Source: Deltaproteobacteria bacterium (GTDB lineage: Bacteria; Myxococcota; B64-G9). Taken from it: a stretch of DNA of 64,000 nucleotides. The stretch is taken from positions 24 to 64,023 of the forward strand of contig JAUXGL010000002.1 in the NCBI GenBank assembly GCA_030622135.1, read 5' to 3'. The notes beneath the pieces were generated by a model that ran no database searches, had not been told where the DNA came from, and saw only the letters and a list, made by a program, of their open reading frames with translations. Shown here piece by piece: positions 1 through 64,000 of this stretch. Within the stretch, counting starts at the first letter, position 1. Each line of letters starts with the position of its first letter. Made by a program: the position numbers and the translations under genes.

Positions 1-230
1 TGAACCACCGACCGGAGAGCCGTGTGCGGGAGATCCGCATGCACGGTTCGGAGGGGGGAGGGTCCGGGTAACCGGACCTTCCTACCCCTATCAGGTTGGT
101 TCGCAGTTATCACCTTTTGCGACACCCTCGCAAGGGCCGAGGGGGAGAGCACGCATACGAGCATCAACCCGAGTATCAACCGGCACACAATACGCCCATT
201 GTACCAGAATTGCGCCTTGACCTGTTTTTA

Positions 231-2174
<1,944 letters not shown>

Positions 2175-2469
2175 GTTCCTCTCCCGTGGTTTGTCTGCAG
2201 TCAGTTTCTTTTATCAATACAATGGATTCGTTTTCAAAAGGAAAACGATCCCCTTGACCCCAACAAATCAATCTGCTAACTAAGCTGGATAGATAGCAGA
2301 TAGCAAGGGTGGTATGCCGCTTATGTTTAAGTGACGCTACCTTGGCTGAATCCGGTTTCAAACGATACATCAAGGGGTTTTCGAGTAGATGGGCAGTCTG
2401 TGGCTGTTTGCGAAGGCGCGCCGTTTTTAATAAGCAGGACCGTTAGGGGAGCAGGAGGGAGCGTCCAAG

Positions 2470-3744
2470 ATGGATGATTATGTAAGCGATCTTCAAACCA
2501 TACAGAACCAGCTTGCCGGCATGCTGACCGCTCTGGGTACCTCGATAGCCGAGGGGCTGACCCGCGGCCTCGATGAGTCGCGACTCTTGCACCAGCTGGT
2601 GGAAATGGTACAGAGACTCACCGAACGCGTCGAGGAGATGGAGGGTCAGATCAAGGTCCTGACCGCCGAACGAAAAAAGCCCAAGCCGGTTCCGGTGGTC
2701 ATGCCCGCCCCGGTGGTCATGCCCGCCCCGGTGGTCATGCCCGCCCCGGTGGTCATGCCCGCCCCGGTGGTCATACCCGCCAAGGTGCTTCCTCCGATGG
2801 GCAAGCCCGCGGTCATCAACCGCTCCCGTATCCGTACCCGCACTTCCTCCCGCCCAACGGTCACCTATCGCCAGGATCCCCGGGCGGCTGCCGAGAGCGC
2901 GAAAGAAACCTGTTCCGAGGTCGGGTGCAATCGCCCGGCGCGCAGCCGGGGCCTGTGCTCCCTCCATTACCAGCGGATGAGGTACCGCGAACGGAAGATT
3001 GAGCAGAAGAACACGAACTCCGATCCGCTTCCGCCGCCGCCCCCCTCCAAGCAAAGCCGCATTCAAAACACCCGGCACCACCGCAACGGCGGAACCCGGG
3101 CAATATTCGCGCTGTTGTACGAGGAAAAAGGCCGCAAGCTGTTGGCCGGGCTGATCAACCAGATGAAGTTCGACCGGAGTGATCTCGTCCAACGACTGAA
3201 TGCGATCCACGCGGGCATGTCGGGCATCCCCCTGGACGAGGAGGACGTGATTCGCTGTATCCACTACCACAAGCTTGGCGATGTCCTGAGCAAGAGAGAG
3301 GCGGAGATCATCTGCCGCCACCTTTCCAAACAACGCGGTTCGCTCGGCAAGACGGCCCAGAAAATGAAGATGGACGTTGACCTGCTCAATCGCCGCATCG
3401 ATGAACTAGGTCTGGAGGGAGAGACCATCAAGATCCGGATCGGATTCCGTGAGGAGATCCTGGAGCGGGCCAGCTTCAACCAGCGGCTGGATCTGGCCCT
3501 GACCCGGGAGAAATACCTGAAGGATCTAGGAATCGAGCAGGAAGTGGACGAGTCTTTGAAAAACGAGCTGGATGATCAGATCGCCCACCTGGCCGGAAGC
3601 AACGACCTGGACAAGGCCACGAACATCATTCGCGAAGCCCTTTCCCTGGACGAGGAGCATTTCCATCGCCTCCTGAAGCGTTTCAACTTGGAACTCGCGC
3701 TGGATACCTTCCAGCCGAACCCGGCCTCCGTGGGAGGTTCTTGA
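2470..3744 (+). CDS. Hypothetical protein with coiled-coil N-terminus, (PAPVVM)x5 proline-rich tandem repeat and a CxxxxC...CxxH zinc-ribbon-like motif
   Basis: The ORF is in codon-consistent high GC. It carries the 18-bp x5 in-frame DNA repeat and a Cys/His cluster (CSEVGCNRPARSRGLCSLHYQR). I recognise no family. Confidence 0.5.
   Translation: MDDYVSDLQTIQNQLAGMLTALGTSIAEGLTRGLDESRLLHQLVEMVQRLTERVEEMEGQIKVLTAERKKPKPVPVVMPAPVVMPAPVVMPAPVVMPAPVVIPAKVLPPMGKPAVINRSRIRTRTSSRPTVTYRQDPRAAAESAKETCSEVGCNRPARSRGLCSLHYQRMRYRERKIEQKNTNSDPLPPPPPSKQSRIQNTRHHRNGGTRAIFALLYEEKGRKLLAGLINQMKFDRSDLVQRLNAIHAGMSGIPLDEEDVIRCIHYHKLGDVLSKREAEIICRHLSKQRGSLGKTAQKMKMDVDLLNRRIDELGLEGETIKIRIGFREEILERASFNQRLDLALTREKYLKDLGIEQEVDESLKNELDDQIAHLAGSNDLDKATNIIREALSLDEEHFHRLLKRFNLELALDTFQPNPASVGGS
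2692..2781 (+). repeat. Perfect 18-bp tandem repeat (ccggtggtcatgcccgcc) x5, in-frame, encoding PVVMPA repeats
   Basis: Read directly from the sequence: four identical copies plus one copy with a single substitution (atg to ata). Confidence 0.95.
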
Positions 3745-5585
3745 TGTGCCGGGTCATGGCCGGGCTGCTTTTAATTTGCGTTTTTGCGGCGGTGGTCCAG
3801 GCAGAGCCGATTTCGGTTTGCGCCGTCGGTGACATCAACATGGGCACGGCCTTCCCGTCCGAAGAATATCTTCCGCCGGACGGGGGAGCCGGGCTGTTTC
3901 CGCCCGTGCGGAAACTGCTTGTGGGCGACGTGATTTTCGGCAATTTGGAAGGTCCCCTGGCCGACGACGGCAAGACCGAGAAGTGCGTCTCCCCCAGGGG
4001 GTGCTTCGCCTTCCGGACCCCGATTTCCTACGCCAGGCACCTGAAGGACGCCGGATTCACCGTATTGTCCGTGGCCAACAACCACGCCATGGACTTCGGC
4101 GAGGAAGGCCGACAGAGCACGTTACGCACATTGAAAGCAGCCGGCATCGCTCACTCCGGGCCGGTCGGGGTGGTGGCCAAGCTCAAAGTCAAGGGAAAGA
4201 AAGTCGCGCTGGTCGCCTTCTCTACCGCCGATCATTCCTACAACCTACTCGATATCGACCGGGCCGTGGAGGTCGTCTCCGGGTTGGACCAGACCCACGA
4301 CCTGGTGCTGGTGAGCTTCCACGGAGGGACCGAGGGCCGCCGGGCCGCCCATGTACCCGACGAGATGGAGTACCTGGGCAAGGAGCCCCGGGGCCATCTC
4401 GTCCGGTTCACCCACGCCCTGGTGGACGCGGGCGCCGATCTGGTGATCGGGCACGGGCCCCATTTGCTCCGGGGAATGGAGGTGTACCGCCGGCGCCTGA
4501 TCGCTTACAGCCTGGGCAACTTCTGCACCTATGCTCGCTTCAATCTCTCCGGGGCGCTGGGCCGCGCCGTGGTTCTTCACGCGGAGCTGGATCCGGACTC
4601 CGGTGAGTTCGTTGGCGGTTGGCTCCACGCCACCTACCAGGTGAAGCCGGGCGGGCCCCGGCCCGATCCCGTGGGTCGGGGGATCAAGCTGGTCGCGCGC
4701 CTGAGCCGGGACGATTTCCGCTTCAGCGCCCCGTCCATCGGGGATGACGGGCGCTTGCTGCCGCCCTCCGGAGACGGCGCGGGTCTGTTCACGATGAAGG
4801 ATCCCCAAGAGCGAAGCGCGCTTTTGGATCTGCTCTCGAGGTTGGCCAAGGCGGGTTTCGACGAAGGCAAGTTGCGGACCTGGTTTGGGGACAAACGTGC
4901 CGGGCTGATTCCCGAGGTAATCGAGCGCATGATCCGCCCGGCCGAACGAATGCCCTACGAGAAGTACCGGGCCATATTCATGAAGAAAGACGTGCTGGAG
5001 GGGGGACGGAAATTTATCGAGGAGAAAGACAAGCTGCTGGCCGCGGTGGAGGAAAAATACCAGGTGGACCGCCAGGCGCTGTGCGGCCTGATCGCCACGG
5101 AAACTCGCTTCGGGGCTCACCGGGGCAAGTACCCGACCTTCAACGCATTAGCCACTCTGGCGCTGAAGTACCCACGCCGGAGTCGCTGGGCCGGGCGCGA
5201 GTTGCAGGCGCTTCTCACCGTTTTTGAAGATGATCCTTTGTCGGTGAAGGGCTCCTACGCCGGCGCCGTCGGGCTGGTTCAGTTCATGCCCACGAGCATC
5301 CGCAGCTTTGGCGTGGACTGGGACCAGGACGGGCGGGTGGACCTGGACCAATGGAGCGATGCCCTGGCCTCGGCGGCCAACTACCTGAAGAAGCACGGCT
5401 GGAAACGGGGATTGCCCATCCGCAGGGGAACGGCCAACTACCGCGCGCTCCATCGATACAACCCGGCCCACAACTACGTGCGCGTGATAGCCGAGCTATC
5501 CAAGGCCTTTGGATATCGTCAGGACGCGGAAAAAAAAGAAAAGAAGAAAAAGAAGGAAGTTCCCGAGAAGAAAAAAACGCTCTGA
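3741..5585 (+). CDS. Secreted fusion protein: CapA/PGA_cap metallophosphatase-like domain + MltB-type lytic murein transglycosylase (SLT_2) domain, with a Lys-rich tail
   Basis: A signal peptide is followed by an N-terminal half with NNHAMDFGEEG and GHGPH motifs (CapA family). The C-terminal half has the GLVQFMPTS...DWDQDGRVDL...ANYLKKHGW motif typical of MltB. The start overlaps the previous stop (ATGA). Confidence 0.7.
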   Translation: MMCRVMAGLLLICVFAAVVQAEPISVCAVGDINMGTAFPSEEYLPPDGGAGLFPPVRKLLVGDVIFGNLEGPLADDGKTEKCVSPRGCFAFRTPISYARHLKDAGFTVLSVANNHAMDFGEEGRQSTLRTLKAAGIAHSGPVGVVAKLKVKGKKVALVAFSTADHSYNLLDIDRAVEVVSGLDQTHDLVLVSFHGGTEGRRAAHVPDEMEYLGKEPRGHLVRFTHALVDAGADLVIGHGPHLLRGMEVYRRRLIAYSLGNFCTYARFNLSGALGRAVVLHAELDPDSGEFVGGWLHATYQVKPGGPRPDPVGRGIKLVARLSRDDFRFSAPSIGDDGRLLPPSGDGAGLFTMKDPQERSALLDLLSRLAKAGFDEGKLRTWFGDKRAGLIPEVIERMIRPAERMPYEKYRAIFMKKDVLEGGRKFIEEKDKLLAAVEEKYQVDRQALCGLIATETRFGAHRGKYPTFNALATLALKYPRRSRWAGRELQALLTVFEDDPLSVKGSYAGAVGLVQFMPTSIRSFGVDWDQDGRVDLDQWSDALASAANYLKKHGWKRGLPIRRGTANYRALHRYNPAHNYVRVIAELSKAFGYRQDAEKKEKKKKKEVPEKKKTL

Positions 5586-5588
5586 GTT

Positions 5589-6575
5589 ATGCCGGCAAAT
5601 CTTACACCCGTGTACCGGGCCGCGGAAGAAGAGTACCGCCAGGCCAAGGATCCCGCGGAGAGGCTCGCCTGCCTGGAGAAAATGCTCTCGGTGATCCCCA
5701 AGCACAAGGGCACCGACAAGTTGCAGGGCGACCTCAAGCGGAAGATCTCCAGGCTCAAGGAAAGTCTCCAGAAGAAAAGCGGAAAAAGAGGCTTCTCCGT
5801 CAAGGTTCTGCGTGAAGGCGCCGCACAGGTGGTGCTGGTGGGCGCCGCCAATTCGGGCAAGAGTGCCCTGGTGGAAGTCACTACCAACGCCAAGACGGAA
5901 GTAGCCGACTACCCCATCAGCACCCGGTTGCCGATCCCGGGCATGTTTCCGTTCGAGAACCTGCAGTTTCAGCTGGTGGACCTTCCGCCGGTGAACCGCG
6001 ACTACATGGAGCCATGGGTGACCGACATCATCCGCAGTGCCGACTGCGCCCTGTGGTTGGTGGACGCCGGCGACCAGCAGATCGAGTCGCAGGTGAACCA
6101 GGTGACCGAACTACTCGATCAGCGGAAGATCCGGCTGGTGGGCGGAGACGCCCCGGCCGGCAAGAGCCACGATCCCATCCGGAACATTCGTTGTATCCTG
6201 GTGGCCACCAAGATGGATCTTCAACCGGCGGAGTCCGGCTTGACCTGGCTGAAACAGCGTTTCGAGCTCGGAATCCAGGTACTGGGCCTGAGCGCCATGG
6301 GTGACTCCGACTTCACCAAGCTCGCGCGCGACCTGTTCGCTCTGAACCGGATCATCCGGGTTTATTCAAAGACCCCGGGCAAGGAAACCGATCGGTCGCA
6401 TCCCCATATTCTTCACCAGGGCGACCGCCTGATCGATTTCGCCCGCATGGTACACAAGGATTTCGCTGCTAACCTGCGCCATGCCAAGGCCTGGGGCAAG
6501 GGCTTGTTCGACGGGCAGCGGATTCAGCGCGACCAGGAGCTTGGTGACGGATTCGTCGTCGAACTGCATATGTAG
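5589..6575 (+). CDS. DRG/Obg-like GTPase with C-terminal TGS domain (non-canonical G3)
   Basis: The G1 motif is GAANSGKS. There is a DRG-like N-terminal basic helix, a TKMD G4 motif and a C-terminal segment IRVYSKTPGK...DFARMVHKDF...AKAWGKG resembling the DRG TGS domain. The G3 motif reads DLPP rather than DxxG. Confidence 0.6.
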   Translation: MPANLTPVYRAAEEEYRQAKDPAERLACLEKMLSVIPKHKGTDKLQGDLKRKISRLKESLQKKSGKRGFSVKVLREGAAQVVLVGAANSGKSALVEVTTNAKTEVADYPISTRLPIPGMFPFENLQFQLVDLPPVNRDYMEPWVTDIIRSADCALWLVDAGDQQIESQVNQVTELLDQRKIRLVGGDAPAGKSHDPIRNIRCILVATKMDLQPAESGLTWLKQRFELGIQVLGLSAMGDSDFTKLARDLFALNRIIRVYSKTPGKETDRSHPHILHQGDRLIDFARMVHKDFAANLRHAKAWGKGLFDGQRIQRDQELGDGFVVELHM

Positions 6576-6649
6576 GCCCCTACTCCATTGTAATAACAAG
6601 CAGTTTTTTGTACGGGTGTGTATACCGGTTGTGACTTTCAGGGGTCGGT

Positions 6650-7270
6650 ATGAATAGAGACGAGGAGGTGGCGGTGGAGGCGCAACCGGCCGTGCTTGCA
6701 AATAAATCCATCGAGGCGGCGAAGCCCTCCGAGGCGTTCAACCGACTGCTGCAGCAAGAGACCCAAAGCTTGCTTCGGCTGGCCCGTCAGCTTCTCTACG
6801 ATTCGGAAGAGGCCCGAGACCTGGTTCAGGACGCGCTGCTGAAGGCCTACCTATCCCTGGACGGCTTCCGCTGGGAATGCAGCCTGAAAACCTGGGTGAC
6901 CCGCATCTTGATTAACCTGGGGCTCAAGCGGATCCGGCGCCGGAAACTCAGCGCCAAGGTGGCTTCCTGGTTCAAGGCGGTCGGGCAGACCCGGGACGTT
7001 TCCGGTACCTGGGGGCCGCATCCCACGGCCACCCCCGAGCAAGCAGCCAGCCTGAAGGAACAAGCCGGTCGGTTGCAGAAGGCACTCGAAAAGTTGTCCC
7101 CTCGCCAGCGGGCCGTACTTTTGCTGCGCTATCTGGAGGGAATGTCGGTGCAGGAAATCGCAGACACCATGCAAATCGAACCGGGAACGGTCAAGACCCA
7201 CCTGGTCAGGGCGGTTCGTCAGATCCGCTCCGCCTCGCCACAATACCCGCATGCACCGGGAGGTAAATGA
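6650..7270 (+). CDS. RNA polymerase ECF-type sigma-70 factor
   Basis: Region 2 and region 4 motifs are present (LVQDALLKAYL; LSPRQRAVLLLRYLEGMSVQEIADTMQIEPGTVKTHL). Confidence 0.85.
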   Translation: MNRDEEVAVEAQPAVLANKSIEAAKPSEAFNRLLQQETQSLLRLARQLLYDSEEARDLVQDALLKAYLSLDGFRWECSLKTWVTRILINLGLKRIRRRKLSAKVASWFKAVGQTRDVSGTWGPHPTATPEQAASLKEQAGRLQKALEKLSPRQRAVLLLRYLEGMSVQEIADTMQIEPGTVKTHLVRAVRQIRSASPQYPHAPGGK

Positions 7271-7797
7271 TGAAGACTTGTAAATTCATTTTGGAGAAAC
7301 TGGTCAGCGGTGAACCACTGACGCGGGAAGAGCAGAGTCACGTTGCGTCCTGCGATGACTGCCGCTCTTTTAATGAAACCGCGCAAGCCATCGCTCGATT
7401 GGCCGAGACGGTGCGAGACTTCGAGGGTGTGCCGTTGAAGGAAATCCGGGCCGTCTCGGAGCAGGTTGCCAACCGGTTTCGCCCGGCGCGGTCCGCCTTC
7501 CGCCTGGCCTGGGTCTCGGCGGCGGCGATGCTGGTGGGCATTCTGGGCATCGTACTGGTGCTGTCGGGCGTCTTCGGGTCGGACGAAACCACCCGGACCG
7601 ATGAGAGTTTTTTGGCGCTGTTGGATGAGGTTAGCGACATCATCCGGCCCGACACCGAAGAAACCACCGTCAACGCAGCCGACACCACGCTCTTCTCCGC
7701 AGCGTTGCTTTTTGAAGAAGACACCCCGCAAGAAACATTAGAGTTCGAACTGCCGGGTGCATACAAAATCCTTGAGGAAGGCCTGCAAAAAGGCTGA
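7267..7797 (+). CDS. Anti-sigma factor, zinc-finger (ZAS-like) with one TM helix
   Basis: It is translationally coupled to the sigma gene (ATGA overlap) and has an N-terminal HxxxCxxC motif (HVASCDDCRSF) and a single TM segment. Confidence 0.65.
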   Translation: MMKTCKFILEKLVSGEPLTREEQSHVASCDDCRSFNETAQAIARLAETVRDFEGVPLKEIRAVSEQVANRFRPARSAFRLAWVSAAAMLVGILGIVLVLSGVFGSDETTRTDESFLALLDEVSDIIRPDTEETTVNAADTTLFSAALLFEEDTPQETLEFELPGAYKILEEGLQKG

Positions 7798-7949
7798 GCT
7801 ATATAGGCGCATTGTTATGGAAACGCGACAACATATTTGCCAGGTATGTTTGTGATGTCAGCGACGACCCATATCGGTTAAACCAGCACTTTTTCCAATC
7901 GAAGTCTTGGAGAAAGTGTAGAACGTTTTTGAAAACAAGGAGGTGTACC

Positions 7950-8450
7950 ATGAGGAAAACCATCACCCTGCTGGTCGCGCTGATGCTGAGCCTGGGGACG
8001 ACCGTGGCGCTGGCCGACCCCGGCCACGCACCGCCGGCGCTCAAGCGCAAGATCATGAAGAAGCTCGGCCTGGACCGCCAGCAGATCAAGAAGATCGACG
8101 ACCTGACCTACCGGGCCGACCGGGAGAAGCTGGACATTCGTCACGAGATCCAAAAGAACCACCTGGATCTGGAACAGCTCATGTTGGCGGACAAGCCCAA
8201 CGAGGCGGCCATCTTCTCCAAGCTGGAGAAGATCTCCGCTCTCGATCTCAAGATTAAGAAGAACCGCATCGGGCTGATGCTGAAGGTCAAGGCCATCCTG
8301 ACACCGGAGCAGTGGGAGAAGCTCCAGGAGTTCCAGGCGGTCCGCCAAGCCAAGCGCCAGGCCGAGCGCTGGAAACGTATCAAGCGGCGCATGCGCTATC
8401 ACGAGCCCCCCGGCCCGCCCGACGCCCCCGAGCCGCCGCCTGGACCCTGA
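7950..8450 (+). CDS. Periplasmic Spy/CpxP-family (LTXXQ motif) stress protein
   Basis: It has a signal peptide, an LTPEQWEKL motif, a helical and charged composition, and sits immediately downstream of the ECF sigma/anti-sigma pair. The ORF track begins at 7812, but the signal-peptide Met at 7950 has a GGAGG-like RBS. Confidence 0.6.
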   Translation: MRKTITLLVALMLSLGTTVALADPGHAPPALKRKIMKKLGLDRQQIKKIDDLTYRADREKLDIRHEIQKNHLDLEQLMLADKPNEAAIFSKLEKISALDLKIKKNRIGLMLKVKAILTPEQWEKLQEFQAVRQAKRQAERWKRIKRRMRYHEPPGPPDAPEPPPGP

Positions 8451-8464
8451 CCTAACCCCCCTGC

Positions 8465-8490
8465 CCCCCTTCCCGGCACGGGAAGGGGGG
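8465..8490. terminator. GC-rich hairpin (ccccccttccc-ggcac-gggaagggggg) between convergent genes
   Basis: A perfect 10-11 bp inverted repeat lies directly after the stop of the Spy-like gene. The U-tract is weak. Confidence 0.35.
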
Positions 8491-8521
8491 AACTTACACC
8501 GAAGCGCTTCTGGTTTTAAAG

Positions 8522-8551
8522 CCCCTCCCCGTGTCGGGGAGGGGTTTGGGG
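8522..8551. terminator. GC-rich hairpin (cccctcccc-gtgtc-ggggagggg) followed by T-run; candidate bidirectional terminator
   Basis: A perfect 9-bp inverted repeat with flanking ttt/aaa lies just downstream of the minus-strand lipoprotein gene. Confidence 0.4.
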
Positions 8552-8556
8552 AGAGG

Positions 8557-9072
8557 TTACCAATCGAACTCGATGACCACCATTCGCAGGTCGAACTCGT
8601 CGCAGTTCGGGCGGCCCTCCCGGCTCTGATTGTCGCCGGCGATGAAGGTCAGCTGGTTGTGGCGCTTGAAGCGGCCGACGGAGATCCAGTTGTCGTACTC
8701 CACCACGTGGTCCTCGCCGTCGCTGTGGGTGTTGAGATCCATCAGGTGGCGGTGGTTGAGTCGCACCCGGTGCCGGTACCGGCCCATCTTGTAGTCCTCG
8801 CTCAAGGCTCCCGGGACCCCGGAGTAGCGCATCTTGAGCTTGGCCCGGCGGGGACGCATGGGCAGTTCGAACTCGAAGCTGGCCTCGGTGAAAAACGGCT
8901 CGTTCTCGTCCTGCAACTGCATGGGCTTGTCCACCAGCACGATGCGCTTGGGTCCCTTGGGGGCGGGCTTGGGGGGCGGTAGCTTGACCTCGGGCTTTTC
9001 CTTCTGTCCGCCCGAGCACCCCGCCAGGAAAAAAGCCGCCAGCGCTATCGCAACCATCTTGCATTTTCTCAT
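8557..9072 (-). CDS. Hypothetical lipoprotein
   Basis: It has a signal peptide with a lipobox (LAGC) and a Pro/Lys-rich linker. Confidence 0.55.
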   Translation of the reverse strand: MRKCKMVAIALAAFFLAGCSGGQKEKPEVKLPPPKPAPKGPKRIVLVDKPMQLQDENEPFFTEASFEFELPMRPRRAKLKMRYSGVPGALSEDYKMGRYRHRVRLNHRHLMDLNTHSDGEDHVVEYDNWISVGRFKRHNQLTFIAGDNQSREGRPNCDEFDLRMVVIEFDW

Positions 9073-9164
9073 GACAGAATCTCCTTGATCTTATTGAAGT
9101 ACCCAGCATACAATCCGCCCCAAGCCGTTGCAAATACCTAACGCAGCCACCTGAGGGGTGAAAC

Positions 9165-9755
9165 ATGGAAGCGGCATCCAATCAGGGACCGAAGCGGGTT
9201 CGTCGGCGCACCTTTCTAATCGATCGGAAATTTCAGCTGAAATACACGCTGATCATCGTATTGGTGGGCGTTTTGATCTCGGCGTTGTTGGGATACTTTA
9301 TCTTTCGGCTCAACATTGAAAACCGGGATCTGCTGGGGATCGACGCGGAGATGATGGCCCACGTGCAGCAGGTTGATAGCTATACCATGTACTACCTGGG
9401 GGGATTCGTAGTCGTCATGGCTCTGGTTCTCTTCATCTGGGGCATCTTCATTACCCACCGTGTGGCCGGCCCTATCTTTATCATCTCCCGCTACCTGCGC
9501 CAACTGGGCGAGGGCGATGTTCCCCAGATCCGGTCGTTGAGGAAGGGCGACGAGCTCAAGGCGTTTTTCGACACTTTCACCGAAATGCTCAACGTCCTGA
9601 AGCAACGCAACGCGGAAGAGGCCCAGTTGTTGGAGCAGATCGCCGGTCAAGTCCGCTCGCCGGGCAGTGCTGGTTCCGCCGAAATTGCCAAGGCCCTCGA
9701 TGAACTGGCGGCCAAGAAGAAGGCCTGGGGAGAGCCCCAGGCTTCCCAGTCCTAA
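9165..9755 (+). CDS. Membrane protein with two TM helices and a HAMP-like domain
   Basis: TM segments flank a short periplasmic loop, and HAMP-like signature residues (HRVAGPI...L...GEGD) are present. Confidence 0.5.
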   Translation: MEAASNQGPKRVRRRTFLIDRKFQLKYTLIIVLVGVLISALLGYFIFRLNIENRDLLGIDAEMMAHVQQVDSYTMYYLGGFVVVMALVLFIWGIFITHRVAGPIFIISRYLRQLGEGDVPQIRSLRKGDELKAFFDTFTEMLNVLKQRNAEEAQLLEQIAGQVRSPGSAGSAEIAKALDELAAKKKAWGEPQASQS

Positions 9756-10759
9756 AAGAAGAAGATCCGCGGGCCCAGCTGGCCCAGCTCATCCGGATTC
9801 AAAGAAGCGTCCTCTTCCTGCTGGGGTGACCGGCAGACGATCACCACGTTGCCGCCCTTGAGATCCGCCTCTTTAAGGCCCCGCACGGCACCCTGAATCA
9901 TCGCGCCGAAGCCGGCTTCCGGATCGCCCTGTGTTGAGGCCACCGCCGCGGAGGACGACAGCTTGATCTCGGCCAGGCTTCCGGGGGTCTTGATTTCCCT
10001 TACGCGGTCACGAATGCGATCGGCCACGATGGCCGCGCTTTTCAAGTCGGTGTGAGGCATTACCACCAGGATCTTGTCTTCGGAAAACAACAGGGGGATG
10101 TCGATGTCCCGGATGTTTTTCACCGCGGCCTGCTTCAACATGTCGAAGAGAACCCGCCGCCGATCGGGGGCTAGCCACCCCATTATCTCGCTGTACTTAT
10201 CGAAGGTAAGCAACAGCAAGGAAACCACATGGCCGTAGCGCTTGGCCTTCTTGACCTCCATGAGGATGATGTGCTTGAAAACTTCGAAGCGATAGAACTG
10301 CGTATCCGTATCCAGGTACAGGTTGGCCCCCAACGAGTGCCGCAGACCGGTGTTCTCTTCTTCCAGAAACATCACGTGGGTGCGCAACTCGCCGATTTGC
10401 AGCAACAGCGAACAGACCGTGCCAAGATGGCGCTCCGTCAACGGGCGGACGAAAACCACGTCGGCGCCCATCCGCATGCGGACGCCCTCGGGATCCTTTT
10501 CCTGCTCCGGAACAACCAGGACGAAGTGCACAGGTTCGGGCACGAACTCGTGAACGTACTCGCACAGATCTTGGGCACTGTGACCCTCGATCTCCGAGTC
10601 GCAGACGATCAGGCCGGGGCTCTCGGCTTCCATGCGCTCAAGCGCATCGGTTCCGTTCTTGGCCGTCAGGGTGTGAATGTGGGCCTTTCTCAGCAGATCG
10701 ATAGTCTCTTCACGCCGTTCCTCATCCGGATCCACTAGCAGGGTGTGTTTTCCAGCCAT
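9752..10759 (-). CDS. Response-regulator receiver domain protein with degenerate GGDEF-like domain
   Basis: There is an N-terminal REC-like fold and a C-terminal GGDEF-like fold in which the signature is replaced (…LLFSEDKILV…). Confidence 0.5.
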   Translation of the reverse strand: MAGKHTLLVDPDEERREETIDLLRKAHIHTLTAKNGTDALERMEAESPGLIVCDSEIEGHSAQDLCEYVHEFVPEPVHFVLVVPEQEKDPEGVRMRMGADVVFVRPLTERHLGTVCSLLLQIGELRTHVMFLEEENTGLRHSLGANLYLDTDTQFYRFEVFKHIILMEVKKAKRYGHVVSLLLLTFDKYSEIMGWLAPDRRRVLFDMLKQAAVKNIRDIDIPLLFSEDKILVVMPHTDLKSAAIVADRIRDRVREIKTPGSLAEIKLSSSAAVASTQGDPEAGFGAMIQGAVRGLKEADLKGGNVVIVCRSPQQEEDASLNPDELGQLGPRIFFF

Positions 10760-11040
10760 CGGTCACCTCAAGGGAAAACTACAAGATCAACCCCAATCTC
10801 CCACTGGTGCCCCTTCGTTTCGATATAACATATTGACTACCCAAAGGAACTTAATATACGCGGTGCCACTATACTGGTGAGATAATTTACTCGCGGTCCT
10901 CTCGCAAGTGTCCCTTTTTACTCGGGAGATTGGGATCGACCGGAAATGGGCTGGGAGATTATGGATCAACCCCCGATTGACAAATATGCTTGCCCGGGGT
11001 AGTGAAAATCGTTGTGGCTGCGGACCGTAAAGAAAGATTG

Positions 11041-11454
11041 ATGGAGCTGTTCAATCAGCGGGCTCCCATCGCCGAGACGTTTGGTATGAAGCTCTCCTTC
11101 GATGACGATGACCGCGCGAACGTCTCGCTTCCCTACAATGCCGCCCTGGATAACGCCATGGGGGGCGTTCACGGAGGGATCATCGCCACCCTTCTGGACA
11201 ATGCCGGTTGGTTCACCTGTGCCCTTGCCCGTGAAGGCGAGGGCTGGGTGGTCACCGCGGAGATGTCTTTCCACCTGTTCCGGCCCGTTTTGAAAGCGCA
11301 TCTGCTGGCCCGGGGAAGGCTCCTGAAATCCGGCAGCCGGCAGGACATCGCCGACATGCGCTGCTGGGACCAGGACAACAACCTGGTGGCCCATGCCACC
11401 GGGAGCTACGTCTACCTGGAGAACGTGCCCATCGAGAGGTCCCCCAAGCCATGA
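11041..11454 (+). CDS. PaaI-family hotdog-fold thioesterase
   Basis: The hotdog thioesterase motif GGVHGG(I)IATLLD is present. An RBS precedes the ATG at 11041, although the ORF track begins at 10990. Confidence 0.8.
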   Translation: MELFNQRAPIAETFGMKLSFDDDDRANVSLPYNAALDNAMGGVHGGIIATLLDNAGWFTCALAREGEGWVVTAEMSFHLFRPVLKAHLLARGRLLKSGSRQDIADMRCWDQDNNLVAHATGSYVYLENVPIERSPKP

Positions 11455-12215
11455 CGGCCGGATCCCAGGCTCTGGTCTCCGTCGTATCTCTCACCAAGAT
11501 ATTCAATGACCGCCAGCGCGGCCGGGAGGAGATTCGCGCCGTAGACGCGGTTTCCTTCGAAGCCCATGCGGGAGAGATCTTCGGGCTCCTGGGAGTCAAC
11601 GGCGCCGGCAAGACCACCACCCTGCGGCTTTTGGCCACCATGCTCAAGCCCACATCGGGGGAGGCCTCGGTCTGCGGCCACTCCATTTCGAAAGAGCCCC
11701 AGGCGGTCCGGCGCCGGATCGGCTTTATGTCCACGGCCACCAGCCTGTACGGACGATTGAGCGCCAAGGAGATGGTTACATACTTCGGGCGGCTCAACGG
11801 CATGAGCCGGGAGGCCATCGAGCAGCGGATCTTGGAGCTGTTCGACCTGTTCGGCATGAACGAGTTCCGGGACCGGCGTTGCGACAAGCTGTCAACGGGA
11901 ATGAAGCAGAAGGTCTCCATTGTCCGCACAGTTTTGCACGACCCCGAGGTGATGATCTTCGACGAGCCCACCGTCGGCCTGGACGTTCTCACCTCCCGCA
12001 CCATCGTGGACTTCGTAAAAGACTGCCGGACCCGGGGCAAATGCGTGCTTTTCTCCACCCACATCATGGAAGAGATGGAGAAGCTCTGCGACCGGGTGGG
12101 AGTGATCCACGACGGTAAGCTCCTGGCCTGCGAGCCGGTGGAGGCCCTGAAGTCCCGCACTCCCTCCGGCCGGGTGGAAGACGCGTTCGTCAAGCTGGTG
12201 GGAGAGCCGGCATGA
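11451..12215 (+). CDS. ABC transporter ATP-binding protein
   Basis: Walker A GVNGAGKTTT, the signature LSTGMKQK and Walker B IFDEPT are present. It overlaps the neighbouring genes. Confidence 0.9.
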   Translation: MTAGSQALVSVVSLTKIFNDRQRGREEIRAVDAVSFEAHAGEIFGLLGVNGAGKTTTLRLLATMLKPTSGEASVCGHSISKEPQAVRRRIGFMSTATSLYGRLSAKEMVTYFGRLNGMSREAIEQRILELFDLFGMNEFRDRRCDKLSTGMKQKVSIVRTVLHDPEVMIFDEPTVGLDVLTSRTIVDFVKDCRTRGKCVLFSTHIMEEMEKLCDRVGVIHDGKLLACEPVEALKSRTPSGRVEDAFVKLVGEPA

Positions 12216-13753
12216 GACTCGGCGCGATGTTCACAGCGCGGCTCCGCCGCAACCCAATGACCCGCGCAGTACTCTCGAAATTTGCGCGTGGCGCGCAAAT
12301 TTTGGCGGTTAGTAGTACAGTCTTTTGCAAGGAGCTCGTAGACGTCCTGCGCGACCGGCGCACCCTGATCTTCATGCTGGTCATCCCCACCGTCGCCATC
12401 CCCGTGCTCATGTGGGTGACCTCCGAGCTGATGACCCACTTCATGGAGAAGCTGGCCCGTGAGCAGGTGGACGTCCTGGTGCTCAACCCCGAAGCCGCGC
12501 CGGAACTGGTCGAGGAGGTCAAAAAGAGGGCCAACCCCCTGGGCCGGGCCCGGCGGGTGGCCGAGTTGCTGAAAGCGAAGGGCGTGGGCGAGAGCGAGCT
12601 GGCCATGACCAAGGGCGAGCCCCGGGCCTTCTTGCGGCTTCTGGAGAAAAAGGGCATCGACCCCGAGGAACTGGCCACAGAGCTCCGGGTCGCCGTTGAA
12701 GACTCCGACTTCAAACTCGAGCCCGGCGCCATCATCCAGAACGCCTTCCCCCCCAATTTCCGCCTGGTCACCGAATTGGATCCGCGGGATTACGACCATC
12801 CCGCAGAGCGGGAGCAAGTACTGCTGGAAGCCGTGCGCACCGACGAGATCGCCGCGGCCATCGAGTTCGCCGACGACGCATTGGAAAAGCTCGCATCCGG
12901 CGACTCTACCGAGATACGAGTTTACTACCTCGACGCCTCCGACCGCTCGAGCACGGCTTTGTCCGGCCTGCGGCGCATATTCAAATCCTTGGGCAAACAG
13001 ATGGTTGCGGAGCGGCTCCTTTCAAAGGAGCTTCCCGCCGGCTTCGCCAACCCGGTGAAGGTCCGTCCCGAGCGTCTCCCCGGCCCCGGCATGTTAGTCA
13101 AGTTCCTCTCGCAGATTCTTCCCTACATGATTTTGATCTTCGCTTTCATGGGAGCCATGTACCCGGCCATCGACCTGGGCGCGGGAGAAAAGGAGCGCGG
13201 CACTCTGGAGACGCTCCTGGTGGCGCCGGTGAGTCGGCTCTCCATCGTCCTGGGCAAGTTCGGCGTGATCCTGGTGGCCGCCCTGGTCTCCGCGGTCCTG
13301 GCCACCATCAGCCTCTCGGTGTCGTTGTATCTGGGCATCTTCTCCACCATCTCCCTGGTCAGCGGTGGCTCCTTCTCCTTCAGCATCCAAGAGGCCCTGG
13401 TTGCCCTGCTGATGATCGTCCCCATCAGCGGCATCTTCGCCGCCCTGCTCTTGGCCCTGTCCATCTTCGCCAAGAGCTTCAAGGAGGGCCAGTCCTACGC
13501 CAGCCCCCTGCAGATGGTCATCATCATGCCCGCCTTCGTCTCTTTCGTTCCCGGCGTCAAGCTGGACTGGCTAATGGCTTCCATCCCGGTAGTCAATGTC
13601 TCCCTGGCGCTGAAAGAAATCTTCACCGGCAACCTGGACCAGCACTGGGCCCACGTGGGCGTAATCTTCCTATCCACCAGCATCTTCGCCGGCCTGCTGC
13701 TCTGGTTCGCCACCTGGTGGTTCCAGCGCGAGCAGGTGCTGTTTAGGAGCTAA
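12212..13753 (+). CDS. ABC-2 type transporter permease (large periplasmic/cytoplasmic loop + 6 TM)
   Basis: One N-terminal TM is followed by a large soluble domain and a C-terminal ABC-2 permease-like TM bundle. It is translationally coupled to the ATPase. Confidence 0.7.
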   Translation: MRLGAMFTARLRRNPMTRAVLSKFARGAQILAVSSTVFCKELVDVLRDRRTLIFMLVIPTVAIPVLMWVTSELMTHFMEKLAREQVDVLVLNPEAAPELVEEVKKRANPLGRARRVAELLKAKGVGESELAMTKGEPRAFLRLLEKKGIDPEELATELRVAVEDSDFKLEPGAIIQNAFPPNFRLVTELDPRDYDHPAEREQVLLEAVRTDEIAAAIEFADDALEKLASGDSTEIRVYYLDASDRSSTALSGLRRIFKSLGKQMVAERLLSKELPAGFANPVKVRPERLPGPGMLVKFLSQILPYMILIFAFMGAMYPAIDLGAGEKERGTLETLLVAPVSRLSIVLGKFGVILVAALVSAVLATISLSVSLYLGIFSTISLVSGGSFSFSIQEALVALLMIVPISGIFAALLLALSIFAKSFKEGQSYASPLQMVIIMPAFVSFVPGVKLDWLMASIPVVNVSLALKEIFTGNLDQHWAHVGVIFLSTSIFAGLLLWFATWWFQREQVLFRS

Positions 13754-13897
13754 ACGGGGGACTTTCACCCCCCGCCCCCCCCGCTCATCCCGGCACGCGC
13801 TTGGCTCCCCTCCGCCTTGAAAAACATTTTGCCGGATCGGTTGATTTGTGCAACATTGGGGCCAACAGACGCAGTGCCAGCCAACCACAGGAGAGAC

Positions 13898-14140
13898 ATG
13901 CAGGGTAAAACCGTGTCGGAGCTGATTGGCGACGTTTTGTCCAGTTATCTTGGACCGAACACCGCCAAGACCGCCGTGAAGACCTTTTCTAAAAAGGAGT
14001 TGGGCCTATCACCGGAAAAACTGACCGCCACGAATGTGCCTAAGCTCATGGACGGCATGCGACCCATGTTACGGACGCTTCTGGGTGAAGACGTGACCGA
14101 AGTCCTGGTTGCGATTATTCAGCGCGAGGTGGGGCAATGA
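13898..14140 (+). CDS. Conserved 80-aa soluble protein, copy 1 of duplicated module
   Basis: MQGKTVSELIGDVLSSYLGPNTAK… is 100% identical at the protein level to copy 2, with only synonymous DNA differences. It overlaps the downstream membrane gene (ATGA). Confidence 0.65.
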   Translation: MQGKTVSELIGDVLSSYLGPNTAKTAVKTFSKKELGLSPEKLTATNVPKLMDGMRPMLRTLLGEDVTEVLVAIIQREVGQ

Positions 14141-14955
14141 AACTGCGTCTGTTGCTGGTGTTTCCGGTTCTGCTGACAATTGGGTACTTGCTGCTGGAGC
14201 TTTTTTTCGGAAAGGACCTATGGTTTGCATCTTCTGTAAAATATTTCATCACTTTCGGGGATGCGCTGGCTTGTCTGGGGTTTACTGCGGCGGCCCTTAG
14301 ATTCAAAGCCGGCGAGCATCTGCGCCGGGCGTGGTTGTTCATGGCCCTGTGTATGTTCACGTTCGTTTGCCTCCGATTCGTCGATGTATTTACGTTTGAT
14401 TCTGTATTTGGCTTGAGCGAGGACGTAAAGAATGCAATCCGAGGCGGCGTCAGCGTTTTGGCCAACATCTTCTGGGTTGTTGGCTTGTGGAAGTTGGCCA
14501 GAGTCATGCATATGACCGGCCTGGGTTTTGGTGTCTCTAAATGGGACCAGCGTCTGGTGCTTGGCCTCGGGATCCTGTTGGGGGTTACCTTTGGCGGCTC
14601 GTCGGTTGTAACCGGTGTGATCGCTGTTATGGACGGCAATCTTTTTGCTTTGAACTGGTTGGCGGCCGGGCTGGCGGATGTCATGGTCCTTTGCTTGATC
14701 GCACCTTTGTTTTTGACTGCTCTGGCCATGCGGGGTGGTTTGTTGGTTTGGCCCTGGGGGTTGCTGGTCGCCTGTTTGCTCGGGTGGCTCTTTGTCGACG
14801 CCTTTCAATCATTGGGCCAGATAGTCGATCTCGACCCTCTAGTCCAAAGGTGTACCATGATCACCTCTCGGACTTGGGCCTGTGCGTTTGGTTTCTCGGC
14901 CGGCATGGCTCAACGAATGATTTTGGGTAGACGCTTCACCGATAAAATCAAATGA
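14137..14955 (+). CDS. Polytopic membrane protein (about 8 TM), copy 1 of duplicated module
   Basis: A 272-aa hydrophobic ORF, roughly 70-75% identical to the paralog at 15251..16069. Confidence 0.65.
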   Translation: MKLRLLLVFPVLLTIGYLLLELFFGKDLWFASSVKYFITFGDALACLGFTAAALRFKAGEHLRRAWLFMALCMFTFVCLRFVDVFTFDSVFGLSEDVKNAIRGGVSVLANIFWVVGLWKLARVMHMTGLGFGVSKWDQRLVLGLGILLGVTFGGSSVVTGVIAVMDGNLFALNWLAAGLADVMVLCLIAPLFLTALAMRGGLLVWPWGLLVACLLGWLFVDAFQSLGQIVDLDPLVQRCTMITSRTWACAFGFSAGMAQRMILGRRFTDKIK

Positions 14956-15011
14956 TACTTTAGGTTTTGCACATAACGGCAGAGAAAGTGCAAGCTATCC
15001 ACTGGAGAGAC

Positions 15012-15254
15012 ATGCAAGGTAAAACCGTGTCGGAGCTGATTGGCGACGTTTTGTCCAGCTATCTTGGGCCGAACACCGCCAAGACCGCGGTGAAGACCTT
15101 TTCTAAAAAGGAGTTGGGCCTATCACCGGAAAAACTGACCGCCACGAATGTGCCTAAGCTCATGGACGGCATGCGACCCATGTTACGGACGCTCCTGGGT
15201 GAAGACGTGACCGAAGTCCTGGTTGCGATTATTCAGCGCGAGGTAGGACAATGA
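15012..15254 (+). CDS. Conserved 80-aa soluble protein, copy 2
   Basis: Its protein sequence is identical to copy 1. Confidence 0.65.
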   Translation: MQGKTVSELIGDVLSSYLGPNTAKTAVKTFSKKELGLSPEKLTATNVPKLMDGMRPMLRTLLGEDVTEVLVAIIQREVGQ

Positions 15255-16069
15255 AACTGTGTCTGTTGCTGGTGTTTTCCGTTCTGTTGACAATTGGGTA
15301 CTTGTTGATGGAGCTTTTTTTCGGAAAGGACCCGTGGTTTGCATTTTTTTCAGGATACTTCACCACTGTCGGTGATGCGCTGGCTTGTCTGGGGTATGCC
15401 GTGGCGGCCTTTAAATTCAAAGCCGGCGAGCATCTGCGCCGGGCGTGGCTTTTCTTGGCCCTGACTTTCTTCTTGTTCGTTTGCCTCCGATTCTTAGATC
15501 GATTTCTATTTGAATTGTTATTTGGCTTGACCGCGGGCGAAATCGATGTAGCCCTGGGTAGCTCCTGCGTCTTGGCCAACATCTTCTTGGCTATCGGCTT
15601 TTGGAAGTTGGCCAGAGTCATGCATATGACCGGCCTGGGCTTTGGTGTCTCTAAACGCAAACAGCGTCTGGTGCTCGCCGTCGGGATCCTGTTGGGGGTT
15701 ACCTTTGGCGGCTCGTCGGTTGTAACCGGTGTGATCGATGTTGTGTTCGGCGATTTTTATTCTTTGAACTGGGTTGCCTCCGGGCTGGCGGATGCCTTTT
15801 GCCTTTGTTTGATCGCACCTTTGTTTTTGACTGCTCTGGCCATGCGGGGTGGTTTGCTGGCTTGGCCCTGGGGACTGTTAACCGTAAGTGTGCTCGGTTG
15901 GCTCCTGGTCGATGCCTCTCAAGCATATGCTCTGGTAGTCGATCTCGACCCTATAACCCTGAGGTGTGTCAAAATCACGGCTCGGACCATGGCCTGTGCG
16001 TTTGGTTTCTCGGCCGGCATGGCTCAACGACTGGTTTTGGGTAAACGATTCACCGATAAAATCAAATGA
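15251..16069 (+). CDS. Polytopic membrane protein, copy 2
   Basis: A paralog of 14137..14955 with the same length, the same start-overlap architecture and the same C-terminal RFTDKIK. Confidence 0.65.
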   Translation: MKLCLLLVFSVLLTIGYLLMELFFGKDPWFAFFSGYFTTVGDALACLGYAVAAFKFKAGEHLRRAWLFLALTFFLFVCLRFLDRFLFELLFGLTAGEIDVALGSSCVLANIFLAIGFWKLARVMHMTGLGFGVSKRKQRLVLAVGILLGVTFGGSSVVTGVIDVVFGDFYSLNWVASGLADAFCLCLIAPLFLTALAMRGGLLAWPWGLLTVSVLGWLLVDASQAYALVVDLDPITLRCVKITARTMACAFGFSAGMAQRLVLGKRFTDKIK

Positions 16070-16217
16070 TACTTTAGGTTTTGCATGCACGGAGCGTCGG
16101 ACGGTTCTTGGCCGTCCTCATTGCGTTGTGGCTGGCTGCGCGGGCCCTTAGCCGGGTCGCTGACGGCTTGTTTGTCGGTTCCAGACGCGCTAGGTTCCAC
16201 CTGCGTTTTTTGGAGGC

Positions 16218-16775
16218 TTGACGATGCAAAAGGTTGAAGTCTGGTTGGTTCGGCACGGGCAGACCGATCACAACGCCCAGGGTCGGCTGAGTGGTTGGAC
16301 CGATGCGGCCTTGACCGAATTGGGACGCGATCAAGCCCGCTGGCTTAGAAAGCACATCGAAGCGGAGTCATTCGATAGCGTCTGGTCTTCCGACTTGGGT
16401 CGAGCCAGGGACACGGCCCAATTGGCCTGGGGTTCTTCGGTAGCTACCGATCGTCGTCTGCGGGAGATTCATTTCGGCGATCTGGAGGGGGAGACTTTCC
16501 AGGGCCTGGATAAAAAAAACCAGGACGCCCTGTTGACCTTCAGCGGCTTTAGTGCTCCGGGTGGTGAAAGCGTCGAACAGTTGGAAGAAAGAGTAACGGA
16601 GTTTATGGATTCTCTGGCGCCGGGCCGGCATCTCCTCTTCACCCACGGCGGCGTTATCCGCTGCGTGATGCATCGGTTGCTCAACACCCAGTGTTTCTTA
16701 CCCAACGGCTCCCTGGTGGCGGTCGACTGGATCCCGAGAAAGCTGATCTTCGTTCGTGAGAACGAATTAAGGTAA
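16218..16775 (+). CDS. Histidine phosphatase family protein (phosphoglycerate mutase / alpha-ribazole phosphatase-like)
   Basis: The RHGQTDHN catalytic motif (VWLVRHGQTDHNAQGRLSGWTD) is present. Confidence 0.8.
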   Translation: MTMQKVEVWLVRHGQTDHNAQGRLSGWTDAALTELGRDQARWLRKHIEAESFDSVWSSDLGRARDTAQLAWGSSVATDRRLREIHFGDLEGETFQGLDKKNQDALLTFSGFSAPGGESVEQLEERVTEFMDSLAPGRHLLFTHGGVIRCVMHRLLNTQCFLPNGSLVAVDWIPRKLIFVRENELR

Positions 16776-16860
16776 AACAGTGACGGGGCCGATTGGTGGT
16801 ATCCGTTCAGGCTGTCTGGTTATCTTGGGCCGAACATCGCCAACCCCGTAGCCGATCCGA

Positions 16861-17430
16861 TCAGGGTTTCTTCAGCACGGCCAGGTAGTTGCGAAACTCC
16901 GCCTTCAGCGCGGTGTACTCTCGGTGATCCACCTGGAGCTCCGAGGCGATCTGACGGATCTCGTTGTCCTCCACCGAGGATATGGACAAGTCGGCGGCGG
17001 AGACGGCGAACAGGCAGCGGAGCAGGCCCAGCTTTTGCTCGCGCGTGGCCAGCTGGCCGAACTCCCGGGTAACCAAGAAGTTCTCGGTGCCGCCGAAAAG
17101 CTTTGCGTGGGTCTTGGCCATCTGCACCACCAGGATGGCCAGCTCCGCGTCGAGACCTCCCTGCTCCAACACGATGCGCTCCATGGCCCGGGTCTCTTCC
17201 TCGCTGATGTTCAAGTCGGCATGGGCGACACGAGACAAGAGATACGCGAACGAGGCGATGTACTTGGCCCGCTCGGGTTCCATCCGGTCGAGCTTTTGTA
17301 CTATCTGACGGACAGATTCCGTATCCGCGGACGGTTCTTCCTCTTTCTTCTTCTTGGAAAGGCCCAGAAAATCGAGTATGGACATGTCTCCCTCCGGCGG
17401 CAGTATCGCGGACATAGATGTGATTGACAA
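16861..17430 (-). CDS. TerB-like (tellurite-resistance TerB family) protein
   Basis: It is an all-helical protein with paired acidic motifs typical of TerB/DUF533-like domains. The true start may be the internal Met of MSILDFLGL. Confidence 0.5.
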   Translation of the reverse strand: MSITSMSAILPPEGDMSILDFLGLSKKKKEEEPSADTESVRQIVQKLDRMEPERAKYIASFAYLLSRVAHADLNISEEETRAMERIVLEQGGLDAELAILVVQMAKTHAKLFGGTENFLVTREFGQLATREQKLGLLRCLFAVSAADLSISSVEDNEIRQIASELQVDHREYTALKAEFRNYLAVLKKP

Positions 17431-17455
17431 GCCCGTTCCTTCCTCAATATAAGGG
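17350..17455. repeat. Direct repeat copy A (about 95 bp, spans the 5' end and upstream region of the TerB gene)
   Basis: It aligns at about 85% identity with 20012..20115 (…aagcccagaaaatcgagtatggacatgtctcc…gatgtgattgacaagccc…). Confidence 0.85.
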
Positions 17456-17647
17456 CGTTGTCAAGTATTTTGACCTGTTCGTTGACTTGTTCTAGGCAGC
17501 AGACTCCAAAAGCTGACTCCAAAAGCGTGGGAAATGGCGAACAGGCGCTGGCCGAACTCAGAAGAGCTGACGAGATACTCAAAACCAGCAAATGATACCT
17601 AAACAACTTGACAACGTCCCATTTCCGTACTTTCCGTCCCTTCGGTC

Positions 17648-18484
17648 GTGACCGTGACTGGGAAACCGGTGAAACCTGCTGTGCACACTTCCGATCACTC
17701 CACACACCCTGAAACCTGTGCATACTGCGGAGCCGTCCTGGATGAGAATTACTACTTCTGTCTTTCCTGTGCGACACCGTATAAAAGCGTTGAGTCTGTT
17801 CTGCCGCCTGCGCGCCCGGCGCCGCCGACCACGGGTTTCTTGATCGCCAAGAAAGCGCCCCATGTGATGCCCCTTTTCTGGACGTATGTGGCGGTCGTCG
17901 TGGGAACTGCACTGTTTAGCTTCTTCGTATTCGGAGAGCGACAACTGGAGCTTGTGCTGATTTTTCAAACGCTTGCGGTTTTTGTCACCACTTGTGTTTT
18001 TGCCAAGATACACTGGTCGTCACTGATGGTGCAGTTTAGGCGTTTCGGCTTTCTCAAAAAAGAAGCTGTGCTGGGGTTGATGGCTCTGGTGCCGTTGTTG
18101 GCCGTCAATTATTATATATACCACAGTTGGCTAGTGGATGGGTGGGGCGTCAAGGAGACGTTGCCAATTCTCCGCCTGCGCGACTCTGGCCTGGGAGAGC
18201 CTGCTTTGATCCTGCTTTTCTGTGTCTTCCCTGCTGTCACCGAGGAGATCGCATTCCGTGGGCTCGTCCAGCACTGGCTACAGATCGCCGTATCTCCGTT
18301 CTACGCGACGGCGCTGGCGTCGCTCCTCTTCACTGCACTGCATTTTTCAGTTTTCAGCGCGCCATACATCTTCGTCTTGGGAATGGTACTCGGCTGGGTG
18401 AAGCGGGAAACCAACAGCCTCTATCCATCCATGGCGATGCATTTCCTTCATAATCTGGTCGTTATTGATTTTTTTTCACACTGA
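17648..18484 (+). CDS. CPBP-family intramembrane metalloprotease (CAAX protease/Abi family) with N-terminal zinc-ribbon
   Basis: The CPBP motifs EEIAFRG…, FTALHF and HFLHN are present. The N-terminus has CAYCGAVLDENYYFCLSCATPY (CxxC…CxxC), and the start codon is GTG. Confidence 0.75.
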   Translation: MTVTGKPVKPAVHTSDHSTHPETCAYCGAVLDENYYFCLSCATPYKSVESVLPPARPAPPTTGFLIAKKAPHVMPLFWTYVAVVVGTALFSFFVFGERQLELVLIFQTLAVFVTTCVFAKIHWSSLMVQFRRFGFLKKEAVLGLMALVPLLAVNYYIYHSWLVDGWGVKETLPILRLRDSGLGEPALILLFCVFPAVTEEIAFRGLVQHWLQIAVSPFYATALASLLFTALHFSVFSAPYIFVLGMVLGWVKRETNSLYPSMAMHFLHNLVVIDFFSH

Positions 18485-18529
18485 TGATAATTCAATTTCC
18501 GTTATACATATGGAAGGAGGTGATTCATC

Positions 18530-19096
18530 ATGGACTTCGGAGTGTATCTGATTGCTAGTGTAATCTGCGGAATCATCGCAGCCGTAATCGCTTCTGGCAA
18601 GGGGAGAAACGGCTTGGGTTGGTTTTTTGGAGGATTCTTCCTGGGAATCGTCGGCATCGTCATCGTGGCCGTCATTCCCAACCTGAAGCAGGAAAAGGCC
18701 CGGTGGGAGGAGGATGACATCGAGCAGCACCGCCTGCGCGAGCGAATGAAACAGGAAAAAATTAAGAACGAGTCGTTTCGCGGTCACGCGGCCGGACGTC
18801 TCGATGCCCACGACGGTGCTCTCGGCATGGATACCCGCTCGATTCAAGGCCCACCTCCAACACCCGGTATGCTGACAGAGGGGCTTCAGAGATCGGGGCC
18901 TCCGCCAAACCCGTCAGAGGCCATCTGGTATTACGACCTCAACGGAGAAACCCGTGGGCCCGTATCGGAGACAGATATCAAGGCGATGCTTCGGTCCAGG
19001 CAAATCGGGGGCACTACGATACTGTGGTCCGAGAGTATGAGTGAGTGGACGCCTGCAAAACAGATTGAGACGTTTCGCTCCGTGGCAGGTTCATGA
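18530..19096 (+). CDS. Membrane protein (2 TM) with C-terminal GYF-like/DUF4339-type domain
   Basis: It has N-terminal TM helices and a C-terminal AIWYYDLNGETRGPVSETDIKAMLRSRQI…WSESMSEWTPAKQIETF, which resembles the GYF-like fold. Confidence 0.5.
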   Translation: MDFGVYLIASVICGIIAAVIASGKGRNGLGWFFGGFFLGIVGIVIVAVIPNLKQEKARWEEDDIEQHRLRERMKQEKIKNESFRGHAAGRLDAHDGALGMDTRSIQGPPPTPGMLTEGLQRSGPPPNPSEAIWYYDLNGETRGPVSETDIKAMLRSRQIGGTTILWSESMSEWTPAKQIETFRSVAGS

Positions 19097-19995
19097 ACCA
19101 AAAAACCGAGGGCACCGCAGCTCTCGACGGCATCCTCGATGGCAAGATCCCAGACCGGGACGAAGTCGAGGATCGCCTCCGGGAATGGATCAGCTTTGCG
19201 GCATCAATAAATCTGCAGTTCAATCTCGAAATAGACGGCAACTCGTTCAATCTCCTCGCCGATAACAAACCGTTCCCGGCAAAGGACATAGAACCGGACT
19301 TGACCAGTACGGTTTCGAGTGCCTTAAGCGAGCTTCTCAGGATCTTCAACAAGGAAGAGAGGCGGAGGGTTTTCTCGACAATTCGGAGCATTGAATATAG
19401 GAAGGGCGTGGAGACTCAAACCCTTTTTACAGTCGGGCCCGACGGGGAGATCCACACCCGATCGAGAACCGCCGAAGCCCAAACTACCGCTGCGCCTCGT
19501 CCGTATACCCGCAAGGAGAAAATCCGCACCGGAGTCATCGTTGGCGCTTCCGCCCTGGTGGCTTTCGCAATCTCCGCACTCTTCGTAGATTACGGTTCTC
19601 TATTCAACCGCACCTTCGAGCGAGTCAAAACCTTTCGTGCCGCCGGGCTGGAAGTCGAAAACAAAATTTTCCACGCTTACTTTACCGTCGAGAAGAAAAC
19701 CGCAGTAGGCGGGGGGAAAACGCTGCTGCTCGTATTGAAGCGAGGCGAGGCGTTCCCGAAAGCTGACTCTGACTTCGAGCAACTGATCACCGACTCACCG
19801 GGCTCCATTTCCGCTCGTGTGACCATCGAGGCGCTCGCGCGCGGCTACGTACGGTGTGAGTTTTACGACCAGCAGGGCAAATTCCTGAGTTTCTACATGC
19901 AAAGGATCTCTGGTCTCAGGCAAAATCAGACCATTGAGCTAAACATACCGCTTCCCAGCCAAAAACGCCCTGAGCGCTTGATTATCACTTACTAG
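19093..19995 (+). CDS. Hypothetical protein with one internal TM helix
   Basis: It is translationally coupled to the previous gene (ATGA). I recognise no family. Confidence 0.5.
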   Translation: MNQKTEGTAALDGILDGKIPDRDEVEDRLREWISFAASINLQFNLEIDGNSFNLLADNKPFPAKDIEPDLTSTVSSALSELLRIFNKEERRRVFSTIRSIEYRKGVETQTLFTVGPDGEIHTRSRTAEAQTTAAPRPYTRKEKIRTGVIVGASALVAFAISALFVDYGSLFNRTFERVKTFRAAGLEVENKIFHAYFTVEKKTAVGGGKTLLLVLKRGEAFPKADSDFEQLITDSPGSISARVTIEALARGYVRCEFYDQQGKFLSFYMQRISGLRQNQTIELNIPLPSQKRPERLIITY

Positions 19996-20011
19996 AAACC
20001 ATCTCTCTTTT

Positions 20012-20115
20012 TTCTTCTTCAAGCCCAGAAAATCGAGTATGGACATGTCTCCCCCCGGCGACAGTATCCATAACGCAGATGTGATTGACAAGCCCACCAC
20101 TTCCTTCATATAAGG
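20012..20115. repeat. Direct repeat copy B; contains a relic of the TerB 5' end (…GGDMSILDFLGLKKKKE…) on the minus strand
   Basis: It aligns with copy A. The minus-strand translation reproduces the TerB N-terminal peptide and then diverges. Confidence 0.85.
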
Positions 20116-20122
20116 ATGTGAC

Positions 20123-21442
20123 ATGACTTTGAAACTGGGAATCCGCCGGGAGGACAAGAGCGTCTGGGAGCGCCGGGTACCGCTCACTCCGGATCACGTG
20201 CGCCGGCTGGTCAAAGACGGCGTCCCCGTCGTCGTGCAGCCCTCCAAAACCCGTGTATTTCCCGATGAGGCCTACCGGGAGGCCGGGGCGGAGATCGAAG
20301 AAGATCTCTCCTCCTGCCCGGTGGTGCTGGCGGTCAAGGAGATCCCCTCCAGTCTCTTCGTGTCCGATCACGTCTACGTGTGCTTCGCTCACGTGATCAA
20401 GGGCCAGCCCTACAACATGCCCATGCTGCGCGAACTGCTGGACTCCGGCGGTACTCTGATCGACTACGAGAAGGTGACCGACGGGCAGGGGCGGCGGCTG
20501 ATCTTCTTCGGGCGTCATGCCGGTCTGGCCGGAATGATGGACTCCCTGTGGGCGTTGGGGCGGAGGCTCGAGACCGAGGGGTTCGACACCCCCTTCTCCG
20601 CGCTGCGACCGACTCACTGCTACCAGAACCTGGACGAGATCAAGCAAGCCGTTCGGGAGGTCGGCTTGAAAATTGCCGATGCGGGGCTCCCCCCGGCGCT
20701 CACCCCGATGGTTTTCGGGTTCGCCGGTTATGGCAACGTGTCCCTGGGCGCCCAGGAGATCTTCGATTTACTCCCCCACCAGGAAGTGGCCCCCGAGCAG
20801 TTGCTCAAGCTCCCCAAGACCAATAACCGGCAGGAGCTGGTCAAGGTGGTTTTCAAGGAAAAGCACATGGTGCAGCGGGCGGATCCGAAGGCGCCCTTCG
20901 ATCTCCAGGAGTACTACGACCACCCCGAACGCTATAAGCCCGACTTCGACCAGTACGTGCCCTTGCTGACCGTGATGATCAACTGCATCTACTGGGCGCC
21001 TCAGTACCCCCGGTTGATCACCAAGACTCGGCTGAGAGAGCTATACGCAGGGCAGTCCCCGCCCCGGCTCCGGGTGATCGGAGACGTCAGCTGCGACGTG
21101 GAGGGGGCGGTGGAGTGCACGCTCAAGTGCACCCAGCCGGGAGAGCCGGTGTTCGTGTACCGGGTGCAAGACGACGCCGCCGTCATGGGCGTGAAGGGTG
21201 AAGGGCCGGTGGTGCTCGCCGTGGACAACCTTCCCTGCGAGCTGCCGATGGAGTCATCGCAGGACTTCGGTGACGCGCTCATGCCCTTCATACCCGCCCT
21301 CGTGGAGGTCGACTTTACTCAGCCGTTCGAAAAGCTGGATCTGCCCGTCCCCATCAAGAGGGCGACGATCGCCCACCGGGGGGTCCTGACGCCCGATTAC
21401 GGTTACCTGTCGAGTCATATCGACAAAGCCCAAGGAGATTGA
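20123..21442 (+). CDS. Lysine-ketoglutarate reductase / saccharopine dehydrogenase (L-lysine-forming), AlaDH/PNT-fold
   Basis: The LKR-type N-terminus GIRREDKSVWERRVPLTP is present, followed by a Rossmann fold GFAGYGNVSLGA. Confidence 0.75.
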   Translation: MTLKLGIRREDKSVWERRVPLTPDHVRRLVKDGVPVVVQPSKTRVFPDEAYREAGAEIEEDLSSCPVVLAVKEIPSSLFVSDHVYVCFAHVIKGQPYNMPMLRELLDSGGTLIDYEKVTDGQGRRLIFFGRHAGLAGMMDSLWALGRRLETEGFDTPFSALRPTHCYQNLDEIKQAVREVGLKIADAGLPPALTPMVFGFAGYGNVSLGAQEIFDLLPHQEVAPEQLLKLPKTNNRQELVKVVFKEKHMVQRADPKAPFDLQEYYDHPERYKPDFDQYVPLLTVMINCIYWAPQYPRLITKTRLRELYAGQSPPRLRVIGDVSCDVEGAVECTLKCTQPGEPVFVYRVQDDAAVMGVKGEGPVVLAVDNLPCELPMESSQDFGDALMPFIPALVEVDFTQPFEKLDLPVPIKRATIAHRGVLTPDYGYLSSHIDKAQGD

Positions 21443-22761
21443 AGATGAAAAAAGTACTGGTTCTGGGAGCCGGGCTGGTTTCCCGCCCCCTGGTTCGCTA
21501 CCTGATGGACTCCGAGTTCGAGGTGACCGTAGCCAGCCGCACGGTTGCCAAGGCCGAAAAGCTGATTGAGGGCCACTCCCTCGGGCGGGCGATTTCCCTA
21601 AACGTGGACGACAATCAGGCCATGCGCCAGCTGGTACAAAACTGCGACGTGGTCGTCAGCCTGCTTCCGGCCACCCGCCACATCGAGGTGGCCCGGGCGT
21701 GCCTGGACATGGGCAAGCACATGGCCACCACCTCGTACGTCAGCCCGCAGATGCGCGCCCTGGATACGGAGGCCCAGGAAAAGGGCCTGTTGCTGCTCAA
21801 CGAAATGGGCGTGGATCCGGGCATCGACCACATGTCGGCCATGCAGGTGGTCCACACCGAGGAGAAGGCCGGGGGCACCCTGGTGGGCTTCTCCTCCTGG
21901 TGCGGCGGGCTGCCGGCCCCCGAAGCAAACGACAATCCCTTCGGCTACAAGTTCTCCTGGAGCCCCAAGGGGGTCCTGATCGCATCGAGAAACTCGGCCA
22001 AGTACCGAAAAGACAAAAGCGTGGTGGATATCCCCGCCGACCGCCTCTTCTCCGAGCCCGCCCGGGTGGAGATCCCCGGGGTGGGCACCTTCGAGGGATA
22101 CCCCAACCGCGACTCGGTGTCCTACATGGACACCTACGGTTTCTCCGATCGGGTCAAGGACATGTTTCGGGGGACGCTTCGCAACCAGGGATACTGCCGG
22201 TTGCTCGCCCAGATCGTCCGGTTGGGCCTGCTCGATGACGATTCTCAGCAGGACTTCTCCGGGGTGACCTATCTGGGACTGATGGAGAAGATGTTCTCGA
22301 AGCCCGTGGAGGAAACCATCCCCGCCAAACTGGGAGTAAGCGCAAAAGACTCTCCCCTCGAGGCGATGAAGTTCATCGGCTTGCTTGGCGACCGGCCCGT
22401 CGAGGTCGCGAGTGGATCCTGGATGGACCTGCTCGCCGACCGGATGCAGAAGGCGCTCTGTTACCTGCCGGGTGAGCGCGACATGTTGTTGATGCGTCAC
22501 GACATCACCTTCGAATACGAAGGCGGAAAGCGCAGAGAGTGCATCACCGCCATCATGGTGGACTTCGGCATCCCCAACGGGGACAGCTCCATGGCCCGGA
22601 CGGTTTCCCTGCCCGCCGCCATCGGAACGCGCATGCTGCTGGAGGGAAAGATCCAGCTGCGGGGAGTGCGGATTCCGGTGGTAGCGGATATATACGATCC
22701 GGTGCTTGAGGAGTTGGAGAAGATGGGGATCAGGTTCAAGGAAACCAGGGAGAAGGCGTAG
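21439..22761 (+). CDS. Saccharopine dehydrogenase (NADP+, L-glutamate-forming)-like
   Basis: It has the N-terminal Rossmann motif KKVLVLGAGLVSRPLVRYL and a Sacchrp_dh C-terminal region. It is translationally coupled to the LKR gene. Confidence 0.75.
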   Translation: MKMKKVLVLGAGLVSRPLVRYLMDSEFEVTVASRTVAKAEKLIEGHSLGRAISLNVDDNQAMRQLVQNCDVVVSLLPATRHIEVARACLDMGKHMATTSYVSPQMRALDTEAQEKGLLLLNEMGVDPGIDHMSAMQVVHTEEKAGGTLVGFSSWCGGLPAPEANDNPFGYKFSWSPKGVLIASRNSAKYRKDKSVVDIPADRLFSEPARVEIPGVGTFEGYPNRDSVSYMDTYGFSDRVKDMFRGTLRNQGYCRLLAQIVRLGLLDDDSQQDFSGVTYLGLMEKMFSKPVEETIPAKLGVSAKDSPLEAMKFIGLLGDRPVEVASGSWMDLLADRMQKALCYLPGERDMLLMRHDITFEYEGGKRRECITAIMVDFGIPNGDSSMARTVSLPAAIGTRMLLEGKIQLRGVRIPVVADIYDPVLEELEKMGIRFKETREKA

Positions 22762-22771
22762 TCCGGCTTTT

Positions 22772-23695
22772 TTATGAGGGCTGGGCCGGTTCTTCTCCCG
22801 GTTCTCCCAGGAGATCCTTCAGGTTCTCGGCCACGGTCACCCCATTTTTCAAGGGACGGTAGATCACGTGGTTGGCGCCGTGGTGGATGGCCTCTATGGC
22901 TCCATCCAGGCCGCGCTCCCTGGCCACGGCTACGAAGAGAATGTCCGGCGTGACCAGCAGGGTGCTGCGCAGGAAGCAGGAAGAGGCGGAGTCGCGGCGG
23001 ATGAGATCCAGGTCGCAGATCAACGAGTCGGCGGTCTTCTTCCGGATCGCTTCTAGAACTTCCGTCACACTGGCCATTACCAGCGGCTGGTGACCCAGCA
23101 GCTTCACTCCGTCGACCAGGCATTCCAGGGAATTCCGGTTGGGATCGCATATGAGCACCGGATGCCGGGAGGTGTTCTCCCCCGGTATCCGGGTCGTGAT
23201 CACCCGTTTCTGGCGCAGCTCGATGACCTCGTTGACTTTCTGCTCTAGTTCAGACAGCTCGAAGGGCTTGAGGATGTAGCCGTCCACGCCGATGGCCATG
23301 GCCTCCTCGGCCGACTTCCGGGAGGCGTAAGCGGTGATCAAGATCACGCCCATGTTCTCGTCCACCGCCTTGGCCCGGCGGATCACGTCCAGTCCGGTGA
23401 TTCCGGGAAGGTTCTTGTCGGTGATGAGCAAGTCGAACGGCTCCTTCAAAAGCAGCGAGATGGCCTGCTCCCCGTCGGCCGCGTCGACCAGGTACAGGCC
23501 GGGCTTTTCGAGCACGTTGCGGATCACATCGCGCACGACCAACTCGTCGTCCACCACCAGAATCCGGGAGGATCTTTTATTCGCGGCCACGTCCTCGATT
23601 CCCCAAACAGCCCCCGCTTCGAAGTATGCGCCGATTGTAGCCAAGCCTCGATTTATGCGCAAGCTGTATCTCGACCCGTGGGTTATGGTATCCAT
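22772..23695 (-). CDS. Response regulator (REC domain) with second degenerate receiver-like domain
   Basis: A REC motif is present (ILVVDDELVVRDVI…DLLITDKNLPGITGLDVI…ILKPF). Confidence 0.7.
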   Translation of the reverse strand: MDTITHGSRYSLRINRGLATIGAYFEAGAVWGIEDVAANKRSSRILVVDDELVVRDVIRNVLEKPGLYLVDAADGEQAISLLLKEPFDLLITDKNLPGITGLDVIRRAKAVDENMGVILITAYASRKSAEEAMAIGVDGYILKPFELSELEQKVNEVIELRQKRVITTRIPGENTSRHPVLICDPNRNSLECLVDGVKLLGHQPLVMASVTEVLEAIRKKTADSLICDLDLIRRDSASSCFLRSTLLVTPDILFVAVARERGLDGAIEAIHHGANHVIYRPLKNGVTVAENLKDLLGEPGEEPAQPS

Positions 23696-23741
23696 ACGTC
23701 TTGCATCCCCTTCTTTATCTGGATATGCTCTCGTCTCGACG

Positions 23742-24809
23742 ATGACTGAATCATCGAGAACCGATGGCTATCTGGCCCTGGAGCAGTTGCTCCACGGCCT
23801 TTTGATCGCCCTGCGGCGCTGCCGGAAGAAGTTCATCGACTTGGATCGTGGCGAGATCCATGCCCTGTGCCTCTCGACCCTCTCGGTCCTGGGCGGCGGA
23901 GCACCGGCCGTCCTGCTACTGGCCACTCCGGAGGGCAATTTCCGCCTGGAGCTCTCCTCGGGCCCGATGCCGGGCGATTCCGAAAAGTTGGTGATGGACC
24001 TGTTACCCGACCAGCTAGAGCTGCTTGGCAAAAAACCGAATCGGCTGGGCAAGATCGAAGGCTACAATAGGATGTGCCAGAGCGCCTTCGGCAAGAAAGA
24101 CGTGTTCGGTCGGGCTCTGGTCTCCGGTGACGGCACCGGGACCGGTGTCGTCACCGGCATCCTGCTGGTCCTGCCGCCGGAAGGCCGGGCCCACTCTCCG
24201 GAAGAGCTCGAGGTGCTGCACCTGGTGGCCGCGCAGATCAACACTCTGCTCCAGACCGCCGACGAGTTTGCCGCCCTGGTCGATCTGGCCATGGTGGACG
24301 ATCAAACCGGCTTGTACAACTACCGCTACCTCAACAAGCGTCTGTCCGCGGAGATCTCCCGCGCCACCCGGCACGGGCACCCGCTGTCGCTGCTTTTCTG
24401 TGAGATCGACGACTACGAAATTTTCCGCAAGAACGTCGGTCGCCCGGCGGCGGATCTCCTGCTGACCCAGGTCGGCGATCTGCTCAAATCCCGCGCCGAT
24501 ATCCCCGGCGCCTCCTTCTGTTTCCGGGTCTCGGACATCCCCATCCGCTACGGCGGCGAGAATTTCGTCATCATTCTGCCCGAAACCTTCAAGGAGGGCG
24601 CCCAGACCAAAGCCGAGCGTCTGCGCCGCTACGTGGAGTCTTCGCCCATCGGCGGCGGCGAGAACCAGCCCCTGGGCCGGATCACCATCTCCATCGGTGT
24701 GGCCACCCACCCGGACGACGCCTCCGACACCGCATCTCTCCTCGCCGCCGCCGACCAGGCGCTGCTTGAAGCCAAGGAGCAAGGGAAGAACAAGGTGGAG
24801 TTGGCGTAG
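23742..24809 (+). CDS. GAF-like + GGDEF domain protein with variant signature GGENF
   Basis: The C-terminus has a diguanylate-cyclase fold (YNYRYLNKRL…RYGGENFVIILPE…). The ORF track extends to 23334, but that extension overlaps the divergent response-regulator gene, so I chose the Met at 23742. Confidence 0.7.
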   Translation: MTESSRTDGYLALEQLLHGLLIALRRCRKKFIDLDRGEIHALCLSTLSVLGGGAPAVLLLATPEGNFRLELSSGPMPGDSEKLVMDLLPDQLELLGKKPNRLGKIEGYNRMCQSAFGKKDVFGRALVSGDGTGTGVVTGILLVLPPEGRAHSPEELEVLHLVAAQINTLLQTADEFAALVDLAMVDDQTGLYNYRYLNKRLSAEISRATRHGHPLSLLFCEIDDYEIFRKNVGRPAADLLLTQVGDLLKSRADIPGASFCFRVSDIPIRYGGENFVIILPETFKEGAQTKAERLRRYVESSPIGGGENQPLGRITISIGVATHPDDASDTASLLAAADQALLEAKEQGKNKVELA

Positions 24810-24835
24810 TTAGGCGAGGCGCAAAACCGGAGTTT

Positions 24836-26527
24836 TCAGCGCAGCAGCCGGGAAATGATGATGTGCGGAAAAGCCGAAACCGGACCCTGCTTGCGGATTC
24901 GGTCCAGCAGGAAGACGAGCTTCTGGGTGGTCATGCCGTCGTGGGGCAATAGGATCAACGTCCGGCTGTCTTCAAAACGCGCGTGGGCCTTTGAGAGAGC
25001 CTCCGACAGCCCGGCCAAATCCCGGGTTTTGAGACGGTCGGGCAACGTCGCCGCCAGGGAGTCGAGGTCTTCTGCGGAAACTCCAAACCCTCCGAAACTG
25101 ATCTCCATCCGGTCCTTTTCCACGATGAGGTTGGCCGTCACCCCGCCGGACGGCTTTAAATTTCCCTCGAAGTGGGCGATCTCGAAGGGGATCGCTCGGA
25201 AGAATGAAAAGTGTTTCGATAAGCATACGCCGTACAGGCGCAGCTCCCCGGTGCAGCGTTTTTCCACGGGCGGACGGACCACCAGGTGAAACCGGCGCCA
25301 GCCGGCCACTCCCGCCGCGCGCAAGAAGGTATATAACCGTTCGAAGCGCAGGCGCGAGTCGGCGGCCAGGTTGGGCGCTTCCTCCCTGGGCGTGTCGGTC
25401 CGCCGACCCAGGACGGGAACCTCGCCCTCGAGAACCAGCTTCTCCTCCAACCATGCGGATTTTTCAGATACCATTAGAAGTGGCCCCGGACCGGGCCCGC
25501 CGGTCGATTGGCTGACGGGCAACTCCAGGTCGGCGGGCAGGACCAGCACGCACCGCTCTCGATACTGACCGCGCCAGCCCAACTCGAAGCCGGTGCCCAT
25601 TCCCAAAATGGCCAGCAGTACCAGCAGCAACCCGATCGTTTTTTTCGCGGACGCGAAGCCGAAGCGCCCCACCCGCAGGAAAACCGCCGCCAGCACAAGA
25701 ATCGAGAGAAACGGAAGTAGGTGCTGAAGCGCCGTCGCTGCCACCACGCCGGCCTCCGCCCGGTCGTCGCCGGTCAGTCCCGGCGTATCAAAAGCCAAAT
25801 GGTGCAACCCGCAAGTCCGATGATAGGAAACCAGGGCCCAGCCCAGCATGAACAGACCGCCGGTGGCCGCCAGGATGGCGGGCAGGGCCGAGGAATTTGT
25901 TGTCACCCGGGGGAACAGGCGTGCCCAGAGCCACAGCACCGCACCGCCCCCCAGCAGAACCCACAGCCCCCGCACGGCGTAGCCGCCCACCTGGGTTTTC
26001 TCGGGCATGGCCGCATCCACGAAAGTCCACGCGGCAACGGCGATGAATGTCGCCCCGGCCACAACAAACACCCATCCGGCCTCCCTGACCGTTGCACGCT
26101 CACGGGGCATAAGCACCGAGAGCGTGCCCAGCCACAACGAGCCGGTGGCCAGCAGGCCCAGAAACAGATGCCGCTGGGCGAAGAAGGCCACGGCCAGGAA
26201 CAGATCGCAATCGGTTCCCGCCCCGGTTACCCGGGGCACCCGACCGATGTAGAGACAAGCCACGCCCAGGCCCAGGACGGCGGGAGCCAGGCAAAAGTAC
26301 AAAGCCAGATCGGGCCGGGCCGGGACCCGCCAGAGCACCAGGGCCAGCGACATTGCCCAGGCGGCCGCGATCGCCAGGTAGGGAACATCGATGGGTGAGC
26401 CCAGTTCCCGTAGATGGCCGCCCGAGTGCAGTCCGAACAACAACAGGGCCACCAAAAAAGCGAGAAACTGCCCCCCCAGCAGCCGGACAAACGGACTACC
26501 TTGCGAGGCGGGAGACTCCGGGGGCAT
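24836..26527 (-). CDS. Polytopic membrane protein with soluble C-terminal domain, function unknown
   Basis: About 9-10 predicted TM helices in the first 320 aa are followed by a soluble tail of about 240 aa. Confidence 0.55.
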   Translation of the reverse strand: MPPESPASQGSPFVRLLGGQFLAFLVALLLFGLHSGGHLRELGSPIDVPYLAIAAAWAMSLALVLWRVPARPDLALYFCLAPAVLGLGVACLYIGRVPRVTGAGTDCDLFLAVAFFAQRHLFLGLLATGSLWLGTLSVLMPRERATVREAGWVFVVAGATFIAVAAWTFVDAAMPEKTQVGGYAVRGLWVLLGGGAVLWLWARLFPRVTTNSSALPAILAATGGLFMLGWALVSYHRTCGLHHLAFDTPGLTGDDRAEAGVVAATALQHLLPFLSILVLAAVFLRVGRFGFASAKKTIGLLLVLLAILGMGTGFELGWRGQYRERCVLVLPADLELPVSQSTGGPGPGPLLMVSEKSAWLEEKLVLEGEVPVLGRRTDTPREEAPNLAADSRLRFERLYTFLRAAGVAGWRRFHLVVRPPVEKRCTGELRLYGVCLSKHFSFFRAIPFEIAHFEGNLKPSGGVTANLIVEKDRMEISFGGFGVSAEDLDSLAATLPDRLKTRDLAGLSEALSKAHARFEDSRTLILLPHDGMTTQKLVFLLDRIRKQGPVSAFPHIIISRLLR

Positions 26528-26541
26528 TCGTCAAGGCCGAA

Positions 26542-29500
26542 TCAGTATCCCTGGCCCTGGTTGGCCTTATTCCCGCGGAACTTGGGAAAGGAGCCCGAGA
26601 AGTCGCCAAGATATGCGTGGCCCTGGATGGCCCAGAGGTAACCGCCGTTGGACCCTCCCCATGTCTCCAGCAGGTAGACCACCCCGTTAGGCCCGATGAC
26701 CGGAGAAGAGACGATGGAGCCCGAGCTGCTCACCGAGACTCCGATGCCCCACTCCATCATCCCCGCCAGGCTGTAGCAGTACAGGTACTTGCCGCTGTGG
26801 AACAGGAAGGAGCCGTCGTGCCCCACGGTGATGCTGGAGTTGGTCTCGGGAGCCATCCAGGCATTGTCCAGGTCTCCGCCTTTGGAGATGTAGATGTATA
26901 TGTTGCCCACCCACGAGGTCCCGGTGGCATGGGAGGTCATATAGACGATGTCTCCGCCGCCGGCCTCGGGCACCGTGGTCGGAGAGCAACCTTCTACCAG
27001 GGTAGAGGTCACATTGTTCCCCTCGGCAACCGAGACCGGGAAGTCTGCAATCGGGTCTCCGGTTTTGCCATCGAGGCCGTGGAGCAGTCCGTCGTCGCAG
27101 CCGATGTAGACGGTGCCGTCCACGCCGATGGCCGGCGAGCTGTTGCAGGCAGCGTCGGTGGTAACCACCCACGCCGGCGGATCGCTGTCTTCAACGTCGA
27201 TGGCGACAATAAAGCCACCCAACGCCGACTCCATGCCGAAGACCACGTACTCCTCGCCGGCCGGCCCGATGTCACCCAGGGCCGGGGAGCTGTCCATTGC
27301 ATTGCTGTGCGGGTAGTTCCACTTCTCCGAGCCGTCCGGGTTGACCGCGTAGAAGCCGTCGCCGCGGGTGCCGAAGTAAATGGTTCCGTCGATGCCGACC
27401 GCCGGCGAAGAATGAATCTCGTAACCCGCTGCCGGCACTGTCCAGCCGGCCTCGGCCAGTCCGGTGGAAGCTACCAGGGCGAGAAGGCCGCTGGTACTCC
27501 CAACGTAGAGGGTCTGCTCGTCGTACGAGAGCGCAATCGACGTGGTCAGATCCAATCCAAACCTGGCGTATACCCGGGCGCCTGCCGAGTTGGTTTTTCG
27601 GAGGTATCCGTTATCGCCGACGGTGTAGACGTTTCCGCTCGTGTCGATGGCCGGTGTACTGGAACCGCCGTAAACGAACGATTTCCAGACTACGTCACCG
27701 TAGCCTTCCCATCCCGGTGTGCAGATGGTCCGCTTCCAGAAGTCTTGGGAGTTGTCATCGGTGTCGTTGTGCCAGACCCAGCGGCTGAGGCAGGGGGTGT
27801 AGGGTGGGTCGTAGGGGGGTGTGTTGTAGTTGGCTGCCGCGGCAGGCTGGCCTTCCCCGACGAACGTCCCGCCGCCGGAGAAGTCGCCGTACCCCAGCGC
27901 GTCGGTGACGATCACCTCGGCATACACTACTTTCAGATTGTCGTGATCGTTCTGCAGCAGATTGCCGCTCCCATGGGTCATGTCCCGCTGGGCGGCCGTT
28001 TCCGCATCGGCGATGGAGGTGGCGATGACGAAGTGCCCGTTGGAGGGCAGCGTGTACCCGTCCAGCGGAATGGTCATGTAGATCTGCCCGTTGGCTCCGT
28101 TGACCCCCTCCACCGAGAAGTTATCCAGGCTGGCGCCGCCGGGGCCGTACAGCTCGATGAACTCGCGCTCGCCGTCGATGCCTTCGTCGTCGTAGAGGAT
28201 TTCATTGATCAGAATCGTCATGGGCGTGGTGGTGATGCAGTTGCCGCGGTAGCACATCTCGGTCCCCACCTGGCAATCCATCGGGGTGCCCCACTCCAGG
28301 CAGGGATCCCCGTCGAAATACCCGCACTTGTGCCAGGCGTTCTCTCCCATGATGCACTCGACCTCGTTGATGCCCGGACACTCATCGGTGCAGATCACCA
28401 CGCAGTCTCCGTCCTGGCACTCCTCGTTGTAGGCACAGTAGGTGATGTCCGACAAGTCCAGGCAGTCGTCTTCATCGTACTCCCCGCAAACCCGGAAACC
28501 GTTGTCGTGGTCGTCGCAGATCGGCAACCCCACTTGGGCCTGGGTACATTCGTCGATGCAATCCACCAGGCACTCACCGATCGAGCAAGTTGTCCCCGCG
28601 GGACAGGTCACGTGTCCGCCCCACTCCAGGCAGGGGTCGGCATCGTAGTCGCCGCAGATGTCGTACCCGTCGCCCGAGCACTGGTGGGAGTCCACCACGG
28701 TGCAATCGTCGTCGCAGACGATTTCACACTGGGCTGTGTCCTCATTGCAGGCCTCCCCGTCACCGCAAGGGGTCACGCCGGACCACTCCAGGCAGGAGTC
28801 CGGATCGAACTGGCCACACTCGTGCCAGCCGTTCTCGAAGCACTCCCGCTCTTCCAGGGTGTCGCATTCGTTGCTGCAGCTAATCACGCACTCGGCGGTG
28901 ACCGGGTCGCAGATATGGCCCACGCCGCAATCGGTGACGGTCGACCATTCCAGGCAATCGTCGGCATCGTAATTGCCGCACTCGTGCCAGCCGCTGAGGT
29001 CACCGATGCACTCCTTCACACCGGATTCATCGCATTCGTTTTGGCACTCCTCTGTAGTACACACGCCGTTGTCGCATCTCTCGCCATTGGCGACGTCGCA
29101 TTCCTCGATGTCGCTCCACTCCCGGCAGGGGTCGGCATCGTAGTTGCCGCAGACCTTGAAGTGGGTGTTGTCTGTGCAGACCCGCTCGTTCTCGTCGCAA
29201 TCGTCCTGGCAGTCCTCCACGCACTCTCCGCCGTCGCACTTGAACCCGGTTTCGCAGGCCACGTGGCCGCCCCACTCCAGGCAGGGATCGCTGTCAAAGT
29301 CGCCGCAGGTGTCGTAGCCGTCGGTCGAGCAGCGCCGGTCTCCCTCTGTGGGGCACTCGTCCGAGCAGGAGATCTCGCACCGGCCGGTTTGCTCGTTGCA
29401 GGTTTCGAAGGAAGCGCAGTCGGTGATACCCGACCAGTCCAGGCAGGGGTCGGCGTCGTAGTAACCGCACACCCGGTAGCCGTTGCCTTCGCAGATGCGC

Positions 29501-30084
29501 TGCTCCTTTGCGCAGTCATCCTGGCACTCGTCCGAGCAAGTTGCCGTCTGGGTGTCGCAGGTCTGGCCGGCCGGGCAGTCGGTTTGCTGGCCCCAGTCCA
29601 GGCAGTCGTCCTGATTGTAGTCCCCGCAGATCTCGAAGCCCTCCTTGAGGGGGTCGGGGATGCAACGGCGGTCGCCGGCCTGCTTGCATTCGTCGGTGCA
29701 GTCGGTCACGCAGTTTCCGTTTTCGCAAACCTGGCCGGTGTCGCAGGACTGGGCGGTCATCCATTCCTTGCAGGTGTCGTTGTTCGGATCGCCACACACC
29801 TGGAACATATCGGCGGAACCCGAGAAGCAGCGCCGCTCCCCCTCGGTGCACTCGTCCGAGCAGGGCACGCAGATCCCCTTGGAGCAAAACTGGCCGGTCG
29901 CACAAGCGTTGTCGCAGCTTCCGCAATGGGACCGGTTTATGCTCATGTCCACGCATTCGTTTACGCATTTCTTCTGCCCCGGGGGACACTCGGATGCGGA
30001 GTCGCCACCGCAACCGGTAACGAGGGTAATGGCCAACAGGGGTATCAAACAACACAGCATCCACAGTTTCCACAGCTTCTTCAT
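26542..30084 (-). CDS. Large secreted lipoprotein: Myxococcus-type Cys-rich N-terminal module, about 11 x 52-aa six-Cys repeats, lamin-tail-like domain (LTD), PQQ-like beta-propeller
   Basis: A signal peptide with lipobox LVTGC is present. The repeats are C-x-DEC…R-C…CG-YD-D-CL-W…C. The LTD-like segment is ILINEILYD…EFIELYG. The C-terminus has repeated beta-propeller blades (…DGTIYFGT…, …DGTVYIGC…). Confidence 0.75.
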   Translation of the reverse strand: MKKLWKLWMLCCLIPLLAITLVTGCGGDSASECPPGQKKCVNECVDMSINRSHCGSCDNACATGQFCSKGICVPCSDECTEGERRCFSGSADMFQVCGDPNNDTCKEWMTAQSCDTGQVCENGNCVTDCTDECKQAGDRRCIPDPLKEGFEICGDYNQDDCLDWGQQTDCPAGQTCDTQTATCSDECQDDCAKEQRICEGNGYRVCGYYDADPCLDWSGITDCASFETCNEQTGRCEISCSDECPTEGDRRCSTDGYDTCGDFDSDPCLEWGGHVACETGFKCDGGECVEDCQDDCDENERVCTDNTHFKVCGNYDADPCREWSDIEECDVANGERCDNGVCTTEECQNECDESGVKECIGDLSGWHECGNYDADDCLEWSTVTDCGVGHICDPVTAECVISCSNECDTLEERECFENGWHECGQFDPDSCLEWSGVTPCGDGEACNEDTAQCEIVCDDDCTVVDSHQCSGDGYDICGDYDADPCLEWGGHVTCPAGTTCSIGECLVDCIDECTQAQVGLPICDDHDNGFRVCGEYDEDDCLDLSDITYCAYNEECQDGDCVVICTDECPGINEVECIMGENAWHKCGYFDGDPCLEWGTPMDCQVGTEMCYRGNCITTTPMTILINEILYDDEGIDGEREFIELYGPGGASLDNFSVEGVNGANGQIYMTIPLDGYTLPSNGHFVIATSIADAETAAQRDMTHGSGNLLQNDHDNLKVVYAEVIVTDALGYGDFSGGGTFVGEGQPAAAANYNTPPYDPPYTPCLSRWVWHNDTDDNSQDFWKRTICTPGWEGYGDVVWKSFVYGGSSTPAIDTSGNVYTVGDNGYLRKTNSAGARVYARFGLDLTTSIALSYDEQTLYVGSTSGLLALVASTGLAEAGWTVPAAGYEIHSSPAVGIDGTIYFGTRGDGFYAVNPDGSEKWNYPHSNAMDSSPALGDIGPAGEEYVVFGMESALGGFIVAIDVEDSDPPAWVVTTDAACNSSPAIGVDGTVYIGCDDGLLHGLDGKTGDPIADFPVSVAEGNNVTSTLVEGCSPTTVPEAGGGDIVYMTSHATGTSWVGNIYIYISKGGDLDNAWMAPETNSSITVGHDGSFLFHSGKYLYCYSLAGMMEWGIGVSVSSSGSIVSSPVIGPNGVVYLLETWGGSNGGYLWAIQGHAYLGDFSGSFPKFRGNKANQGQGY

Positions 30085-30304
30085 TTCTAATCCTCCCTAG
30101 ATATCCTCAATTATGACGAAGTGACGAAGTTAGGACACACTCCCCTCAGACTGAAATTTATAACACCTGGATTCAAAAGAGGAAAGAAAAAAGCAGGGGG
30201 TCATAAAACTCTTGCGCATCCAATGGGATACAAGCTTGAACCCCCCCCCCGCCCGTGGTAACGTCCGCCATGCCACGAGGATAAACAAAACTAACGGAGG
30301 CAAA

Positions 30305-32587
30305 ATGGACGCTCCCCTCCCCGCATCTTCCAAGTTGCTGCCGGAGAACGCGTATCGCCGGCTGAAGTCCGGCGAGGAGTACCGGCCCATCGTCTCGGCT
30401 TCGGACCTCCGGGCGGAGGTCACCCCCTGGTCCATCGGCCTGGGCGTGATCATGGTGATCGTATTCACCGGAGCCAGCGCGTACATTGCGCTGCGGGCCG
30501 GAAGCGGCATCGAGGCGTCCATCCCCGTCGCCATCCTGGCCATCTTCTTCGGCTCGATGAGGAAATTCAAGAGCACCATCCTGGAAAACGTAATGGTCCA
30601 GAGCGTGGGCCAAGCGGCCGGAGTGGTGGCGGCGGGCGCGACCTTCGTCATCCCCGCGCTCTACATCAACGAGCTCGAGGCCTCCTGGTGGCAGATCTTT
30701 CTCGCCTGCGGCGTGGGAGGATGCCTGGGGACGGCGCTGATCATCCCGCTGCGCAAGTACTTCGTCAAAGACCTGCACGGCGAGTTGCCCTTTCCCGAGG
30801 CCACCGCCATCAACGAGGTGCTGGTCGCCGGCGAGAGCAACGCCGGGGGGGCCGGCAAGATCCTTATTTTGGCCTTCTGCCTGGGGGCCTCCTTCGATTT
30901 CCTGGTCGAGGCCATGCATCTGTGGAACGCCGAGTTAACCACCGACGTGCTTCCCTGGGGGATCGGCGAGGGCCTGGCCGGCCTGCGCATCGAGATCCAG
31001 ATCGCCGGCATCGCCGCCCTGTTCGGCCTGGGCATGATCATCGGCGTCAAGTACTCCTCGATCATTGCCGCCGGATCGGTGCTGGCCATGCTGGTCATGG
31101 TGCCGCTGGTCTACTATTTCGGCAAGGACTTGGGCAGCTTCGCCTTCTCCGGCAAAGCGTTCGACATCGGCCAGATGGACTCCTCGGCCATTTTCGGCAA
31201 CTTCATCAAACCCATCGGCATCGGCGCCATCGCCATATCCGGCCTGATCGGAATCATCCGGATGGGCAAGATCGTAGTCAATTCGGTAACCCTGGGTTTC
31301 AAGGGCTTGTCTCGGCAGGAGGGCGGGGAAGCCGCGCAAGAGCGTACCCAGTTGGATCTGGCCCCCAAGAACGTGTTGCTGATCCAGCTGGCCGCGTCCC
31401 TGGCCATGGGTGTGCTCTTCTTCATCGTGGCCAGCACGACCTGCGTGGCCGGCGAGTCCTACGGCGCGGGCGACAGCCTGCTGTTCGCCGTGGTGGGCAT
31501 GGGTGTCGTTTTCCTGCTCTCCTTCCTGTTCACGCCGGTGGCCGCCCAGGCAATCGCCATCGTGGGCGTCAACCCGGTCTCGGGCATGACCCTGATCACC
31601 GTGGTGCTGGCCATCGGCTCTTTGATCCTGGTCGGCCTGAAGGGCGAAGCCGGAATGATAATCGCCCTGATCGTGGGCGCGGCCGTCTGCACGGCGCTGT
31701 CTACATCCGGGGCCTTGGTCTCGGATTTCAAGATCGGCTACTGGATAGGCTCGACCCCCCGCAACCAGCAGCGTTGGAAGTTCCTGGGCGTATTGGTGGC
31801 GGCCCTGGTGGTCGCCTTCGTCATTCCCTTGATGGACCAGGCCTACAATTTCATCGATCCCATAACCAAGCTACCCAACGACAAGGTGCTTCCGGCGCCG
31901 CAGGCTAACATGATCGGGGCAATGGCCGATGGTTTGATGGCCGACCCGGCCGGCCAGCCCTGGTTGCTCTATGCCCTGGGAGGTGTTTGCGCGATCATGC
32001 TGCTGATGGCGGGCGTGCCCATGCTGGCCTTTGCCATGGGCATGTATCTGCCCATCTTCATCAACATGGCCATACTGGCCGGAGCCGTCTGTGCATGGGT
32101 CATTGCCAAGACCGGCCGCACCAAGGCGATCAAGAAGTCCCGGGGGGAGCAGGTCACACTGATTGCGGCCGGCCTGATGGCCGGCGCCGCCATCGTGGGC
32201 CTGTTGACCGCCGTCCTGCGGCTCACCAGTGTCGGGGCACCCATCCAGTACATCTCGGTTGGTACCGATCTCGAAGTGGAGGCGGTTGTCGATGGCAAAG
32301 CGGCTTTTCGTGACGGCAAGTTCGTCGAATGGTGCGACGAGCTGGATCTGGGTCCCGAACAGGCCTGCAACGAGCGTCTGGCCAAGCGTACGTTTGTGAG
32401 CGACGACAACGGGCAGATCGTCCTGGATGAAAACGGCGAAAAAACCTATCGCCACCCCTGGTACGAAAAGGGCCTGGGTAGGGGGATCGGCCTGCTCATG
32501 CTTCTGGCCCTGTGTTTCGGCTGCTATTACCTGGCCAGAAAGGGCGCGCGCTGGCGAATGGCCAGTGAAAAAGAAGAGGGGACGTGA
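30305..32587 (+). CDS. OPT-family oligopeptide transporter
   Basis: About 16 TM helices and OPT-family N-terminal motifs are present. A GGAGG RBS precedes the ATG at 30305; the ORF track begins at 30212. Confidence 0.8.
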   Translation: MDAPLPASSKLLPENAYRRLKSGEEYRPIVSASDLRAEVTPWSIGLGVIMVIVFTGASAYIALRAGSGIEASIPVAILAIFFGSMRKFKSTILENVMVQSVGQAAGVVAAGATFVIPALYINELEASWWQIFLACGVGGCLGTALIIPLRKYFVKDLHGELPFPEATAINEVLVAGESNAGGAGKILILAFCLGASFDFLVEAMHLWNAELTTDVLPWGIGEGLAGLRIEIQIAGIAALFGLGMIIGVKYSSIIAAGSVLAMLVMVPLVYYFGKDLGSFAFSGKAFDIGQMDSSAIFGNFIKPIGIGAIAISGLIGIIRMGKIVVNSVTLGFKGLSRQEGGEAAQERTQLDLAPKNVLLIQLAASLAMGVLFFIVASTTCVAGESYGAGDSLLFAVVGMGVVFLLSFLFTPVAAQAIAIVGVNPVSGMTLITVVLAIGSLILVGLKGEAGMIIALIVGAAVCTALSTSGALVSDFKIGYWIGSTPRNQQRWKFLGVLVAALVVAFVIPLMDQAYNFIDPITKLPNDKVLPAPQANMIGAMADGLMADPAGQPWLLYALGGVCAIMLLMAGVPMLAFAMGMYLPIFINMAILAGAVCAWVIAKTGRTKAIKKSRGEQVTLIAAGLMAGAAIVGLLTAVLRLTSVGAPIQYISVGTDLEVEAVVDGKAAFRDGKFVEWCDELDLGPEQACNERLAKRTFVSDDNGQIVLDENGEKTYRHPWYEKGLGRGIGLLMLLALCFGCYYLARKGARWRMASEKEEGT

Positions 32588-32614
32588 GCGTCCTCACGCT
32601 GAACTGCGCGGGCC

Positions 32615-34153
32615 CTAAGGCCGTAGTCTCTGCAGCAGCGCCCGGAAGTCCTCGTAGGTGACCGGCTTGCCGATGTAGTCGTCCATTCCCGCCTCCAGGC
32701 AGCGGTCCCGGTCTTCCTTGGCGGTGTGGGCGGTCATGGCTACTATTTTGGCGTGGTGGCCGGATATTCTCTCCCTCCGGCGTATTTCCTCCGTGGCCTC
32801 GAACCCGTCCATGATCGGCATCTGGCAATCCATGAAGATGAGATCGTAGGGGTTGTCCCCGGTCATCTCCACCGCCTGCCTTCCGTCGCCGGCCACCTCG
32901 ACGTCGCATCCCAGCTTACGGAGGATGGTCGCGGCCACCTCCTGGTTCACGTTGTTGTCCTCCGCTACCAGCACGCGGGAGTAGGTCGGCCGGTCCTCCA
33001 GCAGGGCAACCCCGATATCACTCTGCACGGGCAGCGACAAGACAAACCAGAAGGCCGACCCATCCCCGGGATGACTGTGAACTTCCATGCTGCCGCTCAT
33101 CAACTCCACTAGTTGCTTGCTGATGGCCAGCCCCAGTCCGGTCCCCCCGTGGCGTCGGGTGGGGGATGTGTCCACCCGGGTGAACTTGTCGAATATGCGA
33201 TCGAGAGTGCTTTCGGGGATCCCGATGCCGGTGTCCTCCACGGACAGTTTGATCCGGGCCTGGTCGCGGGTCTTCTCTTCACACTCCACCGTCACCAGCA
33301 CGTGGCCTTCGTTGGTGAACTTGATCGCATTGTCCACCAGGTTGGTCAACACCTGCCGGATGCGCCCCGCGTCGCCGATCACCCGGCGGGGAGCGTCGAG
33401 CGAGTAGTGCACCGACAGCTCCAGCTTTTTCTCCATGGCCCGGGCGCTGAGTACCTGAACCACGTCGTCGACGGCAAACTTAAGGTCGAAAGGAACCGGC
33501 TCGATCGACATCCGGCCTGCTTCGATGCTGGAAAAATCGAGCAGGTCGTTGATGATGGTCAAAAGCGCTCGGGCCGAGCGGCTGACCGTGCGGACATATT
33601 TGCGCTGCTGCGGCGTCGTTTCGGTGTGTTGCAGGAGCGAGGTCATCCCGATGATGCCGCTCAATGGTGTGCGTAGCTCGTGGCCCATATTGGCCAGAAA
33701 CTCGTCCTTGGCTCGGTTGGCCGCCTCGGCCGCTTCCTTGGCTCCGCGCAACTCCTCCTCCACCCGTTTGCGCTCGGTGACGTCCCGGGCGATCACCAAT
33801 ATGGCCGGCTGGTCCTCGTGCTGGATGACCGCGCCGGAGATTTCCAGATCGCAAGCGGTACCGTCTTTCCTCTGGACCTTGATCTCGCGGGTGTATCCCG
33901 GCCGATCCTCCAGCAGACCCCCGTAACGTTTCGGGGACGTCGTCCGCTCATCCAGCATGAGGTATTCCCGGTAAGGACGATCCTGCAACTCCTCGACCGT
34001 GTACCCGAGGATATCGGCCATGGCCCGGTTGACGAAAACGGTTTTCTCCGACTGCAAGATCGCCACGCCATCCTTGGCGGTCTCCACCAGTGCCAGGTAA
34101 CGCTGTTCGGACTCCCGGCTCCGCCTGCGCAGTTCTTCCTCTTCGCGGTTCAT
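32615..34153 (-). CDS. Hybrid sensor histidine kinase (PAS - HisKA - HATPase_c - REC)
   Basis: It has an H-box HELRTPL, N/G boxes and a C-terminal receiver (VLVAEDNNVNQ…DLIFMDCQMP). Confidence 0.9.
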   Translation of the reverse strand: MNREEEELRRRSRESEQRYLALVETAKDGVAILQSEKTVFVNRAMADILGYTVEELQDRPYREYLMLDERTTSPKRYGGLLEDRPGYTREIKVQRKDGTACDLEISGAVIQHEDQPAILVIARDVTERKRVEEELRGAKEAAEAANRAKDEFLANMGHELRTPLSGIIGMTSLLQHTETTPQQRKYVRTVSRSARALLTIINDLLDFSSIEAGRMSIEPVPFDLKFAVDDVVQVLSARAMEKKLELSVHYSLDAPRRVIGDAGRIRQVLTNLVDNAIKFTNEGHVLVTVECEEKTRDQARIKLSVEDTGIGIPESTLDRIFDKFTRVDTSPTRRHGGTGLGLAISKQLVELMSGSMEVHSHPGDGSAFWFVLSLPVQSDIGVALLEDRPTYSRVLVAEDNNVNQEVAATILRKLGCDVEVAGDGRQAVEMTGDNPYDLIFMDCQMPIMDGFEATEEIRRRERISGHHAKIVAMTAHTAKEDRDRCLEAGMDDYIGKPVTYEDFRALLQRLRP

Positions 34154-34280
34154 AGGCCTATCGCACCCCCCGCATCCCAGGGTCCCGCCGGATTGCAGGG
34201 GGTATAGTGACGCTACCCCGCGCGAATAGCAAGGGGGATCCGATTGCTTACTAGGGCTTCACTCTGGTACCTTCACCCGC

Positions 34281-35372
34281 ATGGGCGGTAAGCGCAGCCG
34301 GTGGAAACGTATCCTGGTGGTGGTGTCGGTCCTGCTGGGCTTGCTGTTGGTGGTTTTGCCGGGGGTGCTCTTGCTCTTCGAGTGGCGGCCCGAAGCGTTG
34401 ATGCAGACGCCCGTGCTGGGTCGGGGCACCCCGCCCGATCGGCCTCCCGCCACCCTTTTCTTGCTTAGTTGGAACATCGGCTACGCGGGTCTTTCCAGGG
34501 ATGCCGATTTCTTCATGGACGGGGGCGAACAGGTTCGCCCGCCGGACGAATCCCGGGTGCGCCGGAACCTGTCCGCCACGGTGGAATATCTGGATAGGAA
34601 CGGCGCCGACATCGTCCTGCTCCAGGAGGTGGACCGCGACGCCTCGCGCTCGTTCGGCGTCGATCAGGTTGCCGCCGTTTCGAAAGCCCTGCCCGGGCAC
34701 GTTTACGCCCGGGCGATCAACTTTAAGGTGCCCTGGATTCCCTATCCCCTCTTACGTCCCATTGGCCGAGTAGAGAGCGGGCTGGTCTCCTTCAGTCGCT
34801 ATCCCCTTACCCGGGCGGTGCGCCACCAGCTCCCGGGAAGCCATGCCTGGCCGGTGCGCGTGTTTCACCTCAAGCGCTGCCTCCACGAGTTGCGCCTGCC
34901 CGCGCCGGACGGCCGGGACTGGGTGATTCTCCACCTGCACCTTTCCGCCTTCGACCCGGGCGGAGCCTTGCGCCGGCAGCAGATGGATTACCTGAAGGAG
35001 TTGATGCTGAGCCTGCAAAAAGAGGGCCACCACGTAATAGTCGGCGGGGACTGGAACCACGCGCTTCTCGGGGTGGACGCGGGCACATTCCCCCACCGGG
35101 CCGAGGTCCCCGACTGGTTCCAGCAGGTTCCCGAAGGCTGGACACCCGCCGGCTGGCAATGGGCCGGCGATGAATCCACGCCATCGCTCCGCGCTACCAA
35201 TCAGCCTTACATCAAAGGAGAGAACTTCGTTACCGTAGTGGACGGTTTCCTGGTGGGTCCGGAGATTGAGATCCGCTCCGTGCGCACCACGGACCTGGGT
35301 TTCGAGAACAGCGATCACCACCCGGTGCACCTGGAGGTCGGCTTGACTTCCGTCGAACAGAGCGTAAGATAG
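34281..35372 (+). CDS. Endonuclease/exonuclease/phosphatase (EEP) family protein
   Basis: An N-terminal TM or signal sequence, the motif DIVLLQEVD and the terminal NSDHHPV signature are present. Confidence 0.8.
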   Translation: MGGKRSRWKRILVVVSVLLGLLLVVLPGVLLLFEWRPEALMQTPVLGRGTPPDRPPATLFLLSWNIGYAGLSRDADFFMDGGEQVRPPDESRVRRNLSATVEYLDRNGADIVLLQEVDRDASRSFGVDQVAAVSKALPGHVYARAINFKVPWIPYPLLRPIGRVESGLVSFSRYPLTRAVRHQLPGSHAWPVRVFHLKRCLHELRLPAPDGRDWVILHLHLSAFDPGGALRRQQMDYLKELMLSLQKEGHHVIVGGDWNHALLGVDAGTFPHRAEVPDWFQQVPEGWTPAGWQWAGDESTPSLRATNQPYIKGENFVTVVDGFLVGPEIEIRSVRTTDLGFENSDHHPVHLEVGLTSVEQSVR

Positions 35373-35401
35373 CGCTCCCTGGCTCAAAAAGGAGGAAAAA
35401 C

Positions 35402-36190
35402 ATGGATTGGGGAATCCAGAACCGTCTGTCCCGAATGATCAAGCCCAAGAGCGGACGCATCGTCATGCTGGCCGTGGACCATGGATATTTCCAGGGGCCC
35501 ACCACCGGGCTGCAGGATCTCAAGTCGACCCTAGATCCGCTGCTGCCTTACGCCGATACGCTCATGATCACCCGAGGAATGTTACGCAACTGCGTGGATC
35601 CCAACATCGACGTGCCTATCATGCTGCGGGTTTCCGGCGGCAACAGCGTCTTGACCGAACTGTCCAACGAGGACCTCACCTGCGACATGGAGGACGCCAT
35701 CCGACTCAACGCCTGCGGCATCACCCTCTCGATCTTCGTGGGCGCGGAGTACGAGCACCAGACCCTGGTCAACCTGGGCAAGCTGGCCGACTGGGGCAAC
35801 AAGCACGGCGTTCCGGTCATGGCGGTCACCGCGGTGGGCCGGGACATGGCCCGGGACGCGCGTTTCTTGGGCCTGGCCTCGCGCATGGCCGCCGAGATCG
35901 GCGCCCACATAGTCAAGACTTACTACTGCGAGGACTTCAAGAAGATCACCGCGGCCACTCCGGTGCCCATCGTTATCGCCGGCGGTAAGAAGATCCCCGA
36001 AAAAGACGCCCTGCGGATGGCCGCCAACGCCGTTGCCGACGGCGCCGCGGGCGTGGACATGGGCCGGAACATCTTCCAATCCGGTGATCCGGTGGCCATG
36101 ATTCAGGCGGTTCGCTCGGTGGTCCACGAAAACTCGCCGCCGGACAAGGCCTACCAGATGTACCAGGACCTGAGCGCCTCCCAAAAGTAA
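35402..36190 (+). CDS. Class I aldolase of DhnA family (fructose-bisphosphate aldolase / 2-amino-3,7-dideoxy-D-threo-hept-6-ulosonate synthase-like)
   Basis: LAVDHG…IVKT…IAGG motifs of the DhnA/COG1830 family are present. Confidence 0.7.
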   Translation: MDWGIQNRLSRMIKPKSGRIVMLAVDHGYFQGPTTGLQDLKSTLDPLLPYADTLMITRGMLRNCVDPNIDVPIMLRVSGGNSVLTELSNEDLTCDMEDAIRLNACGITLSIFVGAEYEHQTLVNLGKLADWGNKHGVPVMAVTAVGRDMARDARFLGLASRMAAEIGAHIVKTYYCEDFKKITAATPVPIVIAGGKKIPEKDALRMAANAVADGAAGVDMGRNIFQSGDPVAMIQAVRSVVHENSPPDKAYQMYQDLSASQK

Positions 36191-36194
36191 CTGC

Positions 36195-37220
36195 ATGCGC
36201 GTCGCGGTATACCACAACAACCGGGACATACGCATCGAGGAGCGGCCCATCCCCGAGATCGGGCCGCGGGAGCTCCTGGTGCGGGTGGTAGCCTCCGGCA
36301 TCTGCGGAAGCGACGTGATGGAGTGGTACCGCGTCAAGAAGGCCCCGCTGGTGCTGGGCCACGAGATCGCCGGCAAGGTCGAAAAGATTGGCGCGGAAGT
36401 CCAGGGATACCGCATCGGCGACCGCGTCTTCGTCAGCCATCACGTACCCTGCAACACCTGCCGCTACTGCCGGGCCGGCCAGCACACCGTCTGCCCGACC
36501 CTGCATACCACCAACTTCGATCCCGGCGGCTTCGCCGAGTTCCTGCGGGTCCCGCCCATCAACGTGGACCGGGGGACCTTCATTCTTCCCGACAGCGTGA
36601 CCTTCGACGCGGGGACCTTTGTCGAACCGCTGGCCTGCGTGTTACGGGGCCAGCGAATCGCCGGGGTCAAACCGGAAAAGACCGTCGCCGTCCTGGGAAG
36701 CGGCATCTCCGGGATCATGCACATCGCCGCGGCGCGCGCGGCGGGCGTCCGCCGGATTTTCGCCACCGACGTCAGCGACTACCGGCTTTCAAAGGCCGAG
36801 GTCTTCGGCGCCACCGCGGCCTTTCACGCGCGCGCGGACATACCCCAAAAAATTCGCCGGGCCAACGATGGACGGGCGGCCGATGTGGTCATCGTCTGCG
36901 CGGGGGCGATCGAGGTCCTCGAACAGGCGCTTTTGTGCGTGGACCGGGGCGGCACGATCCTGTTCTTCGCCGCGACCCCCCCGGGCGAAGAGCTGAAGGT
37001 GCCCGTCAACGAACTCTGGCGCAACGGCATCACTCTGGTTCCCACCTATGCCGGCGCTCCCGCGGACTGCGCCGCGGCGCTGGATCTCCTCGCCAAAAAG
37101 ACCGTGCCCGTAGCCGACATGATTACCCACCGCCTCCCCCTCGACGAGATCGAGGCAGGCTTCCGCCTCGTCTGGCGGGGCCGGGAATCCCTCAAGGTCG
37201 TCATCCAGCCCCACCAGTAA
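36195..37220 (+). CDS. Zn-dependent alcohol dehydrogenase (MDR family; threonine/sorbitol dehydrogenase-like)
   Basis: It has GICGSDVMEW, GHEIAG and a Rossmann fold GSGISG. Confidence 0.8.
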   Translation: MRVAVYHNNRDIRIEERPIPEIGPRELLVRVVASGICGSDVMEWYRVKKAPLVLGHEIAGKVEKIGAEVQGYRIGDRVFVSHHVPCNTCRYCRAGQHTVCPTLHTTNFDPGGFAEFLRVPPINVDRGTFILPDSVTFDAGTFVEPLACVLRGQRIAGVKPEKTVAVLGSGISGIMHIAAARAAGVRRIFATDVSDYRLSKAEVFGATAAFHARADIPQKIRRANDGRAADVVIVCAGAIEVLEQALLCVDRGGTILFFAATPPGEELKVPVNELWRNGITLVPTYAGAPADCAAALDLLAKKTVPVADMITHRLPLDEIEAGFRLVWRGRESLKVVIQPHQ

Positions 37221-37262
37221 GAAGACTGAGACAGAATCCGCCACCTCACGTCCGCCGCTTTT

Positions 37263-37338
37263 GTGCGAAACGGTCCAGCATCTCGTCCAGCCGAACCAGG
37301 CGGTTTCGCGACGCGCCTTCCTCCTGTTTCTCGTTGAG
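37263..37338 (-). pseudogene. Relic fragment homologous to the C-terminal region of aldehyde:ferredoxin oxidoreductase
   Basis: The minus-strand translation RFLNEKQEEGASRNRLVRLDEMLD closely matches the AOR segment RFLNEKLEEGASRNRLVKLDEMLD encoded at 39937..40014. It lacks the rest of the gene. Confidence 0.7.
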
Positions 37339-37531
37339 AAACCGCGCGCGATTCTTCCGCCTGCTCACCGACCACTCCGACCTGGAACCCGGATTCGTGG
37401 TCGTTGACCAAACCTTTGGAACGTTTCCGGAAAGCTACCATCCTTCATAATGACGCGAGAAATGTCGTGCGCGTTGTCTTTCGGGCGGGCCCGCACCCGC
37501 ACGCGAAGCTTGGGCGATATTGGCGTTTTGC

Positions 37532-38653
37532 TCATGGCCGGTCCTTTCTTTTCGTCCTCTTTCCTCGCGAAGAACCTTGTTTCCGTAGCGGCGCTACTTT
37601 GCCAAGGATTTCCCGATAGTACTGTGTGTCACGGAGTCTCCGGGCTATAGACGCTGTAGCGAAAAGATCCTCGGGCCTGAAGTGCCCAGCGCGGAAATCT
37701 TCCACGAATCTGTGCTCACGCTCCGTGTAGTTGAACACATGACGATCAAAGAACTTCCTGACCGTCCACTTCATTTCTTCGACCGATGGTACGGGGAGAT
37801 CACGTGGGACAACACTAAGCAGTTCAGACTTGACGTCAGCCTCGGTGTAGGAGCCGATCGCGTTCCCCCGGAAGTACTCGAACTTCCCGATCCGGGTCAT
37901 GCCAAACAGGATCACGAGATCGCGGAATAACTTGAGATCGAACTTGATCTCTCCATCTAGAACCTCTCGGGACAGCAAGTAGATGTCGAATAGATGGCGG
38001 ATCTTCCGTTTGGTCAGTAGTCCAATGTGGTCGGGAAAATCCAGGCGTTCCTTTGCATCGACCATGGCTATCGCCTTGCTGGCGTATAGCTCCTCTTCCT
38101 TGAGCGTGACGACCTTGAACGTAGGGGCGACCTCATCTTGCACGATCGGCCATTCTCGCGCTACCGTACCCAGTACGGAGTCCCCATAGCGGTAGGAGAT
38201 GTCGAGTTCGATGCTGTCCCTGCGTCTGTACATAGATCGATAGGTCAACTCGTACTGCACGAATCGATCGGCTTTCACGGATGTGATCTTGAATCCCATC
38301 CCCAGATTCCGAGCGATTGCCTCCAGTATATCCTTGTCCCTGTTCTTCCGTGTGCTCACCTCCCGCTTGCCCTTCTTCCCCAGATTCCGGTTAGTGACGA
38401 AGTCCAAGTCAAGGTCGGTCGAGAACCTGTACATGTCACGGTACAGGAAGACAATCGCCGAGCCTCCCATCAAAGCGAAATCCCTGCCTATCTCAGAGAC
38501 CGTAATTGCACGCAGCACGCGTGTTAGCCAAAGCACCTTCTCCCCCGTCGGGAACTCCACTTGGTGCTTTCGCGCCCAGGCCTCGATGAGATCCTGACCT
38601 ATCGAACCCGGCTCGGCCGATGCTGATGCCATTTTCTTACTTGGCTTAGTCAT
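37532..38653 (-). CDS. AbiEii/AbiGii-type nucleotidyltransferase toxin (type IV TA / abortive infection)
   Basis: The NTase motif GGSAI…DLDLDF and a DUF1814-like C-terminal region are present. The local GC is lower. Confidence 0.75.
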   Translation of the reverse strand: MTKPSKKMASASAEPGSIGQDLIEAWARKHQVEFPTGEKVLWLTRVLRAITVSEIGRDFALMGGSAIVFLYRDMYRFSTDLDLDFVTNRNLGKKGKREVSTRKNRDKDILEAIARNLGMGFKITSVKADRFVQYELTYRSMYRRRDSIELDISYRYGDSVLGTVAREWPIVQDEVAPTFKVVTLKEEELYASKAIAMVDAKERLDFPDHIGLLTKRKIRHLFDIYLLSREVLDGEIKFDLKLFRDLVILFGMTRIGKFEYFRGNAIGSYTEADVKSELLSVVPRDLPVPSVEEMKWTVRKFFDRHVFNYTEREHRFVEDFRAGHFRPEDLFATASIARRLRDTQYYREILGKVAPLRKQGSSRGKRTKRKDRP

Positions 38654-39536
38654 CGAACAGTCCTTCCGGCACGTGCAGATTCCATTGCCGATTCAGTGTT
38701 CCACCCTCCCCGCGCGCGAATTTCGCAGGTGTTTTCGGCAGGTAGGGCCGCAGAGAATCGATTTCGTTTTCAGCAACTTTCCATTTCTCAGCATATCGCT
38801 GCACGACCAACCCAACCCTTGAAACAAGCGAGGGCGTTCGGTATTGCTTCACATACTCAATCATGCGGCTACCGCGGACTCCTTCGGCTCGATTCAGAGC
38901 ATGGGCAACGTTCTCCCATCCCTGTGCGTACTTCGGGCGATGGATAGCGTCAATCAGCGTCCGCTCCAGATCCGTGATGCGAACAGAACCCCGGCCGTGA
39001 TGCCTGGTGACAATACCTGTTTCTTTCGGTAACGGTGTTTTGACAAAACGAATATTGAATTCTCCCATAGGCCGCTGCTTCCGCTTGGATTTCGAGACCA
39101 CATAGTACTCCGTTAACCTGCCGTAGCGCGATAGCCCGTACAGAAGAAGAGCTGTACCGTAACCGAAGACAACTTCCTCACCATAAACCGCCTGGACGGC
39201 CTCAATAGGATCGGTAATGAATGTGCCATTTTTCCCGTCCGCCACAACATACAGCCCTCGTGGTCCGTTCTTGAGCCGCTGCAATACGCCCTTTTGTTGG
39301 AGACGGCGCAGACCGTAGTCCGGCGATACATCGGTGTATTGTTTTGCTAAACGAGCCACCTCCGTGGAAGAAATGATGTCCCTTTTCCGCAGGGCTCTCA
39401 CTAGTGCCTTCCAGGCGGTTTTGCTGCGGCCGTTCCTGCTTCTTTTCTTCACGGCATGCCTTTCCGCCTCGCGCAATTGTCCGGGTTGAGCAACTTTTGC
39501 ACAACGACATGTGCAAAAGTCGCAATTGGCGGACAC
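38646..39536 (-). CDS. AbiEi-family antitoxin / transcriptional regulator
   Basis: It is upstream of and overlaps the NTase gene, with a wHTH-like N-terminus and an AbiEi-like C-terminus. Confidence 0.65.
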   Translation of the reverse strand: MSANCDFCTCRCAKVAQPGQLREAERHAVKKRSRNGRSKTAWKALVRALRKRDIISSTEVARLAKQYTDVSPDYGLRRLQQKGVLQRLKNGPRGLYVVADGKNGTFITDPIEAVQAVYGEEVVFGYGTALLLYGLSRYGRLTEYYVVSKSKRKQRPMGEFNIRFVKTPLPKETGIVTRHHGRGSVRITDLERTLIDAIHRPKYAQGWENVAHALNRAEGVRGSRMIEYVKQYRTPSLVSRVGLVVQRYAEKWKVAENEIDSLRPYLPKTPAKFARGEGGTLNRQWNLHVPEGLFDD

Positions 39537-39861
39537 GCATCCCTGTGTTCTCGCGGTTCAGGAACAGACTGACGCATCACCTCGGTGGCCTGCTCCATCA
39601 GCTTGCTCGGTTCGAATTTCGTTTTCATCGTCAAACCTTCTCCAGGAGATCAAGAGCGTCCTGCGGGCGGAGCCTTTACCCTTGCTCCCTGACTGAGCAG
39701 CTACCGTCGAAGAGAAGAACAATGTCAGTACCTCTGTCTGTAAGATTCTCTAGGAAATTTCAGAATGATTGGATTGTAAGCAGAAAGTGCCTTTCATTCA
39801 AGAGAGAAAGTAGGACGCCATCTGATTATATAAACGTGTACCCACCTTCGGGTCTTACCGA

Positions 39862-41631
39862 TCAGATCTGTAGTTCGCGGACGGTTTCTTCCCGCGGCAC
39901 CCCGTCCTCGTCCCAGCCGCGCAGGCGGTAGTAGGGGTCCAGCATCTCGTCCAGCTTGACCAGGCGATTGCGGGAGGCGCCTTCCTCCAGTTTCTCGTTG
40001 AGAAACCGCGGAGGCAGGCTGTCGTCCTTTCTGGTGAGGCCGGCCTTGGTGTTGAAGAGTCTCTCCAGGGTATAGATGCGCTTGCCGATGGTGATGAGTT
40101 CCTCTTCGGTGAAGTCGAGCCCGGTGACCAGGTTGAGCATCTTTTTGAAGGTGTCGACGCCCATGGCGAACTGTAAAAAACGGCACAGGCCGAGCGAGTC
40201 CACGCAGGCGGAGATGTCCTGGAGCAGGACGACGATCTCCGCCTTGCCCGCCGTGGAGAACCGGTCCATGAAGCAGGGTTGCCCCAGGATCTCGGGGCCG
40301 ATGACATAAGCGCGCATGTGGCAACCTCCCCGGTTGGAGGTCGCGTAGGAAAGCGCCTGCCCCTGGACGCCGCGGGGATCGTAGGCGGGGAGCTCCAGGC
40401 CCTTGACCTGCATGGACAGCTCCGGTCGCTGGTACTTCTCGGAAAGCCGCTTGGAGCCCAGGGCCAGCTCGCCGCCGAAGCCGCGCCGGTAGGCGATGTC
40501 CTCTACCAGCCGCCGCACCCGCCCGGCGTCTCCCCAGGAGATCTTTTCGGGCAGCAATCCCAGCTCGGACAGCTCCATGGCGCATCCGATGGTGTTGCCG
40601 CAGGAGATGGTGTCCAGCCCCAGCTCGTTGCAGCGGTAGTTGGCTTCGGTGATGGACACCAGGTCGCTTACCAAAAGCTGAGCGCCGAAGGCCCAGACCG
40701 ACTCGTATTCCGGCCCCTCGCCCGCTTTATTGGGGGTCCGGGTCGTTCGCCCGCAGGCGATGGGACACCGGTAGCACGCGCTTTTGGCCTTCAGGATGGT
40801 CTCGGCGATCTTCTCGCCGCTGGTCCCCTCGGCGTCGTTGAAAACGCCTCGCCGGAAGTTCTCGGTGGGGTACATCCCGTGGGCGTTGATCACGTTGACC
40901 AGCACCGACGTCCCCAGGACTTGCAGCGACTTCCCGGTCACCGGGTTCTTGTCGACCAGCCGGTCGAGGAAGGCACTGAGCTCTCCCAGCCCTTCCGGGT
41001 CGGCGACTACGACATTCTGGGTTCCGTTGACCACCACCGCCTTGAGATTTTTCGAACCCATGACCGCGCCCAGGCCGCCCCGGCCGGCGGCCCGGTCCTT
41101 GTCGTTCATCACCGCCGCGAACAACACCTGGTTCTCCCCCGCGGGACCGATGCTGGCCACGGACGCCTTGGAAGAGGTCTCGTCCAGAAGCGCCCGCTTG
41201 GTCGCCGGGGTGTCCTTTCCCCAGAGATGGGCCGCGTCTTTCACTTCGATCCCGTCGTCGGTGACATGTAAATACCTGGGCTGGTCCGCCTTGCCGGTGA
41301 TGATGAGTCCGTCCAGGCCGGTTCGTTTCAGGGCCGCCCCGAAGGTGCCCCCCGAGCTGGAATCGCAGATGGTCGTGGTCAAGGGGGAGCGGGAGACGAT
41401 CTGGTAGCGGCCGCCGGTCAGCACCGCCCCGGTCAAGGGACCGGTGAGGAAGATCAAGGCGTTTTCTGGGGAAAGCGGATCGGTCTTCTCGTCGCAGAGC
41501 TCGGTGTACAGCTTTACCCCCAGGCCTCTTCCGCCCAGATAGCGTCTCCTGAGATCGTCATCGATCTCCAGATCCTCCTGCCGGCCCGTCGAAAGGTCGA
41601 TCTTTCTTATCTTTCCCATCCAGCCGTGCAT
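39862..41631 (-). CDS. Tungsten-type aldehyde:ferredoxin oxidoreductase (AOR family)
   Basis: AOR N- and C-terminal domain motifs are present (GKIRKIDLSTG…, DxxGxC Cys ligands CYRCPIACGR). The start was chosen at MHGWMGKI because an AAGAGG RBS precedes it; the ORF track extends to 41799. Confidence 0.85.
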   Translation of the reverse strand: MHGWMGKIRKIDLSTGRQEDLEIDDDLRRRYLGGRGLGVKLYTELCDEKTDPLSPENALIFLTGPLTGAVLTGGRYQIVSRSPLTTTICDSSSGGTFGAALKRTGLDGLIITGKADQPRYLHVTDDGIEVKDAAHLWGKDTPATKRALLDETSSKASVASIGPAGENQVLFAAVMNDKDRAAGRGGLGAVMGSKNLKAVVVNGTQNVVVADPEGLGELSAFLDRLVDKNPVTGKSLQVLGTSVLVNVINAHGMYPTENFRRGVFNDAEGTSGEKIAETILKAKSACYRCPIACGRTTRTPNKAGEGPEYESVWAFGAQLLVSDLVSITEANYRCNELGLDTISCGNTIGCAMELSELGLLPEKISWGDAGRVRRLVEDIAYRRGFGGELALGSKRLSEKYQRPELSMQVKGLELPAYDPRGVQGQALSYATSNRGGCHMRAYVIGPEILGQPCFMDRFSTAGKAEIVVLLQDISACVDSLGLCRFLQFAMGVDTFKKMLNLVTGLDFTEEELITIGKRIYTLERLFNTKAGLTRKDDSLPPRFLNEKLEEGASRNRLVKLDEMLDPYYRLRGWDEDGVPREETVRELQI

Positions 41632-41641
41632 AAAGCACCTC

Positions 41642-42481
41642 TTAATCATAGAACCGGTTGTAGGTCTCCAGGTGCTCGCAGGTGCGGCACCTCTTCTTGT
41701 AGTAGGTGTAGAGACCCTTGGGTAGCTTGTCGAGCTTGGCGTGCCGCGACGGACAATTGTGGCAGGGGATTTCCGGGAGAAGCCACGCCGACGGCGCAAA
41801 CTTATGCAGCGTGTAGCCCTCCAGGATGGCCACGCCCGCGCTGGTTCCCAGCCGGTCGGCTCCGGCCTGGATCATGCGCCAGGCATCCTTGAAGTTCACC
41901 ACGCCGCCGGATGCCTTGACGCCGATGTCCGGCCCGACCGTCCGGCGCATAAGCCTTACGTGATCCTCGAAAGCTCCGAAAGCCCCGAAGCCGGTCGAGG
42001 TCTTGACGAACCTGGCTCCGGCCTCCACTGCAAGCTCGCATCCCCTGACGATCTCCTCGTCGGTCAGATAGCAGGTCTCGAGGATTACCTTGACCGGGTG
42101 GGGTTGGCTGGCCGCAACCACCGCCCGGATGTCGTCTTGGACCCGATCGTACTGCTTGTCCTTTAGCGCGCCGACATGGATCACCATGTCGATCTCTCGC
42201 GCCCCCGCGGCCACCGCTTGCCGGGCCTCCTGCGCCTTTATCCGGCCGGGCGTGCTTCCGAGCGGAAATCCGACCACCGAGCAAACCAGCACATCGCTTC
42301 CCTGCAACAACTCGCTCGACAGCGGCACGTAGATCGGGTTGACGCAGACGCAGTAGAAGCAGAATGCCTTGGCCTCGTCGCAGAGGCTTTTTATCTTCTT
42401 TTCGCCCGAGTGCGATTTCAGCTCGGTATGGTCGATCATTCGGGCCAGCGATTCTCTGGTCAGTTGCATGCCTTGCTCCAA
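41642..42481 (-). CDS. deoC: Deoxyribose-phosphate aldolase (DeoC) with C-terminal Cys-rich (CxxC…CxxC) extension
   Basis: The DeoC Schiff-base region (…FVKTSTGF…) is present, followed by a tail of about 55 aa containing CHNCPSRH…CRTCEH. Confidence 0.8.
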   Translation of the reverse strand: MEQGMQLTRESLARMIDHTELKSHSGEKKIKSLCDEAKAFCFYCVCVNPIYVPLSSELLQGSDVLVCSVVGFPLGSTPGRIKAQEARQAVAAGAREIDMVIHVGALKDKQYDRVQDDIRAVVAASQPHPVKVILETCYLTDEEIVRGCELAVEAGARFVKTSTGFGAFGAFEDHVRLMRRTVGPDIGVKASGGVVNFKDAWRMIQAGADRLGTSAGVAILEGYTLHKFAPSAWLLPEIPCHNCPSRHAKLDKLPKGLYTYYKKRCRTCEHLETYNRFYD

Positions 42482-42635
42482 TCAGCCCTTGAGAAAAGGG
42501 GATAAACCTTGCGCCTATTCACCACCAAATCTCCCTCCTAACCTGTTGCTCGAACCTGCATTGGGTTTTCGCCCTAGGTTATTGAGACGTTACGAAACGT
42601 AGGGGCGCCAAAGGGAGATTGGGGTTTCATGGCGG

Positions 42636-43181
42636 CTACTTGGGTTTCTCCTGGAGAGCCTTCAGGGTACCGGCGATGGTTTTGAGCTCGTTGGGGCACT
42701 TCCGGGCGAAGCTCGCCTGGGCGGCGCCGAACTCCTGCATTACCGGACCCAGTATTGCCGCTGCTTGCTGGGCGATCTTCATTTTCTCCACGTCGGAGAG
42801 CTTCTCCTGGTCCTTGGCGGCTTCATCGCGCATGGCATTCATTTCAGCCTGGTTGTCTTCCAGATACTTGTTGAGAGCCGCCAAGCACTGGGCACAGTCT
42901 CCGGCGTTCTCGCTCATCGCTTTACTCATACCCTTGAGGTGGTGGGCGATCTTCTTCAGGTAGGCCGGGGCGTCGGCCGGGTCTACCCCCTGCTGGGCCG
43001 CCGCCAGGATTTTGGTGGCTTCCTCCGCCTTCTCGGCCGCCTCCGCGAGTGTCTTTTTCTCGGCGGACTGCGCGGTTGCCTCAGAAGGCGTCTCCGGCGC
43101 TTCGGTCTCCCGCTTGCATCCGGACCACAAAAGGCTCGCCGCAACCAGAATAGCAATCCACATTACCAAGAACTTTCTCAT
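42636..43181 (-). CDS. Hypothetical helical lipoprotein
   Basis: A signal peptide with lipobox (WSGC) and an Ala/Lys/Glu-rich helical body are present. Confidence 0.5.
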   Translation of the reverse strand: MRKFLVMWIAILVAASLLWSGCKRETEAPETPSEATAQSAEKKTLAEAAEKAEEATKILAAAQQGVDPADAPAYLKKIAHHLKGMSKAMSENAGDCAQCLAALNKYLEDNQAEMNAMRDEAAKDQEKLSDVEKMKIAQQAAAILGPVMQEFGAAQASFARKCPNELKTIAGTLKALQEKPK

Positions 43182-43273
43182 TTCTACCTCCTTCCAAACT
43201 GTATCGGACGCACAGTAGCGCATTTTACCAACGACTTCAAGCCGTGGGCAGGCGATTCAGGCGATCTTGACAG

Positions 43274-43915
43274 ATGCCTGCTGTCACGATAAGGGATATG
43301 TACGCGCAGAAGAAGGGGAAGCTCATGCGACTGAAGTTTGCGAATCTCAAGGGGATGGAGGTGCTGGCGGACAAGGAGGGCCGGTTGCTTGGCCCGGTTC
43401 GCCGGCTCCAGGTTGACTCCAGTCGCAAATCGGTCCTGGGGGTGGTGTTCAAGGCTCGGGGTATCTCCAAAGAGCAGTGGTCCAAGGTTTCGAAGATCGA
43501 CCGCATCGGTGAGGACGTCATCTACCTTCCCGACACGAAGGCGGTTCGCGACGATCCGCCCCTGGGACGCGATGTCAAGGATATGCTGGGCTTGTCGGTG
43601 ACTTCCCTGGACGGCAAGTTTCTGGGGGCACTACAAGACGTGATACTGGACACCGACAAATGGTCGGTGGCCGCCCTGGTGCTGGACAACGGCGGAGAGG
43701 TGCAGGTGGGATCCGAGTCCGTCTTCGGCGAGGACACCATTCTTTTGCAGAAAGGCGCCGCCGACCAGATTCAGCCCGGCAAGAAATCCACGCCCTCGGG
43801 ATTCTTGGCGCGGGTGTTTAGCTCCGAGGACGAGGAAATTACCTCCGAAATCGAAATCGTTCGGGAGCCCAAGAAGCCCAGCAAGCGGAAGAAGCGCAAG
43901 CCGGCGCGCAAGTGA
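43274..43915 (+). CDS. PRC-barrel domain protein (tandem paralog 1) with Lys/Arg-rich C-terminal tail
   Basis: Two PRC-barrel-like repeats are present (GMEVLADKEGRLLGPVRRLQVD…; GLSVTSLDGKFLGALQDVILD…). The tail is KRKKRKPARK. Confidence 0.6.
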   Translation: MPAVTIRDMYAQKKGKLMRLKFANLKGMEVLADKEGRLLGPVRRLQVDSSRKSVLGVVFKARGISKEQWSKVSKIDRIGEDVIYLPDTKAVRDDPPLGRDVKDMLGLSVTSLDGKFLGALQDVILDTDKWSVAALVLDNGGEVQVGSESVFGEDTILLQKGAADQIQPGKKSTPSGFLARVFSSEDEEITSEIEIVREPKKPSKRKKRKPARK

Positions 43916-43927
43916 GGAGGGTGCGGG

Positions 43928-44548
43928 ATGGTCAGGCAATTGCATGAAATCCAGGGGATGCAGGTGGTCGCGCTTCACGAGGGGCGCATCATGGGTTCTA
44001 TCCAAAAGGTATACCTGAACCCGGCCAAGAAGCGGGTCTCCGGCATGGTGGTTCGGGAGCCCGGCTTCGGCGGACAGGAAAGCTGGATCGACATCCGCGA
44101 CATCGAGAAGGTGGGCGAGAACGTGATCTTCGTTCCTCGCGCGGGAGCTTGCAAGGCCAAGAGCCCCGTGGGCCGGAGCCTCAAGAACCTGATGGGCATG
44201 CAGGTGACCGCCAAGGATGGCAAGATCCTCGGGTCGCTGGTGGACGTGGAGATCGACGAAGAGTGGTTGGTGGTGGAGATCGGCCTGTCGGAAGGTCGCC
44301 TGGTGAGCATCGATCCCCGCCACGCCGTCTTCGGCCAGGACGCTATCCTGCTCCGCGCCGGCGCGTCCTCCGACGTTCGCGAAGCCCCCCGCCACAAGAC
44401 CGGCTTTCTGGCCCGGGTCTTCGGGATCGAAGCCGTCGCGGAAACCGCCGACGCCATCTCCCGGGCGGAAAAGTCCACCACCACGGTCGCTCCGGCCAAG
44501 CCCCCCAACAAGCGGAAAAAGAAGAAAGTCCTCCGCCGCAAGCGCTGA
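43928..44548 (+). CDS. PRC-barrel domain protein (tandem paralog 2) with Lys/Arg-rich tail
   Basis: It has the same architecture and motifs as the preceding gene. Confidence 0.6.
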   Translation: MVRQLHEIQGMQVVALHEGRIMGSIQKVYLNPAKKRVSGMVVREPGFGGQESWIDIRDIEKVGENVIFVPRAGACKAKSPVGRSLKNLMGMQVTAKDGKILGSLVDVEIDEEWLVVEIGLSEGRLVSIDPRHAVFGQDAILLRAGASSDVREAPRHKTGFLARVFGIEAVAETADAISRAEKSTTTVAPAKPPNKRKKKKVLRRKR

Positions 44549-44664
44549 CGACTACAGCTCAGTGGGTCAAGGCTTCGATGCTGTGCTCCTTTTGCGCCTG
44601 CGTCCAGCGCAGCGCAACCATTCGGGTGTTTTAGCACATAAGCCTTCATCGTGAAGTGGGAGTA

Positions 44665-46359
44665 TTATTGGCCGAGGTGGGTTGGTGGCTTTGCCAGAAC
44701 CACCTGATTCCTACCGTTTTCCTTGCCTTCATAGAGAGCGTCATCTGCTTGTTTGATACATTCATCGACACCAATGGCTTCATCGTATGCACTGACACCA
44801 AAGGTCATATTGACTGCTAATTCGAGCTTTTCATGGTGAAATGTTTTATCTGCTATTTCACGTCTCATTTTTTCAGCCAATATTCCTCCACCGTCAAGCT
44901 CAGTCTCTGGAAGTAGAAAAAGAAACTCCTCACCCCCCCAGCGGCAGACTAGATCCTGCTTCCTCATCGTTTCAAGCATCAATTTAGCGATAGAAACAAG
45001 TACAAAATCGCCGGTTTTGTGTCCGTATTCATCATTGAAATTCTTGAATTTGTCTATATCACATAATATAAAGACAAAAGGTCTCTTATTCCTTTCGAAG
45101 CGTATCTTTTCCTGCTCAATACTCTCTAACATATCCCGACGGTTTGACAATTTTGTAAGCGGGTCGGTCCTCGAGAGTAGGTCCAGTTTTTTATTCATGC
45201 CAATTTTCACACGATACAGATAGAACAGGAAAATTACAATAGACAGAGTAACGAAAAGAAAGATAATCAACATCCTTCTTCTTGATTGTTCAATTATGTT
45301 GTCCTTTTTCAGCAGTTCAATCTCTTTTTCTTTCTTGTCGGATTCGTATTTTGCTTGCATCTCTGCAATCTTTTTACTGCTTCGTTCGGTAAAAATACTA
45401 TCCTTTACTTCTGAATGCTGTTTGTAAAATTCAAGTGCCTTTTTATTGTTACCCAATTCCGAATGAATCTCGGAGAAGTTATTGTAGATTTCTTGAGTTA
45501 TGTCTTTTGCTTCGATTTCTTTAGCCAATTTCAAACCCCGTTCCAGGTATGAAATTGCTTTATCATGCATCTTTAGTTCTCTATAGACGGATCCGATATT
45601 GGTCATTGAGGTGGCAACATCGAGTTTTTCCCCGATTTCTTCTGTTATTTTCAATGCTCTCAGGAAATACTCCAGAGTCATAACCGGATTGCCTAAATGG
45701 GAGTTGGCAATCCCAATATTGGTCAAAGTTTCAGATATACCTTTTTTATACCCGATCTCTTCTTTTATTTTCAATGATTTATTGTAATATTTCAAGGCTT
45801 TATTGTGTTTTTCCTGTTCCATGTAAACAAGTCCAATATTGTTCAAATAAGTCGCCAGTCCTTTTTTGTCTTCGATTTCTCTTGCAATTTTGATAGATCT
45901 TGTAAAGTATTCTATAGCTTTGTCGTGATTTCTCAATCTCCAGTAAATAAGTCCAATATTGTTCAAAGTTCTGCTAATCCCATTCTTATTATCAATTTCT
46001 TCAAATATTCTCAATGATTCAATAACATGTCCCAAAGCCTTGTCATAATCACATTTGTAATAATAGCCTATTCCGATATATCTTAGAGCCGTGGCTTCGC
46101 CTTCAATGTCTTTTAGTTTCTGCGCTAATTTCAAAGCCGCGCCGGCATGTTTTATGGCGTTTTCAAACGATGTTCCAAGATTAGCCATTGAAAGGTCATT
46201 TAAGACTTGAACCTTTTCTGTGCCGTGAACCGTTGGGAGCTTGCTCTCCAGTCGCTTGATTTCTTCATCAATTTCAGCCGCAAAAAGACACAACCCAAAA
46301 AAAGTTATGATGAGAACAATACCAAGGTGTAAATATTTATTAATATGTAGAGTTTTCAT
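44665..46359 (-). CDS. TPR-repeat membrane-anchored GGDEF diguanylate cyclase (AT-rich gene)
   Basis: It has a signal or TM sequence, about 8 TPR repeats, a TM helix and a GGDEF domain with the canonical RWGGEEF motif. The gene is markedly lower in GC than its surroundings. Confidence 0.85.
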   Translation of the reverse strand: MKTLHINKYLHLGIVLIITFFGLCLFAAEIDEEIKRLESKLPTVHGTEKVQVLNDLSMANLGTSFENAIKHAGAALKLAQKLKDIEGEATALRYIGIGYYYKCDYDKALGHVIESLRIFEEIDNKNGISRTLNNIGLIYWRLRNHDKAIEYFTRSIKIAREIEDKKGLATYLNNIGLVYMEQEKHNKALKYYNKSLKIKEEIGYKKGISETLTNIGIANSHLGNPVMTLEYFLRALKITEEIGEKLDVATSMTNIGSVYRELKMHDKAISYLERGLKLAKEIEAKDITQEIYNNFSEIHSELGNNKKALEFYKQHSEVKDSIFTERSSKKIAEMQAKYESDKKEKEIELLKKDNIIEQSRRRMLIIFLFVTLSIVIFLFYLYRVKIGMNKKLDLLSRTDPLTKLSNRRDMLESIEQEKIRFERNKRPFVFILCDIDKFKNFNDEYGHKTGDFVLVSIAKLMLETMRKQDLVCRWGGEEFLFLLPETELDGGGILAEKMRREIADKTFHHEKLELAVNMTFGVSAYDEAIGVDECIKQADDALYEGKENGRNQVVLAKPPTHLGQ

Positions 46360-46467
46360 GCCTGTAGCCTATGAGCATCTATCTGATTTGTCAACTTGCC
46401 CGCATGCGGCAAGTGGTTTCTTACGACCCATCTCGCCTGCGTCCGGTCTGGCCGTCTTGCCGGACGC

Positions 46468-48057
46468 TCAAGCGTCCGCGCGCTTGCCCAGGAGAAAGAC
46501 CGTGCCGGTCAGCAGTCCGGCGCCGATTAGCAATCCCACCCAGGCGTTGTAAAGGCCCAGGCCGCAGGCCAGGTCGCCGAAGAGCAGGCAGGTGCCGCCG
46601 ACCACCAGGGCGTAGGGGATCTGGGTGCGCACGTGATCGATGTGATCGCAAGAGGAGGCCATCGAGGACATTATGGTGGTGTCGGAAATGGGCGAGCAAT
46701 GGTCGCCCCAGACCGACCCGGCCAGGATGGAGGAGATGGTACCCAGCATAACCGCTTCTTGTCCCGGGGCCATCTTGTGGGCCAGCGGAACCACCAGGGG
46801 AAACAGGATCCCCATGGTTCCCCAGGAGCTCCCGGTGGCGAAGCTGACCAGCGCGGAGATGACGAAAACCAGGGCCGGCAGCAGGGCCGGGCTCAGCCAG
46901 CCGCCGATGGCCTGGATAATGAAGTCGGCCGTCTTCAGATCCTTGCAGACCGCCCCCAGTGACCAGGCCAGCACCAGGATGACCATGGCCAGCACCATGG
47001 ATTTTACCCCCTGGAGCCAGGCCTGCATGGCCTCGCGCAGGGTGCAGATCCGCTGCGCCATCGACATAAAGATAGCCGTCATGCCGCCGATCAGCCCGGC
47101 CCACAACAAGGCCTTGTAGGAGTCCGCCTGGGCAAAGACGTTTTTCAAGGAGGGCTCCAGCCCGCTCGATTGGCAGGCCGCCCGGCCGTACAGATACATG
47201 CCCAGCACGATGACGACGATCGTCGTCAGGATGGGAACCGCCGCGTTGATCCAGCGGCGCGGCTTGCCTTCGATCGGGGCCAGGCAGGCATCCTCGAAGC
47301 TGGCGGCGGGCTTGGCCCCGTCGGCGATGAGCTTCCCAAAAAGAAGAGCGCGTCGCTCGGCCTTGAGCATGGGACCGAAGTCGCGGCGGGTCGTGGCGAT
47401 GAGGAAACCGAACACGAGCATGAGGATGGGGTAGAAGCGGTAGGGGATCGTCCGGATGAAGACGATGTAGGCATCCCCCTCGATCCCCAGGGTCCGGTAC
47501 TGATCGGCGATCAGGCCGATCTCCATTCCGATCCAGGACGAGATGACGGCGATGCTGGCCACCGGCGCGGCGGTGGCGTCCACGATGAAGGCCAGCTTCT
47601 CCCTGGAGACTCTCAGCCGGTCGGTGATGGGCCGCATGGTGGGCCCCACCAGCAGCGTGTTGGCGAAATCGTCGAAGAAGATAGCCAGTCCCAACAGCCA
47701 GGTACTGGTTTGCCCCCGGCGGCTGGAGGTGGCAAACCGGGTCACCCCGTCGGCCAGTCCAGCCCCCCCGCCCGACCGGGCCACCACCCCAACCATCCCG
47801 CCGAGCATCAGGGTAAAGATGACCACGCTGGCGTGATCCCGGTCGGCCAGGGCTCCGAGGGCGTAGGTATCCACCGCCCGAAGCAGGCCGATGACCGGAT
47901 TGTAGCCGGCCAAGAAGAAGGCCCCCAGCCAAACGCCGGCCAGCAGAGCCACGATCACCTGGCGAAAGGCAACAGCCAGGCCGATAGCCAAAACCGGCGG
48001 CAACACTGAAATCCAACTGGACTCCATGATCCCCATCATACCCCAAGCAACCGCCAT
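46468..48057 (-). CDS. NhaC-family Na+/H+ antiporter
   Basis: A polytopic membrane protein with NhaC-like sequence throughout. Confidence 0.7.
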   Translation of the reverse strand: MAVAWGMMGIMESSWISVLPPVLAIGLAVAFRQVIVALLAGVWLGAFFLAGYNPVIGLLRAVDTYALGALADRDHASVVIFTLMLGGMVGVVARSGGGAGLADGVTRFATSSRRGQTSTWLLGLAIFFDDFANTLLVGPTMRPITDRLRVSREKLAFIVDATAAPVASIAVISSWIGMEIGLIADQYRTLGIEGDAYIVFIRTIPYRFYPILMLVFGFLIATTRRDFGPMLKAERRALLFGKLIADGAKPAASFEDACLAPIEGKPRRWINAAVPILTTIVVIVLGMYLYGRAACQSSGLEPSLKNVFAQADSYKALLWAGLIGGMTAIFMSMAQRICTLREAMQAWLQGVKSMVLAMVILVLAWSLGAVCKDLKTADFIIQAIGGWLSPALLPALVFVISALVSFATGSSWGTMGILFPLVVPLAHKMAPGQEAVMLGTISSILAGSVWGDHCSPISDTTIMSSMASSCDHIDHVRTQIPYALVVGGTCLLFGDLACGLGLYNAWVGLLIGAGLLTGTVFLLGKRADA

Positions 48058-48115
48058 GCCAACAATGTTCGTTCATGTCTGTACCCGATTGCCAGGTTTG
48101 TGCTAAGAGACAGTC

Positions 48116-49942
<1,827 letters not shown>

Positions 49943-50037
49943 CGCCGTAAGTACAATGGCTTATTGGGCGACGTGCCTTGTAGCCACCGAGTGACTCACG
50001 TTTATGCAACTGGCGGGTTCACGTGCTTATCTCGGTG

Positions 50038-51963
50038 TCACCGGCGACGCCGTCTGCGCATCCGCTTCTTCAGCTTCTTCTCGATCTTGAGACCTTCGTC
50101 GATCGTCTCGGGCCAGTCGGGAGGCTCGATCGAAAAGCGCAGCGGTTCCCAGCGGCGCCCGCGGGCCTTGAGCACCACCTTGTGAGACTTGGCGGCCGGC
50201 AGCTTTTCGATGGTCTTGGGAGTCTGACCCACCAGCTCGCCGTTTAGGTAGATCTTGGCCTTCGATGGCCGGGAGGTGATCACTACGCTGCCGATTCGCT
50301 CTTCGAGCTTCTGCTCGATCACCCTGGGCCGGTCCACTTCAAAGGTTAAATCTCCCTCCCAGGGAAGGTACCCGGGATACGCCAGCTTGATCCGGTGCAT
50401 GCCCGCGCGCAGCCCCATGATCCGGGGAGGCTGGCCCTCCGGCTTGACCAAATCCCCGTCCACGAAAACCAGCGCCCCGTCGGGCTCGGTTTTGAACTGC
50501 ACCGCGCCGGTAAAGGCCTCCACCTGGGTGGGCGGAGGCTGCTCCACAATCTCCTTACCGGTCTCGTCTTTGGCACCCAGGCTGATGATGATGAACACCA
50601 CCACCAGCACCACCAGCGCCGCTCCGCCGAGAAGGAACAGCAGGGTCTTTATCTGGCGTCTTTTTCCCAGGCCGCCTTCCAGAACCGCCATCACCGTGCT
50701 GCCGGCGGAAAACTTACGCCTGGGCGGAGGCTTGGACTCGGCCTCCACCGGTTGCTCCGGCGCGGATTGCTGTGTCGGTACCCGTGGTGCGGGGAAAACC
50801 GGCTCCAAAGGGGCGAGTTCCGGTGCTGGCGCTTGCGCGGGTTCCGGCGCCGGGAGCGCCTGGTCGTCCCCGGGCGCCGGATGTATCTTGACCAGCTCTT
50901 TCATGTTGTCGCCCTGGGTCATCCACTGGCTGGTGGCCTCGCCGAACGCGAATCCCGCCTTCTTGGGTTTCTGCGGTTTCCGCGTCTGCGATGGTTTGTA
51001 TTGTCCCGGCGGTTCACCGGGCGCCTCGTCCGGCTGCCCGGCCTGGCCGGAAAACGTCTCCACCAGGTAGGCCGCGAGACTGGCCGCGTCCACTTTCCGG
51101 TCCCAGCGGTCCAGAAACTGGCCGAGTTCGCCCAGCATGTCCACGGCGGTGGCGGGCCGGCCGCTCGGATCCTCCTCCATGGCTCGGGCAACCAGTTGAT
51201 CCAGCTCCGCGGGGATATCCTTGTGCACCGAGGCAGGGGGCCGGGATCGGGCGGCTTCCAGGACGAAGCGGATGTCGGATTCTTCGCCTTTGGACCGGAG
51301 CTTAATGCCGGTCAGTAGCTCGTAGAGCATCACGCCGCAGGAGTAAATATCCGCCCGGACATCGACTTCCTTGCGGCGGATTTGTTCCGGCGACATGTAG
51401 GTAAACTTTCCCAAGAACGCGCCCGGCAAGGTGTTCTGCAACCGGTCGGCGAGCTTGGCCAGACCGAAATCGACCAGTTTCACTTCTCCCGATTCAGAAA
51501 TCACGACGTTGGGCGGACTCACGTCTCGGTGAACCAGGCCCAGGGGATTGCCGTAAGGATCCTTGAGCCCGTGCGCATAGGCGAGCCCGGCCAACACTTC
51601 ACTCACCACGTGCAAACCGATGGTTGGGGGAAACCGGAGGTTCTGTTCGGCCACGGACTGCATCAGAGAAGCCAGGTTGGTGCCCTGGATGTACTCCAGG
51701 GCAAAGAAAAGACTGTCTTGGTGTTTCCCCCACTCGTAGGTCTTGGCGATGTTTGGATGATTGAGTAAAGCAGCGATCCGGGCTTCGTCCACGAAGCCGG
51801 TCAAGAAATCCGCATCCTGCGAGGCCTTGGGGCACAAGCGCTTGACCACGATCGGCAATTCGCCGCCGTCGGCCTGGCGGGTTGTCGCCCGGTAGATGTC
51901 CACCACCGGAGTGGAGGCCAATCGTTCATGCAATACGTACTTACCGAAAGGAACCGGGGCCAT
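50038..51963 (-). CDS. Serine/threonine protein kinase with C-terminal TM and PEGA domain
   Basis: Kinase subdomains are present (VVKRL…, HRDVSPPNV, DFGLAK), followed by a Pro-rich linker, a TM helix and PEGA-like beta repeats. Confidence 0.85.
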   Translation of the reverse strand: MAPVPFGKYVLHERLASTPVVDIYRATTRQADGGELPIVVKRLCPKASQDADFLTGFVDEARIAALLNHPNIAKTYEWGKHQDSLFFALEYIQGTNLASLMQSVAEQNLRFPPTIGLHVVSEVLAGLAYAHGLKDPYGNPLGLVHRDVSPPNVVISESGEVKLVDFGLAKLADRLQNTLPGAFLGKFTYMSPEQIRRKEVDVRADIYSCGVMLYELLTGIKLRSKGEESDIRFVLEAARSRPPASVHKDIPAELDQLVARAMEEDPSGRPATAVDMLGELGQFLDRWDRKVDAASLAAYLVETFSGQAGQPDEAPGEPPGQYKPSQTRKPQKPKKAGFAFGEATSQWMTQGDNMKELVKIHPAPGDDQALPAPEPAQAPAPELAPLEPVFPAPRVPTQQSAPEQPVEAESKPPPRRKFSAGSTVMAVLEGGLGKRRQIKTLLFLLGGAALVVLVVVFIIISLGAKDETGKEIVEQPPPTQVEAFTGAVQFKTEPDGALVFVDGDLVKPEGQPPRIMGLRAGMHRIKLAYPGYLPWEGDLTFEVDRPRVIEQKLEERIGSVVITSRPSKAKIYLNGELVGQTPKTIEKLPAAKSHKVVLKARGRRWEPLRFSIEPPDWPETIDEGLKIEKKLKKRMRRRRRR

Positions 51964-51997
51964 CTATGCTCTCCTTGCCTCACTCGCCTTCGCCGGG

Positions 51998-52021
51998 ATG
52001 CCCCGTGGCTTGCCGCGGGGA
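51998..52021. repeat. Palindromic hairpin motif copy 1 (gatgccccgtggcttgccgcgggga)
   Basis: An 8-bp stem with one mismatch and a cttg loop; it is repeated at 52099..52122. Confidence 0.8.
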
Positions 52022-52098
52022 GGAATGGCGAGGCGACCCGACGTAGCCTTGGCGAAGTCGGGTTCTTGGCTGCGGCGAGTTTCGCATGTTTTCCTAAG

Positions 52099-52122
52099 AT
52101 GCCCCGTGGCTTGCCACGGGGA
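52099..52122. repeat. Palindromic hairpin motif copy 2 (gatgccccgtggcttgccacgggga)
   Basis: A perfect 8-bp stem ccccgtgg/ccacgggg with a cttg loop, lying immediately 3' of the REC-DnaJ gene stop. Confidence 0.8.
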
Positions 52123-52125
52123 GCT

Positions 52126-54348
52126 TCACTTCCCCCGCCGCAGGAAACCTCCGCCCTTCTTCTTCCCTTTGCGGCGCATGCTGATCAATCTCAGCTCCCG
52201 CAAGGCCTCGGTACAGTCGGGGTTGACTTGAATGGCCTTTTCGAACTCGGACTCGGCCATCTCCTTGTAGTTCATGGCTTTATAGATGTAGCCGAGAAAC
52301 AAATAGGCCTTGTCCACCCTGGGGTTGAGTGAAATCGCCTGGTTGAGCTGATCCCGGGCGGTCCGGACCGCCTCCTCGCTCTTGGGATCGCTCTGAAAGA
52401 CGGCCCATCCCAGAAATGCGTGGAACTCCCCTTCTTCGGGGCAGAGCTTGCAGGCCTCCTCAAGCAGGTCCTTGGCCTTGCCGTAGTCCCGTTTCCGCAG
52501 TGCGATCTCGCCCTTCTGGAAGCACCCCTCGGCCGACAGGATGTTGGAAACCTCGCTGGAGACATCCCGCTTGGTCCCGGAGGACAATTCCTCCACGTAC
52601 TGTTCCCGGCACGCATCGTCCGAGAGAATATCGTGGGCGGTTGAGATGATGTTGAATATCTCGTCGGCCAGGGTCCGGATCTCCGCCGATGCGCTGGCGT
52701 ACAGGCGATCGGGGTGATACTGCTTGGCCAGGGAGAAGTAGGCCTTCTTGATCTCGGCATGGGACGCGTTCTTGGAAACGCCCAGAACCTCGAAGTAGTC
52801 TTGTTTCTTTACCTCCACGGCCTGCTGGGCCAACTGCTCACGAAGAGAGTGCTCCTCGGGAGACAGGTCCTCGTCGCTCTGATCCCCCTCGATGAGCTGG
52901 GGCGACGGGACCCCGCCGTGCTCGGTGAGACGTCCCCTCACGCGCTCGCGCACCGGGGGGGGCTTGGAAGAAAGGGAGGGAATGGGCGGGGGCGCCGCTT
53001 CCACCCAGTCTTCCTGCTCGACCGCCGCATTCAGGCGATCGGTCACAGCCTCCCCATCCAGCGCTTCCGTCTCCCCGGAAGCCTCCTCTTCTATGGTGAC
53101 CATACCGGCGCACTTGATGGCGTAAACGATCTGGTAGGCCCGCTCCTGGTTGAGCCCCAGGTCGAGGATCTCCCGCAGGGTGAGGTCTCCCCGGAGCCGG
53201 GATACGAAATTATCCTCGTCTTCATCGAGATCCATATCCTGGAAGCGGAACAGCGGATCCGGATGGGGAACCACATATAGATCCAGGAAGTCGTCCATCA
53301 GCTTCTTCAGGCGCTCGAGCTTGTACTGCTTCTTCACTCCTTCGTAGATGATGGCGGCGGTTGTGTCGTCGAGAGAAACCGTCGTCGGCGGCACCACGCT
53401 TTTCGGGTTGAACTGGTAACCCCCCTCCTCCCAGCCAAACAAATCGAAGATTTTGACCCCGAGCTGCAACTCCAGAGCATACTGCAGGTTATGTGGAGAG
53501 ATACAACCCATCTCGATGAGCACGGTGCCTTGCTGGCGCCCGGATTCCTTCATCTTGCGCAACGATTCCTCGCACTCGTCGTCGGTGATCATTTTCTCCC
53601 GCACCATCACTTTACCCAGGCACTCGTTGAGCAAATTGGACTTGATGAATGCGGGATAGCCGCCCTTGAAGTAGACGATTTTCTTCAGGCGGTCGCGTTT
53701 CAACAACAGCGCACCGTTTTCCCGGTTGCGGTAGATCTCGGCCAGAAGCTCGGGGAAGGAGGTTTCTTCCAGCCGTCCGCGACGGGCCACGCTCTTGAAA
53801 TCCTTGGCGTGCTCCTCGACCTCCTCCTGCTCTTCCTTGCTTTCCGGGCTAGCGTACGGTTCGGGGGCCTTGCGATCGATCGCCTCGCGCTCGGCCTGAG
53901 CGGCCACCGCCGAAGGATACTCGGAGCCGAACGTCTCGCGGAGAACGTCTAGAACCTTCTCCATCTGCAGGGGCTTGTCCAGGTACTCCACCACGCCGTA
54001 CTTGCGCATGGCATCCAGACGATGGTTCACCCCGCGGTAAATCCCCGAAATCATCAGGATGGGAATCTCTCTTCCCTTGACGGTTTTCCGAATCTTTTCC
54101 GCCACCTGAAAGCCGTTCATCACCGGAATCAGGATATCGAGGACGATGAAGTCAACATCCTTGGTCTCAAAGGTCTTCAGGGCCCACTCGCCATCCCGCT
54201 CGGTTATGACGTTGAACCCATCATCCTCCAGGACTTCCGTCAACAGCCTTTGTATGCTCTTGTCATCCTCGATAACCAGGATGGTCTTGCTCACCGTGTC
54301 CTCCCGGGCACAAAGGGAAACCTGCCCTGCGAAACGCAGCGCAACCAA
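52126..54348 (-). CDS. Response regulator receiver - central domain - DnaJ (J) domain - TPR protein
   Basis: The REC motif is [11 protein letters not shown]…[10 protein letters not shown]. The J-domain is [32 protein letters not shown], and TPR-like repeats lie at the C-terminus. Confidence 0.75.
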
Positions 54349-54410
54349 TTATAGGAGAAGATCTAGCAACTTGGCAAGAAAGAAGAAAGAACTTGACAGC
54401 CAGAGTGGCG

Positions 54411-55784
54411 TCAGCTCTCGCGCCGGATGCCCAGTTGCTTGATTTTCTTGTGCAGGTTGGTGCGCTCAATGCCCAGGGCCTGGGCTGTGCGGGTGATGTT
54501 CCAGCCGTATTCGGCCAGCTTCGAGCGAATATACTCCCGCTCGACCTCGTCGCGCACGTCCTTGAGGCACATGCTGTCGAAGCGGCGCGGGTCCACCGCT
54601 CCCGCGTCTCCGCAAACGGACTCGGGAACATCTCCCTCGGAAATTGTATCCCCGCTCATGATGACCATGCGCTCGGTAACATTTTTCAACTCGCGCACGT
54701 TCCCGGGCCAGTTGTAACGCCTCAGGATTTGAAGAATCTCGGGTTGCACTTCCTTCGTCTTGAAGTTGTTCTCCTGGCAAAACTCGGCCACGAACGTGGC
54801 CACCAGGGCGGGAATATCCTCCAGCCGATCCCGCAGGGGAACGCAGTGGATGGGAATGACGTTCAGGCGATAGTACAGGTCGTCCCGGAAGCCGCCTTCG
54901 GCCACGGCTGTCTTCAACTCCTTGTTGGTGGCGGCGATCACCCGCACGTCCACCTTGAAGGTGCGCTCGCCGCCCACATGGCTGAGCTCACCGGTCTGTA
55001 GGACCCGCAGCACCTTGGCCTGAGCGGTCAAACTCATGTCGCCTACCTCGTCAAGGAACAACGTGCCGTTGTTGGCCAGCTCGAACTGGCCTTTCTTCTT
55101 CCCGATCGCCCCGGTGAAGGCACCCTTTTCATATCCGAACAACTCGCTTTCGATGAGTTCCGAGGGAATGGCCGCACAGTTGACCTTGATAAATGGTTCT
55201 TCCGCCCGCTTGGACAACCGGTGGACGGCCCGGGCCACCAGTTCCTTGCCGGTCCCGCTCTCGCCGGTAATGAGCACCCGTCCGGAGGTCGGCGCCACCT
55301 TGCGGATCTCGTCGAGAAGCTGCTGCATGGCCGGGCTGCCCCCCACCATTTCGTACTGCTCGTCAATGCGGTTCCTCAAGTCCTTCACTTGACGAAAGAG
55401 GCTGAGCTTTTCGATGCAGTTCGAAACGGCCAGATCCACGCGATCCGCGTCCAGGGGTTTCTCCAAGAAATCGTACGCTCCCAACCGGGTCGCACCGACG
55501 GCGTCCTGGATGGTGCCGTGACCCGAGATCATGATGACTTCGGTCATGGGCCAGTCCTTCCGGATCCGGGAAAGCAACTCGATACCGTCCATGCCCGGCA
55601 ACTTGATGTCCAGCAGCACTACGTCGACAGGCTCCGCCTGCATGAGCCGAACGGCTTCCTCCGCCGAGGCGCAGTCACTCACCGTGTAGTCCTTGCCGGA
55701 TAGAACCATCCTCAAGGCGCGGCGTATGTTCTTCTCGTCATCGACAATCAACACCTTGGGATGATAGAAAGAATCCACCGTCAT
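54411..55784 (-). CDS. Sigma-54-dependent transcriptional regulator (NtrC family: REC-AAA+-HTH)
   Basis: It has REC, AAA+ Walker A GESGTGKE, the GAFTGA motif and a C-terminal Fis-type HTH. The start was chosen at MTVDSFYHPKVLIVDD. Confidence 0.9.
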   Translation of the reverse strand: MTVDSFYHPKVLIVDDEKNIRRALRMVLSGKDYTVSDCASAEEAVRLMQAEPVDVVLLDIKLPGMDGIELLSRIRKDWPMTEVIMISGHGTIQDAVGATRLGAYDFLEKPLDADRVDLAVSNCIEKLSLFRQVKDLRNRIDEQYEMVGGSPAMQQLLDEIRKVAPTSGRVLITGESGTGKELVARAVHRLSKRAEEPFIKVNCAAIPSELIESELFGYEKGAFTGAIGKKKGQFELANNGTLFLDEVGDMSLTAQAKVLRVLQTGELSHVGGERTFKVDVRVIAATNKELKTAVAEGGFRDDLYYRLNVIPIHCVPLRDRLEDIPALVATFVAEFCQENNFKTKEVQPEILQILRRYNWPGNVRELKNVTERMVIMSGDTISEGDVPESVCGDAGAVDPRRFDSMCLKDVRDEVEREYIRSKLAEYGWNITRTAQALGIERTNLHKKIKQLGIRRES

Positions 55785-55797
55785 CGTCTCCCTCCAA

Positions 55798-57279
55798 TCA
55801 ATATGGATACGAGGATGCGTCGTCCGTACGCAAGCGAACCGTGAAAATTGTACCCGAAGCTTCCCCGTCCTCCATGGAAATCTCGCCTCCGTGCTGCAAG
55901 ACAATCTTCTTTACAATTGCAAGGCCCAGCCCGGTCCCGTCCCGCTTGGTGGTGAAGTAGGGCTGGAAGATTCGATCCCGATTCTCCCGGGACAAGCCCG
56001 CTCCGTGGTCGATCACCCGGAGCGTTCCCCACCCGTCGCCGCGCTCCACCTCCAGGCGTACAACACCGTCCGGCTCGCCGGCCTCGAGACCATTGGTAAC
56101 CAGGTTGGTCAGCACGCGCCGCATCATGTCCTTGTCCAGCCGCACTCCCACCAGGTGCGGTCCGGGCTTGAACTCCACCCGGCTCGATATGTGCGGGCTG
56201 TGTTTTACGAACTCGGCGACAAAGGCATTCAACTCGACCGGGACCGCCTGGACCTCGGGCATCTTGGCAAACTCGGAGAAGGTCTCCACCATCCTCCGCA
56301 AGGTACCCACCTCCTCCACTACGATCTCCACCGAGTCGTTGAGCTTGCTCAAGAACTGCGGATCTTCTCCCCGGTACGAACGATGAAGCTCCTGAACCGC
56401 CAGTTGGATGGGCGTTAAGGGGTTCTTGATCTCGTGGGCCAGCCTGCGGGCAATTTCCTGCCACGAGGAGATCTTTTCCAGATACACGATACGATCGCGC
56501 CCTCTCTGAATCTCATCCATCATTCGGTTGAACGACTCCGACAGGGAGCCGATCTCGTCTCGGCTCCTCACCGGCACCCGGGCGTTCAGGTCTCCCTTGG
56601 CGGCTTGCCGGGTGGCCCGGAACAGATCGGCCACCCGGCGGGTCACGCTCCGGGACAGTAACAGCCCCATGACCACCGCGGCCACCAGGATCCAGACGTA
56701 GATGAAGAGGAACAAGCGGTAGTATCCGATCGTCCAGGGCTGGAAGTTCTCCCGGACGTTATCCAGGGTCAGCACCAACTCGCGCAGCTGATCCGACGCG
56801 GCCAGGAAGCTCTTGCCGATGACGAAGGTGACCTCCAGGCGGTGCCCGTCGGGCAGATCCCATTCTTCCGTCTTGGATTTGTACCGGTTGCCGGGAAATT
56901 CGCGAGGACTCTTTTCTTCGAGGACGACACCGTCCCCGGCCAACACGCGAACTCGGCCTACCGACGAATTGCCGGTGACCAGGCTCTCGATCCGTTGCCG
57001 GGCTTTTTCCAACTCCCCCTTCTCGACCGCCTCCTGGAAGGTTGCATCCTGCGCCAGCGCTTGCCCTTGCAGCCGCACTATCTTGATCCGCGACTCGATG
57101 GCTTCCTTGTATAGATCCACCCCGGCCTCGAGGCCGGACAGGACCCTCTCGTTGACGCCCACGGCCATGCTTTCTTCCACCAGGCGTTCGACCAGAAACA
57201 CGGTGATTACCAGAGGTGCCGCCGCGGTCATCAGCAGGGCCAGAATGATCTTCCACTCGAATTTGCGGATGCGGAGCAT
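55798..57279 (-). CDS. Sensor histidine kinase (TM - HAMP - HisKA - HATPase_c), partner of the NtrC-like regulator
   Basis: The H-box is HEIKNPLTPI, with N/G boxes. It lies immediately upstream of the NtrC-like gene. Confidence 0.9.
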   Translation of the reverse strand: MLRIRKFEWKIILALLMTAAAPLVITVFLVERLVEESMAVGVNERVLSGLEAGVDLYKEAIESRIKIVRLQGQALAQDATFQEAVEKGELEKARQRIESLVTGNSSVGRVRVLAGDGVVLEEKSPREFPGNRYKSKTEEWDLPDGHRLEVTFVIGKSFLAASDQLRELVLTLDNVRENFQPWTIGYYRLFLFIYVWILVAAVVMGLLLSRSVTRRVADLFRATRQAAKGDLNARVPVRSRDEIGSLSESFNRMMDEIQRGRDRIVYLEKISSWQEIARRLAHEIKNPLTPIQLAVQELHRSYRGEDPQFLSKLNDSVEIVVEEVGTLRRMVETFSEFAKMPEVQAVPVELNAFVAEFVKHSPHISSRVEFKPGPHLVGVRLDKDMMRRVLTNLVTNGLEAGEPDGVVRLEVERGDGWGTLRVIDHGAGLSRENRDRIFQPYFTTKRDGTGLGLAIVKKIVLQHGGEISMEDGEASGTIFTVRLRTDDASSYPY

Positions 57280-57282
57280 GAC

Positions 57283-57948
57283 CTATTCCGGTCCCGATTT
57301 GGCCGGCAGAATCTTTTTCGGCGAACGGTAAGTATAAACCGCATCGGCCTGGAACGCCTTCTCGTCGACGAATATCTTCGAAAACGAACCGAAGAACGAA
57401 CGCGGAGAGCCGATGTGCGAGCTGCCGTTCGGATTGGAGAGGTATTCCCGCACCTTTTTCCTCAGCTCCGCCGACAAGGGGTTCACCACGATGCGAACCC
57501 GCAGCTGGTATTTCGTTCCCGGCGGCAGCTCCACCATGCACTGCAAGGGCAGCCGCTCGAGCTTGGCGCATGTCCCGATCAACTCGGCCAGCGAAGACAC
57601 CTGCAGGTCGCGGCGGCCCTCCGGGGTTTCATGACGAATGTTGAACTCTTCCTCCCAGATGTCGTAGAGGATGGTATACTGCACAATGGCTTGAGCCACC
57701 GGGGTTTTCTTTTTTTGCTCTTTTAGCAATGCCTCGATCAGGATCCGGCTGGTGAATCCGTTGTACAGGCGCTTGCGCAAACGCTGGGTAAACGCCTCCG
57801 GAAAGTCCATGGACAATTCCAGTCGCCCCTCTCGCCAGGCCAGGCCCATGTCCCGCTTGTACGATTTTTCCACCTTCACTTGCGCGAACGCCGGCGCCGT
57901 CAGGCAAAGAACCGCCAGGCCAGAGAACAACATCGTATTGAAGCGCAT
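57283..57948 (-). CDS. Periplasmic DUF4390-like protein
   Basis: It has a signal peptide (MRFNTMLFSGLAVLCLTAPAFA) and the position and size typical of DUF4390 genes preceding HK/NtrC pairs. The family assignment is from memory of that architecture. Confidence 0.45.
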   Translation of the reverse strand: MRFNTMLFSGLAVLCLTAPAFAQVKVEKSYKRDMGLAWREGRLELSMDFPEAFTQRLRKRLYNGFTSRILIEALLKEQKKKTPVAQAIVQYTILYDIWEEEFNIRHETPEGRRDLQVSSLAELIGTCAKLERLPLQCMVELPPGTKYQLRVRIVVNPLSAELRKKVREYLSNPNGSSHIGSPRSFFGSFSKIFVDEKAFQADAVYTYRSPKKILPAKSGPE

Positions 57949-57956
57949 GCCACTCA

Positions 57957-59393
57957 TCAGAAAACGAGGTCGAACACGTAACCGAGCGAGAAGACAAACA
58001 GCCCGATGGGCGTATCCAATTTCATGCCGATATCTATGGATACCGGTTTCTTGGTTTTCCCGCTCCACTCTTCATCGTCGCTTTCGAGGAACTCGGCCTT
58101 GGTCACATAGGAGAAATTAGCCGCGGCGTATACGTACCCCCGGTAGAAGAACTTCCCTCGCGACCAGAGCGGAATGTCATACTCCGCGGTGACCGAAGCC
58201 ATCAGGTCTCCGTAGTCCACCACTTCGGAGAAGTTCAGCTCCAGATTGCGGGGCAGCGAGTCCTTTTCCATCTGAAAGAACGCGTAGTCACCGACAAAAA
58301 ACCGGCTGAAAAACGGGCTGCCCGGCGTGCCCACATCCTGGATCAGGCCACCCACCACGGAAACCCGGAAGGCGTGATTCGAGAAGGCCGGGAATGAATG
58401 TTCGTACTTGACCATGTACTTGGAAAACTCGTAGTCGCTTCCGAAAAAGATCTTGCTGGCCAGCTCGATGCTGATGACCAGATGCATCCCCCGGGTGGCC
58501 AGGAAGAAATCATCTCGGGTGTCGCGTTCGAAGCGAAAGGTCAGGGACCAGAAGGTGCTCTGGCCGGCCCGAAGATATCCAGCGAAGGGATGCGGATCCG
58601 TCGCGCACCAGTTGCCTCGCTTTGAAGTGTCTTCGATGTGTTCCCCGTGCAGCTCGAATTTGATCCGATGGATCCGATCCACCCGCATGCCCAGGCTGAG
58701 AACCCCCCCGGCGCGCAGGTACTCGAGATTCTGGTCCCGGTCACAATCCCGCACCCGGTTCGCCAGTGCTCTTTCTTCTCCCAGGGAAACCAGTGCCTCG
58801 ACTCCGGCCTGCAGGTTGGTATTGAAGACCGAGGGCCAGAACGCCCCCAGCCGGTAAGCTTGCTGATACTCGGAGGTCACCAAGGCCCCGGACAGGACCA
58901 GGCCCCGTCCGAGGAAGTTGATATCGGACACTCCGATTCCACTCCAAAACGGGTTGGTTTCAGAAAAACCGGCAAAGAGATCGTCAATGATAATGGTGTT
59001 GCGCTCGTCCACTTCCACCACCAGCTTCACCCGGCCGCGTTCGGAACCCTTCTCCAGGCTCATGCGCACGTCCCTGAAGTAACCCAGGGCCAGCAGGCGG
59101 ATGCGGCTGATCTCTACTTTCTCCTCGTCCAGAGACTCCCCCGGTTTGAGCTGCACATAGGACAGGATCAGTTCCCCGTGGGTCTTGCGGTTGCCCCGGA
59201 CCTCAATGGACTCGAGGATGTAGCGGGGCTTGAAGCGGTCCTCCAACTCGACGCGCGTCGGCTCCTCCCCGGCGGTGTCTTTTGTGACTGTTGCGGCATC
59301 CTGGGCCCAGCAAATCCCCGGCAAGAGCATCCATCCACAAAACAACGCCGCTAAACGCTTGGACGAATTTATTGGTTTCACCAGGCCCTCCAT
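57957..59393 (-). CDS. Omp85/BamA-family outer-membrane beta-barrel protein with single POTRA domain
   Basis: It has a signal peptide, a POTRA-like segment (ILESIEVRGNRKT…LLALGYFRDV) and a beta-barrel ending in the aromatic β-signal (…VFDLVF). Confidence 0.7.
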   Translation of the reverse strand: MEGLVKPINSSKRLAALFCGWMLLPGICWAQDAATVTKDTAGEEPTRVELEDRFKPRYILESIEVRGNRKTHGELILSYVQLKPGESLDEEKVEISRIRLLALGYFRDVRMSLEKGSERGRVKLVVEVDERNTIIIDDLFAGFSETNPFWSGIGVSDINFLGRGLVLSGALVTSEYQQAYRLGAFWPSVFNTNLQAGVEALVSLGEERALANRVRDCDRDQNLEYLRAGGVLSLGMRVDRIHRIKFELHGEHIEDTSKRGNWCATDPHPFAGYLRAGQSTFWSLTFRFERDTRDDFFLATRGMHLVISIELASKIFFGSDYEFSKYMVKYEHSFPAFSNHAFRVSVVGGLIQDVGTPGSPFFSRFFVGDYAFFQMEKDSLPRNLELNFSEVVDYGDLMASVTAEYDIPLWSRGKFFYRGYVYAAANFSYVTKAEFLESDDEEWSGKTKKPVSIDIGMKLDTPIGLFVFSLGYVFDLVF

Positions 59394-59610
59394 CTACCCC
59401 CCGCCAACCGGAGCCACGCGCATGCATATTGGAAATTTCTACACCAGGGGCGGTTCAACCGCAAGCATTGACCCCATTTTCCCATCGGTGCCCGCATTAT
59501 TCAAAAGAGGCTACTGACTGCCAATAGGAACTAGCGTTGCCCGGCGCCACTGAAGCGGTGAGCGAATTAACGCTTGGTCCTCTCGGAAGGTTCACGCTTT
59601 ACGCGGGAAA

Positions 59611-60660
59611 ATGGGGTTGACAAGAATTATCGCTGGGAAATCCTGGATTGACATGTATCCCCCTCAAGACTACAAACTTGTGGCCATGTCCGGGTCCATC
59701 CGCATCGACGTCGAGTACAACCAGGGCATTCACTTGCTCGACAGCATCCTGTGGCTGGATGCACCCCGGCAGACCGACTTGTGCTTCGTATCCCACGCCC
59801 ACATCGATCCGGCGGGGCACCACCGGAAAATCCTGGCCACCGGAGCCACCGCCGCCCTGATTCACCGCCGGATCGGTCGGGGAGAGTATCTCACCACACC
59901 GTTTCATCGCCGCTTCTCGCTCGGCAAGCTGGACCTGGAACTGCACCCGGCCGGCCACATGCTGGGCTCGGCCCAGATCCGCATCACCCGCGATGGCGGT
60001 ACCCTGGTCTATACCGGCGATTTCCAGCTGGGGCCCACCCGGACGGCCCGGACGGCCACCGTGCTGGAATGCGATGTGTTGGTCATGCGCTCAACCTACG
60101 GCCGGCCCCACCAGGTCTTCCCGGATCGCGAGGAGACGGAAGCGAAAATGGTGAGTTGGGCCAAGCGCACCATCCAGGACGGAGATCAACCGGTTGTCTT
60201 CGCTTCCGCGCGGGGAAAGGCGCAGGAGCTGGCCAGTATCTTCCTGGCCCATGACCTGCGCGTCCGCGTGCACAAATCCATCTACCAGGTCTGCCGGTCG
60301 TACCGCGCGCTGGGGATGCCTTTGGCCAACATCCGGTGCTTTAGGCTTTCACCCAAAAAAGCAGAAGTGATCATTTTCCCGCCTCACCTGCGCCAATCGA
60401 AAACCATTGCCAAGCTGAAACGCGCACGCACCTGCGTGGCCACGGGCCGGGCCCTGGATGAAACCAACGACTGGGCGGATGCAGCCTTCATCATCTCCGG
60501 GCATGCGGATCATCCGGCCTTGCTGCGCTACGCCCGCGAATCGGGTGCGAAGAGGATACGCCTCACCGGACCCACGGCGGCCCCCCTGGCCGCCGAGCTC
60601 ACCGCGGCGGGATTCGACGCCTCTCCGTTGCAACCTTCCGAACAGATGGGGCTTTTTTAG
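59611..60660 (+). CDS. MBL-fold metallo-hydrolase, beta-CASP-like (putative nuclease)
   Basis: The HxHxDH motif is CFVSHAHIDPAGHH, with downstream beta-CASP-like motifs (…IISGHADH…). Confidence 0.65.
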   Translation: MGLTRIIAGKSWIDMYPPQDYKLVAMSGSIRIDVEYNQGIHLLDSILWLDAPRQTDLCFVSHAHIDPAGHHRKILATGATAALIHRRIGRGEYLTTPFHRRFSLGKLDLELHPAGHMLGSAQIRITRDGGTLVYTGDFQLGPTRTARTATVLECDVLVMRSTYGRPHQVFPDREETEAKMVSWAKRTIQDGDQPVVFASARGKAQELASIFLAHDLRVRVHKSIYQVCRSYRALGMPLANIRCFRLSPKKAEVIIFPPHLRQSKTIAKLKRARTCVATGRALDETNDWADAAFIISGHADHPALLRYARESGAKRIRLTGPTAAPLAAELTAAGFDASPLQPSEQMGLF

Positions 60661-60729
60661 GCGGGGGGAGCCTGCGAACGTCCATGTTTGTACACACTCG
60701 AACCTGGTAGTATATAAAGAGTACGAATC

Positions 60730-62463
60730 ATGCCGGCCAAGAGCAAAAGCAAGATCCTCTACGCTTCTTTCCTGGAGATCCCCTCTCCGGCCGGACTTTC
60801 CTGCTGGGTGGAAGAGGAGATAAAAGAGCTGGCTCGCCACTACGATGTGGATGTCCTTTCTCTCAAGTCGGAAGACCTCTCCCACATCGAACGGTTCCAC
60901 GGAGCCCGGCTGCTGCGGGTGCCGGTGGGAAGCGGACCATTCCTGTCCAAAGTAAAGGCGTTTCAGCGCGCCCTCAACCGCCAGCTGGACAGCGAAGAAT
61001 ACCGCCTGTGCCATTTCACTTCCCTCTGGGAAGGAATGACTCTGGCTTCCCGCAAGGCAGCCACCGGCTTCAAGCTCGTATACGAAGTGCACGGGCTCGC
61101 TTCCGTGGACTTCAGAGCGGTTCATCCGTCCGAAGAAAAGGCGGTGGAGCAGTCGTATCCCCTCATGCAACAGGAGAAACATTGCTTCAAGACAGCCGAC
61201 CGCGTGCTGGCCGGCTCCCGGCTCATCGCCGACCATCTCAGAAAACGCGGCGTGGCGGAGAAGCGGTTGCAAGTCCTGCGTCCGGCCGTCGACCTGCACT
61301 TGTTCGAGGAAGCGGCGACCAAGAAGGGTTCGTTAGGAACCATTCTCTACCTGGGAAGCCTGCTGCCCTGGCAGGGAGTGCAATCCCTCCTGGCAGCCAT
61401 GGCGGAGCTGCCGCATCAGCTCCCCGCGCGATTGCTGCTGGTCGTTCCCAAGCGGGAACCCTTTTTGCGGGAGGTCCGGGGAAAGATACAGATGATGGGT
61501 TTGTCCCGCAAAGTGGAGATCGTCGACCCGGTGCCTTTCGAAAAGCTTCCTTCCGTCCTGGCGCATGCAAGCGTTTGTGTCGCCCCGCTTTGCAACCACG
61601 AGCACAACAACCAGGCGGCCTCCACACCGCACAAGCTCTTGGTTTACATGGCCGCCGGTAAACCCGTGGTCGTTGCTCAACAGCCGGTGGTTGGGGAGTT
61701 ACTGGAGAACGGTGTGCACGCGCTGTTCTATCCCCCCGGTGATACGGAGGGACTGGCCGAATCGATCAAGACTCTTCTCCTCGACCAGGAACGAGCCACG
61801 TGCTTGGGCAACCAGGCCCGGCTTCACCTGGAAGCAACCCTCAACCTCTCCACGCAGAAAAAACTGCTGTTGACCATCTACCGGGAACTCATCGGGGAAC
61901 CGGCGGAGTCGGCGGATTGCCGGGGAGATGCCGATACCTGGCCCCTGATTAAGCCGGGAGATTCTCCGAACGCCTTGGAGAGTCGGAGGATCGCCGAGGA
62001 CACGGCACCCGTACGTCTGCTTGCCGACGAAGAAACCGACGAGATTCCCTTCCTCCCCCGGGAGGCAGACACCGATCCGGACATTTTTTCCAATGGCGAG
62101 GAGGACGACCTGGTCTTCCGCTCCGTCGAGCAAGAAGACACGGCACCCCGCAATCTTCCCAAGAACCAGGATGACTGGCAGACCCAGGATCTCTCCGACA
62201 TTCAGCTTCCCCGGGGGAAGCCCGCCGGAGAAAGGCAAGCGGACAACCAGCGATGGTTGCTGGGTGGTCCACCCTTTCCCGTTGAGGTCGAAGATCCCGA
62301 AACACTCCAGAAACCCACCCGGCGGCAGAACCGCGAGCTGACGCCAACCGAGCTGGCCCTTCTGTCAGACTCCGACGTGAAGCTCATCGAAACCGGGGAA
62401 ACCGAAACGCCGGGCGACGGCCCCACCGATCCCGAGCCCAAGGGGAAGAAAGAGAAAAAATAG
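60730..62463 (+). CDS. GT4-family glycosyltransferase with about 190-aa acidic low-complexity C-terminal extension
   Basis: It has a GT-B fold with the EX7E-like region (…ASTPHKLLVYMAAGKPVV…). The C-terminus is D/E/P-rich and ends in KGKKEKK. Confidence 0.75.
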   Translation: MPAKSKSKILYASFLEIPSPAGLSCWVEEEIKELARHYDVDVLSLKSEDLSHIERFHGARLLRVPVGSGPFLSKVKAFQRALNRQLDSEEYRLCHFTSLWEGMTLASRKAATGFKLVYEVHGLASVDFRAVHPSEEKAVEQSYPLMQQEKHCFKTADRVLAGSRLIADHLRKRGVAEKRLQVLRPAVDLHLFEEAATKKGSLGTILYLGSLLPWQGVQSLLAAMAELPHQLPARLLLVVPKREPFLREVRGKIQMMGLSRKVEIVDPVPFEKLPSVLAHASVCVAPLCNHEHNNQAASTPHKLLVYMAAGKPVVVAQQPVVGELLENGVHALFYPPGDTEGLAESIKTLLLDQERATCLGNQARLHLEATLNLSTQKKLLLTIYRELIGEPAESADCRGDADTWPLIKPGDSPNALESRRIAEDTAPVRLLADEETDEIPFLPREADTDPDIFSNGEEDDLVFRSVEQEDTAPRNLPKNQDDWQTQDLSDIQLPRGKPAGERQADNQRWLLGGPPFPVEVEDPETLQKPTRRQNRELTPTELALLSDSDVKLIETGETETPGDGPTDPEPKGKKEKK

Positions 62464-62586
62464 AGGTCCGGGCCGGTCCAAGGACAATGGCATTCGCTTA
62501 AGGATCTGGTTGCATTGGTTTGATGGACGCTCTCAGGCCCTCTCGGACAAGCTCGAAAATCGCAAGGAGCCGGAACGAATAGAAAA

Positions 62587-62745
62587 TCAACCTCCGTCCC
62601 CCGCCACACCCACCACTGCATCGACGGTGCGCCGATCGCGAACGAACTCGTCAAAATCCATTCCCTCGGTGTAGCTTTGGATGGCTTCAATGGCGCCCAG
62701 GATATCCTCTACCCGGAAACGCCAGTTTCTATCTTCAGGCGGCAT
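62587..62745 (-). pseudogene. Truncated HepT/DUF86-like toxin fragment (52 codons)
   Basis: The minus-strand ORF MPPEDRNWRFRVEDILGAIEAIQSYTEGMDFDEFVRDRRTVDAVV… matches the HepT N-terminus but stops before the Rx4HxY motif. Its start overlaps the MNT stop. Confidence 0.5.
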
Positions 62746-63031
62746 GTACCGCCTCCTTGAGAATTCGATCTTTCAAGGCCGGATGCAGGGCATCGGGAGT
62801 TGCAAGATCCACTGAACGGCCGAGAATTTCAGAAAGCCGCCGCTTGAGCCGCGCAAAGTCAAAAAGACCGACGTGGGCATCAGGTTCAAATTCAACCAAA
62901 ATGTCTACGTCGCTCTCCGGGCCGGCATCACCGCGTACCACGGAACCGAACACGGCCAAGGAGCGAATGGGAAACTCCTCCGACAAGGCTGTGGCGGCAC
63001 GTAGTTTCTCGATTACCTCTTGCACATTCAT
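62735..63031 (-). CDS. MNT-type nucleotidyltransferase (antitoxin of HepT/MNT pair)
   Basis: The minimal NTase motif is FGSVVRGDAGPESDVDILVEF. Confidence 0.75.
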   Translation of the reverse strand: MNVQEVIEKLRAATALSEEFPIRSLAVFGSVVRGDAGPESDVDILVEFEPDAHVGLFDFARLKRRLSEILGRSVDLATPDALHPALKDRILKEAVHAA

Positions 63032-63147
63032 AAGACTCGACTCCCTTTAACCGGCACGTTCAGAACGGTGCTTTTATTATACGACAGTCGTGGCGCTGGG
63101 TAACCTGTTTTTGGGGGTTCTCTCGATGCCTTATCTCGCCGTTATAC

Positions 63148-63990
63148 TCAGGGTTTTTGAAGAACGTGGGTGGACACGGCTCCCGAAACCGTCACCACGT
63201 GGTCGACGGGTTTCTCCCCCGACTCGACGCGAACCGGCAGCGGCATCCGGTAAAAACTCTTGGGGTCGGACAACCAGGGGGTTGTTTGGGTAACGGTCAC
63301 CTCAAGGTTGCCACCCGTCTCCCGGTGGGTCTCCTGCAGCGACATCACCCCGGTACCCGAAAGCCACTGCTCGAAGAACCAACCCAGATCCTCACCGGCG
63401 GCTGTCTCGGCCACATCGATGAAGTCCTGCGTGGTCGCGGCCGTAAAAGGATGCGCCTCCCGGTAGCTTCTCAGTGTCGTCCCCATGGCATCCTCCCCGA
63501 TTACCCACTCCAACATCCGCAGCACCCAGGCACCCTTCAGATAGTAGATGACCGGCTCCATCTGCGTGGAGATCTCCGGCACCAGCGGATGATCTCTCCC
63601 CCCCTGCCGGTAGTAGTCAAGTAGGAGCTTCGCGTCCTCCAGCCAGAAATACTTCGCCTGCTCGTCGCCCCGGGCATTCTTCAGGTAGGTGATGGCCGAA
63701 TAGTCCGCCATCCCTTCGGTCAACCACGCATCCGCCATGGAGGCCATGAACACGTCGTTGCCCCACCACTGATGCGAAACCTCGTGCGCCAGGTAAAAAT
63801 CCCGGGCGGGAAAGCTCCCGGTGCCGTCGTCGTCTAAGATGTAGTTGGGAACGATGATCAAGGTCGGGGACGAGTACCCGTTGGTGAAGCGCTCATCCAC
63901 ACCCGCCAACCGGATGGTTCCGAACGCCGGCTCCCCGAAGCGCGCCCGGAAGTCATCGCAGATGGACTCGAGCACGGGCACGTAGGTGGC
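63148..63990 (-). CDS. M1-family zinc aminopeptidase (partial; N-terminus beyond window end)
   Basis: It has HEVSHQWWGN (HExxH) and a downstream E of the zinc-binding triad (WLTEGMADY). The ORF runs to the window edge. Confidence 0.75.
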   Translation of the reverse strand, partial: ATYVPVLESICDDFRARFGEPAFGTIRLAGVDERFTNGYSSPTLIIVPNYILDDDGTGSFPARDFYLAHEVSHQWWGNDVFMASMADAWLTEGMADYSAITYLKNARGDEQAKYFWLEDAKLLLDYYRQGGRDHPLVPEISTQMEPVIYYLKGAWVLRMLEWVIGEDAMGTTLRSYREAHPFTAATTQDFIDVAETAAGEDLGWFFEQWLSGTGVMSLQETHRETGGNLEVTVTQTTPWLSDPKSFYRMPLPVRVESGEKPVDHVVTVSGAVSTHVLQKP

Positions 63991-64000
63991 CGGTACGATC

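Follow-up and report, generated by a model that had tools for sequence, protein, structure and literature searches.

Introduction

First reported in 2015, the STAC domain (SLC5 and TCST-Associated Component) still has a role that is called elusive; CbrA and CrbS are large multidomain kinases in which it lies buried. In the SLC5/STAC kinases (CbrA, CrbS/MxtR, and RpuS), the STAC domain is internal and lies between a 13-TM SLC5 transporter and the PAS/kinase domains. Cryo-EM of CbrA indicated that STAC docks under the membrane domain via the tips of helices 3 and 4 (PMC13022988). Regulation of flux was first speculated upon for STAC domains adjoining SLC5 transporters, no visible phenotype resulted from deletion of STAC from CbrA or CrbS in P. 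fluorescens (PMC5715377), and the literature has not yet settled what STAC does (PMC7918813, PMC5715377). A stand-alone STAC has also been described: in Archaeoglobus fulgidus, Af1502 (PDB 5A1Q) shows translational coupling to Af1503, an output-less HAMP receptor (Korycinski et al. 2015; PMC4834066).

Here we describe a duplicated two-gene cassette, consisting of a small gene (S) followed by a membrane gene (M), in a 64,000-nt stretch of DNA (the window) from a deltaproteobacterium of the phylum Myxococcota. Compared with the Af1502/Af1503 pair, the genes stand in the opposite order (S precedes M), the host belongs to a bacterial lineage (Myxococcota) and not to an archaeal one, and the partner of S is an 8-TM polytopic protein without a HAMP or an extracellular domain; the sequence similarity of S to Af1502-type STAC is weak and is seen at the profile-profile level only. 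A predicted two-hairpin architecture is common to S and the STAC domains of the SLC5/STAC kinases, but S is a separate protein, M has no relation to SLC5, and there is no kinase gene next to the pair. The S-M pair differs in partner type from the described Af1503-like and SLC5 partners of STAC.

Results

A tandem head-to-tail repeat of a 1106-nt unit was detected at positions 13866-14971 and 14980-16085 of the window, on the forward strand. A repeat search placed a 300-nt block (13866-14165 and 14980-15279) at 95% identity with a spacing of 1114, and outside the two units the identity between copies drops to ~25%. Each unit begins with a leader (13866..13897 in copy 1 and 14980..15011 in copy 2) carrying a ribosome-binding site, GGAGAG, just upstream of the ATG; the leaders are 78% identical (7/32 nt differ), with ~23% identity farther upstream. 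S1 (13898..14140) and S2 (15012..15254) follow, both encoding the same 80-aa protein, which begins MQGK. The M1 (14137..14955) and M2 (15251..16069) ORFs encode 272-aa proteins with eight predicted TM helices, and in both copies the M start overlaps the S stop by the 4 nt ATGA, as expected from the preliminary description of two adjacent, translationally coupled pairs. The unit terminates in a 16-nt tail (14956..14971 and 16070..16085) that is identical at 16/16 nt, with ~26% identity past it. The S-M duplication is also present in L008, a strain variant with 98% identity; because this variant came from a separate metagenome, the duplication is real and not an assembly artefact. A scan of positions 13500-16400 against Rfam gave no match. 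The S-M unit was duplicated once in tandem, at a dS of about 0.13-0.19.

The two copies of S differ at 7/243 nt (97.1% identity), all in third positions and all synonymous, and the proteins are 100% identical, which bears out the reported invariance of the small protein. Nei-Gojobori analysis gave a dS of 0.126 (7/60.3 sites) and a dN of 0 (0/179.7 sites; Fisher P = 4.6e-5). Comparison of S2 with its L008 counterpart added three differences, again all synonymous, and hence all 10 changes in S between paralogues and strains are synonymous. Either gene conversion or strong purifying selection had been put forward as the cause of this pattern, and only the second was upheld. Homogenization of the S copies by conversion, with the membrane gene escaping, is hard to reconcile with the 7 synonymous sites at which the copies still differ, with a dS of S that is no lower than that of M (0.126 versus 0.185; P = 0.54), or with the 22% divergence of the 32-nt leader touching the S start, and 10/10 synonymous changes are a signature of selection rather than of homogenization. 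Some trace of conversion may exist in M, in that comparison with L008 detected 5 to 6 changes clustered within 30 nt of M1 (codons 227-237), where M1 differs from the other three sequences and L008 may hold a short tract; this clustered patch excepted, strain-versus-paralogue site patterns in M alone cannot separate conversion from lineage-specific mutation. As dS is alike in S and M and the adjoining leader is diverged, conversion is unnecessary, and we regard it as extremely improbable. Purifying selection explains the invariance of S. The possibility, raised in the preliminary description, of an untranslated conserved element was rejected on the basis of the synonymous-only changes, conservation at the protein level across genomes of very different GC content, and the lack of an Rfam match.

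The structure of S was modeled with AlphaFold2 (pLDDT 93.5) and compared with STAC as defined in PMC5715377 and PMC4834066. The model has helices at residues 6-18/20-35, a loop at 36-43, and helices at 44-62/64-79, which is the two-hairpin, four-helix architecture of STAC, and the length of the central loop is typical of STAC. The STAC motif LGPxxA (L18-G19-P20-N-T-A23) falls exactly at the h1-h2 turn. Among the 15 closest relatives of S, residues Y17, L18, G19, P20, and A23 do not vary, conservation of G19 reaches at least 90% over a set of 131 relatives, and the pattern LG[PA]x(x)A was present in 75/149 relatives. The two most conserved turns, LGPxxA and RPMLRTLLG, lie at one end of the bundle. 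With 80 aa and an ATGA overlap with a membrane gene, S also has the size (60-90 residues) and the coupling of a stand-alone STAC.

Searches for relatives of S gave results of differing strength. Af1502 (5A1Q) was the top of 48,164 chains compared with S; a Foldseek search of the PDB with the S model gave no significant match (best E 1.2). Alignment of the S family with 14 kinase STAC blocks in hhalign scored 24.2 (P 7e-4) over 62 columns, with a probability of only 26%; 0/150 column permutations reached 17, and a reversed control scored 12.6. With a longer kinase alignment, the best local alignment was in swapped register, pairing hairpin 1 of S with hairpin 2 of STAC (P 0.005). HMMER profiles of S matched neither Af1502 nor any SLC5/STAC kinase and gave no STAC match among PDB sequences, scans of S against Pfam, NCBIfam, and PADLOC gave no match, and no signal peptide was detected. 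Among 1.84 billion representatives, an exhaustive search with the profile recovered 181 relatives, and the best 150 of these were all small stand-alone proteins or short fragments, with the exception of one kinase fusion (P0086), in which a Ser/Thr kinase fragment has the S relative as its C-terminal domain. A broad profile built from 131 sequences had 63 matches among 5.8 billion proteins, all of them small and none with a Pfam domain.

Taken together, the profile alignments and the structural model suggested that S most likely belongs, by homology, to the described STAC domain family. S might instead be a four-helix protein specific to this lineage that acts as a subunit or chaperone of M, serving for example in insertion or stability, in which case its invariance would reflect a tight structural fit and not signalling. 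We consider this rather improbable in view of the motif at the h1-h2 turn, the STAC-typical central loop, the first rank of Af1502, an hhalign score far above the permutation and reversal controls, the existence of a Ser/Thr kinase fusion, and the presence of signalling proteins (HDOD-like and V4R+STAS-like, as judged by eye) beside some S genes that have no M. The earlier remark that neither protein was recognized as a named family held for M but most likely not for S. Homologues of known, annotated function had been named as evidence against the earlier account, and such homologues were found by half, in that STAC has a name and no settled function in the literature.

M could not be assigned to a family. 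Neither M1 nor M2 matched Pfam, NCBIfam, or PADLOC, and nothing beyond sub-threshold noise appeared when all 65 M relatives were scanned against Pfam; 66 homologues of M1 were found. An AlphaFold2 model of M1 (pLDDT 91.7) has 8 long helices, in agreement with the 8-TM prediction made earlier, and M is predicted to have an N-in/C-in topology and a generic 7TM-like fold. The topology was derived from the positive-inside rule and DSSP helices and not from model coordinates. An internal 4+4 repeat was weakly suggested (P 0.019). Nine residues (A65, N110, D181, P190, G200, W205, W217, D221, and A255) are invariant in the family and kept in both copies, and three of them, N110, D181, and D221, are polar residues within predicted TM helices. 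M was rejected as a CPBP/Abi protein (PF02517), with matches in 0/65 family members and no EExxxR/FxxxH/HxxxB motifs; the His residues of M1 occur only in "GEHLRR" and "MHM." A PnuC/NMN transporter assignment (PF04973) was rejected, as the matches in 7/65 members were sub-threshold (best E 0.023). An apparent M-GDT1 fusion in locus L060 was found to be a frameshifted M running into the next gene.

M1 and M2 are 83.5% identical in nucleotides and 71.1% identical in amino acids with no indels, within the 70 to 75% range given previously. A dS of 0.185 and a dN of 0.187 were obtained (Nei-Gojobori), and M thus diverges at a near-neutral overall rate (omega 1.01). The differences were unevenly distributed, affecting 45/100 residues in the predicted periplasmic halves versus 34/172 elsewhere (P = 1.5e-5), and the predicted cytoplasmic loops are identical. 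Conserved stretches of M assigned to these loops are GEHLRRAW, WKLARV, LTALAMRGGLLxWPWGLL, and AGMAQR. Omega was 1.5 in the predicted periplasmic halves and 0.7 elsewhere; the excess over 1 in the outer half was not significant (P about 0.2), and relaxed constraint is as good an explanation of this half as adaptive diversification. Mean family-wide column conservation was likewise lower in the predicted periplasmic halves than elsewhere (0.39 versus 0.62). This distribution fits the earlier suggestion of a constant component paired with diversifying membrane partners.

The association of S with M was examined in other genomes. S was directly followed by M in 19/31 GTDB loci, all from Myxococcota, and the pair was also found in several metagenome loci whose neighbouring genes are unrelated; S and M frequently overlap by 4 nt. 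Divergent S genes precede genes for remote M-like 8-TM proteins. Across the 19 pairs, the identities of S and M co-vary (r = 0.79), and S was more conserved than M in 159/171 pairwise comparisons. Other arrays have the order S-M-M (L017) or M-S-M (L028). M occurs without S in L001 and L003, where no hidden STAC-like domain was found in the nearby Ser/Thr kinases, and S occurs without a recognizable M in 11 GTDB loci. No conserved output partner of the S-M pair was found. Many Myxococcota, among them the cultured Chondromyces apiculatus DSM 436 and Anaeromyxobacter, have members of both families.

The genes upstream of the cassette encode a hotdog thioesterase (10990-11454), an ABC ATPase (11451-12215), and an ABC-2 permease (12212-13753), all co-directional with S and M, as previously noted and as confirmed by Pfam/NCBIfam matches; we regard them as neighbours only. 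The permease is separated from S1 by 144 nt, in which no sigma-70-like promoter or convincing terminator was found; a G/C-rich hairpin after the permease stop was rejected as a terminator, being no stabler than shuffled sequence (z 0.37). The lower-GC patch mentioned in the preliminary description is real, with a GC content of 0.53 at 14-16 kb versus about 0.60-0.63 in most of the window. The permease scored 366.5 bits against NF041647 (an ABC permease/CPBP fusion), below the cutoff of 435 and over profile positions 6-400 of 636 only, and was rejected as a full fusion, with the CPBP half absent. A true CPBP (Rce1-like) gene lies separately at 17648-18484, 1.6 kb downstream of the cassette, and another occurs near the S-M pair of L061.

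Duplication and divergence of multi-TM proteins is a typical feature of immunity genes, and the cassette might be an immunity or self-protection module of a bacteriocin- or lipid-export type thioesterase/ABC exporter, with the M copies as diversifying immunity proteins. Its co-direction with an ABC-2 exporter whose permease resembles ABC permease/CPBP fusions, the CPBP genes near this cassette and near the L061 pair, and a homologous pair (L009) that follows a radical-SAM/SPASM/PqqD cluster are consistent with such a role. However, the S-M pair is kept without this neighbourhood: the thioesterase/ABC genes recurred at none of the roughly 40 related loci, and the GC3 of the cassette (0.60-0.65) is about 0.2 lower than that of the thioesterase/ABC genes (0.77-0.84). 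Furthermore, M has neither a Pfam CPBP match nor CPBP motifs, neither a toxin or precursor gene nor a PADLOC match was found, and S lacks a signal peptide and resembles a cytoplasmic signalling domain. These observations indicated that the proposed link to the exporter is not supported and that an immunity function is very unlikely.

Discussion

We propose, with a confidence only slightly in its favour, that the cassette is a two-part membrane signalling or transport-control module composed of a STAC-like adaptor and an output-less membrane protein. S would be a stand-alone, four-helix cytoplasmic adaptor, and M an inner-membrane protein of eight TM helices whose two ends lie in the cytoplasm and which lacks an output domain. 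S and M would be made together because the genes are translationally coupled. If CbrA, with its STAC docked beneath the SLC5 domain, is taken as the mechanistic model (PMC13022988), S may bind the conserved cytoplasmic face of M, with contact through the bundle end carrying LGPxxA and RPMLRTLLG, and may report or modulate the conformation of M towards some cytoplasmic partner. A link to signalling is provided by the single S relative fused in a Ser/Thr kinase fragment (P0086). After duplication, purifying selection held S invariant, presumably because it must still fit an unchanged cytoplasmic face of M and a downstream partner, and M was altered chiefly in the half predicted to face the periplasm, while the intramembrane polar site N110/D181/D221 was conserved. 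The outcome would be two modules with the same output and probably different input specificities; we infer both the sensing role of M and the change in specificity between paralogues.

M could also be a transporter or channel for small solutes or ions and not a sensor, with the STAC-like S regulating flux and the paralogues differing in substrate. The very definition of STAC rested on an association with transport proteins (PMC4834066, PMC5715377), and the invariant polar residues inside predicted TM helices of M, the sub-threshold PnuC/NMN matches, and a locus (L030) in which S without M adjoins a MacB-type ABC transporter all point in this direction. We judge such a transporter to be unlikely. 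The best reading of the cassette is an output-less sensor in the membrane, or else a transporter, that works with a constant adaptor in the cytoplasm.

Among membrane proteins, M may be likened to the 7TM receptor fold (GPCRs and bacterial 7TM/8TM receptor modules such as 7TMR-DISM, MASE1, and MHYT) on the basis of its predicted generic 7TM-like fold. A separate and extremely constrained STAC paired with a small output-less membrane protein would be a much cleaner place to probe the role of STAC, and natural paralogue pairs already split the constant side from the variable side. The S-M system would also offer a first functional handle on the M family, for which there is no Pfam or NCBIfam model. 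More tentatively, and with doubt prevailing, Myxococcota and some Acidobacteriota may carry undescribed, output-less, GPCR-like 8-TM receptors that signal via a separate STAC adaptor to cytoplasmic partners, for example Hanks-type kinases, with receptor arrays that diversify on the ligand side and share one invariant adaptor. If true, this would represent a modular "many receptors, one transducer" arrangement and would give STAC its first clear function.

Results

The tandem pair of coupled genes noted in the preliminary description was borne out by the ORF listing and by direct comparison of the copies. S1 (13898-14140) and S2 (15012-15254) each encode a small 80-aa protein, S, and overlap by ATGA with M1 (14137-14955) and M2 (15251-16069), respectively, each of which encodes a 272-aa membrane protein, M. 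A base-by-base comparison placed the duplicated unit at 13866-14971 and 14980-16085, beyond which copy-to-copy identity was at the random level, and a repeat search of the window detected a 300-nt block of 95% identity with a spacing of 1114 nt. Identity was 78% in the 32-nt leader, where a GGAGAG ribosome-binding site is located, 97.1% in S, 83.5% in M and 100% in the 16-nt tail. As claimed, the S1 and S2 proteins were identical, with 7 of 243 nt differing, all at third positions and all synonymous, while M1 and M2, for which about 70 to 75% had been estimated, exhibited 71.1% protein identity and no indels. The reported low-GC patch was also confirmed (0.53 versus about 0.60-0.63 elsewhere). 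A JGI metagenome contig matched the window at 99.93% identity, and the presence of the same duplication in a 98%-identical strain variant (L008) from another sample indicated that the duplication is real.

Either gene conversion or strong purifying selection had been suggested to act on S, and Nei-Gojobori estimates of dN/dS between the copies were obtained for each gene, as had been proposed. For S, dS was 0.126 (7 changes in 60.3 sites) and dN was 0 (0 in 179.7 sites), giving an omega of 0; for M, the values were 0.185, 0.187 and 1.01. The dS values of the two genes did not differ (Fisher P = 0.54), indicating that both date from a single duplication of the whole unit, and the lack of nonsynonymous change in S was significant (P = 4.6e-5). 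The noncoding leader abutting the S start codon had diverged by 22%, and homogenization limited precisely to the S reading frame is thus implausible. With no difference in dS and the leader diverged, it is very unlikely that gene conversion keeps the S copies identical. Three further changes in S2 between the window and the strain variant were all synonymous. Furthermore, when 19 S-M pairs of other genomes were compared, S averaged 46% identity and M 35%, and in 159 of the 171 comparisons S was the better-conserved partner. The invariance of S is explained by purifying selection on the translated protein; an untranslated conserved element was rejected on this ground and by the lack of an Rfam match.

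Comparison of the strains detected 21 nt differences in M1 (L008 61-879) and only 5 in M2. Of those in M1, five or six fell within 30 nt (codons 227-237), where the M1 of the strain variant has the M2 sequence, and this cluster may be a short conversion tract between paralogues.

Pfam and NCBIfam scans and a Foldseek search with S detected nothing. An AlphaFold2 model (pLDDT 93.5) had four helices, bundled as two hairpins (6-18/20-35 and 44-62/64-79) with an 8-residue loop linking them. The STAC domain, of which Af1502 (PDB 5A1Q) is the structural prototype, is by definition a two-hairpin four-helix bundle with a connecting loop some nine residues long. Proteins consisting of STAC alone are 60-90 residues long, carry an LGPx(x)A motif where helix 1 passes into helix 2 and are translationally coupled to the output-less receptor Af1503; in CbrA and CrbS, the domain joins SLC5 transporter domains to kinase domains (PMC4834066, PMC5715377). 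In S, L18-G19-P20-N-T-A23 lies exactly at the turn between helices 1 and 2 and is the best-conserved part of the family.

HMMER profiles built from S reached neither Af1502 nor any SLC5/STAC protein, a failure that its authors state for Af1502 itself. For a profile-profile comparison, STAC blocks were aligned from RpuS, encoded on the pNGR234b megaplasmid, and from 13 other SLC5/STAC kinases of plasmid records. A 131-sequence S profile matched this block by hhalign with a score of 24.2 (P = 7e-4; probability, 26%). The 62 aligned columns covered all four helices, and the register was as expected. Control scores were lower (150 column permutations, mean 9.5, standard deviation 1.8, maximum 16.9; reversed block, 12.6). 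With a longer kinase alignment including the flanking TM13 and PAS regions, matches stayed within the STAC block (P = 0.005) with the hairpins swapped. This outcome points to similarity between the two hairpins of STAC and weakens the register argument for homology. Although the sequence-level evidence was mixed, S, initially assigned to no named family, is probably a genuine STAC member; that it is a non-STAC structural subunit of M is unlikely.

In the swapped alignment (L045-L058), S hairpin 1 paired with STAC hairpin 2 and vice versa. Both STAC hairpins bear a 'hydrophobic-G-x-x-(S)A' turn, a hint that STAC arose by internal duplication of a helical hairpin.

The AlphaFold2 model of M, based on a 65-sequence alignment, had eight long helices (pLDDT 91.7). 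Arg/Lys-rich loops (54-64, 122-138 and 198-202) and positively charged N- and C-terminal ends predicted, by the positive-inside rule, an N-in/C-in topology with 8 TM segments. When the outer half was taken as 12 residues on each side of the four predicted periplasmic turns, differences between M1 and M2 affected 45 of 100 outer-half residues and 34 of the other 172 (P = 1.5e-5). The outer half had an omega of 1.5 and the inner half one of 0.7, with neither value significantly different from 1, and family-wide mean column conservation was 0.39 and 0.62, respectively. The outer halves are either diversifying or relaxed, which the present data do not separate. Both copies share the cytoplasmic loop motifs KAGEHLRRAWLF and WKLARVMHMTGLGFGVSK, LTALAMRGGLL and WPWGLL flanking a single V/A difference at residue 204, and all nine residues that are invariant in the family, three of which (N110, D181 and D221) lie within predicted TM helices. 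With these loop motifs and invariant residues retained, both copies look functional.

Pfam analysis of 65 M relatives detected no domain, the only recurring subthreshold match being PnuC (7 of 65; best E value, 0.023); PADLOC gave no match, and assignment as a CPBP protein was rejected as M lacks the CPBP motifs. M is thus an uncharacterized family. In the family alignment, M1 residues 57-84 and 198-225 were weakly similar (hhalign P = 0.019). These segments are the loop-plus-helix after TM2 (ERGDyLRRAW...D) and after TM6 (MRGGlLxWPWGLL...D). Their similarity would fit an ancient internal duplication (4+4 TM) but does not demonstrate it.

In an exhaustive profile search, relatives of S formed 181 clusters at the 50% identity level. 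The best 150 of these 181 were small stand-alone proteins or short fragments, with a single fusion, P0086, a 281-aa metagenome fragment with a Ser/Thr kinase C-lobe (5-118) followed by an S-like domain (201-274) carrying YLGPHTAK and RPMLRTF motifs. A GTDB scan detected 31 S loci, all in Myxococcota (Polyangia, Anaeromyxobacter, Nannocystaceae, Haliangiales and Chondromyces apiculatus DSM 436). M was directly 3' of S in 19 of the 31, and the genes directly 3' of divergent S genes encoded 8-TM proteins remotely similar to M (hhalign P = 2e-4 and 2e-3). Eleven loci had S without a recognizable M; by eye, neighbors were an HDOD-like protein, a MacB-type ABC transporter and a nearby V4R+STAS-like protein. 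M was also found without S, and the source names of some homologues indicate a presence in Thermoanaerobaculia. Single S genes were observed in an S-M-M array (L017, 8248-9911; M copies 42% identical) and an M-S-M array (L028, 7073-9028; 49% identical). These M paralogues, from other Myxococcota, are older, and the upstream M of L028 spans two frames and may contain a frameshift. Neither the paralogue pattern nor the association of S with this family of 8-TM proteins was described in the literature searched, which did not include the original STAC paper (Korycinski et al. 2015).

The thioesterase/ABC operon directly 5' of the cassette recurred at none of the related loci examined, which had unrelated neighbors (CHAT protease, radical-SAM/SPASM, MFS/RND, glycosidase and TetR/MatE). 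GC3 was 0.77-0.84 in the operon versus 0.60-0.65 in the cassette. Hence, the proposed co-occurrence with the ABC-2 exporter was not upheld, and it is very unlikely that the cassette is an immunity module of this exporter.

The ABC-2 permease (12212-13753) matched NCBIfam NF041647, an ABC permease/CPBP protease fusion, over the permease half only (profile 6-400 of 636; 366 bits, under the cutoff of 435), and a separate CPBP gene (17648-18484) was located 3.9 kb downstream, past the cassette. L008 lacks 17408-20129, comprising the CPBP/Rce1-like gene, a GYF_2 gene and a 300-aa ORF. A 114-nt direct repeat of 83% identity (17341-17454 and 20005-20115) flanks the missing stretch, which suggests that recombination between the repeat copies deleted or inserted it. 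Further low-GC patches were present at 38001-40000 (0.54) and 44001-46000 (0.46), versus about 0.61; in the latter, the minus strand has an ORF of 564 aa (44665-46359).

Discussion

The observations of the preliminary description stood, and its interpretation was partly supported, with purifying selection retained and gene conversion and the ABC link unsupported. The most likely family for S is STAC, which has a name but, in the literature, no settled function. The duplication, the pattern of selection, the S-M pairing, the fold and the positions at which the M copies differ are shown by the data; STAC homology, contact between S and M, the choice of sensing over transport and altered specificity are inferred.

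Translational coupling would ensure that S and M are produced together. S has no signal peptide or TM segment and is cytoplasmic. Both hairpin turns of the bundle lie at one end and bear the two best-conserved S motifs, LGPxxA and RPMLRTLLG, with G19, P56, L58 and G63 at least 90% conserved in 131 sequences. In the cryo-EM structure of CbrA, STAC lies beneath the membrane domain, and its helices 3 and 4 enter a cytoplasmic pocket with their tips (PMC13022988). By the conserved end of its bundle, S may dock onto M at the conserved cytoplasmic loops, coupling the state of M, as a putative sensor, to a cytoplasmic partner; that M is a transporter regulated by S is rather unlikely. After duplication, both S copies would have been frozen because the same M face and the same partner must still fit, while the M copies would have altered around the outer half of the bundle, with a possible change in specificity that would provide two inputs for one output.

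Follow-up and report, generated by a model that had tools for sequence, protein, structure and literature searches.

A three-gene operon is inserted between two divergent genes, those for a TerB-domain protein and an LKR-like protein, in the genome of a Deltaproteobacteria bacterium, and a direct repeat of the host's own promoter region stands at either edge of the insert. The best explanation of the locus, and in our judgement a probable one, is that the operon was inserted after horizontal transfer and that a ~110-nt stretch of host promoter sequence was duplicated directly. The analysis covered a window of 64,000 nucleotides (contig JAUXGL010000002.1), to which all positions refer.

The insertion site in the host and its relatives

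The native TerB gene (positions 16861 to 17385, minus strand) encodes 174 amino acids from an ATG at 17385; in the JGI call it encodes 184 amino acids from 17415. The gene is intact and its product contains the TerB domain (Pfam PF05099, E = 2.4e-15). Its GC3 is 0.81, and relatives carry orthologues with 56–93% amino acid identity in the same position. Beyond the insert are the LKR-like (AlaDh_PNT) and saccharopine dehydrogenase (SDH) genes (20123 to 22761, plus strand), native to the host according to Pfam and synteny, which the insert has displaced from TerB.

At least 10 related contigs (TerB 56–88% amino acid identity) lack the block at the orthologous site. The starts of TerB and LKR adjoin in L002, L003, L004, L086, L087, L168, L169, L170 and L171, with a gap of 87 nt in the five close relatives of the 87-nt type, 77 nt in L171 and ~93–112 nt in the distant ones, and L172 has the same upstream sequence up to the end of its contig. 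Since the relatives have TerB and LKR back to back and none has the block, the block is an insertion, and the two repeat copies described below are placed exactly at both edges of the indel.

Four contigs, assembled independently and drawn from at least two samples, show the same arrangement, which is therefore not an assembly artefact. All four contigs that encode the identical TerB carry the block, with no empty site among them. In the nearest relatives, L166 and L167, TerB is 93% identical; the deviant end of the L167 contig, which is of low coverage, had no match to anything. On its other side, TerB also borders a lineage-specific low-GC replacement, which indicates that the neighbourhood has recombined more than once.

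The inserted operon

The inserted DNA (17455 to 20002, plus strand, ~2.55 kb) consists of a 193-nt leader and three genes, ends 7 nt past the last stop codon and has no room for another gene. Its GC content is 0.535, compared with 0.60–0.63 for TerB, LKR and SDH, and the GC3 of the block is 0.63–0.65, compared with 0.81–0.84 for the flanking genes.

The leader (17455 to 17647, plus strand) contains an inverted repeat (17453–17471 and 17601–17619) and a 13-nt tandem pair (17502–17527). By blastn, neither the leader nor the tail of the insert had a homologue in any of the retrieved loci, and the predicted fold of the leader RNA was not significant (z-score −1.6). An Rfam scan of 16700–20300 gave only a sub-threshold wcaG match inside the first gene.

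The first gene (17648 to 18484, plus strand) encodes a CPBP (Rce1-like) intramembrane protease (Pfam PF02517, E = 2.5e-19), the domain scoring 69.8 bits against a Pfam cut-off of 22.4, which places the protein in the family; the NCBIfam CPBP models also match, all under their curated cut-offs, and there is a weak N-terminal zinc-ribbon match. The second (18530 to 19096, plus strand) encodes a membrane protein with a C-terminal GYF_2 domain (Pfam PF14237, E = 1.9e-15). Each of these two proteins has one further weak, sub-threshold Pfam match. The third gene (19093 to 19995, plus strand) encodes a 300-residue protein of an unnamed family, with no match to a Pfam family, for which the AlphaFold2 model (pLDDT 90.5) predicts two alpha/beta domains with a single transmembrane helix (residues 140–162) between them, making it bitopic. 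All of its 52 homologues are annotated as hypothetical, and a fold search of the PDB gave nothing with E < 1e-3, only weak ferredoxin/ACT-like similarities (E ≥ 1e-3).

The three genes form a conserved operon, which other contigs carry among unrelated neighbours and without such repeat flanks. The PADLOC models of anti-phage defence matched none of the three proteins, the insert had no match among plasmids and phages, and the 300-residue protein had none among viral contigs. A reading made from the sequence alone (hereafter the sequence-only reading) had described a lower-GC segment of ~2.55 kb between the repeats and had named the TerB, CPBP protease and GYF-type membrane proteins; composition and Pfam agree with it, the zinc-ribbon match being weak.

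The direct repeats and the TerB relic

Self-comparison of the window by blastn aligned 17341–17454 with 20005–20115 over 114 nt at 82.5% identity with one gap (E = 1e-25). An ungapped repeat search paired 17348–17454 with 20009–20115 (107 nt, 81%), and gapped alignment of the two copies gave 86% identity. This 114-nt pair is the sole repeated unit across the block, the three block genes being single-copy in the window. A tandem segmental duplication was rejected, as the repeated unit does not include the intervening genes.

Copy A (17341 to 17454) holds TerB codons 1 to ~14 and the ribosome-binding site, together with the back-to-back promoter region as far as the first nucleotide after the plus-strand −10 box. 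Copy B (20005 to 20115) comprises a relic of the TerB 5′ end and the complete promoter region, and lies directly upstream of LKR. Within them is an identical core of 31 nt (17362–17392, equal to 20023–20053), covering TerB codons 1–8, the ATG and part of the ribosome-binding site. The core has no difference between A and B (0/31), and relatives differ among themselves at 3–8 of the 31 positions. Core states unique to A and B (e.g. TCGAG, GTCTCCC) are missing from L166, which has 6/31 differences. Relative to the outgroups L086 and L087, 6 derived states are shared by A and B, 7 are found in A only and 7 in B only.

The full length of copy A aligns with the lone TerB–LKR spacer of relatives, and both copies match that spacer end to end. 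Based on these comparisons, both copies are probably host-derived target sequence and were not carried in with the block.

Copy B retains an ATG (20046 to 20044, minus strand), a GGAG-type ribosome-binding site and the codons for MSILDFLGLKKKKE. The relic reading frame (19939 to 20046, minus strand, 35 amino acids) thus begins with 13–14 TerB codons, which 21 codons unrelated to TerB follow before the stop at 19939; it overlaps the 3′ end of the gene for the 300-residue protein in antisense. Its sequence similarity to the TerB start identifies it as a homologue of the intact gene, and a promoter-like site (20091 to 20063) is retained upstream together with the ribosome-binding site and the ATG.

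Most of what the sequence-only reading had proposed for the repeats is borne out. The direct repeat of the TerB 5′ end and its upstream region, put there at ~85% identity, is confirmed, and exact alignment of the copies, which it had recommended along with a search for att-like cores, defined the 114-nt pair and its core. The comparison that it suggested with genomes lacking the block did find TerB adjoining LKR, and the insertion event duplicating the TerB 5′ end that it envisaged is consistent with repeats lying exactly at the indel edges. Its alternative that the TerB 5′ end was dragged along with the block is unlikely, both copies aligning with the relatives' spacer. For copy B, the in-frame TerB peptide stands and the immediate termination after KKKKE does not.

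The promoter module

The repeat contains the entire back-to-back promoter of TerB and LKR and ends 1 nt past the LKR −10 box; past copy B, the sequence runs on as native LKR. A consensus scan identified a promoter-like site for TerB (17402 to 17430, minus strand; TTGTCA, 17 nt, GATACT), both hexamers of which are kept in 10/10 aligned sequences. The predicted plus-strand promoter of copy A (17424 to 17453; TTGACA at 17424–17429, 18 nt, TATAAG at 17448–17453) faces the inserted operon, and that of copy B (20085 to 20114; TTGACA at 20085–20090, 18 nt, TATAAG at 20109–20114) faces LKR. The plus-strand −35 block, GATGTGATTGACAAGCC, is likewise unchanged in all 10 sequences. Both copies retain the −35 hexamers, both −10 hexamers, the ribosome-binding-site core and the ATG, and the spacers between these elements differ, a pattern that fits two working promoter modules. 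The plus-strand promoters of both copies are predicted to be active.

The TATAAG of copy B is only 8 nt before the LKR ATG, so that the LKR mRNA probably has no leader or almost none. The insert-free relative L171 has a similarly short 5′ untranslated region before LKR, with no ribosome-binding site. A deletion scar of 11–13 nt at the edge of copy B had been considered for the missing ribosome-binding site, and was rejected on the strength of this relative. That the repeat is a complete TerB/LKR promoter ending 1 nt past the −10 box is the likely reason for which copy B was kept, and copy B may have been retained by selection for expression of LKR.

Search for a mobility mechanism

Pfam searches of the three block ORFs gave no recombinase, integrase or transposase family, in agreement with the sequence-only reading. 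No pair of terminal inverted repeats links 17455–17500 with 19950–20002, and the only inverted pair near an insert end lies wholly within the leader; the short inverted repeats that might have been expected at the junctions are therefore not there as a pair joining the two insert ends. A scan of the whole window for tRNA and tmRNA genes gave none. Known transposases leave target duplications of 2–14 nt, and the duplication here, at 107–114 nt, is not of this short kind. No published bacterial case in which illegitimate integration in one step left a ~110-nt duplication was retrieved.

Discussion

According to the explanation that we favour, a pre-assembled three-gene operon (CPBP protease, GYF_2 membrane protein and 300-residue bitopic protein) would have been acquired horizontally and inserted into the 5′ untranslated region of LKR, just past the LKR −10 box, in an ancestor of the lineage. 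The host stretch of ~110 nt lying left of the insertion point, comprising the TerB/LKR promoter module, the TerB ribosome-binding site and the first ~14 codons, would have been duplicated directly, so that copy A reads outwards into TerB on one side and the new operon on the other, and is followed beyond the operon by copy B, reading into LKR-SDH. Copy A would still drive TerB, its plus-strand promoter now being directed into the new operon, and copy B would restore to LKR-SDH a promoter of their own. With the whole two-way promoter duplicated, there would be one copy for the new operon and one for the displaced gene. The most likely route is illegitimate, repair- or replication-type integration with a long target duplication and no dedicated recombinase, either by filling of staggered ends or by a template switch re-entering ~110 nt upstream, and duplication and insertion would have been a single event. 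The length of the duplication, far beyond the 2–14 nt of known transposases, counts against this explanation. The present edges of the insert may have been trimmed after the event.

The divergence of the two copies allows a different history, which we consider rather unlikely: the block was imported via a related donor, where it already lay beside a TerB-promoter segment, and one copy is the donor's and the other resident, the best candidate for donor sequence being the intergenic part of A. The block could have entered as a circularised fragment, by a single Campbell-type crossover within the core of 31 nt; alternatively, one end could have been joined within the start of the resident TerB gene through homology-facilitated illegitimate recombination. 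The repeats are indeed mosaic, the identical core being bordered by an intergenic part in which A and B differ at 14/62 positions. Here every relative is closer to copy B than to copy A, and copy B has fewer differences to L166 (7/45) and L170 (9/62) than to copy A; at four positions copy A has the state of the distant relatives and copy B that of L166 and L170. The low-GC replacement on the other flank of TerB also speaks for such an import. However, a divergence of 23% over the adjoining 62 nt is not expected of a donor whose core is identical, the core states unique to A and B are absent even from L166 with its 93% identical TerB, and the signal of separate ancestry amounts to ~4 sites (roughly p = 0.05, an estimate). 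At least two events would also be needed, a primary insertion in the donor and then the transfer. Simple duplication followed by drift has a difficulty of its own, in that either copy A must have changed approximately three times as fast or the core must have undergone gene conversion.

It is very unlikely that the block is the remnant of a site-specific integrative element, with the repeats as attL and attR around a 31-nt crossover core, a substitute TerB promoter carried in, and an integrase and other genes that were later deleted or act from elsewhere in the genome. Such an element would account for direct repeats whose core is identical and whose arms are imperfect, for a low-GC insert at a gene end and for its absence from relatives, but not for three ORFs that Pfam assigns to no integrase or recombinase family, nor for 2.55 kb filled, to within 7 nt of the last stop, by one conserved cellular operon and its leader; moreover, this operon lacks such flanks elsewhere, and 4/4 contigs with identical TerB are occupied. 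An ancestral block, lost from the relatives through the precise deletion that direct repeats with an identical core could allow, would require independent losses in each of at least 10 relatives over a wide divergence; parsimony and the foreign GC3 of the block make this highly improbable. The suggestion that the similarity is due to chance, to an assembly artefact or to a paralogous TerB remnant that has nothing to do with the intervening genes, for which the metagenomic origin of the assembly is the only argument, is scarcely credible and was rejected. The match has an E value of 1e-25 within the window, it takes in the non-coding promoter region and its limits coincide exactly with the edges of the indel, and the arrangement recurs on the four contigs; copies only 82% identical could not mislead an assembler.

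Genomic islands with target direct repeats, in which integrase att sites regenerate a gene end, resemble this locus in the low-GC block absent from relatives, in the direct repeats of host sequence flanking it at a gene end and in the intact state of the interrupted functions. They differ from this locus, which lacks an integrase and any other mobility gene, has as its target the 5′ end of a protein gene with a two-way promoter rather than a tRNA gene or a 3′ end, and has taken up one cellular operon without any spare DNA. The target-site duplications of IS elements and transposons share its geometry, the flank of one side reappearing in direct orientation beyond the insert, but here this flank is ~110 nt long and there is neither a transposase nor terminal inverted repeats. 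Homology-facilitated illegitimate recombination in natural transformation reportedly integrates foreign DNA without mobile-element functions, and its junctions are said to lie at short, low-complexity microhomology; the likeness is in the integration without such functions, whereas no anchor or donor sequence was identified here. In promoter capture after gene transfer, microhomology-type rearrangements put a host promoter before a promoterless gene, and the duplicated unit in these experiments includes the transferred gene itself, in tandem amplification (Li & Bock 2019, PMC6614815; PMC11111574). By contrast, only the 110-nt promoter module is duplicated here, and it is the displaced host gene that profits from its second copy.

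The window contains two further low-GC inserts, each with a gene-fragment relic of 75–80 nt at one edge: an AOR-internal fragment next to an AbiE toxin-antitoxin pair in one, and the start of ORF95 next to a histidine phosphatase gene in the other. All three inserts thus have at one edge an imperfect copy of a nearby gene fragment (75–114 nt), and the 64 kb contain no other short dispersed repeats. No motif of 9 nt or more is common to the three relic pairs, and the flanks of the AOR relic have no residual homology to AOR, so that the AOR case is not a simple long target duplication. It is doubtful that the three relic-edged inserts reflect one undescribed integration pathway, recombinase-independent or trans-acting, that places a copy of ~100 nt of neighbouring sequence at the far junction. 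If such a pathway existed, its cassettes could be re-excisable through the repeats, and a mechanism common to the three inserts would point to gene acquisition independent of mobile elements.

On the explanation favoured here, the locus would be a clear but fairly ordinary case of gene uptake that spares the downstream gene. It would provide a well-resolved natural example of how a foreign operon may enter a compact divergent locus without silencing either neighbour, and the contrast between copies A and B, with a spacer that is frozen among relatives but remodelled in copy A and a core that varies among relatives but is identical in both copies, offers a small view of how a regulatory module may diverge after duplication.

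The repeat bracketing the block

Self-blastn of the window aligns 17341-17454 beside TerB (copy A) with 20005-20115 beside the LKR-like gene (copy B) over 114 nt at 82.5% identity with one small gap (E 1e-25), confirming that the TerB 5′ end and upstream region recur at the far side of the block, as the sequence-only reading had proposed. The repeat search of the window gave the pair as 17348-17454 and 20009-20115 (107 nt, 81% ungapped), and gapped alignment gave 86% identity between the copies. Chance similarity is not an issue, since, leaving aside a tandem gene pair and one repeat-rich gene (about 28.3-29.9 kb), self-blastn of the window gave just two more dispersed pairs of this type. Repeats inside long ORFs comprise a set spaced by about 160 nt at 28273-29864 in the minus-strand ORF 26542-30084 and two tandem arrays (18-nt unit at 2664-2787; 120-nt unit at 45625-46034). 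Four contigs with the same TerB protein sequence, drawn from two or more samples, share this arrangement, one of them (L176, JGI 3300042089) with 99.97% identity to the window across 7 kb. Judged from their 82% identity, the copies could not have been confused by an assembler.

The TerB-domain gene (Pfam PF05099) starts on the minus strand at ATG 17385, preceded by a GGAG-type ribosome-binding site; the repeat includes this site and codons 1 to about 14. A TerB promoter-like site (TTGTCA, 17 nt, GATACT; 17430..17402, minus strand) was found by sequence scan, and its -35 hexamer is overlapped by the TTGACA of a plus-strand promoter-like site (TTGACA 17424-17429, 18 nt, TATAAG 17448-17453). Copy B has the same plus-strand elements at 20085-20090 and 20109-20114. 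The similarity of both copies ends 1 nt past TATAAG; the LKR-like gene, whose product has AlaDh_PNT domains (Pfam), begins with ATG at 20123, 8 nt after the copy B box. Copy B retains the TerB ATG (20046) and codons MSILDFLGLKKKKE, so the claim that it still encodes the start of TerB in frame stands; the claim that the frame terminates right after these codons does not, as 21 unrelated ones, lying antisense to the last part of the gene for the 300-aa protein, come before a stop at 19939.

Comparison with relatives

Relatives were found by searching the LKR protein against genome and metagenome collections and TerB against a large protein collection, the contigs then being looked up (protein identity 56-93% for TerB, 60-85% for LKR). 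The TerB start directly faces the LKR start in nine loci, with a gap of 87 nt in L086, L087, L168, L169 and L170, 77 nt in L171 and about 93-112 nt in the distant L002, L003 and L004; a further contig, L172, has the same upstream sequence up to its end. The three block genes are absent between TerB and LKR in all of these, in L172 as far as the contig end. The nearest relative, L166/L167 (TerB 93%), consists of tiny contigs ending inside the promoter region and is uninformative on block presence. The adjacency of TerB and LKR in block-free relatives supports the earlier proposal that the block is an insertion. The bracketed segment (17455-20002, about 2.55 kb) is also of lower GC, as first read, with GC 0.535 and GC3 0.63-0.65 compared with GC3 0.81-0.84 in TerB, LKR and the saccharopine dehydrogenase gene. 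An ancestral block lost in all relatives would require many independent losses and is contradicted by this composition.

The whole 2.55 kb is occupied by a 193-nt leader and three genes, encoding a CPBP/Rce1-like protease, a GYF_2-domain membrane protein and a 300-aa protein without family. The three occur in the same order, as overlapping or near-abutting ORFs, in four other contigs (L082, L083-L085) with unrelated neighbours, which indicates that a ready-made operon was acquired as one unit. Named homologues of the 300-aa protein are from Planctomycetota MAGs; its model (pLDDT 90.5) has two alpha/beta domains and one transmembrane helix, with no significant match among solved structures and none to defence-system models. 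In L176, 71 nt are missing inside the 300-aa gene (window 19691-19761), leaving 200-aa and 95-aa ORFs, either a gene-inactivating population variant or an assembly error. The leader holds an inverted repeat (17453-17471/17601-17619, 84% complementary), each of whose arms includes TTGACAA/TTGTCAA, the motif that makes up the host -35 elements as well, and a 13-nt tandem pair, GACTCCAAAAGC(T/G), at 17502-17527; no homologue of 17453-17619 was found, and its fold is not significant.

Origin of the repeat and edges of the insert

Each copy can be aligned along its entire length with the one spacer that separates TerB from LKR in the relatives; with L086 and L087 as outgroups, six states are common to A and B only, seven are private to A and seven to B. 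These results indicate that the repeat is duplicated host target sequence and was not supplied by the distant donor of the operon. The insert entered between the LKR start and the -10 box of its promoter; the two are about 21 nt apart in most relatives, with GGAGG as ribosome-binding site in between, and 8 nt apart in the window. A deletion scar was considered for this short leader and ruled out by the insert-free L171, where the 5′UTR is equally short (9 nt, TATAAGGATTCTGGC-ATG) and also without a ribosome-binding site; the short leader is thus read as natural variation, with copy B continuing into native sequence. The absence of this site in the window (20109-20125) and L171 (495-650), as against the longer GGAGG leader in the others, suggests that the LKR-like gene family switches between leadered and leaderless expression. 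At the other edge, the inserted DNA ends 7 nt past the stop codon of the 300-aa gene, and the junction with copy B falls inside a CT-rich tract (the TerB KKKKEEE codons), where a microhomology of a few bases is indistinguishable from low complexity.

Divergence between the copies

The copies are identical in a 31-nt core (17362-17392 and 20023-20053; TerB codons 1-8, ATG and part of the ribosome-binding site; 0/31 differences) and differ at 14 of 62 intergenic positions. Pairs of relatives show the reverse, L086 and L087 differing at 7/31 core and 0/62 intergenic positions. Their 62-nt spacer (L086 5150-5215, L087 7915-7980) is near-identical in four more relatives, and the 7/31 differences in the adjoining TerB codons are at synonymous sites. 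The spacer sequence itself, beyond the hexamers, seems strongly constrained, perhaps as an operator, a constraint that seems to have loosened in the clade formed by the window, L166 and L170. The 14 differences between A and B concentrate in the spacers of the two promoters. Neither copy is altered in the hexamers or in the 18 nt surrounding the -35 elements, GATGTGATTGACAAGCCC, a block with 17 of its 18 positions invariant in all ten sequences.

In the intergenic part copy B is nearer than copy A to every relative (L170: 9/62 against 16/62; L166: 7/45 against 12/45), and the copy A branch is about three times as long. Two readings compete, with few informative sites to separate them. Duplication in place would account for the pattern if copy B, as the LKR promoter, remained constrained as before and copy A was remodelled; zero core changes on the short branch of B are then unsurprising (about 1.75 expected). 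Alternatively, the intergenic part of copy A came from a related donor lineage by a crossover in the core. This reading is weakened because the core has states unique to A and B, even the 93% relative differing at 6/31 positions, and because a donor identical in the core should not differ by 23% alongside it.

Proposed expression

Copy A probably drives TerB leftwards, and its plus-strand promoter faces the leader of the acquired operon. A scan for terminator-like sites gave none in the stretch from the operon to LKR, so read-through into LKR-SDH (20123-22761) is possible. Copy B probably provides LKR-SDH with a promoter of its own, 8 nt from the ATG, which would give a leaderless or nearly leaderless mRNA; an antisense transcript over the operon end could arise from its minus-strand promoter, together with the ribosome-binding site and the ORF of 35 codons. 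All promoter hexamers are conserved in both copies, which is consistent with their having been kept by selection.

Other low-GC inserts in the window

Two further low-GC inserts carry a gene-fragment relic at one edge. The AbiEii/AbiEi toxin-antitoxin pair (37532-38653/38646-39536; GC 0.54; span 37221-40010) lies between the convergent genes for Zn-ADH (36195-37220) and aldehyde:ferredoxin oxidoreductase (AOR, 39862-41619), which are separated by only 13 nt in a relative (L174). A 75-nt relic at its far edge (37272-37346) is an in-frame, 89% identical copy of internal AOR sequence (39936-40010), equidistant from the resident AOR and that of another relative (L173); its flanks have no AOR homology, which argues against a simple target duplication. 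The other insert (13800-16860, 3.1 kb), between an ABC-2 permease gene and the TerB stop, replaces an 811-aa VIT-like gene that lies 13 nt after TerB in five relatives and is absent from the window. It comprises a tandemly duplicated unit, made up of an ORF of 80-95 aa and a gene for a 272-aa membrane protein (small ORFs 95% identical in nucleotides, membrane proteins only 71% in amino acids), then a histidine phosphatase gene whose stop codon is overlapped by a relic of about 80 nt (16769-16848) of the insert's own small ORF start (similar to 15016-15087). Because the inserts are not alike in geometry and the AOR relic does not fit a simple duplication of the target, a common pattern is a lead and not a finding.

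Mechanism

The three ORFs of the insert have no Pfam match to recombinase or transposase families, in line with the sequence-only reading; the inverted repeats sought at the junctions were not found to pair the insert ends, no tRNA was found, and no plasmid, phage or viral contig matched the insert. The geometry is that of the target-site duplications of transposases, but the duplication has roughly ten times the length of any that transposases leave. A single illegitimate event of repair or replication type is the best inference: the ends of incoming DNA would have been joined to chromosome ends staggered by about 110 nt and then filled in, or a copying strand would have switched to a foreign template and re-entered about 110 nt upstream. 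Its main rival is a two-step route via a related donor, by Campbell-type single crossover or homology-facilitated illegitimate recombination. An integrase-type element that has decayed is a weaker rival. In the laboratory, microhomology-mediated duplications and deletions beside a transferred gene readily give promoter capture (PMC6614815; also PMC11111574), the closest documented process, although there the duplicated unit includes the transferred gene, unlike here. Acquired islets flanked by direct repeats of target origin are a known kind of event; this one, in which the repeat is a duplicated promoter module of the host, is unusual in the length of the duplication and in the lack of a mobility gene.

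Follow-up and report, generated by a model that had tools for sequence, protein, structure and literature searches.

A conserved three-gene membrane module combining a CPBP-family protein with a putative zinc ribbon, a GYF_2 protein and a new family of predicted bitopic proteins

Gene content of the locus and the inserted cassette

The window, i.e., the whole 64,000-nucleotide stretch of DNA that was analysed, carries a module of 2.3 kb composed of three genes designated here A, B and C, all located on the plus strand. Their products are a CPBP protein with a putative zinc ribbon, a GYF-like protein with two transmembrane (TM) segments and a 300-aa protein with a single TM helix, in agreement with the coordinates and descriptions given in the initial annotation. 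No second copy of the trio was found within the window. The locus comprises the following features.

16861-17430, minus strand: TerB-family gene (PF05099, E=3.3e-15), native at the insertion target and outside the module
17348-17454, no strand assigned: direct repeat copy 1, TerB 5' end plus ancestral TerB-LKR intergenic region, left insertion scar
17455-17647, plus strand: untranslated part of the cassette upstream of gene A, inside the segment absent from relatives, with a presumed promoter
17648-18484, plus strand: gene A, 278 aa, predicted intramembrane protease of the glutamic type (CPBP/Rce1-like) whose N-terminus carries a putative cytoplasmic zinc ribbon
18514-18522, plus strand: Shine-Dalgarno-like AAGGAGGTG, as read from the sequence, 7 nt upstream of the gene B ATG
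18530-19096, plus strand: gene B, 188 aa, two-TM hairpin, basic helix, Pro-rich linker and C-terminal GYF_2
19093-19995, plus strand: gene C, 300 aa, bitopic, new family
20009-20115, no strand assigned: direct repeat copy 2, orphan TerB 5'-end fragment plus intergenic region, right insertion scar

A gap of 45 nt lies between genes A and B, which do not overlap but are in one operon. Genes B and C overlap by 4 nt in the ATGA at positions 19093-19096, and because this overlap is kept in at least 12 of the 17 loci compared (the window and 16 other trio loci with enough upstream DNA), the translational coupling of B and C proposed in the initial annotation is well founded. Within the untranslated part at 17455-17647, neither an Rfam match nor a promoter-like site on the plus strand was found. 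The Rfam scan of 13500-20400 returned one sub-threshold match, to wcaG inside gene A (25.8 bits vs a cut-off of 42, E=0.13), which is treated as chance.

The placement of the trio in an inserted segment, also suggested at the outset, is borne out by empty sites in relatives, by the flanking direct repeat and by an atypical GC3. In the relatives L024, L025 and L027, orthologues of the TerB gene (84%, 84% and 56% amino-acid identity, respectively) are directly divergent from the saccharopine-pathway LKR gene and the trio is absent. In the window, the two copies of the direct repeat, which is 107 nt long with copies 81% identical, both align with the one junction present in L024 and L025, and copy 2 abuts the LKR start at 20123. 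An N-terminal TerB fragment of 41 aa was detected by tblastn at 20091-19969, and a promoter-like site on the minus strand in copy 1 (17430 to 17402) has its duplicate at 20091 to 20063. The GC3 of the trio is 0.63-0.65, as compared to 0.80 for TerB and 0.84 for the native neighbours. A cassette of ~2.55 kb (about 17455-20008) was hence inserted between the native TerB and saccharopine-pathway genes, with duplication of ~110 nt of the junction.

The proximity of a TerB-family gene had been taken as a hint of a defence or stress island. The adjacency itself is real, but the hint does not hold, because the gene is native at the insertion target, with the same neighbours in the relatives that lack the trio; moreover, none of the 16 other loci has a TerB gene near the trio. 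A tempting guilt-by-association is thereby corrected, the adjacency being an accident of the landing site of the cassette. The stretch between an upstream ABC permease gene and TerB carries different cargo in relatives.

Conservation of the trio as a unit

The order A-B-C on one strand is kept in 16 of 16 other loci, with the identity of C falling down to 32% and with orthologues of A present in all trio loci at 40-62% identity, and every locus examined contains one copy of the trio. The flanks of the trio are different at every locus, and outside the window they consist of housekeeping genes such as those encoding UvrA, PdxJ, TrpA, DapB, PurE, MutL and the ribosomal proteins L28/S18. All-against-all clustering of the flanking ORFs of at least 90 aa revealed no fourth recurrent gene. 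The co-occurrence of these three genes in every comparable locus examined goes far beyond what chance would give. Across 13 loci, A, B and C also diverge in step, with pairwise identities correlated at r=0.71-0.74.

The three genes constitute one self-contained operon, so far seen only in Planctomycetota, and the trio is passed on as a unit by inheritance and, on at least one occasion, by transfer. The strict neighbourhood and the correlated divergence with r of about 0.7 support the compact membrane module proposed in the initial annotation, which had also set the conservation of these neighbours beforehand as the test of its reading: the trio is conserved, and its genes do not each map to unrelated housekeeping families. 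The trio very probably represents a conserved functional unit with a CPBP protease of the active type.

Predicted features of the three proteins

The principal domains and motifs of the three proteins are located as follows.

17717-17770, plus strand: putative zinc ribbon of A, C24-x-Y-C27 … C38-x-x-C41, with Cys residues invariant in homologues
18242-18259, plus strand: CPBP motif 1 of A, EExxxR (E199, E200, R204), invariant in 38 homologues and 13 orthologues
18329-18343, plus strand: CPBP motif 2 of A, FxxxH (F228, H232), invariant in the same two sets
18440-18454, plus strand: CPBP motif 3 of A, HxxHN (H265, H268, N269), invariant in the same two sets
18926-19072, plus strand: GYF_2 domain of B, residues 133-181, PF14237
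19510-19578, plus strand: single TM helix of C, residues 140-162, from the AF2 model

Gene A begins with a GTG start codon giving 278 aa, while the NCBI call begins 7 codons later, at 17669, giving 271 aa. Its product matches PF02517 (Rce1-like) over residues 185-271 (E=2.5e-19, 69.8 bits vs a cut-off of 22.4). The AF2 model of A (pLDDT 91.4, pTM 0.81) has its best Foldseek matches in the PDB to MmRce1 (4cad) and SpdC (6u0o_A), both with a probability of 1.0 but with TM-scores of 0.46-0.51 and an E-value of just 0.02, and a search of the PDB with the profile of A found no informative relative. At the N-terminus, residues C24, Y26, C27, Y36, F37, C38 and C41 are invariant in the 38 homologues, which share ~50-60% identity, and in the 13 locus orthologues. 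The CxxC…CxxC element recognised initially is thus retained with all four Cys, and the predicted zinc-ribbon segment is modelled at a pLDDT of about 92-94, with zinc-ribbon Pfam models remaining under cut-off (PF13240, 16.7-19.5 bits vs 25). A has the Rce1 fold with every glutamic-type CPBP catalytic motif invariant plus a putative N-terminal zinc ribbon with invariant Cys residues. The strict invariance of the catalytic motifs in the 38 homologues argues for retained chemistry, and A is apparently a protease, as predicted from its motifs and fold. With MmRce1, a type II CAAX prenyl endopeptidase, A shares PF02517, the fold (TM-score about 0.5) and the motifs EExxxR, FxxxH and HxxxN, but it differs by the added putative zinc ribbon and two dedicated partner genes and is just 16-17% identical. 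Bacteria are not known to have prenylated CAAX substrates.

The N-terminus of B forms a two-helix hydrophobic hairpin (residues ~4-50), which is followed by a basic helix (residues ~67-103, nt 18728-18838), a Pro-rich linker and the GYF_2 domain. In the alignment of 13 orthologues the basic helix is highly conserved, while the linker varies. The counts of Lys plus Arg, 15 in the loop vs 68 at the termini, point to an N-in/C-in topology. The GYF-like domain noted at the outset is a clear match to PF14237 (E=1.9e-15, 56.8 bits vs a cut-off of 25.8), covering positions 1-49 of the 50 in the profile. The architecture of B is common to 67 homologues, 58 of which have GYF_2 in their precomputed Pfam annotation. 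Searches of PHROGs gave just weak matches, in which the TM hairpin aligned with uncharacterised membrane proteins of phages, and full-text literature searches found neither a characterised bacterial GYF_2 (DUF4339, PF14237) protein nor a pairing of CPBP and GYF. Eukaryotic GYF domains bind proline-rich peptides. The closest known counterparts of the C-terminal domain of B, which scores well above the PF14237 cut-off, are the eukaryotic GYF domains of the CD2BP2/GIGYF type and GYF_2 in bacteria; the eukaryotic ligands have a PPG core, which the candidate ligands in A and C lack.

In C, a 139-residue N-terminal domain without a signal peptide is followed by one TM helix. More precisely, the layout comprises a cytoplasmic alpha/beta domain (1-130), a Pro-containing linker (131-143, nt 19483-19521), the TM helix, an amphipathic helix (167-178) and a periplasmic alpha/beta domain (185-300). 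Residues G150, A154, F164, V165 and Y167, in or near the TM helix, are near-invariant, as is the YVRCE motif (nt 19846-19860) in the periplasmic domain. The near-invariant Cys255 led to C being considered as a myxosortase client, which was rejected, as this Cys is part of a folded strand, 45 residues ahead of the C-terminus, and there is no TM helix downstream of it. A word search yielded 52 homologues of C, and the family comprises 518 clusters at 50% identity; among the 150 clusters listed, nearly all members are ~300 aa long and match almost the whole profile, and every named match is a Planctomycetota MAG.

The initial annotation could not map the trio to a described system, and this continues to be the case. 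No match to C exists in Pfam, NCBIfam, PADLOC or PHROGs, and the full-text literature searches returned nothing relevant. Structure prediction of C, which had been proposed as a follow-up, gave an AF2 model with a pLDDT of 89.7, for which a PDB search gave nothing at E<=1e-3, its weak matches being to ACT/ferredoxin-like folds (best E=0.007); the profile of C likewise found no informative relative in the PDB. No DNA-binding or enzymatic signature is recognisable in the cytoplasmic domain, no known enzyme in Pfam or the PDB matches the periplasmic domain, and Pfam scans of the sub-domains C (1-137) and C (171-300) found nothing. The corresponding scans of B (1-106) and A (1-73) gave generic 2TM or zinc-ribbon hints at most.

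Pro-containing juxtamembrane linkers are present in both A (VLPxxRPxxLTEGELI, with P53 in 31, R56 in 21 and P57 in 25 of 38 sequences) and C (TxxPPxPLTRREK, with T131 invariant and with P134 in 21, P135 in 21 and P137 in 23 of 32 sequences), the Pro motifs of the two linkers thus being only moderately conserved.

A predicted membrane complex and its alternatives

The best explanation overall, with a probability of about 0.5, is that the trio encodes a self-contained membrane complex around an active CPBP protease A, with C docked and B bridging. That the three proteins form a physical complex is probable. In one such inner-membrane complex A would be the catalytic subunit. C, as a bitopic protein, would expose an ACT/ferredoxin-like domain to the cytoplasm and an alpha/beta domain to the periplasm, and its TM helix would dock on A in the manner of single-pass SagB on the CPBP homologue SpdC, in which TM3 and the TM3-TM4 loop are the parts that contact the SagB TM helix (bioRxiv 10.1101/2020.05.21.109470). 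B would be anchored by its hairpin with both ends cytoplasmic, and its GYF_2 domain would bind the Pro-containing juxtamembrane linkers of A and C, holding protease and partner together. A would cleave a membrane-anchored client, for which C is the first candidate, and the cleavage would free the cytoplasmic domain of C on a signal sensed by its periplasmic domain, as in a switch of regulated intramembrane proteolysis (RIP). The assignment of C as the substrate and of B as the GYF bridge is tentative and of low probability. Its most detailed version, a three-component RIP device in which a periplasmic signal read by C licenses A to cut C at the cytoplasmic juxtamembrane linker, B serves as a proline-motif adaptor and the freed ACT-like domain acts on a cytoplasmic target, is rather unlikely.

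The likeness to SpdC also accommodates an arrangement without cleavage of B or C, in which A, like SpdC or LnsB, would position the periplasmic domain of C for envelope biogenesis, with B as a cytoplasmic tether and the catalytic residues of A put to some other use. The Foldseek match of A to SpdC, taken from the SagB-SpdC complex (6u0o), is as good as that to MmRce1, and A plus C could be arranged like this S. aureus pair of a polytopic CPBP-fold protein and a single-pass partner, C being predicted as bitopic with a well-folded periplasmic domain. SpdC scaffolds its partner by TM contacts and works without proteolysis, its putative catalytic residues being dispensable, and the CPBP protein LnsB is reported to take part in a two-component acyl-transferase system of lipoprotein N-acylation (PMC7387801). 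Such a non-proteolytic role is nevertheless doubtful for A, which keeps all three of its catalytic motifs strictly invariant in the 38 homologues, and the periplasmic domain of C matches no known enzyme. The S. aureus pair also differs from A and C in that SagB is a glucosaminidase, whereas C has an extra cytoplasmic domain and no recognisable enzyme domain, and in having no GYF partner. An accessory module of immunity or defence against a bacteriocin, toxin or phage, as suggested in the initial annotation, finds still less favour and is judged improbable. Such protection has been put forward for Abi/CPBP proteins encoded beside bacteriocin genes. Horizontal insertion of the cassette, with its atypical GC3, beside a stretch of variable cargo is compatible with an accessory or competitive function; in L009 the trio is compositionally atypical as well (0.48 vs 0.57-0.61), in L104 an NTase_sub_bind/NTP_transf_2 pair, read as toxin-antitoxin-like, lies 2.7 kb downstream of the trio, and bacteriocin self-immunity is among the functions suggested for CPBP proteins (bioRxiv 10.1101/2023.06.07.544157). 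Against this, none of A, B and C is matched by a PADLOC model: in PADLOC-DB v2 nothing matches A or C, and the TM hairpin of B aligns with BnzA at just E=0.029. Among neighbouring ORFs of at least 90 aa, none, whether for a toxin, a bacteriocin or another product, is found repeatedly beside the trio. The other loci have housekeeping flanks, a single copy of the trio and no associated TerB, and in 10 of 12 of them the trio has a GC near that of one or both flanks.

Comparable odds are given to A being a sorting or maturation protease that processes exported or membrane proteins encoded elsewhere, like the myxosortases or MroQ, with B and C as its specificity or regulatory subunits rather than its substrates. 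Myxosortases (MrtX/MrtC/MrtP, MrtS, MrtJ) are likewise CPBP proteases of the glutamic type that have dedicated clients and N-terminal extensions particular to their lineages, and A matches MrtS, MrtJ and Mrt_core weakly (E=1.9e-10, 2.2e-9 and 3.7e-4), but these scores are far under the family cut-offs (41.2 vs 130, 37.8 vs 75 and, for Mrt_core (NF040914), 20.5 vs 100 bits). Clients encoded elsewhere are often found for the characterised bacterial CPBP proteases (PMC11980579; bioRxiv 10.1101/2021.12.29.473670), and S. aureus MroQ, which acts in AgrD/AIP maturation, is a bacterial CPBP protein that uses its protease activity to process a membrane-associated peptide precursor; it differs from A in belonging to another phylum, in its client and in having no homologous operon partners. 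No candidate client family was identified at the trio locus, and neither B nor C has the tripartite C-terminal sorting signal, made up of a Cys motif, a TM helix and an Arg cluster, since B ends in its GYF domain and the end of C (…RLIITY) is a beta-strand of a folded domain, where both the TM helix and the Arg cluster are missing. Very improbable is that A works with the ABC-2 transporter located 4 kb upstream (11451-13753), as a two-gene version of the permease/CPBP fusion NF041647, although the latter is the best NCBIfam match to the whole membrane domain of A. The permease matches positions 6-400 of 636 (E=3.1e-109, 366.5 bits) and A residues 82-273 match positions 437-631 (E=3e-21), but the 75.8 bits of A, which has no permease domain, compare with a cut-off of 435. 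An ABC pair is also present about 2 kb upstream of the trio in L002, yet the permease of that pair has no NF041647 match and is from another family. Of the 17 loci, just 2 have ABC genes near the trio, and in L025 and L027 the same permease, again lacking a CPBP domain, occurs with no trio nearby. Because the permease is native (GC3 0.84), the trio a later insertion (GC3 0.63) and their adjacency not conserved, this pairing was rejected as the main reading.

On the preferred reading of a membrane complex around the protease A, the most likely role of the module lies in envelope or membrane physiology and not in defence. Bacterial CPBP/Rce1-like proteins are very numerous, with partners or substrates known for a handful of them, namely SpdC-SagB, MroQ-AgrD, the myxosortases and LnsB. 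In the trio, strict gene linkage points to the likely partners of a CPBP protein, one of them carrying GYF_2 and the other representing a family of at least 518 clusters for which Pfam and NCBIfam have no model. As the module is small, has been transferred as a unit and has high-confidence structure models, the question of partner and substrate is directly testable by co-expression. If true, the RIP device would give a bacterial GYF_2 domain an assigned function for the first time, and no earlier signalling switch would have combined a CPBP protein with dedicated subunits.

Three proteins of the membrane module

The trio comprises three ORFs on the same strand and, as the initial annotation correctly described from sequence alone, these encode a CPBP protease with a Cys-rich N-terminus, a GYF-like protein and a 300-aa single-TM protein, beside a TerB-family gene. 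These genes, designated A, B and C, are:

17648-18484, +: A, 278 aa, PF02517 Rce1-like (E=2.5e-19)
18530-19096, +: B, 188 aa, with a hydrophobic two-helix hairpin, a basic helix, a Pro-rich linker and a GYF_2 domain (PF14237, E=1.9e-15)
19093-19995, +: C, 300 aa, whose start overlaps the end of B by ATGA

The N-terminus of A is a CxYCG…YFCxxC segment that falls under the cut-off of Pfam zinc-ribbon models; its four Cys residues are strictly conserved across 38 homologues and all inspected locus orthologues, and all CPBP catalytic motifs are likewise invariant in those 38 homologues. In the AF2 model of A (pLDDT 91.4, pTM 0.81), seven long membrane helices follow a putative zinc ribbon on the cytoplasmic side and an amphipathic helix. 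Using Foldseek, the only meaningful PDB matches of this model were MmRce1 (4cad) and S. aureus SpdC (6u0o, the SagB-SpdC complex), each with a probability of 1.0 and a TM-score of about 0.5. An Rfam hit to wcaG RNA inside the A coding region (17986-18082, +; 25.8 bits against a cut-off of 42, E=0.13) was treated as chance.

In B, the basic helix is very conserved (consensus RRLREQLRQERIKxEAFRxYxxxRLDxHDxxLGxDTR), and the Pro-rich linker is variable between orthologues. Since K+R residues number 15 in the loop as compared to 68 at the termini, both ends of B, and hence the GYF domain, are predicted to be cytoplasmic. C has no match in Pfam, NCBIfam, PADLOC or PHROGs. Structure prediction of C, proposed initially, gave an AF2 model with a pLDDT of 89.7, in which two alpha/beta domains (1-130 and 185-300) are separated by a TM helix (140-162) and an interfacial helix (167-178), but Foldseek found no PDB match at E<=1e-3, the best weak matches being aspartokinase ACT domains and designed ferredoxin folds.

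Conservation of the trio as a unit

Trio loci were gathered by exact protein look-up, by scanning a single genome for each GTDB species and by tblastn searches with the proteins of the window. The trio is conserved as a unit: the A-B-C order and orientation are identical in all of the 16 other loci whose upstream DNA is long enough to assess, and the initial proposal of a compact, undescribed membrane system of three neighbouring families is supported. This holds with identities to the window as low as 40% for A, 38% for B and 32% for C. Pairwise identities of A, B and C are correlated (r=0.71-0.74, 13 loci), and no fewer than 12 of 17 loci share the 4-nt B/C overlap. Clustering of all ORFs of at least 90 aa in trio loci revealed no fourth gene common to more than three loci, and flanks elsewhere are unrelated housekeeping genes (UvrA, PdxJ, TrpA, DapB, PurE, MutL, ribosomal L28/S18). 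At one locus only (L104, 11187-11935), the trio is followed, 2.7 kb downstream, by an NTase_sub_bind and NTP_transf_2 gene pair that was interpreted as toxin-antitoxin-like. Of 12 other loci, 10 have a trio with GC near that of one or both flanks, and trio GC is clearly below the flanks in L009.

A word-indexed search with C retrieved 52 homologues; almost without exception these are about 300 aa long, and the named ones all come from Planctomycetota MAGs. An exhaustive profile search yielded 518 clusters at 50% identity, 272 of them below 1e-30; among the 150 clusters listed, nearly all are of about 300 aa and match across nearly the entire profile. Two solo paralogues of 173-181 aa retain only the TM helix and the C-terminal (periplasmic) domain of C, with no A or B nearby:

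L018, 8414-8959: short C, directly downstream of a 1384-aa alpha-2-macroglobulin-like protein
L021, 6001-6522: short C

Insertion at the TerB-LKR junction and other variable regions

Placement of the trio in an inserted segment, as initially suggested, was borne out by a flanking repeat, trio-less relatives and atypical GC3. The relevant features are:

12212-13753, +: ABC-2 permease, matching NF041647 (ABC permease/CPBP protease fusion; E=3.1e-109, profile positions 6-400/636)
16861-17430, opposite strand to the trio: TerB gene, upstream of A
17348-17454 and 20009-20115: direct repeat around the trio, 107 nt, 81% identity

The repeat contains the TerB 5' end and sequence up to the start of LKR (lysine-ketoglutarate reductase). 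A metagenome scan with LKR recovered two close relatives, L024 (amino acid identity to the window of 80% for LKR, 84% for TerB and 91% for the ABC permease) and L025 (78%, 84% and 86%, respectively), together with the more distant L027/L028. All have the gene order ABC ATPase, ABC permease, a variable interval, TerB (-), LKR and SDH, with TerB directly divergent from LKR and no trio present, and their single TerB-LKR junction aligns with both window repeat copies. GC3 is 0.63-0.65 in A, B and C, 0.80 in TerB and 0.84 in the ABC, LKR and SDH genes. Thus, a cassette of about 2.55 kb entered the ancestral TerB-LKR junction, duplicating about 110 nt. TerB is a bystander beside which the trio inserted, and since it adjoins LKR in relatives without the trio, the defence or stress framing drawn from TerB in the initial annotation is not supported. 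Closest homologues of the trio proteins are just 54-64% identical, although host relatives at 78-91% are present in databases, which suggests that the donor may have been a distant planctomycete. A 22-codon ORF, MANRRWPNSEELTRYSKPANDT, was spotted by eye in the upstream region of the cassette (17525-17593, +).

Gene content varies in the interval that separates the ABC permease from the TerB 3' end (window 13754-16860, L025 3828-6388, L027 6367-6386): it holds a duplicated module and a histidine phosphatase in the window and an 811-aa VIT+VWA protein in L025, and is empty in L027. Further window features are:

13817-16069: tandemly duplicated two-gene module, a small protein of about 80-107 aa and a 272-aa polytopic membrane protein
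16769-16848: incomplete third copy of the small gene, immediately preceding the 3' end of TerB
44665-46359, -: TPR + TM + GGDEF diguanylate cyclase, 564 aa

Identity between module copies is 94% for the small proteins and 71% for the membrane proteins; neither has a match in Pfam, NCBIfam, PADLOC or PHROGs, and their GC3 (0.60-0.65) is atypical like that of the trio. The diguanylate cyclase looks like a recent foreign acquisition, its patch having about 35% GC versus about 60% for the genome. At 38001-40000, GC is lowered to 0.53-0.55 and GC skew is strongly negative.

Proposed mechanism and alternative explanations

In the sole solved bacterial CPBP complex, a polytopic protein binds a single-pass partner by its TM helix and orients the partner's outer domain (bioRxiv 10.1101/2020.05.21.109470). 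C is likewise bitopic, as is SagB, the partner in that SagB-SpdC complex. Both A and C carry conserved, Pro-containing cytoplasmic juxtamembrane linkers (VLPxxRPxxLTEGELI and TxxPPxPLTRREK, respectively), and eukaryotic GYF domains bind proline peptides, so that B could plausibly bridge A and C. Since A keeps every catalytic residue, a proteolytic role is favoured over the strongest rival, a scaffolding role without proteolysis as in SpdC or LnsB, which we consider unlikely. C would be the first candidate substrate, and its cleavage would make the module a switch resembling regulated intramembrane proteolysis.

A protease sorting distant clients is quite improbable, as Mrt model scores of A are sub-threshold and B and C have no sorting signal. 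Defence or bacteriocin immunity, favoured only by the mobility of the trio in this genome, is also rather doubtful given housekeeping flanks, the lack of PADLOC matches and no linked toxin gene among ORFs of at least 90 aa in trio loci. Least credible is that A and the upstream permease form a two-gene version of NF041647: the permease, which lacks the CPBP half, aligns with the first 400 profile positions and A with the C-terminal part, and the permease score plus the 75.8 bits of A would pass the cut-off of 435, which is probably coincidental and due to generic similarity. The permease, unlike the trio, is native, and relatives carry the same permease without the trio.

The trio comprises a CPBP protease and two likely dedicated partners, one of which represents a new protein family, and offers a clean handle for testing what CPBP proteins and bacterial GYF_2 domains do.

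Follow-up and report, generated by a model that had tools for sequence, protein, structure and literature searches.

Small cysteine-rich modules can be joined into rods: laminin-type EGF domains hold eight cysteines in about 60 aa, fibrillin has arrays of calcium-binding EGF domains, and both form rods. Within the myxobacteria, a close described system is TraA of Myxococcus xanthus; according to one proposal, its cysteine-rich tandem repeats are a rigid stalk on which a PA14 domain is presented. The TraA repeat, TIGR04201, contains three invariant and two less conserved cysteines (PMC3325183). Here, we analyze a gene from a window of 64,000 nucleotides (the whole stretch of DNA under study), whose product carries a long array of cysteine-rich units that match no family in Pfam or NCBIfam. 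We propose, as a reading that we favor while holding it with some caution, that the array is a rigid, anchor-proximal stalk displaying a binding head.

A gene for a putative modular lipoprotein

The gene, its parts, and its two neighbors are arranged as follows (positions in the window).

26542..30084, minus strand: whole gene for the putative 1180-aa lipoprotein (ATG-initiated ORF and translation; stop codon 26542-26544)
30091..30097, minus strand: Shine-Dalgarno-like GGGAGGA, 6 nt before the ATG, read from the upstream sequence
30010..30084, minus strand: predicted signal peptide with lipobox, aa 1-25 (hydrophobic core behind MKK, LVTG then C25; sequence and hydropathy)
29863..30009, minus strand: Stig1-like eight-Cys module, aa 26-74 (Pfam PF04885, NCBIfam NF041328)
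28225..29862, minus strand: array of ten eight-Cys units of 52-58 aa each, aa 75-620 (unit alignment, unit HMM)
27700..28224, minus strand: putative lamin-tail domain (LTD), predicted Ig-like β-sandwich, aa 621-795 (Pfam PF00932, model)
26545..27699, minus strand: eight-bladed PQQ_2-type β-propeller, aa 796-1180 (Pfam PF13360, Foldseek)
24836..26527, minus strand: downstream membrane-protein gene, 563 aa, 14 nt past the stop codon (translation, hydropathy)
30212..32587, plus strand: OPT oligopeptide transporter gene, divergent across a 127-bp intergenic region (Pfam PF03169, E 1e-84)

The 1180-aa minus-strand gene is real. Its GC3 of 0.83 is similar to that of the neighboring genes; a longer antisense ORF (26353..30090, plus strand) has a GC3 of only 0.56 and was rejected as a shadow ORF. 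There are 19 full-length orthologs (alignment A2), with 42 to 70% identity. An assembly artifact can be excluded for the array because Tandem Repeats Finder detected no DNA-level tandem repeat in the gene, and a scan of the locus for promoters and terminators gave nothing informative. An earlier, sequence-only reading of the stretch had the domain order right: a lipoprotein signal, a cysteine-rich module, repeats, a lamin-tail-like domain, and a propeller. The host is an uncultured Myxococcota bacterium, and we regard it as fairly likely that the gene product is a lipid-anchored envelope protein.

Both neighbors named in that reading, a divergent OPT transporter and a polytopic membrane protein, were confirmed. 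The latter has approximately nine predicted transmembrane segments followed by a C-terminal soluble domain, and its gene is probably in one operon with the lipoprotein gene; a weak homolog (31-36% identity) lies directly downstream in nine orthologous loci. The protein has no match in Pfam or NCBIfam apart from a faint ExbD-like one at its C terminus (E 0.11), and none of its 15 close homologs is named. As for the OPT gene, it is likewise divergent and upstream in 12 related loci (64-71% identity), which argues only weakly for a functional link because flanking housekeeping genes are equally syntenic.

A predicted lipid anchor and a Stig1-like module

The N terminus reads MKK-LWKLWMLCCLIPLLAITL-VTG then C25. 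Hydropathy analysis gave a single, N-terminal hydrophobic segment (residues 7-25), the lipobox conforms to the [LVI][ASTVI][GAS]C pattern of signal peptidase II substrates, and Cys25 is invariant in the 19 orthologs, so that the earlier claim of a signal peptide with lipobox is well founded. Similar signals are not confined to the orthologs; that is, at least 153 of the 211 N-complete members of the repeat family have a lipobox-like signal, and in none of these signals is there a Lys at +2. The +2 Lys sorting rule for lipoproteins derives from M. xanthus. The outer membrane is the probable destination of the 1180-aa protein, which, judged by the missing +2 Lys alone, may be surface exposed.

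Directly behind the anchor, residues 26 to 74 form what had been called a Myxococcus-type cysteine-rich module. When the N-terminal 79 residues were scanned alone, this region matched Pfam Stig1 (PF04885) with an E value of 3.1e-7 and 31.2 bits, above the gathering threshold (GA) of 24.1, a match that went unreported at E ≤ 1 in a scan of the full-length protein. NCBIfam NF041328 ("MXAN_6577-like") matched weakly (E 1.3e-10; 41 bits versus a cutoff of 100). Literature searches on Stig1 in bacteria, on MXAN_6577, and on cysteine-rich surface proteins of DPANN archaea found nothing relevant.

Ten units with eight nearly invariant cysteines

The units of the array start at residues 75, 129, 187, 240, 292, 347, 403, 457, 509, and 565, the array ends at residue 620, and a unit HMM run on the protein itself likewise returned 10 copies. 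Their consensus is C-x-D-E-C-x3-G-x3-C-x6-9-C-G-x-[FY]-D-x-D-x-C-L-E-W-x5-C-x2-G-x2-C-x2-G-x-C. The sequence-only reading had described about 11 tandem copies of a six-cysteine repeat of roughly 52 residues; the regular tandem repeat is there, while the number of copies is 10, the number of cysteines eight per unit, and the unit length 52 to 58 aa. Units within the protein share 40% pairwise identity at fixed cysteine spacing, far beyond chance. In a set of 121 proteins, eight cysteines were present in 1106/1134 periods, and each of the eight is ≥99.7% conserved among 1754 distinct units. As all eight are essentially invariant, disulfide partners could not be inferred from co-loss of cysteines.

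Conservation extends to an acidic loop ([DN]25 in 63%, D27 in 80%, D29 in 91%, and [ED]33 in 91%) and to aromatic positions in each unit, [FY]26 and, in 81%, W34. The resulting D/N-x-D-x-D loop, one per unit, is a candidate Ca2+ site of the DxDxDG type, in which loop positions 1, 3, and 5 supply acidic ligands, and may bind the ion.

Identities point to positional orthology of the units: R3 and R4 share 81 to 87% of their residues with their counterparts in P0002 and P0003, compared with 40% between units within one protein. Sixteen of the 18 other A2 orthologs have 11 units, the remaining two have 12 and 14, and the unit absent here relative to the orthologs is the second. From positional orthology together with near-constant copy number, the length of the putative rod looks constrained.

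The unit matches no named family

Pfam-A (2025) and NCBIfam (2026), searched at E ≤ 10 with a single unit, with di-repeats, and with the whole protein, gave no match to the repeat, nor did any family match the array across the 19 orthologs (0 matches). In particular, EGF, Laminin_EGF, cbEGF, TNFR, Dickkopf, CBM14, and other named cysteine-rich domains produced no Pfam match and no significant structural match on the repeat; Stig1 PF04885 matched no unit at E ≤ 10 with any of these three queries; and neither TIGR04201 (presumed to be within the release) nor any other NCBIfam repeat model matched at E ≤ 10. PDB sequence profile searches with tri-repeat and single-unit alignments returned noise only. 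"CysRRep," a repeat from a 2026 preprint (Cx6-9Cx5-7Cx8-11Cx7-8CC), was set aside as a different repeat, judged by spacing alone. The sequence-only reading, which did not recognize the repeat as a named domain and had pointed to known EGF- or Dickkopf-like families as possible counterevidence, thus agrees with Pfam, NCBIfam, and PDB.

The module is nevertheless not alone. An hhalign comparison of the unit profile with the protein's own Stig1-like module scored 27.6 with a probability of 85.8%, versus 10.1 ± 2.3 (maximum, 16.5) for 100 column shuffles, and aligned 41 columns with seven of eight cysteines paired, which suggests that unit and module are remotely related. The unit differs from Stig1 by one additional Cys at its start, by a Trp in place of one Stig1 Cys, by its acidic D-x-D loop, and by its strict tandem order. 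Of the earlier suspicion that the family might be undescribed, the lack of a name in Pfam and NCBIfam therefore stands, whereas an isolated invention is contradicted by the remote Stig1-like link and by the wide distribution described below.

The AlphaFold prediction that the sequence-only reading had suggested yielded a confident all-beta fold. In this tri-repeat model (residues 187-346; pLDDT 94.9, pTM 0.63), there are only β-hairpins, two per unit and paired; the full-length model is moderate (pLDDT 73, pTM 0.45). Foldseek, run with the tri-repeat model, found no significant match in PDB or BFVD. EGF- and TNFR-type arrays remained nonsignificant (E ≥ 0.34, TM ≤ 0.24), and the least bad matches were chitin-binding type-2 domains, namely, PDB 2mfk (probability 0.82, TM on target 0.50) and, at E 0.014 to 0.09, baculovirus VP91 and Chit-2c. 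As a point against the stalk, the conserved [FY]26 and W34 together with this weak likeness raise the possibility that the units could themselves bind.

Taken further, this would make the array the functional part of the protein, a multivalent carbohydrate-binding adhesin of the chitin or peptidoglycan type with lectin-like, disulfide-stabilized units. Besides the chitin-binding domains leading the structural list and the aromatics kept per unit, the presence of the family in Myxococcota as well as in DPANN archaea, whose lifestyle is attachment to other cells, would suit such a role. We consider it rather unlikely, though, as all of these structural matches are nonsignificant (TM on query ≤ 0.27, E > 0.01), even a cutoff of E ≤ 10 brings no match to Pfam CBM_14, W34 may simply serve as the mini-core of a small, disulfide-bonded domain, and a stalk typically has the form seen here, with 8 to 16 spacer-less copies placed between an anchor and a head.

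One array beneath different heads

A profile search with the repeat, as the sequence-only reading had proposed, returned 1333 cluster representatives at E ≤ 1e-10. Nearly all named representatives come from Myxococcota MAGs, with a few from DPANN archaeal MAGs, and there are many paralogs per MAG, with several loci each in KLAP118, MAG_44, and BF4_123. Across 235 relatives, the array has a median of 8 and a maximum of 16 copies; among the N-complete members, the first unit begins a median of 49 aa past the lipid Cys. In all but one of these 235 repeat-bearing proteins, the array stands before an LTD or other domains, the LTD following it in 113. As a rule, members of the family run from anchor through array to head.

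C-terminal domains found on the same array include the PQQ propeller, right-handed β-helix, PKD, PPC, FGE-sulfatase, and CarboxypepD_reg. Such swapping of heads under one array argues for a spacer-like role rather than for a domain bound to one activity, and we think it reasonably probable that related proteins reuse the module beneath different heads as a generic spacer next to the anchor.

Alternatively, the protein might be structural, part of an S-layer-like coat or of an extracellular matrix, its rod polymerizing or cross-linking instead of displaying a head. Cysteine-rich repeat proteins are indeed typical of extracellular matrices (PMC3325183), and the multiple paralogs in KLAP118, MAG_44, and BF4_123 would be in keeping with a coat. 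Yet a protein with a lipid anchor and only one head, at its C terminus, is more likely a tethered monomer, and neither a self-association motif nor an S-layer domain emerged from the Pfam and NCBIfam scans, making this a distinctly improbable reading; the S-layer association that the sequence-only reading had entertained likewise found nothing in its favor.

A putative lamin-tail domain and a propeller as the proposed head

For the lamin-tail-like domain, the prior assignment holds in part. The region is all β-strand in the full-length model, with a low-confidence loop (735-764) inside the domain, and PF00932 was detected here at E 1.7e-4 to 6.5e-4; the score of 20.5 to 22.4 bits, however, lies below the GA of 34.3, and at E ≤ 0.01, the model matches 11 of the 19 orthologs (best E 3e-6). 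The PQQ-like propeller, also predicted earlier, was confirmed: PF13360 scored 40.6 to 48.2 bits (GA 27.6) and matched 19/19 orthologs. By Foldseek, the propeller superposes best on the designed eight-bladed Cake8 (TM on target 0.87), followed by BamB (0.66-0.77) and YxaL (0.68-0.73), while PQQ dehydrogenases reached 0.39 to 0.51. In its modeled fold, the head thus resembles scaffolding propellers more closely than quinoprotein dehydrogenases.

These values bear directly on the idea of an envelope-tethered, PQQ-dependent quinoprotein dehydrogenase, which could appeal to the Pfam PQQ_2 matches, to the presence of PQQ dehydrogenases in the Foldseek list, and to PF01011 being touched in one ortholog (E 8.7e-4). 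PQQ-dependent dehydrogenases are characterized by PF01011 repeats, by residues that bind PQQ and metal, and by a propeller of ~550 to 700 aa. Given a propeller of ~385 aa, which is on the scale of BamB and YxaL, versus 509 to 684 aa for the matched dehydrogenases with their low TM, and no PF01011 match in Pfam scans of the 1180-aa protein, it is probably not such an enzyme, and we rate this reading as highly improbable. That the protein is the host's BamB, the outer-membrane protein assembly factor whose name the JGI annotation gives to the same gene, we reject: it is a putative lipoprotein, and its eight-bladed PQQ_2 propeller can be superposed on structures of BamB, but those are only 15 to 18% identical in sequence, the equivalog models score far under their cutoffs (TIGR03300, 32.4 bits versus 285.2; NF008351, 17.3 versus 423), BamB itself has neither a 600-residue cysteine-rich array nor an LTD, and paralogs fuse the same array to β-helix, PKD, and PPC heads.

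A proposed stalk and its relation to known systems

We return to the stalk as the reading that we prefer. Signal peptidase II cleavage would leave an acylated Cys25 that tethers the protein, and the Stig1-like cap together with the ten eight-cysteine modules would form a stiff, protease-resistant rod, braced by four disulfides per module and ~44 in total if all cysteines are oxidized. The rod would keep the C-terminal head clear of the membrane. This head, a putative lamin-tail Ig-like domain plus a presumably nonenzymatic eight-bladed propeller in the size class of BamB and YxaL, would in turn engage a partner, either protein or glycan. The sequence-only reading had arrived at an exported, lipid-anchored, disulfide-rich modular protein, for which our analysis provides support, and its suggestion of an adhesin or binding scaffold fits the anatomy.

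A bolder version is possible, if doubtful: the 54-residue unit would be a distinct, ancient, unnamed family, a prokaryotic counterpart of laminin-type or cbEGF rods in which every module has a single Ca2+ site, serving as a universal Myxococcota stalk for exchangeable surface heads and exchanged between bacteria and DPANN archaea.

In practical terms, hundreds to thousands of large proteins of uncultured Myxococcota have 300 to 800 residues left blank by current annotation, and repeat-bearing proteins are named after whichever head is recognized, hence the misleading "BamB" label here. A family model of the unit would mend such annotations and would delimit a set of proteins that are probably displayed on the surface of predatory or social bacteria and of episymbiotic archaea. 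In addition, a compact, disulfide-braced rod module is a possible spacer for protein engineering. The repeat family is unnamed and common in uncultured myxobacteria, but the surprise that it holds is modest. What is gained conceptually is moderate, since a cysteine-rich stalk beneath a binding head is known already from TraA and from the EGF arrays of eukaryotes.

Comparison with these systems places the protein as follows. Like TraA, it is a myxobacterial envelope protein, as far as its predicted anchor tells, with a tandem cysteine-rich array that separates the membrane anchor from a putative binding domain at the far end. Its polarity is opposite, however, TraA having a C-terminal sorting tag (MYXO-CTERM) in place of the N-terminal lipid anchor; its units carry eight invariant cysteines rather than the TIGR04201 pattern; and its head is a putative LTD plus propeller instead of PA14. 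With BamB and Bacillus YxaL, it shares the fold and size of the propeller head and the Pfam PQQ_2 family, and BamB, too, is a lipoprotein, but identity is only 15 to 22% and neither protein has a cysteine-rich array or an LTD. To eukaryotic EGF rods, the likeness, an analogy rather than membership, would lie in small eight- or six-cysteine modules joined head to tail, and the acidic motifs near the first Cys of the unit are reminiscent of those at the Ca2+ sites of cbEGF domains.

Reading frame and domain layout

The lipoprotein gene is a 1180-codon ORF with an ATG start, which the ORF list and the translation of the window place on the minus strand at exactly the coordinates proposed in the sequence-only reading (26542..30084). 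Its GC3 is 0.83, that of the surrounding genes 0.77 to 0.86, and a Shine-Dalgarno sequence, GGGAGGA, lies 6 nt 5′ of the ATG. A slightly longer antisense ORF (26353..30090, plus strand), with a GC3 of only 0.56, was rejected as a shadow. On metagenome contig Ga0451374_58549 (L052:2720-5986), JGI instead calls the gene from an internal Met, yielding a 1088-aa protein (P0001) with the product name 'BamB'; this start costs the lipoprotein its signal peptide, lipobox and Stig1-like module. Since the longer N-terminus is present in all full-length orthologues and Cys25 is invariant, we consider the 1180-aa reading correct. Both the JGI start and the JGI name look like annotation errors, and the public name is misleading.

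Domain layout of the lipoprotein (residues)
1-25: lipoprotein signal; MKK, hydrophobic core, LVTG, then C25
26-74: Stig1-like eight-Cys module; Pfam PF04885, 31.2 bits, above the gathering threshold with the module scanned alone
75-620: array of ten tandem units of 52-58 aa; eight Cys each, 40% pairwise identity
621-795: lamin-tail domain (LTD); below the Pfam gathering threshold in this protein, matched in 11/19 orthologues
796-1180: PQQ_2-type propeller; above the gathering threshold in this protein, matched in 19/19 orthologues

The NCBIfam model 'MXAN_6577-like' matches the Stig1-like module weakly and extends into the first unit. Aligning the units corrects the initial description of the array, which had about 11 copies with six cysteines apiece: this protein has ten units, each with eight. 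Its orthologues have 11, the second of which has been lost from the window protein. Tandem Repeats Finder detects no DNA-level tandem repeat in the array, arguing that it is old and no assembly artefact.

A widespread unit outside the named families

In the 120 best homologues, an HMM built from the ten units finds 6 to 16 copies per protein, 1321 units in total, with a period of 51 to 55 aa and eight cysteines in 1106 of 1134 periods. In a set of 1754 distinct full-length units, drawn from 237 proteins, all eight cysteines are individually conserved at 99.7% or more, and D29 and W34 are kept in 91% and 81%, respectively; further conserved positions are D3, E4, G9, G24, [DN]25, [FY]26, D27, L32, [ED]33, G43 and G49. 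Searched against 1.84 billion cluster representatives, a tri-repeat profile retrieves 2595 proteins with the cut-off set at E<=1e-3; the number falls to 1333 at E<=1e-10 and to 482 at E<=1e-30. With a threshold as loose as E<=10, the repeat still draws no Pfam-A or NCBIfam match, bearing out the earlier supposition that it falls outside named families. The array of the orthologues likewise matches no family, and PDB sequence-profile searches with the repeat found nothing. We regard the repeat as genuinely unannotated and widespread, and as meriting a family model.

In a profile-profile comparison, the unit aligned with the orthologues' N-terminal Stig1-like module (probability 85.8%, score 27.6), pairing seven of the eight cysteines; 100 column shuffles scored 10.1 +/- 2.3, with a maximum of 16.5, and reversing the profile gave 11.0. 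Because the score exceeds both controls, we treat the unit as a putative relative of the Stig1-like module that has diverged and expanded in tandem, below the detection of existing models.

Architecture across relatives

In a set of 235 repeat proteins, the array takes the N-terminal position, with an LTD after it in 113 and ahead of it in only one; 22 share the Stig1-array-LTD-propeller order. Other domains following the array are beta-helix, PKD, PPC, FGE-sulfatase and CarboxypepD_reg. Of the 211 N-complete members, at least 153 carry a lipobox-like signal, a count based on a strict pattern, several of whose listed misses resemble lipoboxes by eye. None of these signals has Lys at +2, and a median of 49 residues separates the lipid Cys from the first unit. 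The third and fourth units (R3 and R4) share 81-87% identity with the corresponding units of the closest orthologues, compared with 40% between units within the protein. The units are positionally orthologous, so their number and order are conserved.

Gene neighborhood

An oligopeptide transporter (OPT) gene lies upstream and divergent in 12 related loci (64-71% identity), and a weakly similar polytopic membrane protein (31-36% identity) is encoded directly downstream in nine. The flanking housekeeping genes are also syntenic, so the position of OPT may reflect nothing more than preserved gene order. In the window, the downstream gene is as follows.

24836-26527, minus strand: orphan membrane protein, 563 aa, ~9 TM segments plus a soluble domain at the C-terminus

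This gene begins 14 nt past the lipoprotein stop codon. Its product has neither a family nor a name; its one match, ExbD/TolR-like, is faint (E 0.11), and close homologues number only 15; it is a probable operon partner of the lipoprotein.

Elsewhere in the window we noted the following genes.

14137-14955 and 15251-16069, plus strand: tandem hydrophobic paralogues, 272 aa, 71% identical without gaps
22772-23695, minus strand: response regulator
23334-24809, plus strand: GGDEF protein
39862-41799, minus strand: tungsten-type aldehyde:ferredoxin oxidoreductase (AFOR_N E 1e-76, AFOR_C E 8e-142)
44665-46359, minus strand: TPR + GGDEF diguanylate cyclase

The 272-aa paralogues have no Pfam family, and their stretch has a GC of ~0.53-0.56, below the rest of the window. 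The longest ORFs of the response-regulator and GGDEF genes overlap by ~360 nt on opposite strands and the JGI products are shorter (290 and 384 aa), so the true starts are probably internal. The oxidoreductase gene hints at an anaerobic myxobacterial lineage. The diguanylate cyclase gene, with a GC3 of 0.39 inside a 2-kb stretch of 46% GC and among genes of GC3 ~0.8, was probably acquired horizontally in recent times.

Taxonomic distribution

A genome scan with two specific peptide patterns, and hence not a census, found the repeat at 51 loci, nearly all from metagenome-assembled genomes (MAGs). The majority belong to Myxococcota ('uncultured Myxococcales', Bradymonadia, Nannocystaceae, Kofleriaceae and MAGs labelled Deltaproteobacteria). 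Another five lie in DPANN-type archaeal genomes, four of them marked MAG.

L033:370-2958 and L033:3670-5424, plus strand: archaeal copies
L036, L041, L048, L050: further loci with archaeal copies

These contigs are labelled Woesearchaeota, Iainarchaeum, Pacearchaeota, Nanoarchaeia and one unclassified archaeon; GC is ~39-40% in four of the five, versus ~60% for the window. In the Woesearchaeota protein, ~10 units, with some near-identical copies among them, are interspersed with what by eye look like LDL-receptor-A-type repeats; identity between its units and the best bacterial ones is ~50%. The archaeal copies suggest that bacteria and archaea share the eight-Cys module or have exchanged it.

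A proposed stiff spacer below a binding head

The best-supported reading is of a lipid-anchored protein in which a disulfide-braced stiff spacer keeps an LTD-plus-propeller binding head off the membrane. The lipid anchor would tether the protein, the Stig1-like cap and ten disulfide-braced modules would form the spacer, and the spacer would display the head at a distance. We favor this reading because the anchor-array-head order is family-wide, the heads are interchangeable, all cysteines are invariant, copy number is constrained and the propeller is non-enzymatic in character. We infer an outer-membrane or surface location.

AlphaFold2 modelled residues 187-346 (three units, 57-sequence alignment) with a mean pLDDT of 94.9 and a pTM of 0.63, each unit forming two beta-hairpins, bearing Cys3/Cys4 and Cys7/Cys8, connected by an acidic D-x-D-x-C-L-E-W loop. 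Foldseek of this model against the PDB gave zero matches at E<=1e-3; EGF or TNFR-type arrays headed the non-significant list, together with a single chitin-binding type-2 domain (TM on query <=0.24). Against BFVD, only weak VP91 and chitin-binding-like matches appeared (E >= 0.014). A lectin-like binding role for the units themselves is unlikely, the whole basis for it being non-significant CBM14-like structural matches and the aromatics conserved in the unit. We give somewhat less credence still to a matrix or coat component.

In the full-length model (pLDDT 73) the propeller is well modelled (80-90), and Foldseek superposes the head best on eight-bladed scaffolding propellers: TM-scores on target are 0.87 with the designed Cake8, 0.68-0.73 with Bacillus YxaL and 0.66-0.77 with BamB. 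The fit to PQQ dehydrogenases is clearly poorer (0.39-0.51), and we find a quinoprotein very hard to credit. BamB itself can be set aside almost entirely, with equivalog scores of 32 versus 285 bits and 17 versus 423 bits.

For the stiff spacer, two known systems offer comparisons. Calcium-binding EGF rods carry one Ca2+ per unit, and the D/N-x-D-x-D motif suggests a similar, putative site in each unit here. A stalk logic has been proposed for M. xanthus TraA and its Cys-rich repeats (PMC3325183); the lipoprotein shares the logic of a Cys-rich spacer below a head, but differs in repeat family, polarity and head. A Cys-rich tandem stalk under a binding head is thus an already known design, and the repeat, unannotated and widespread, is itself apparently tied, if remotely, to the Stig1-like module.
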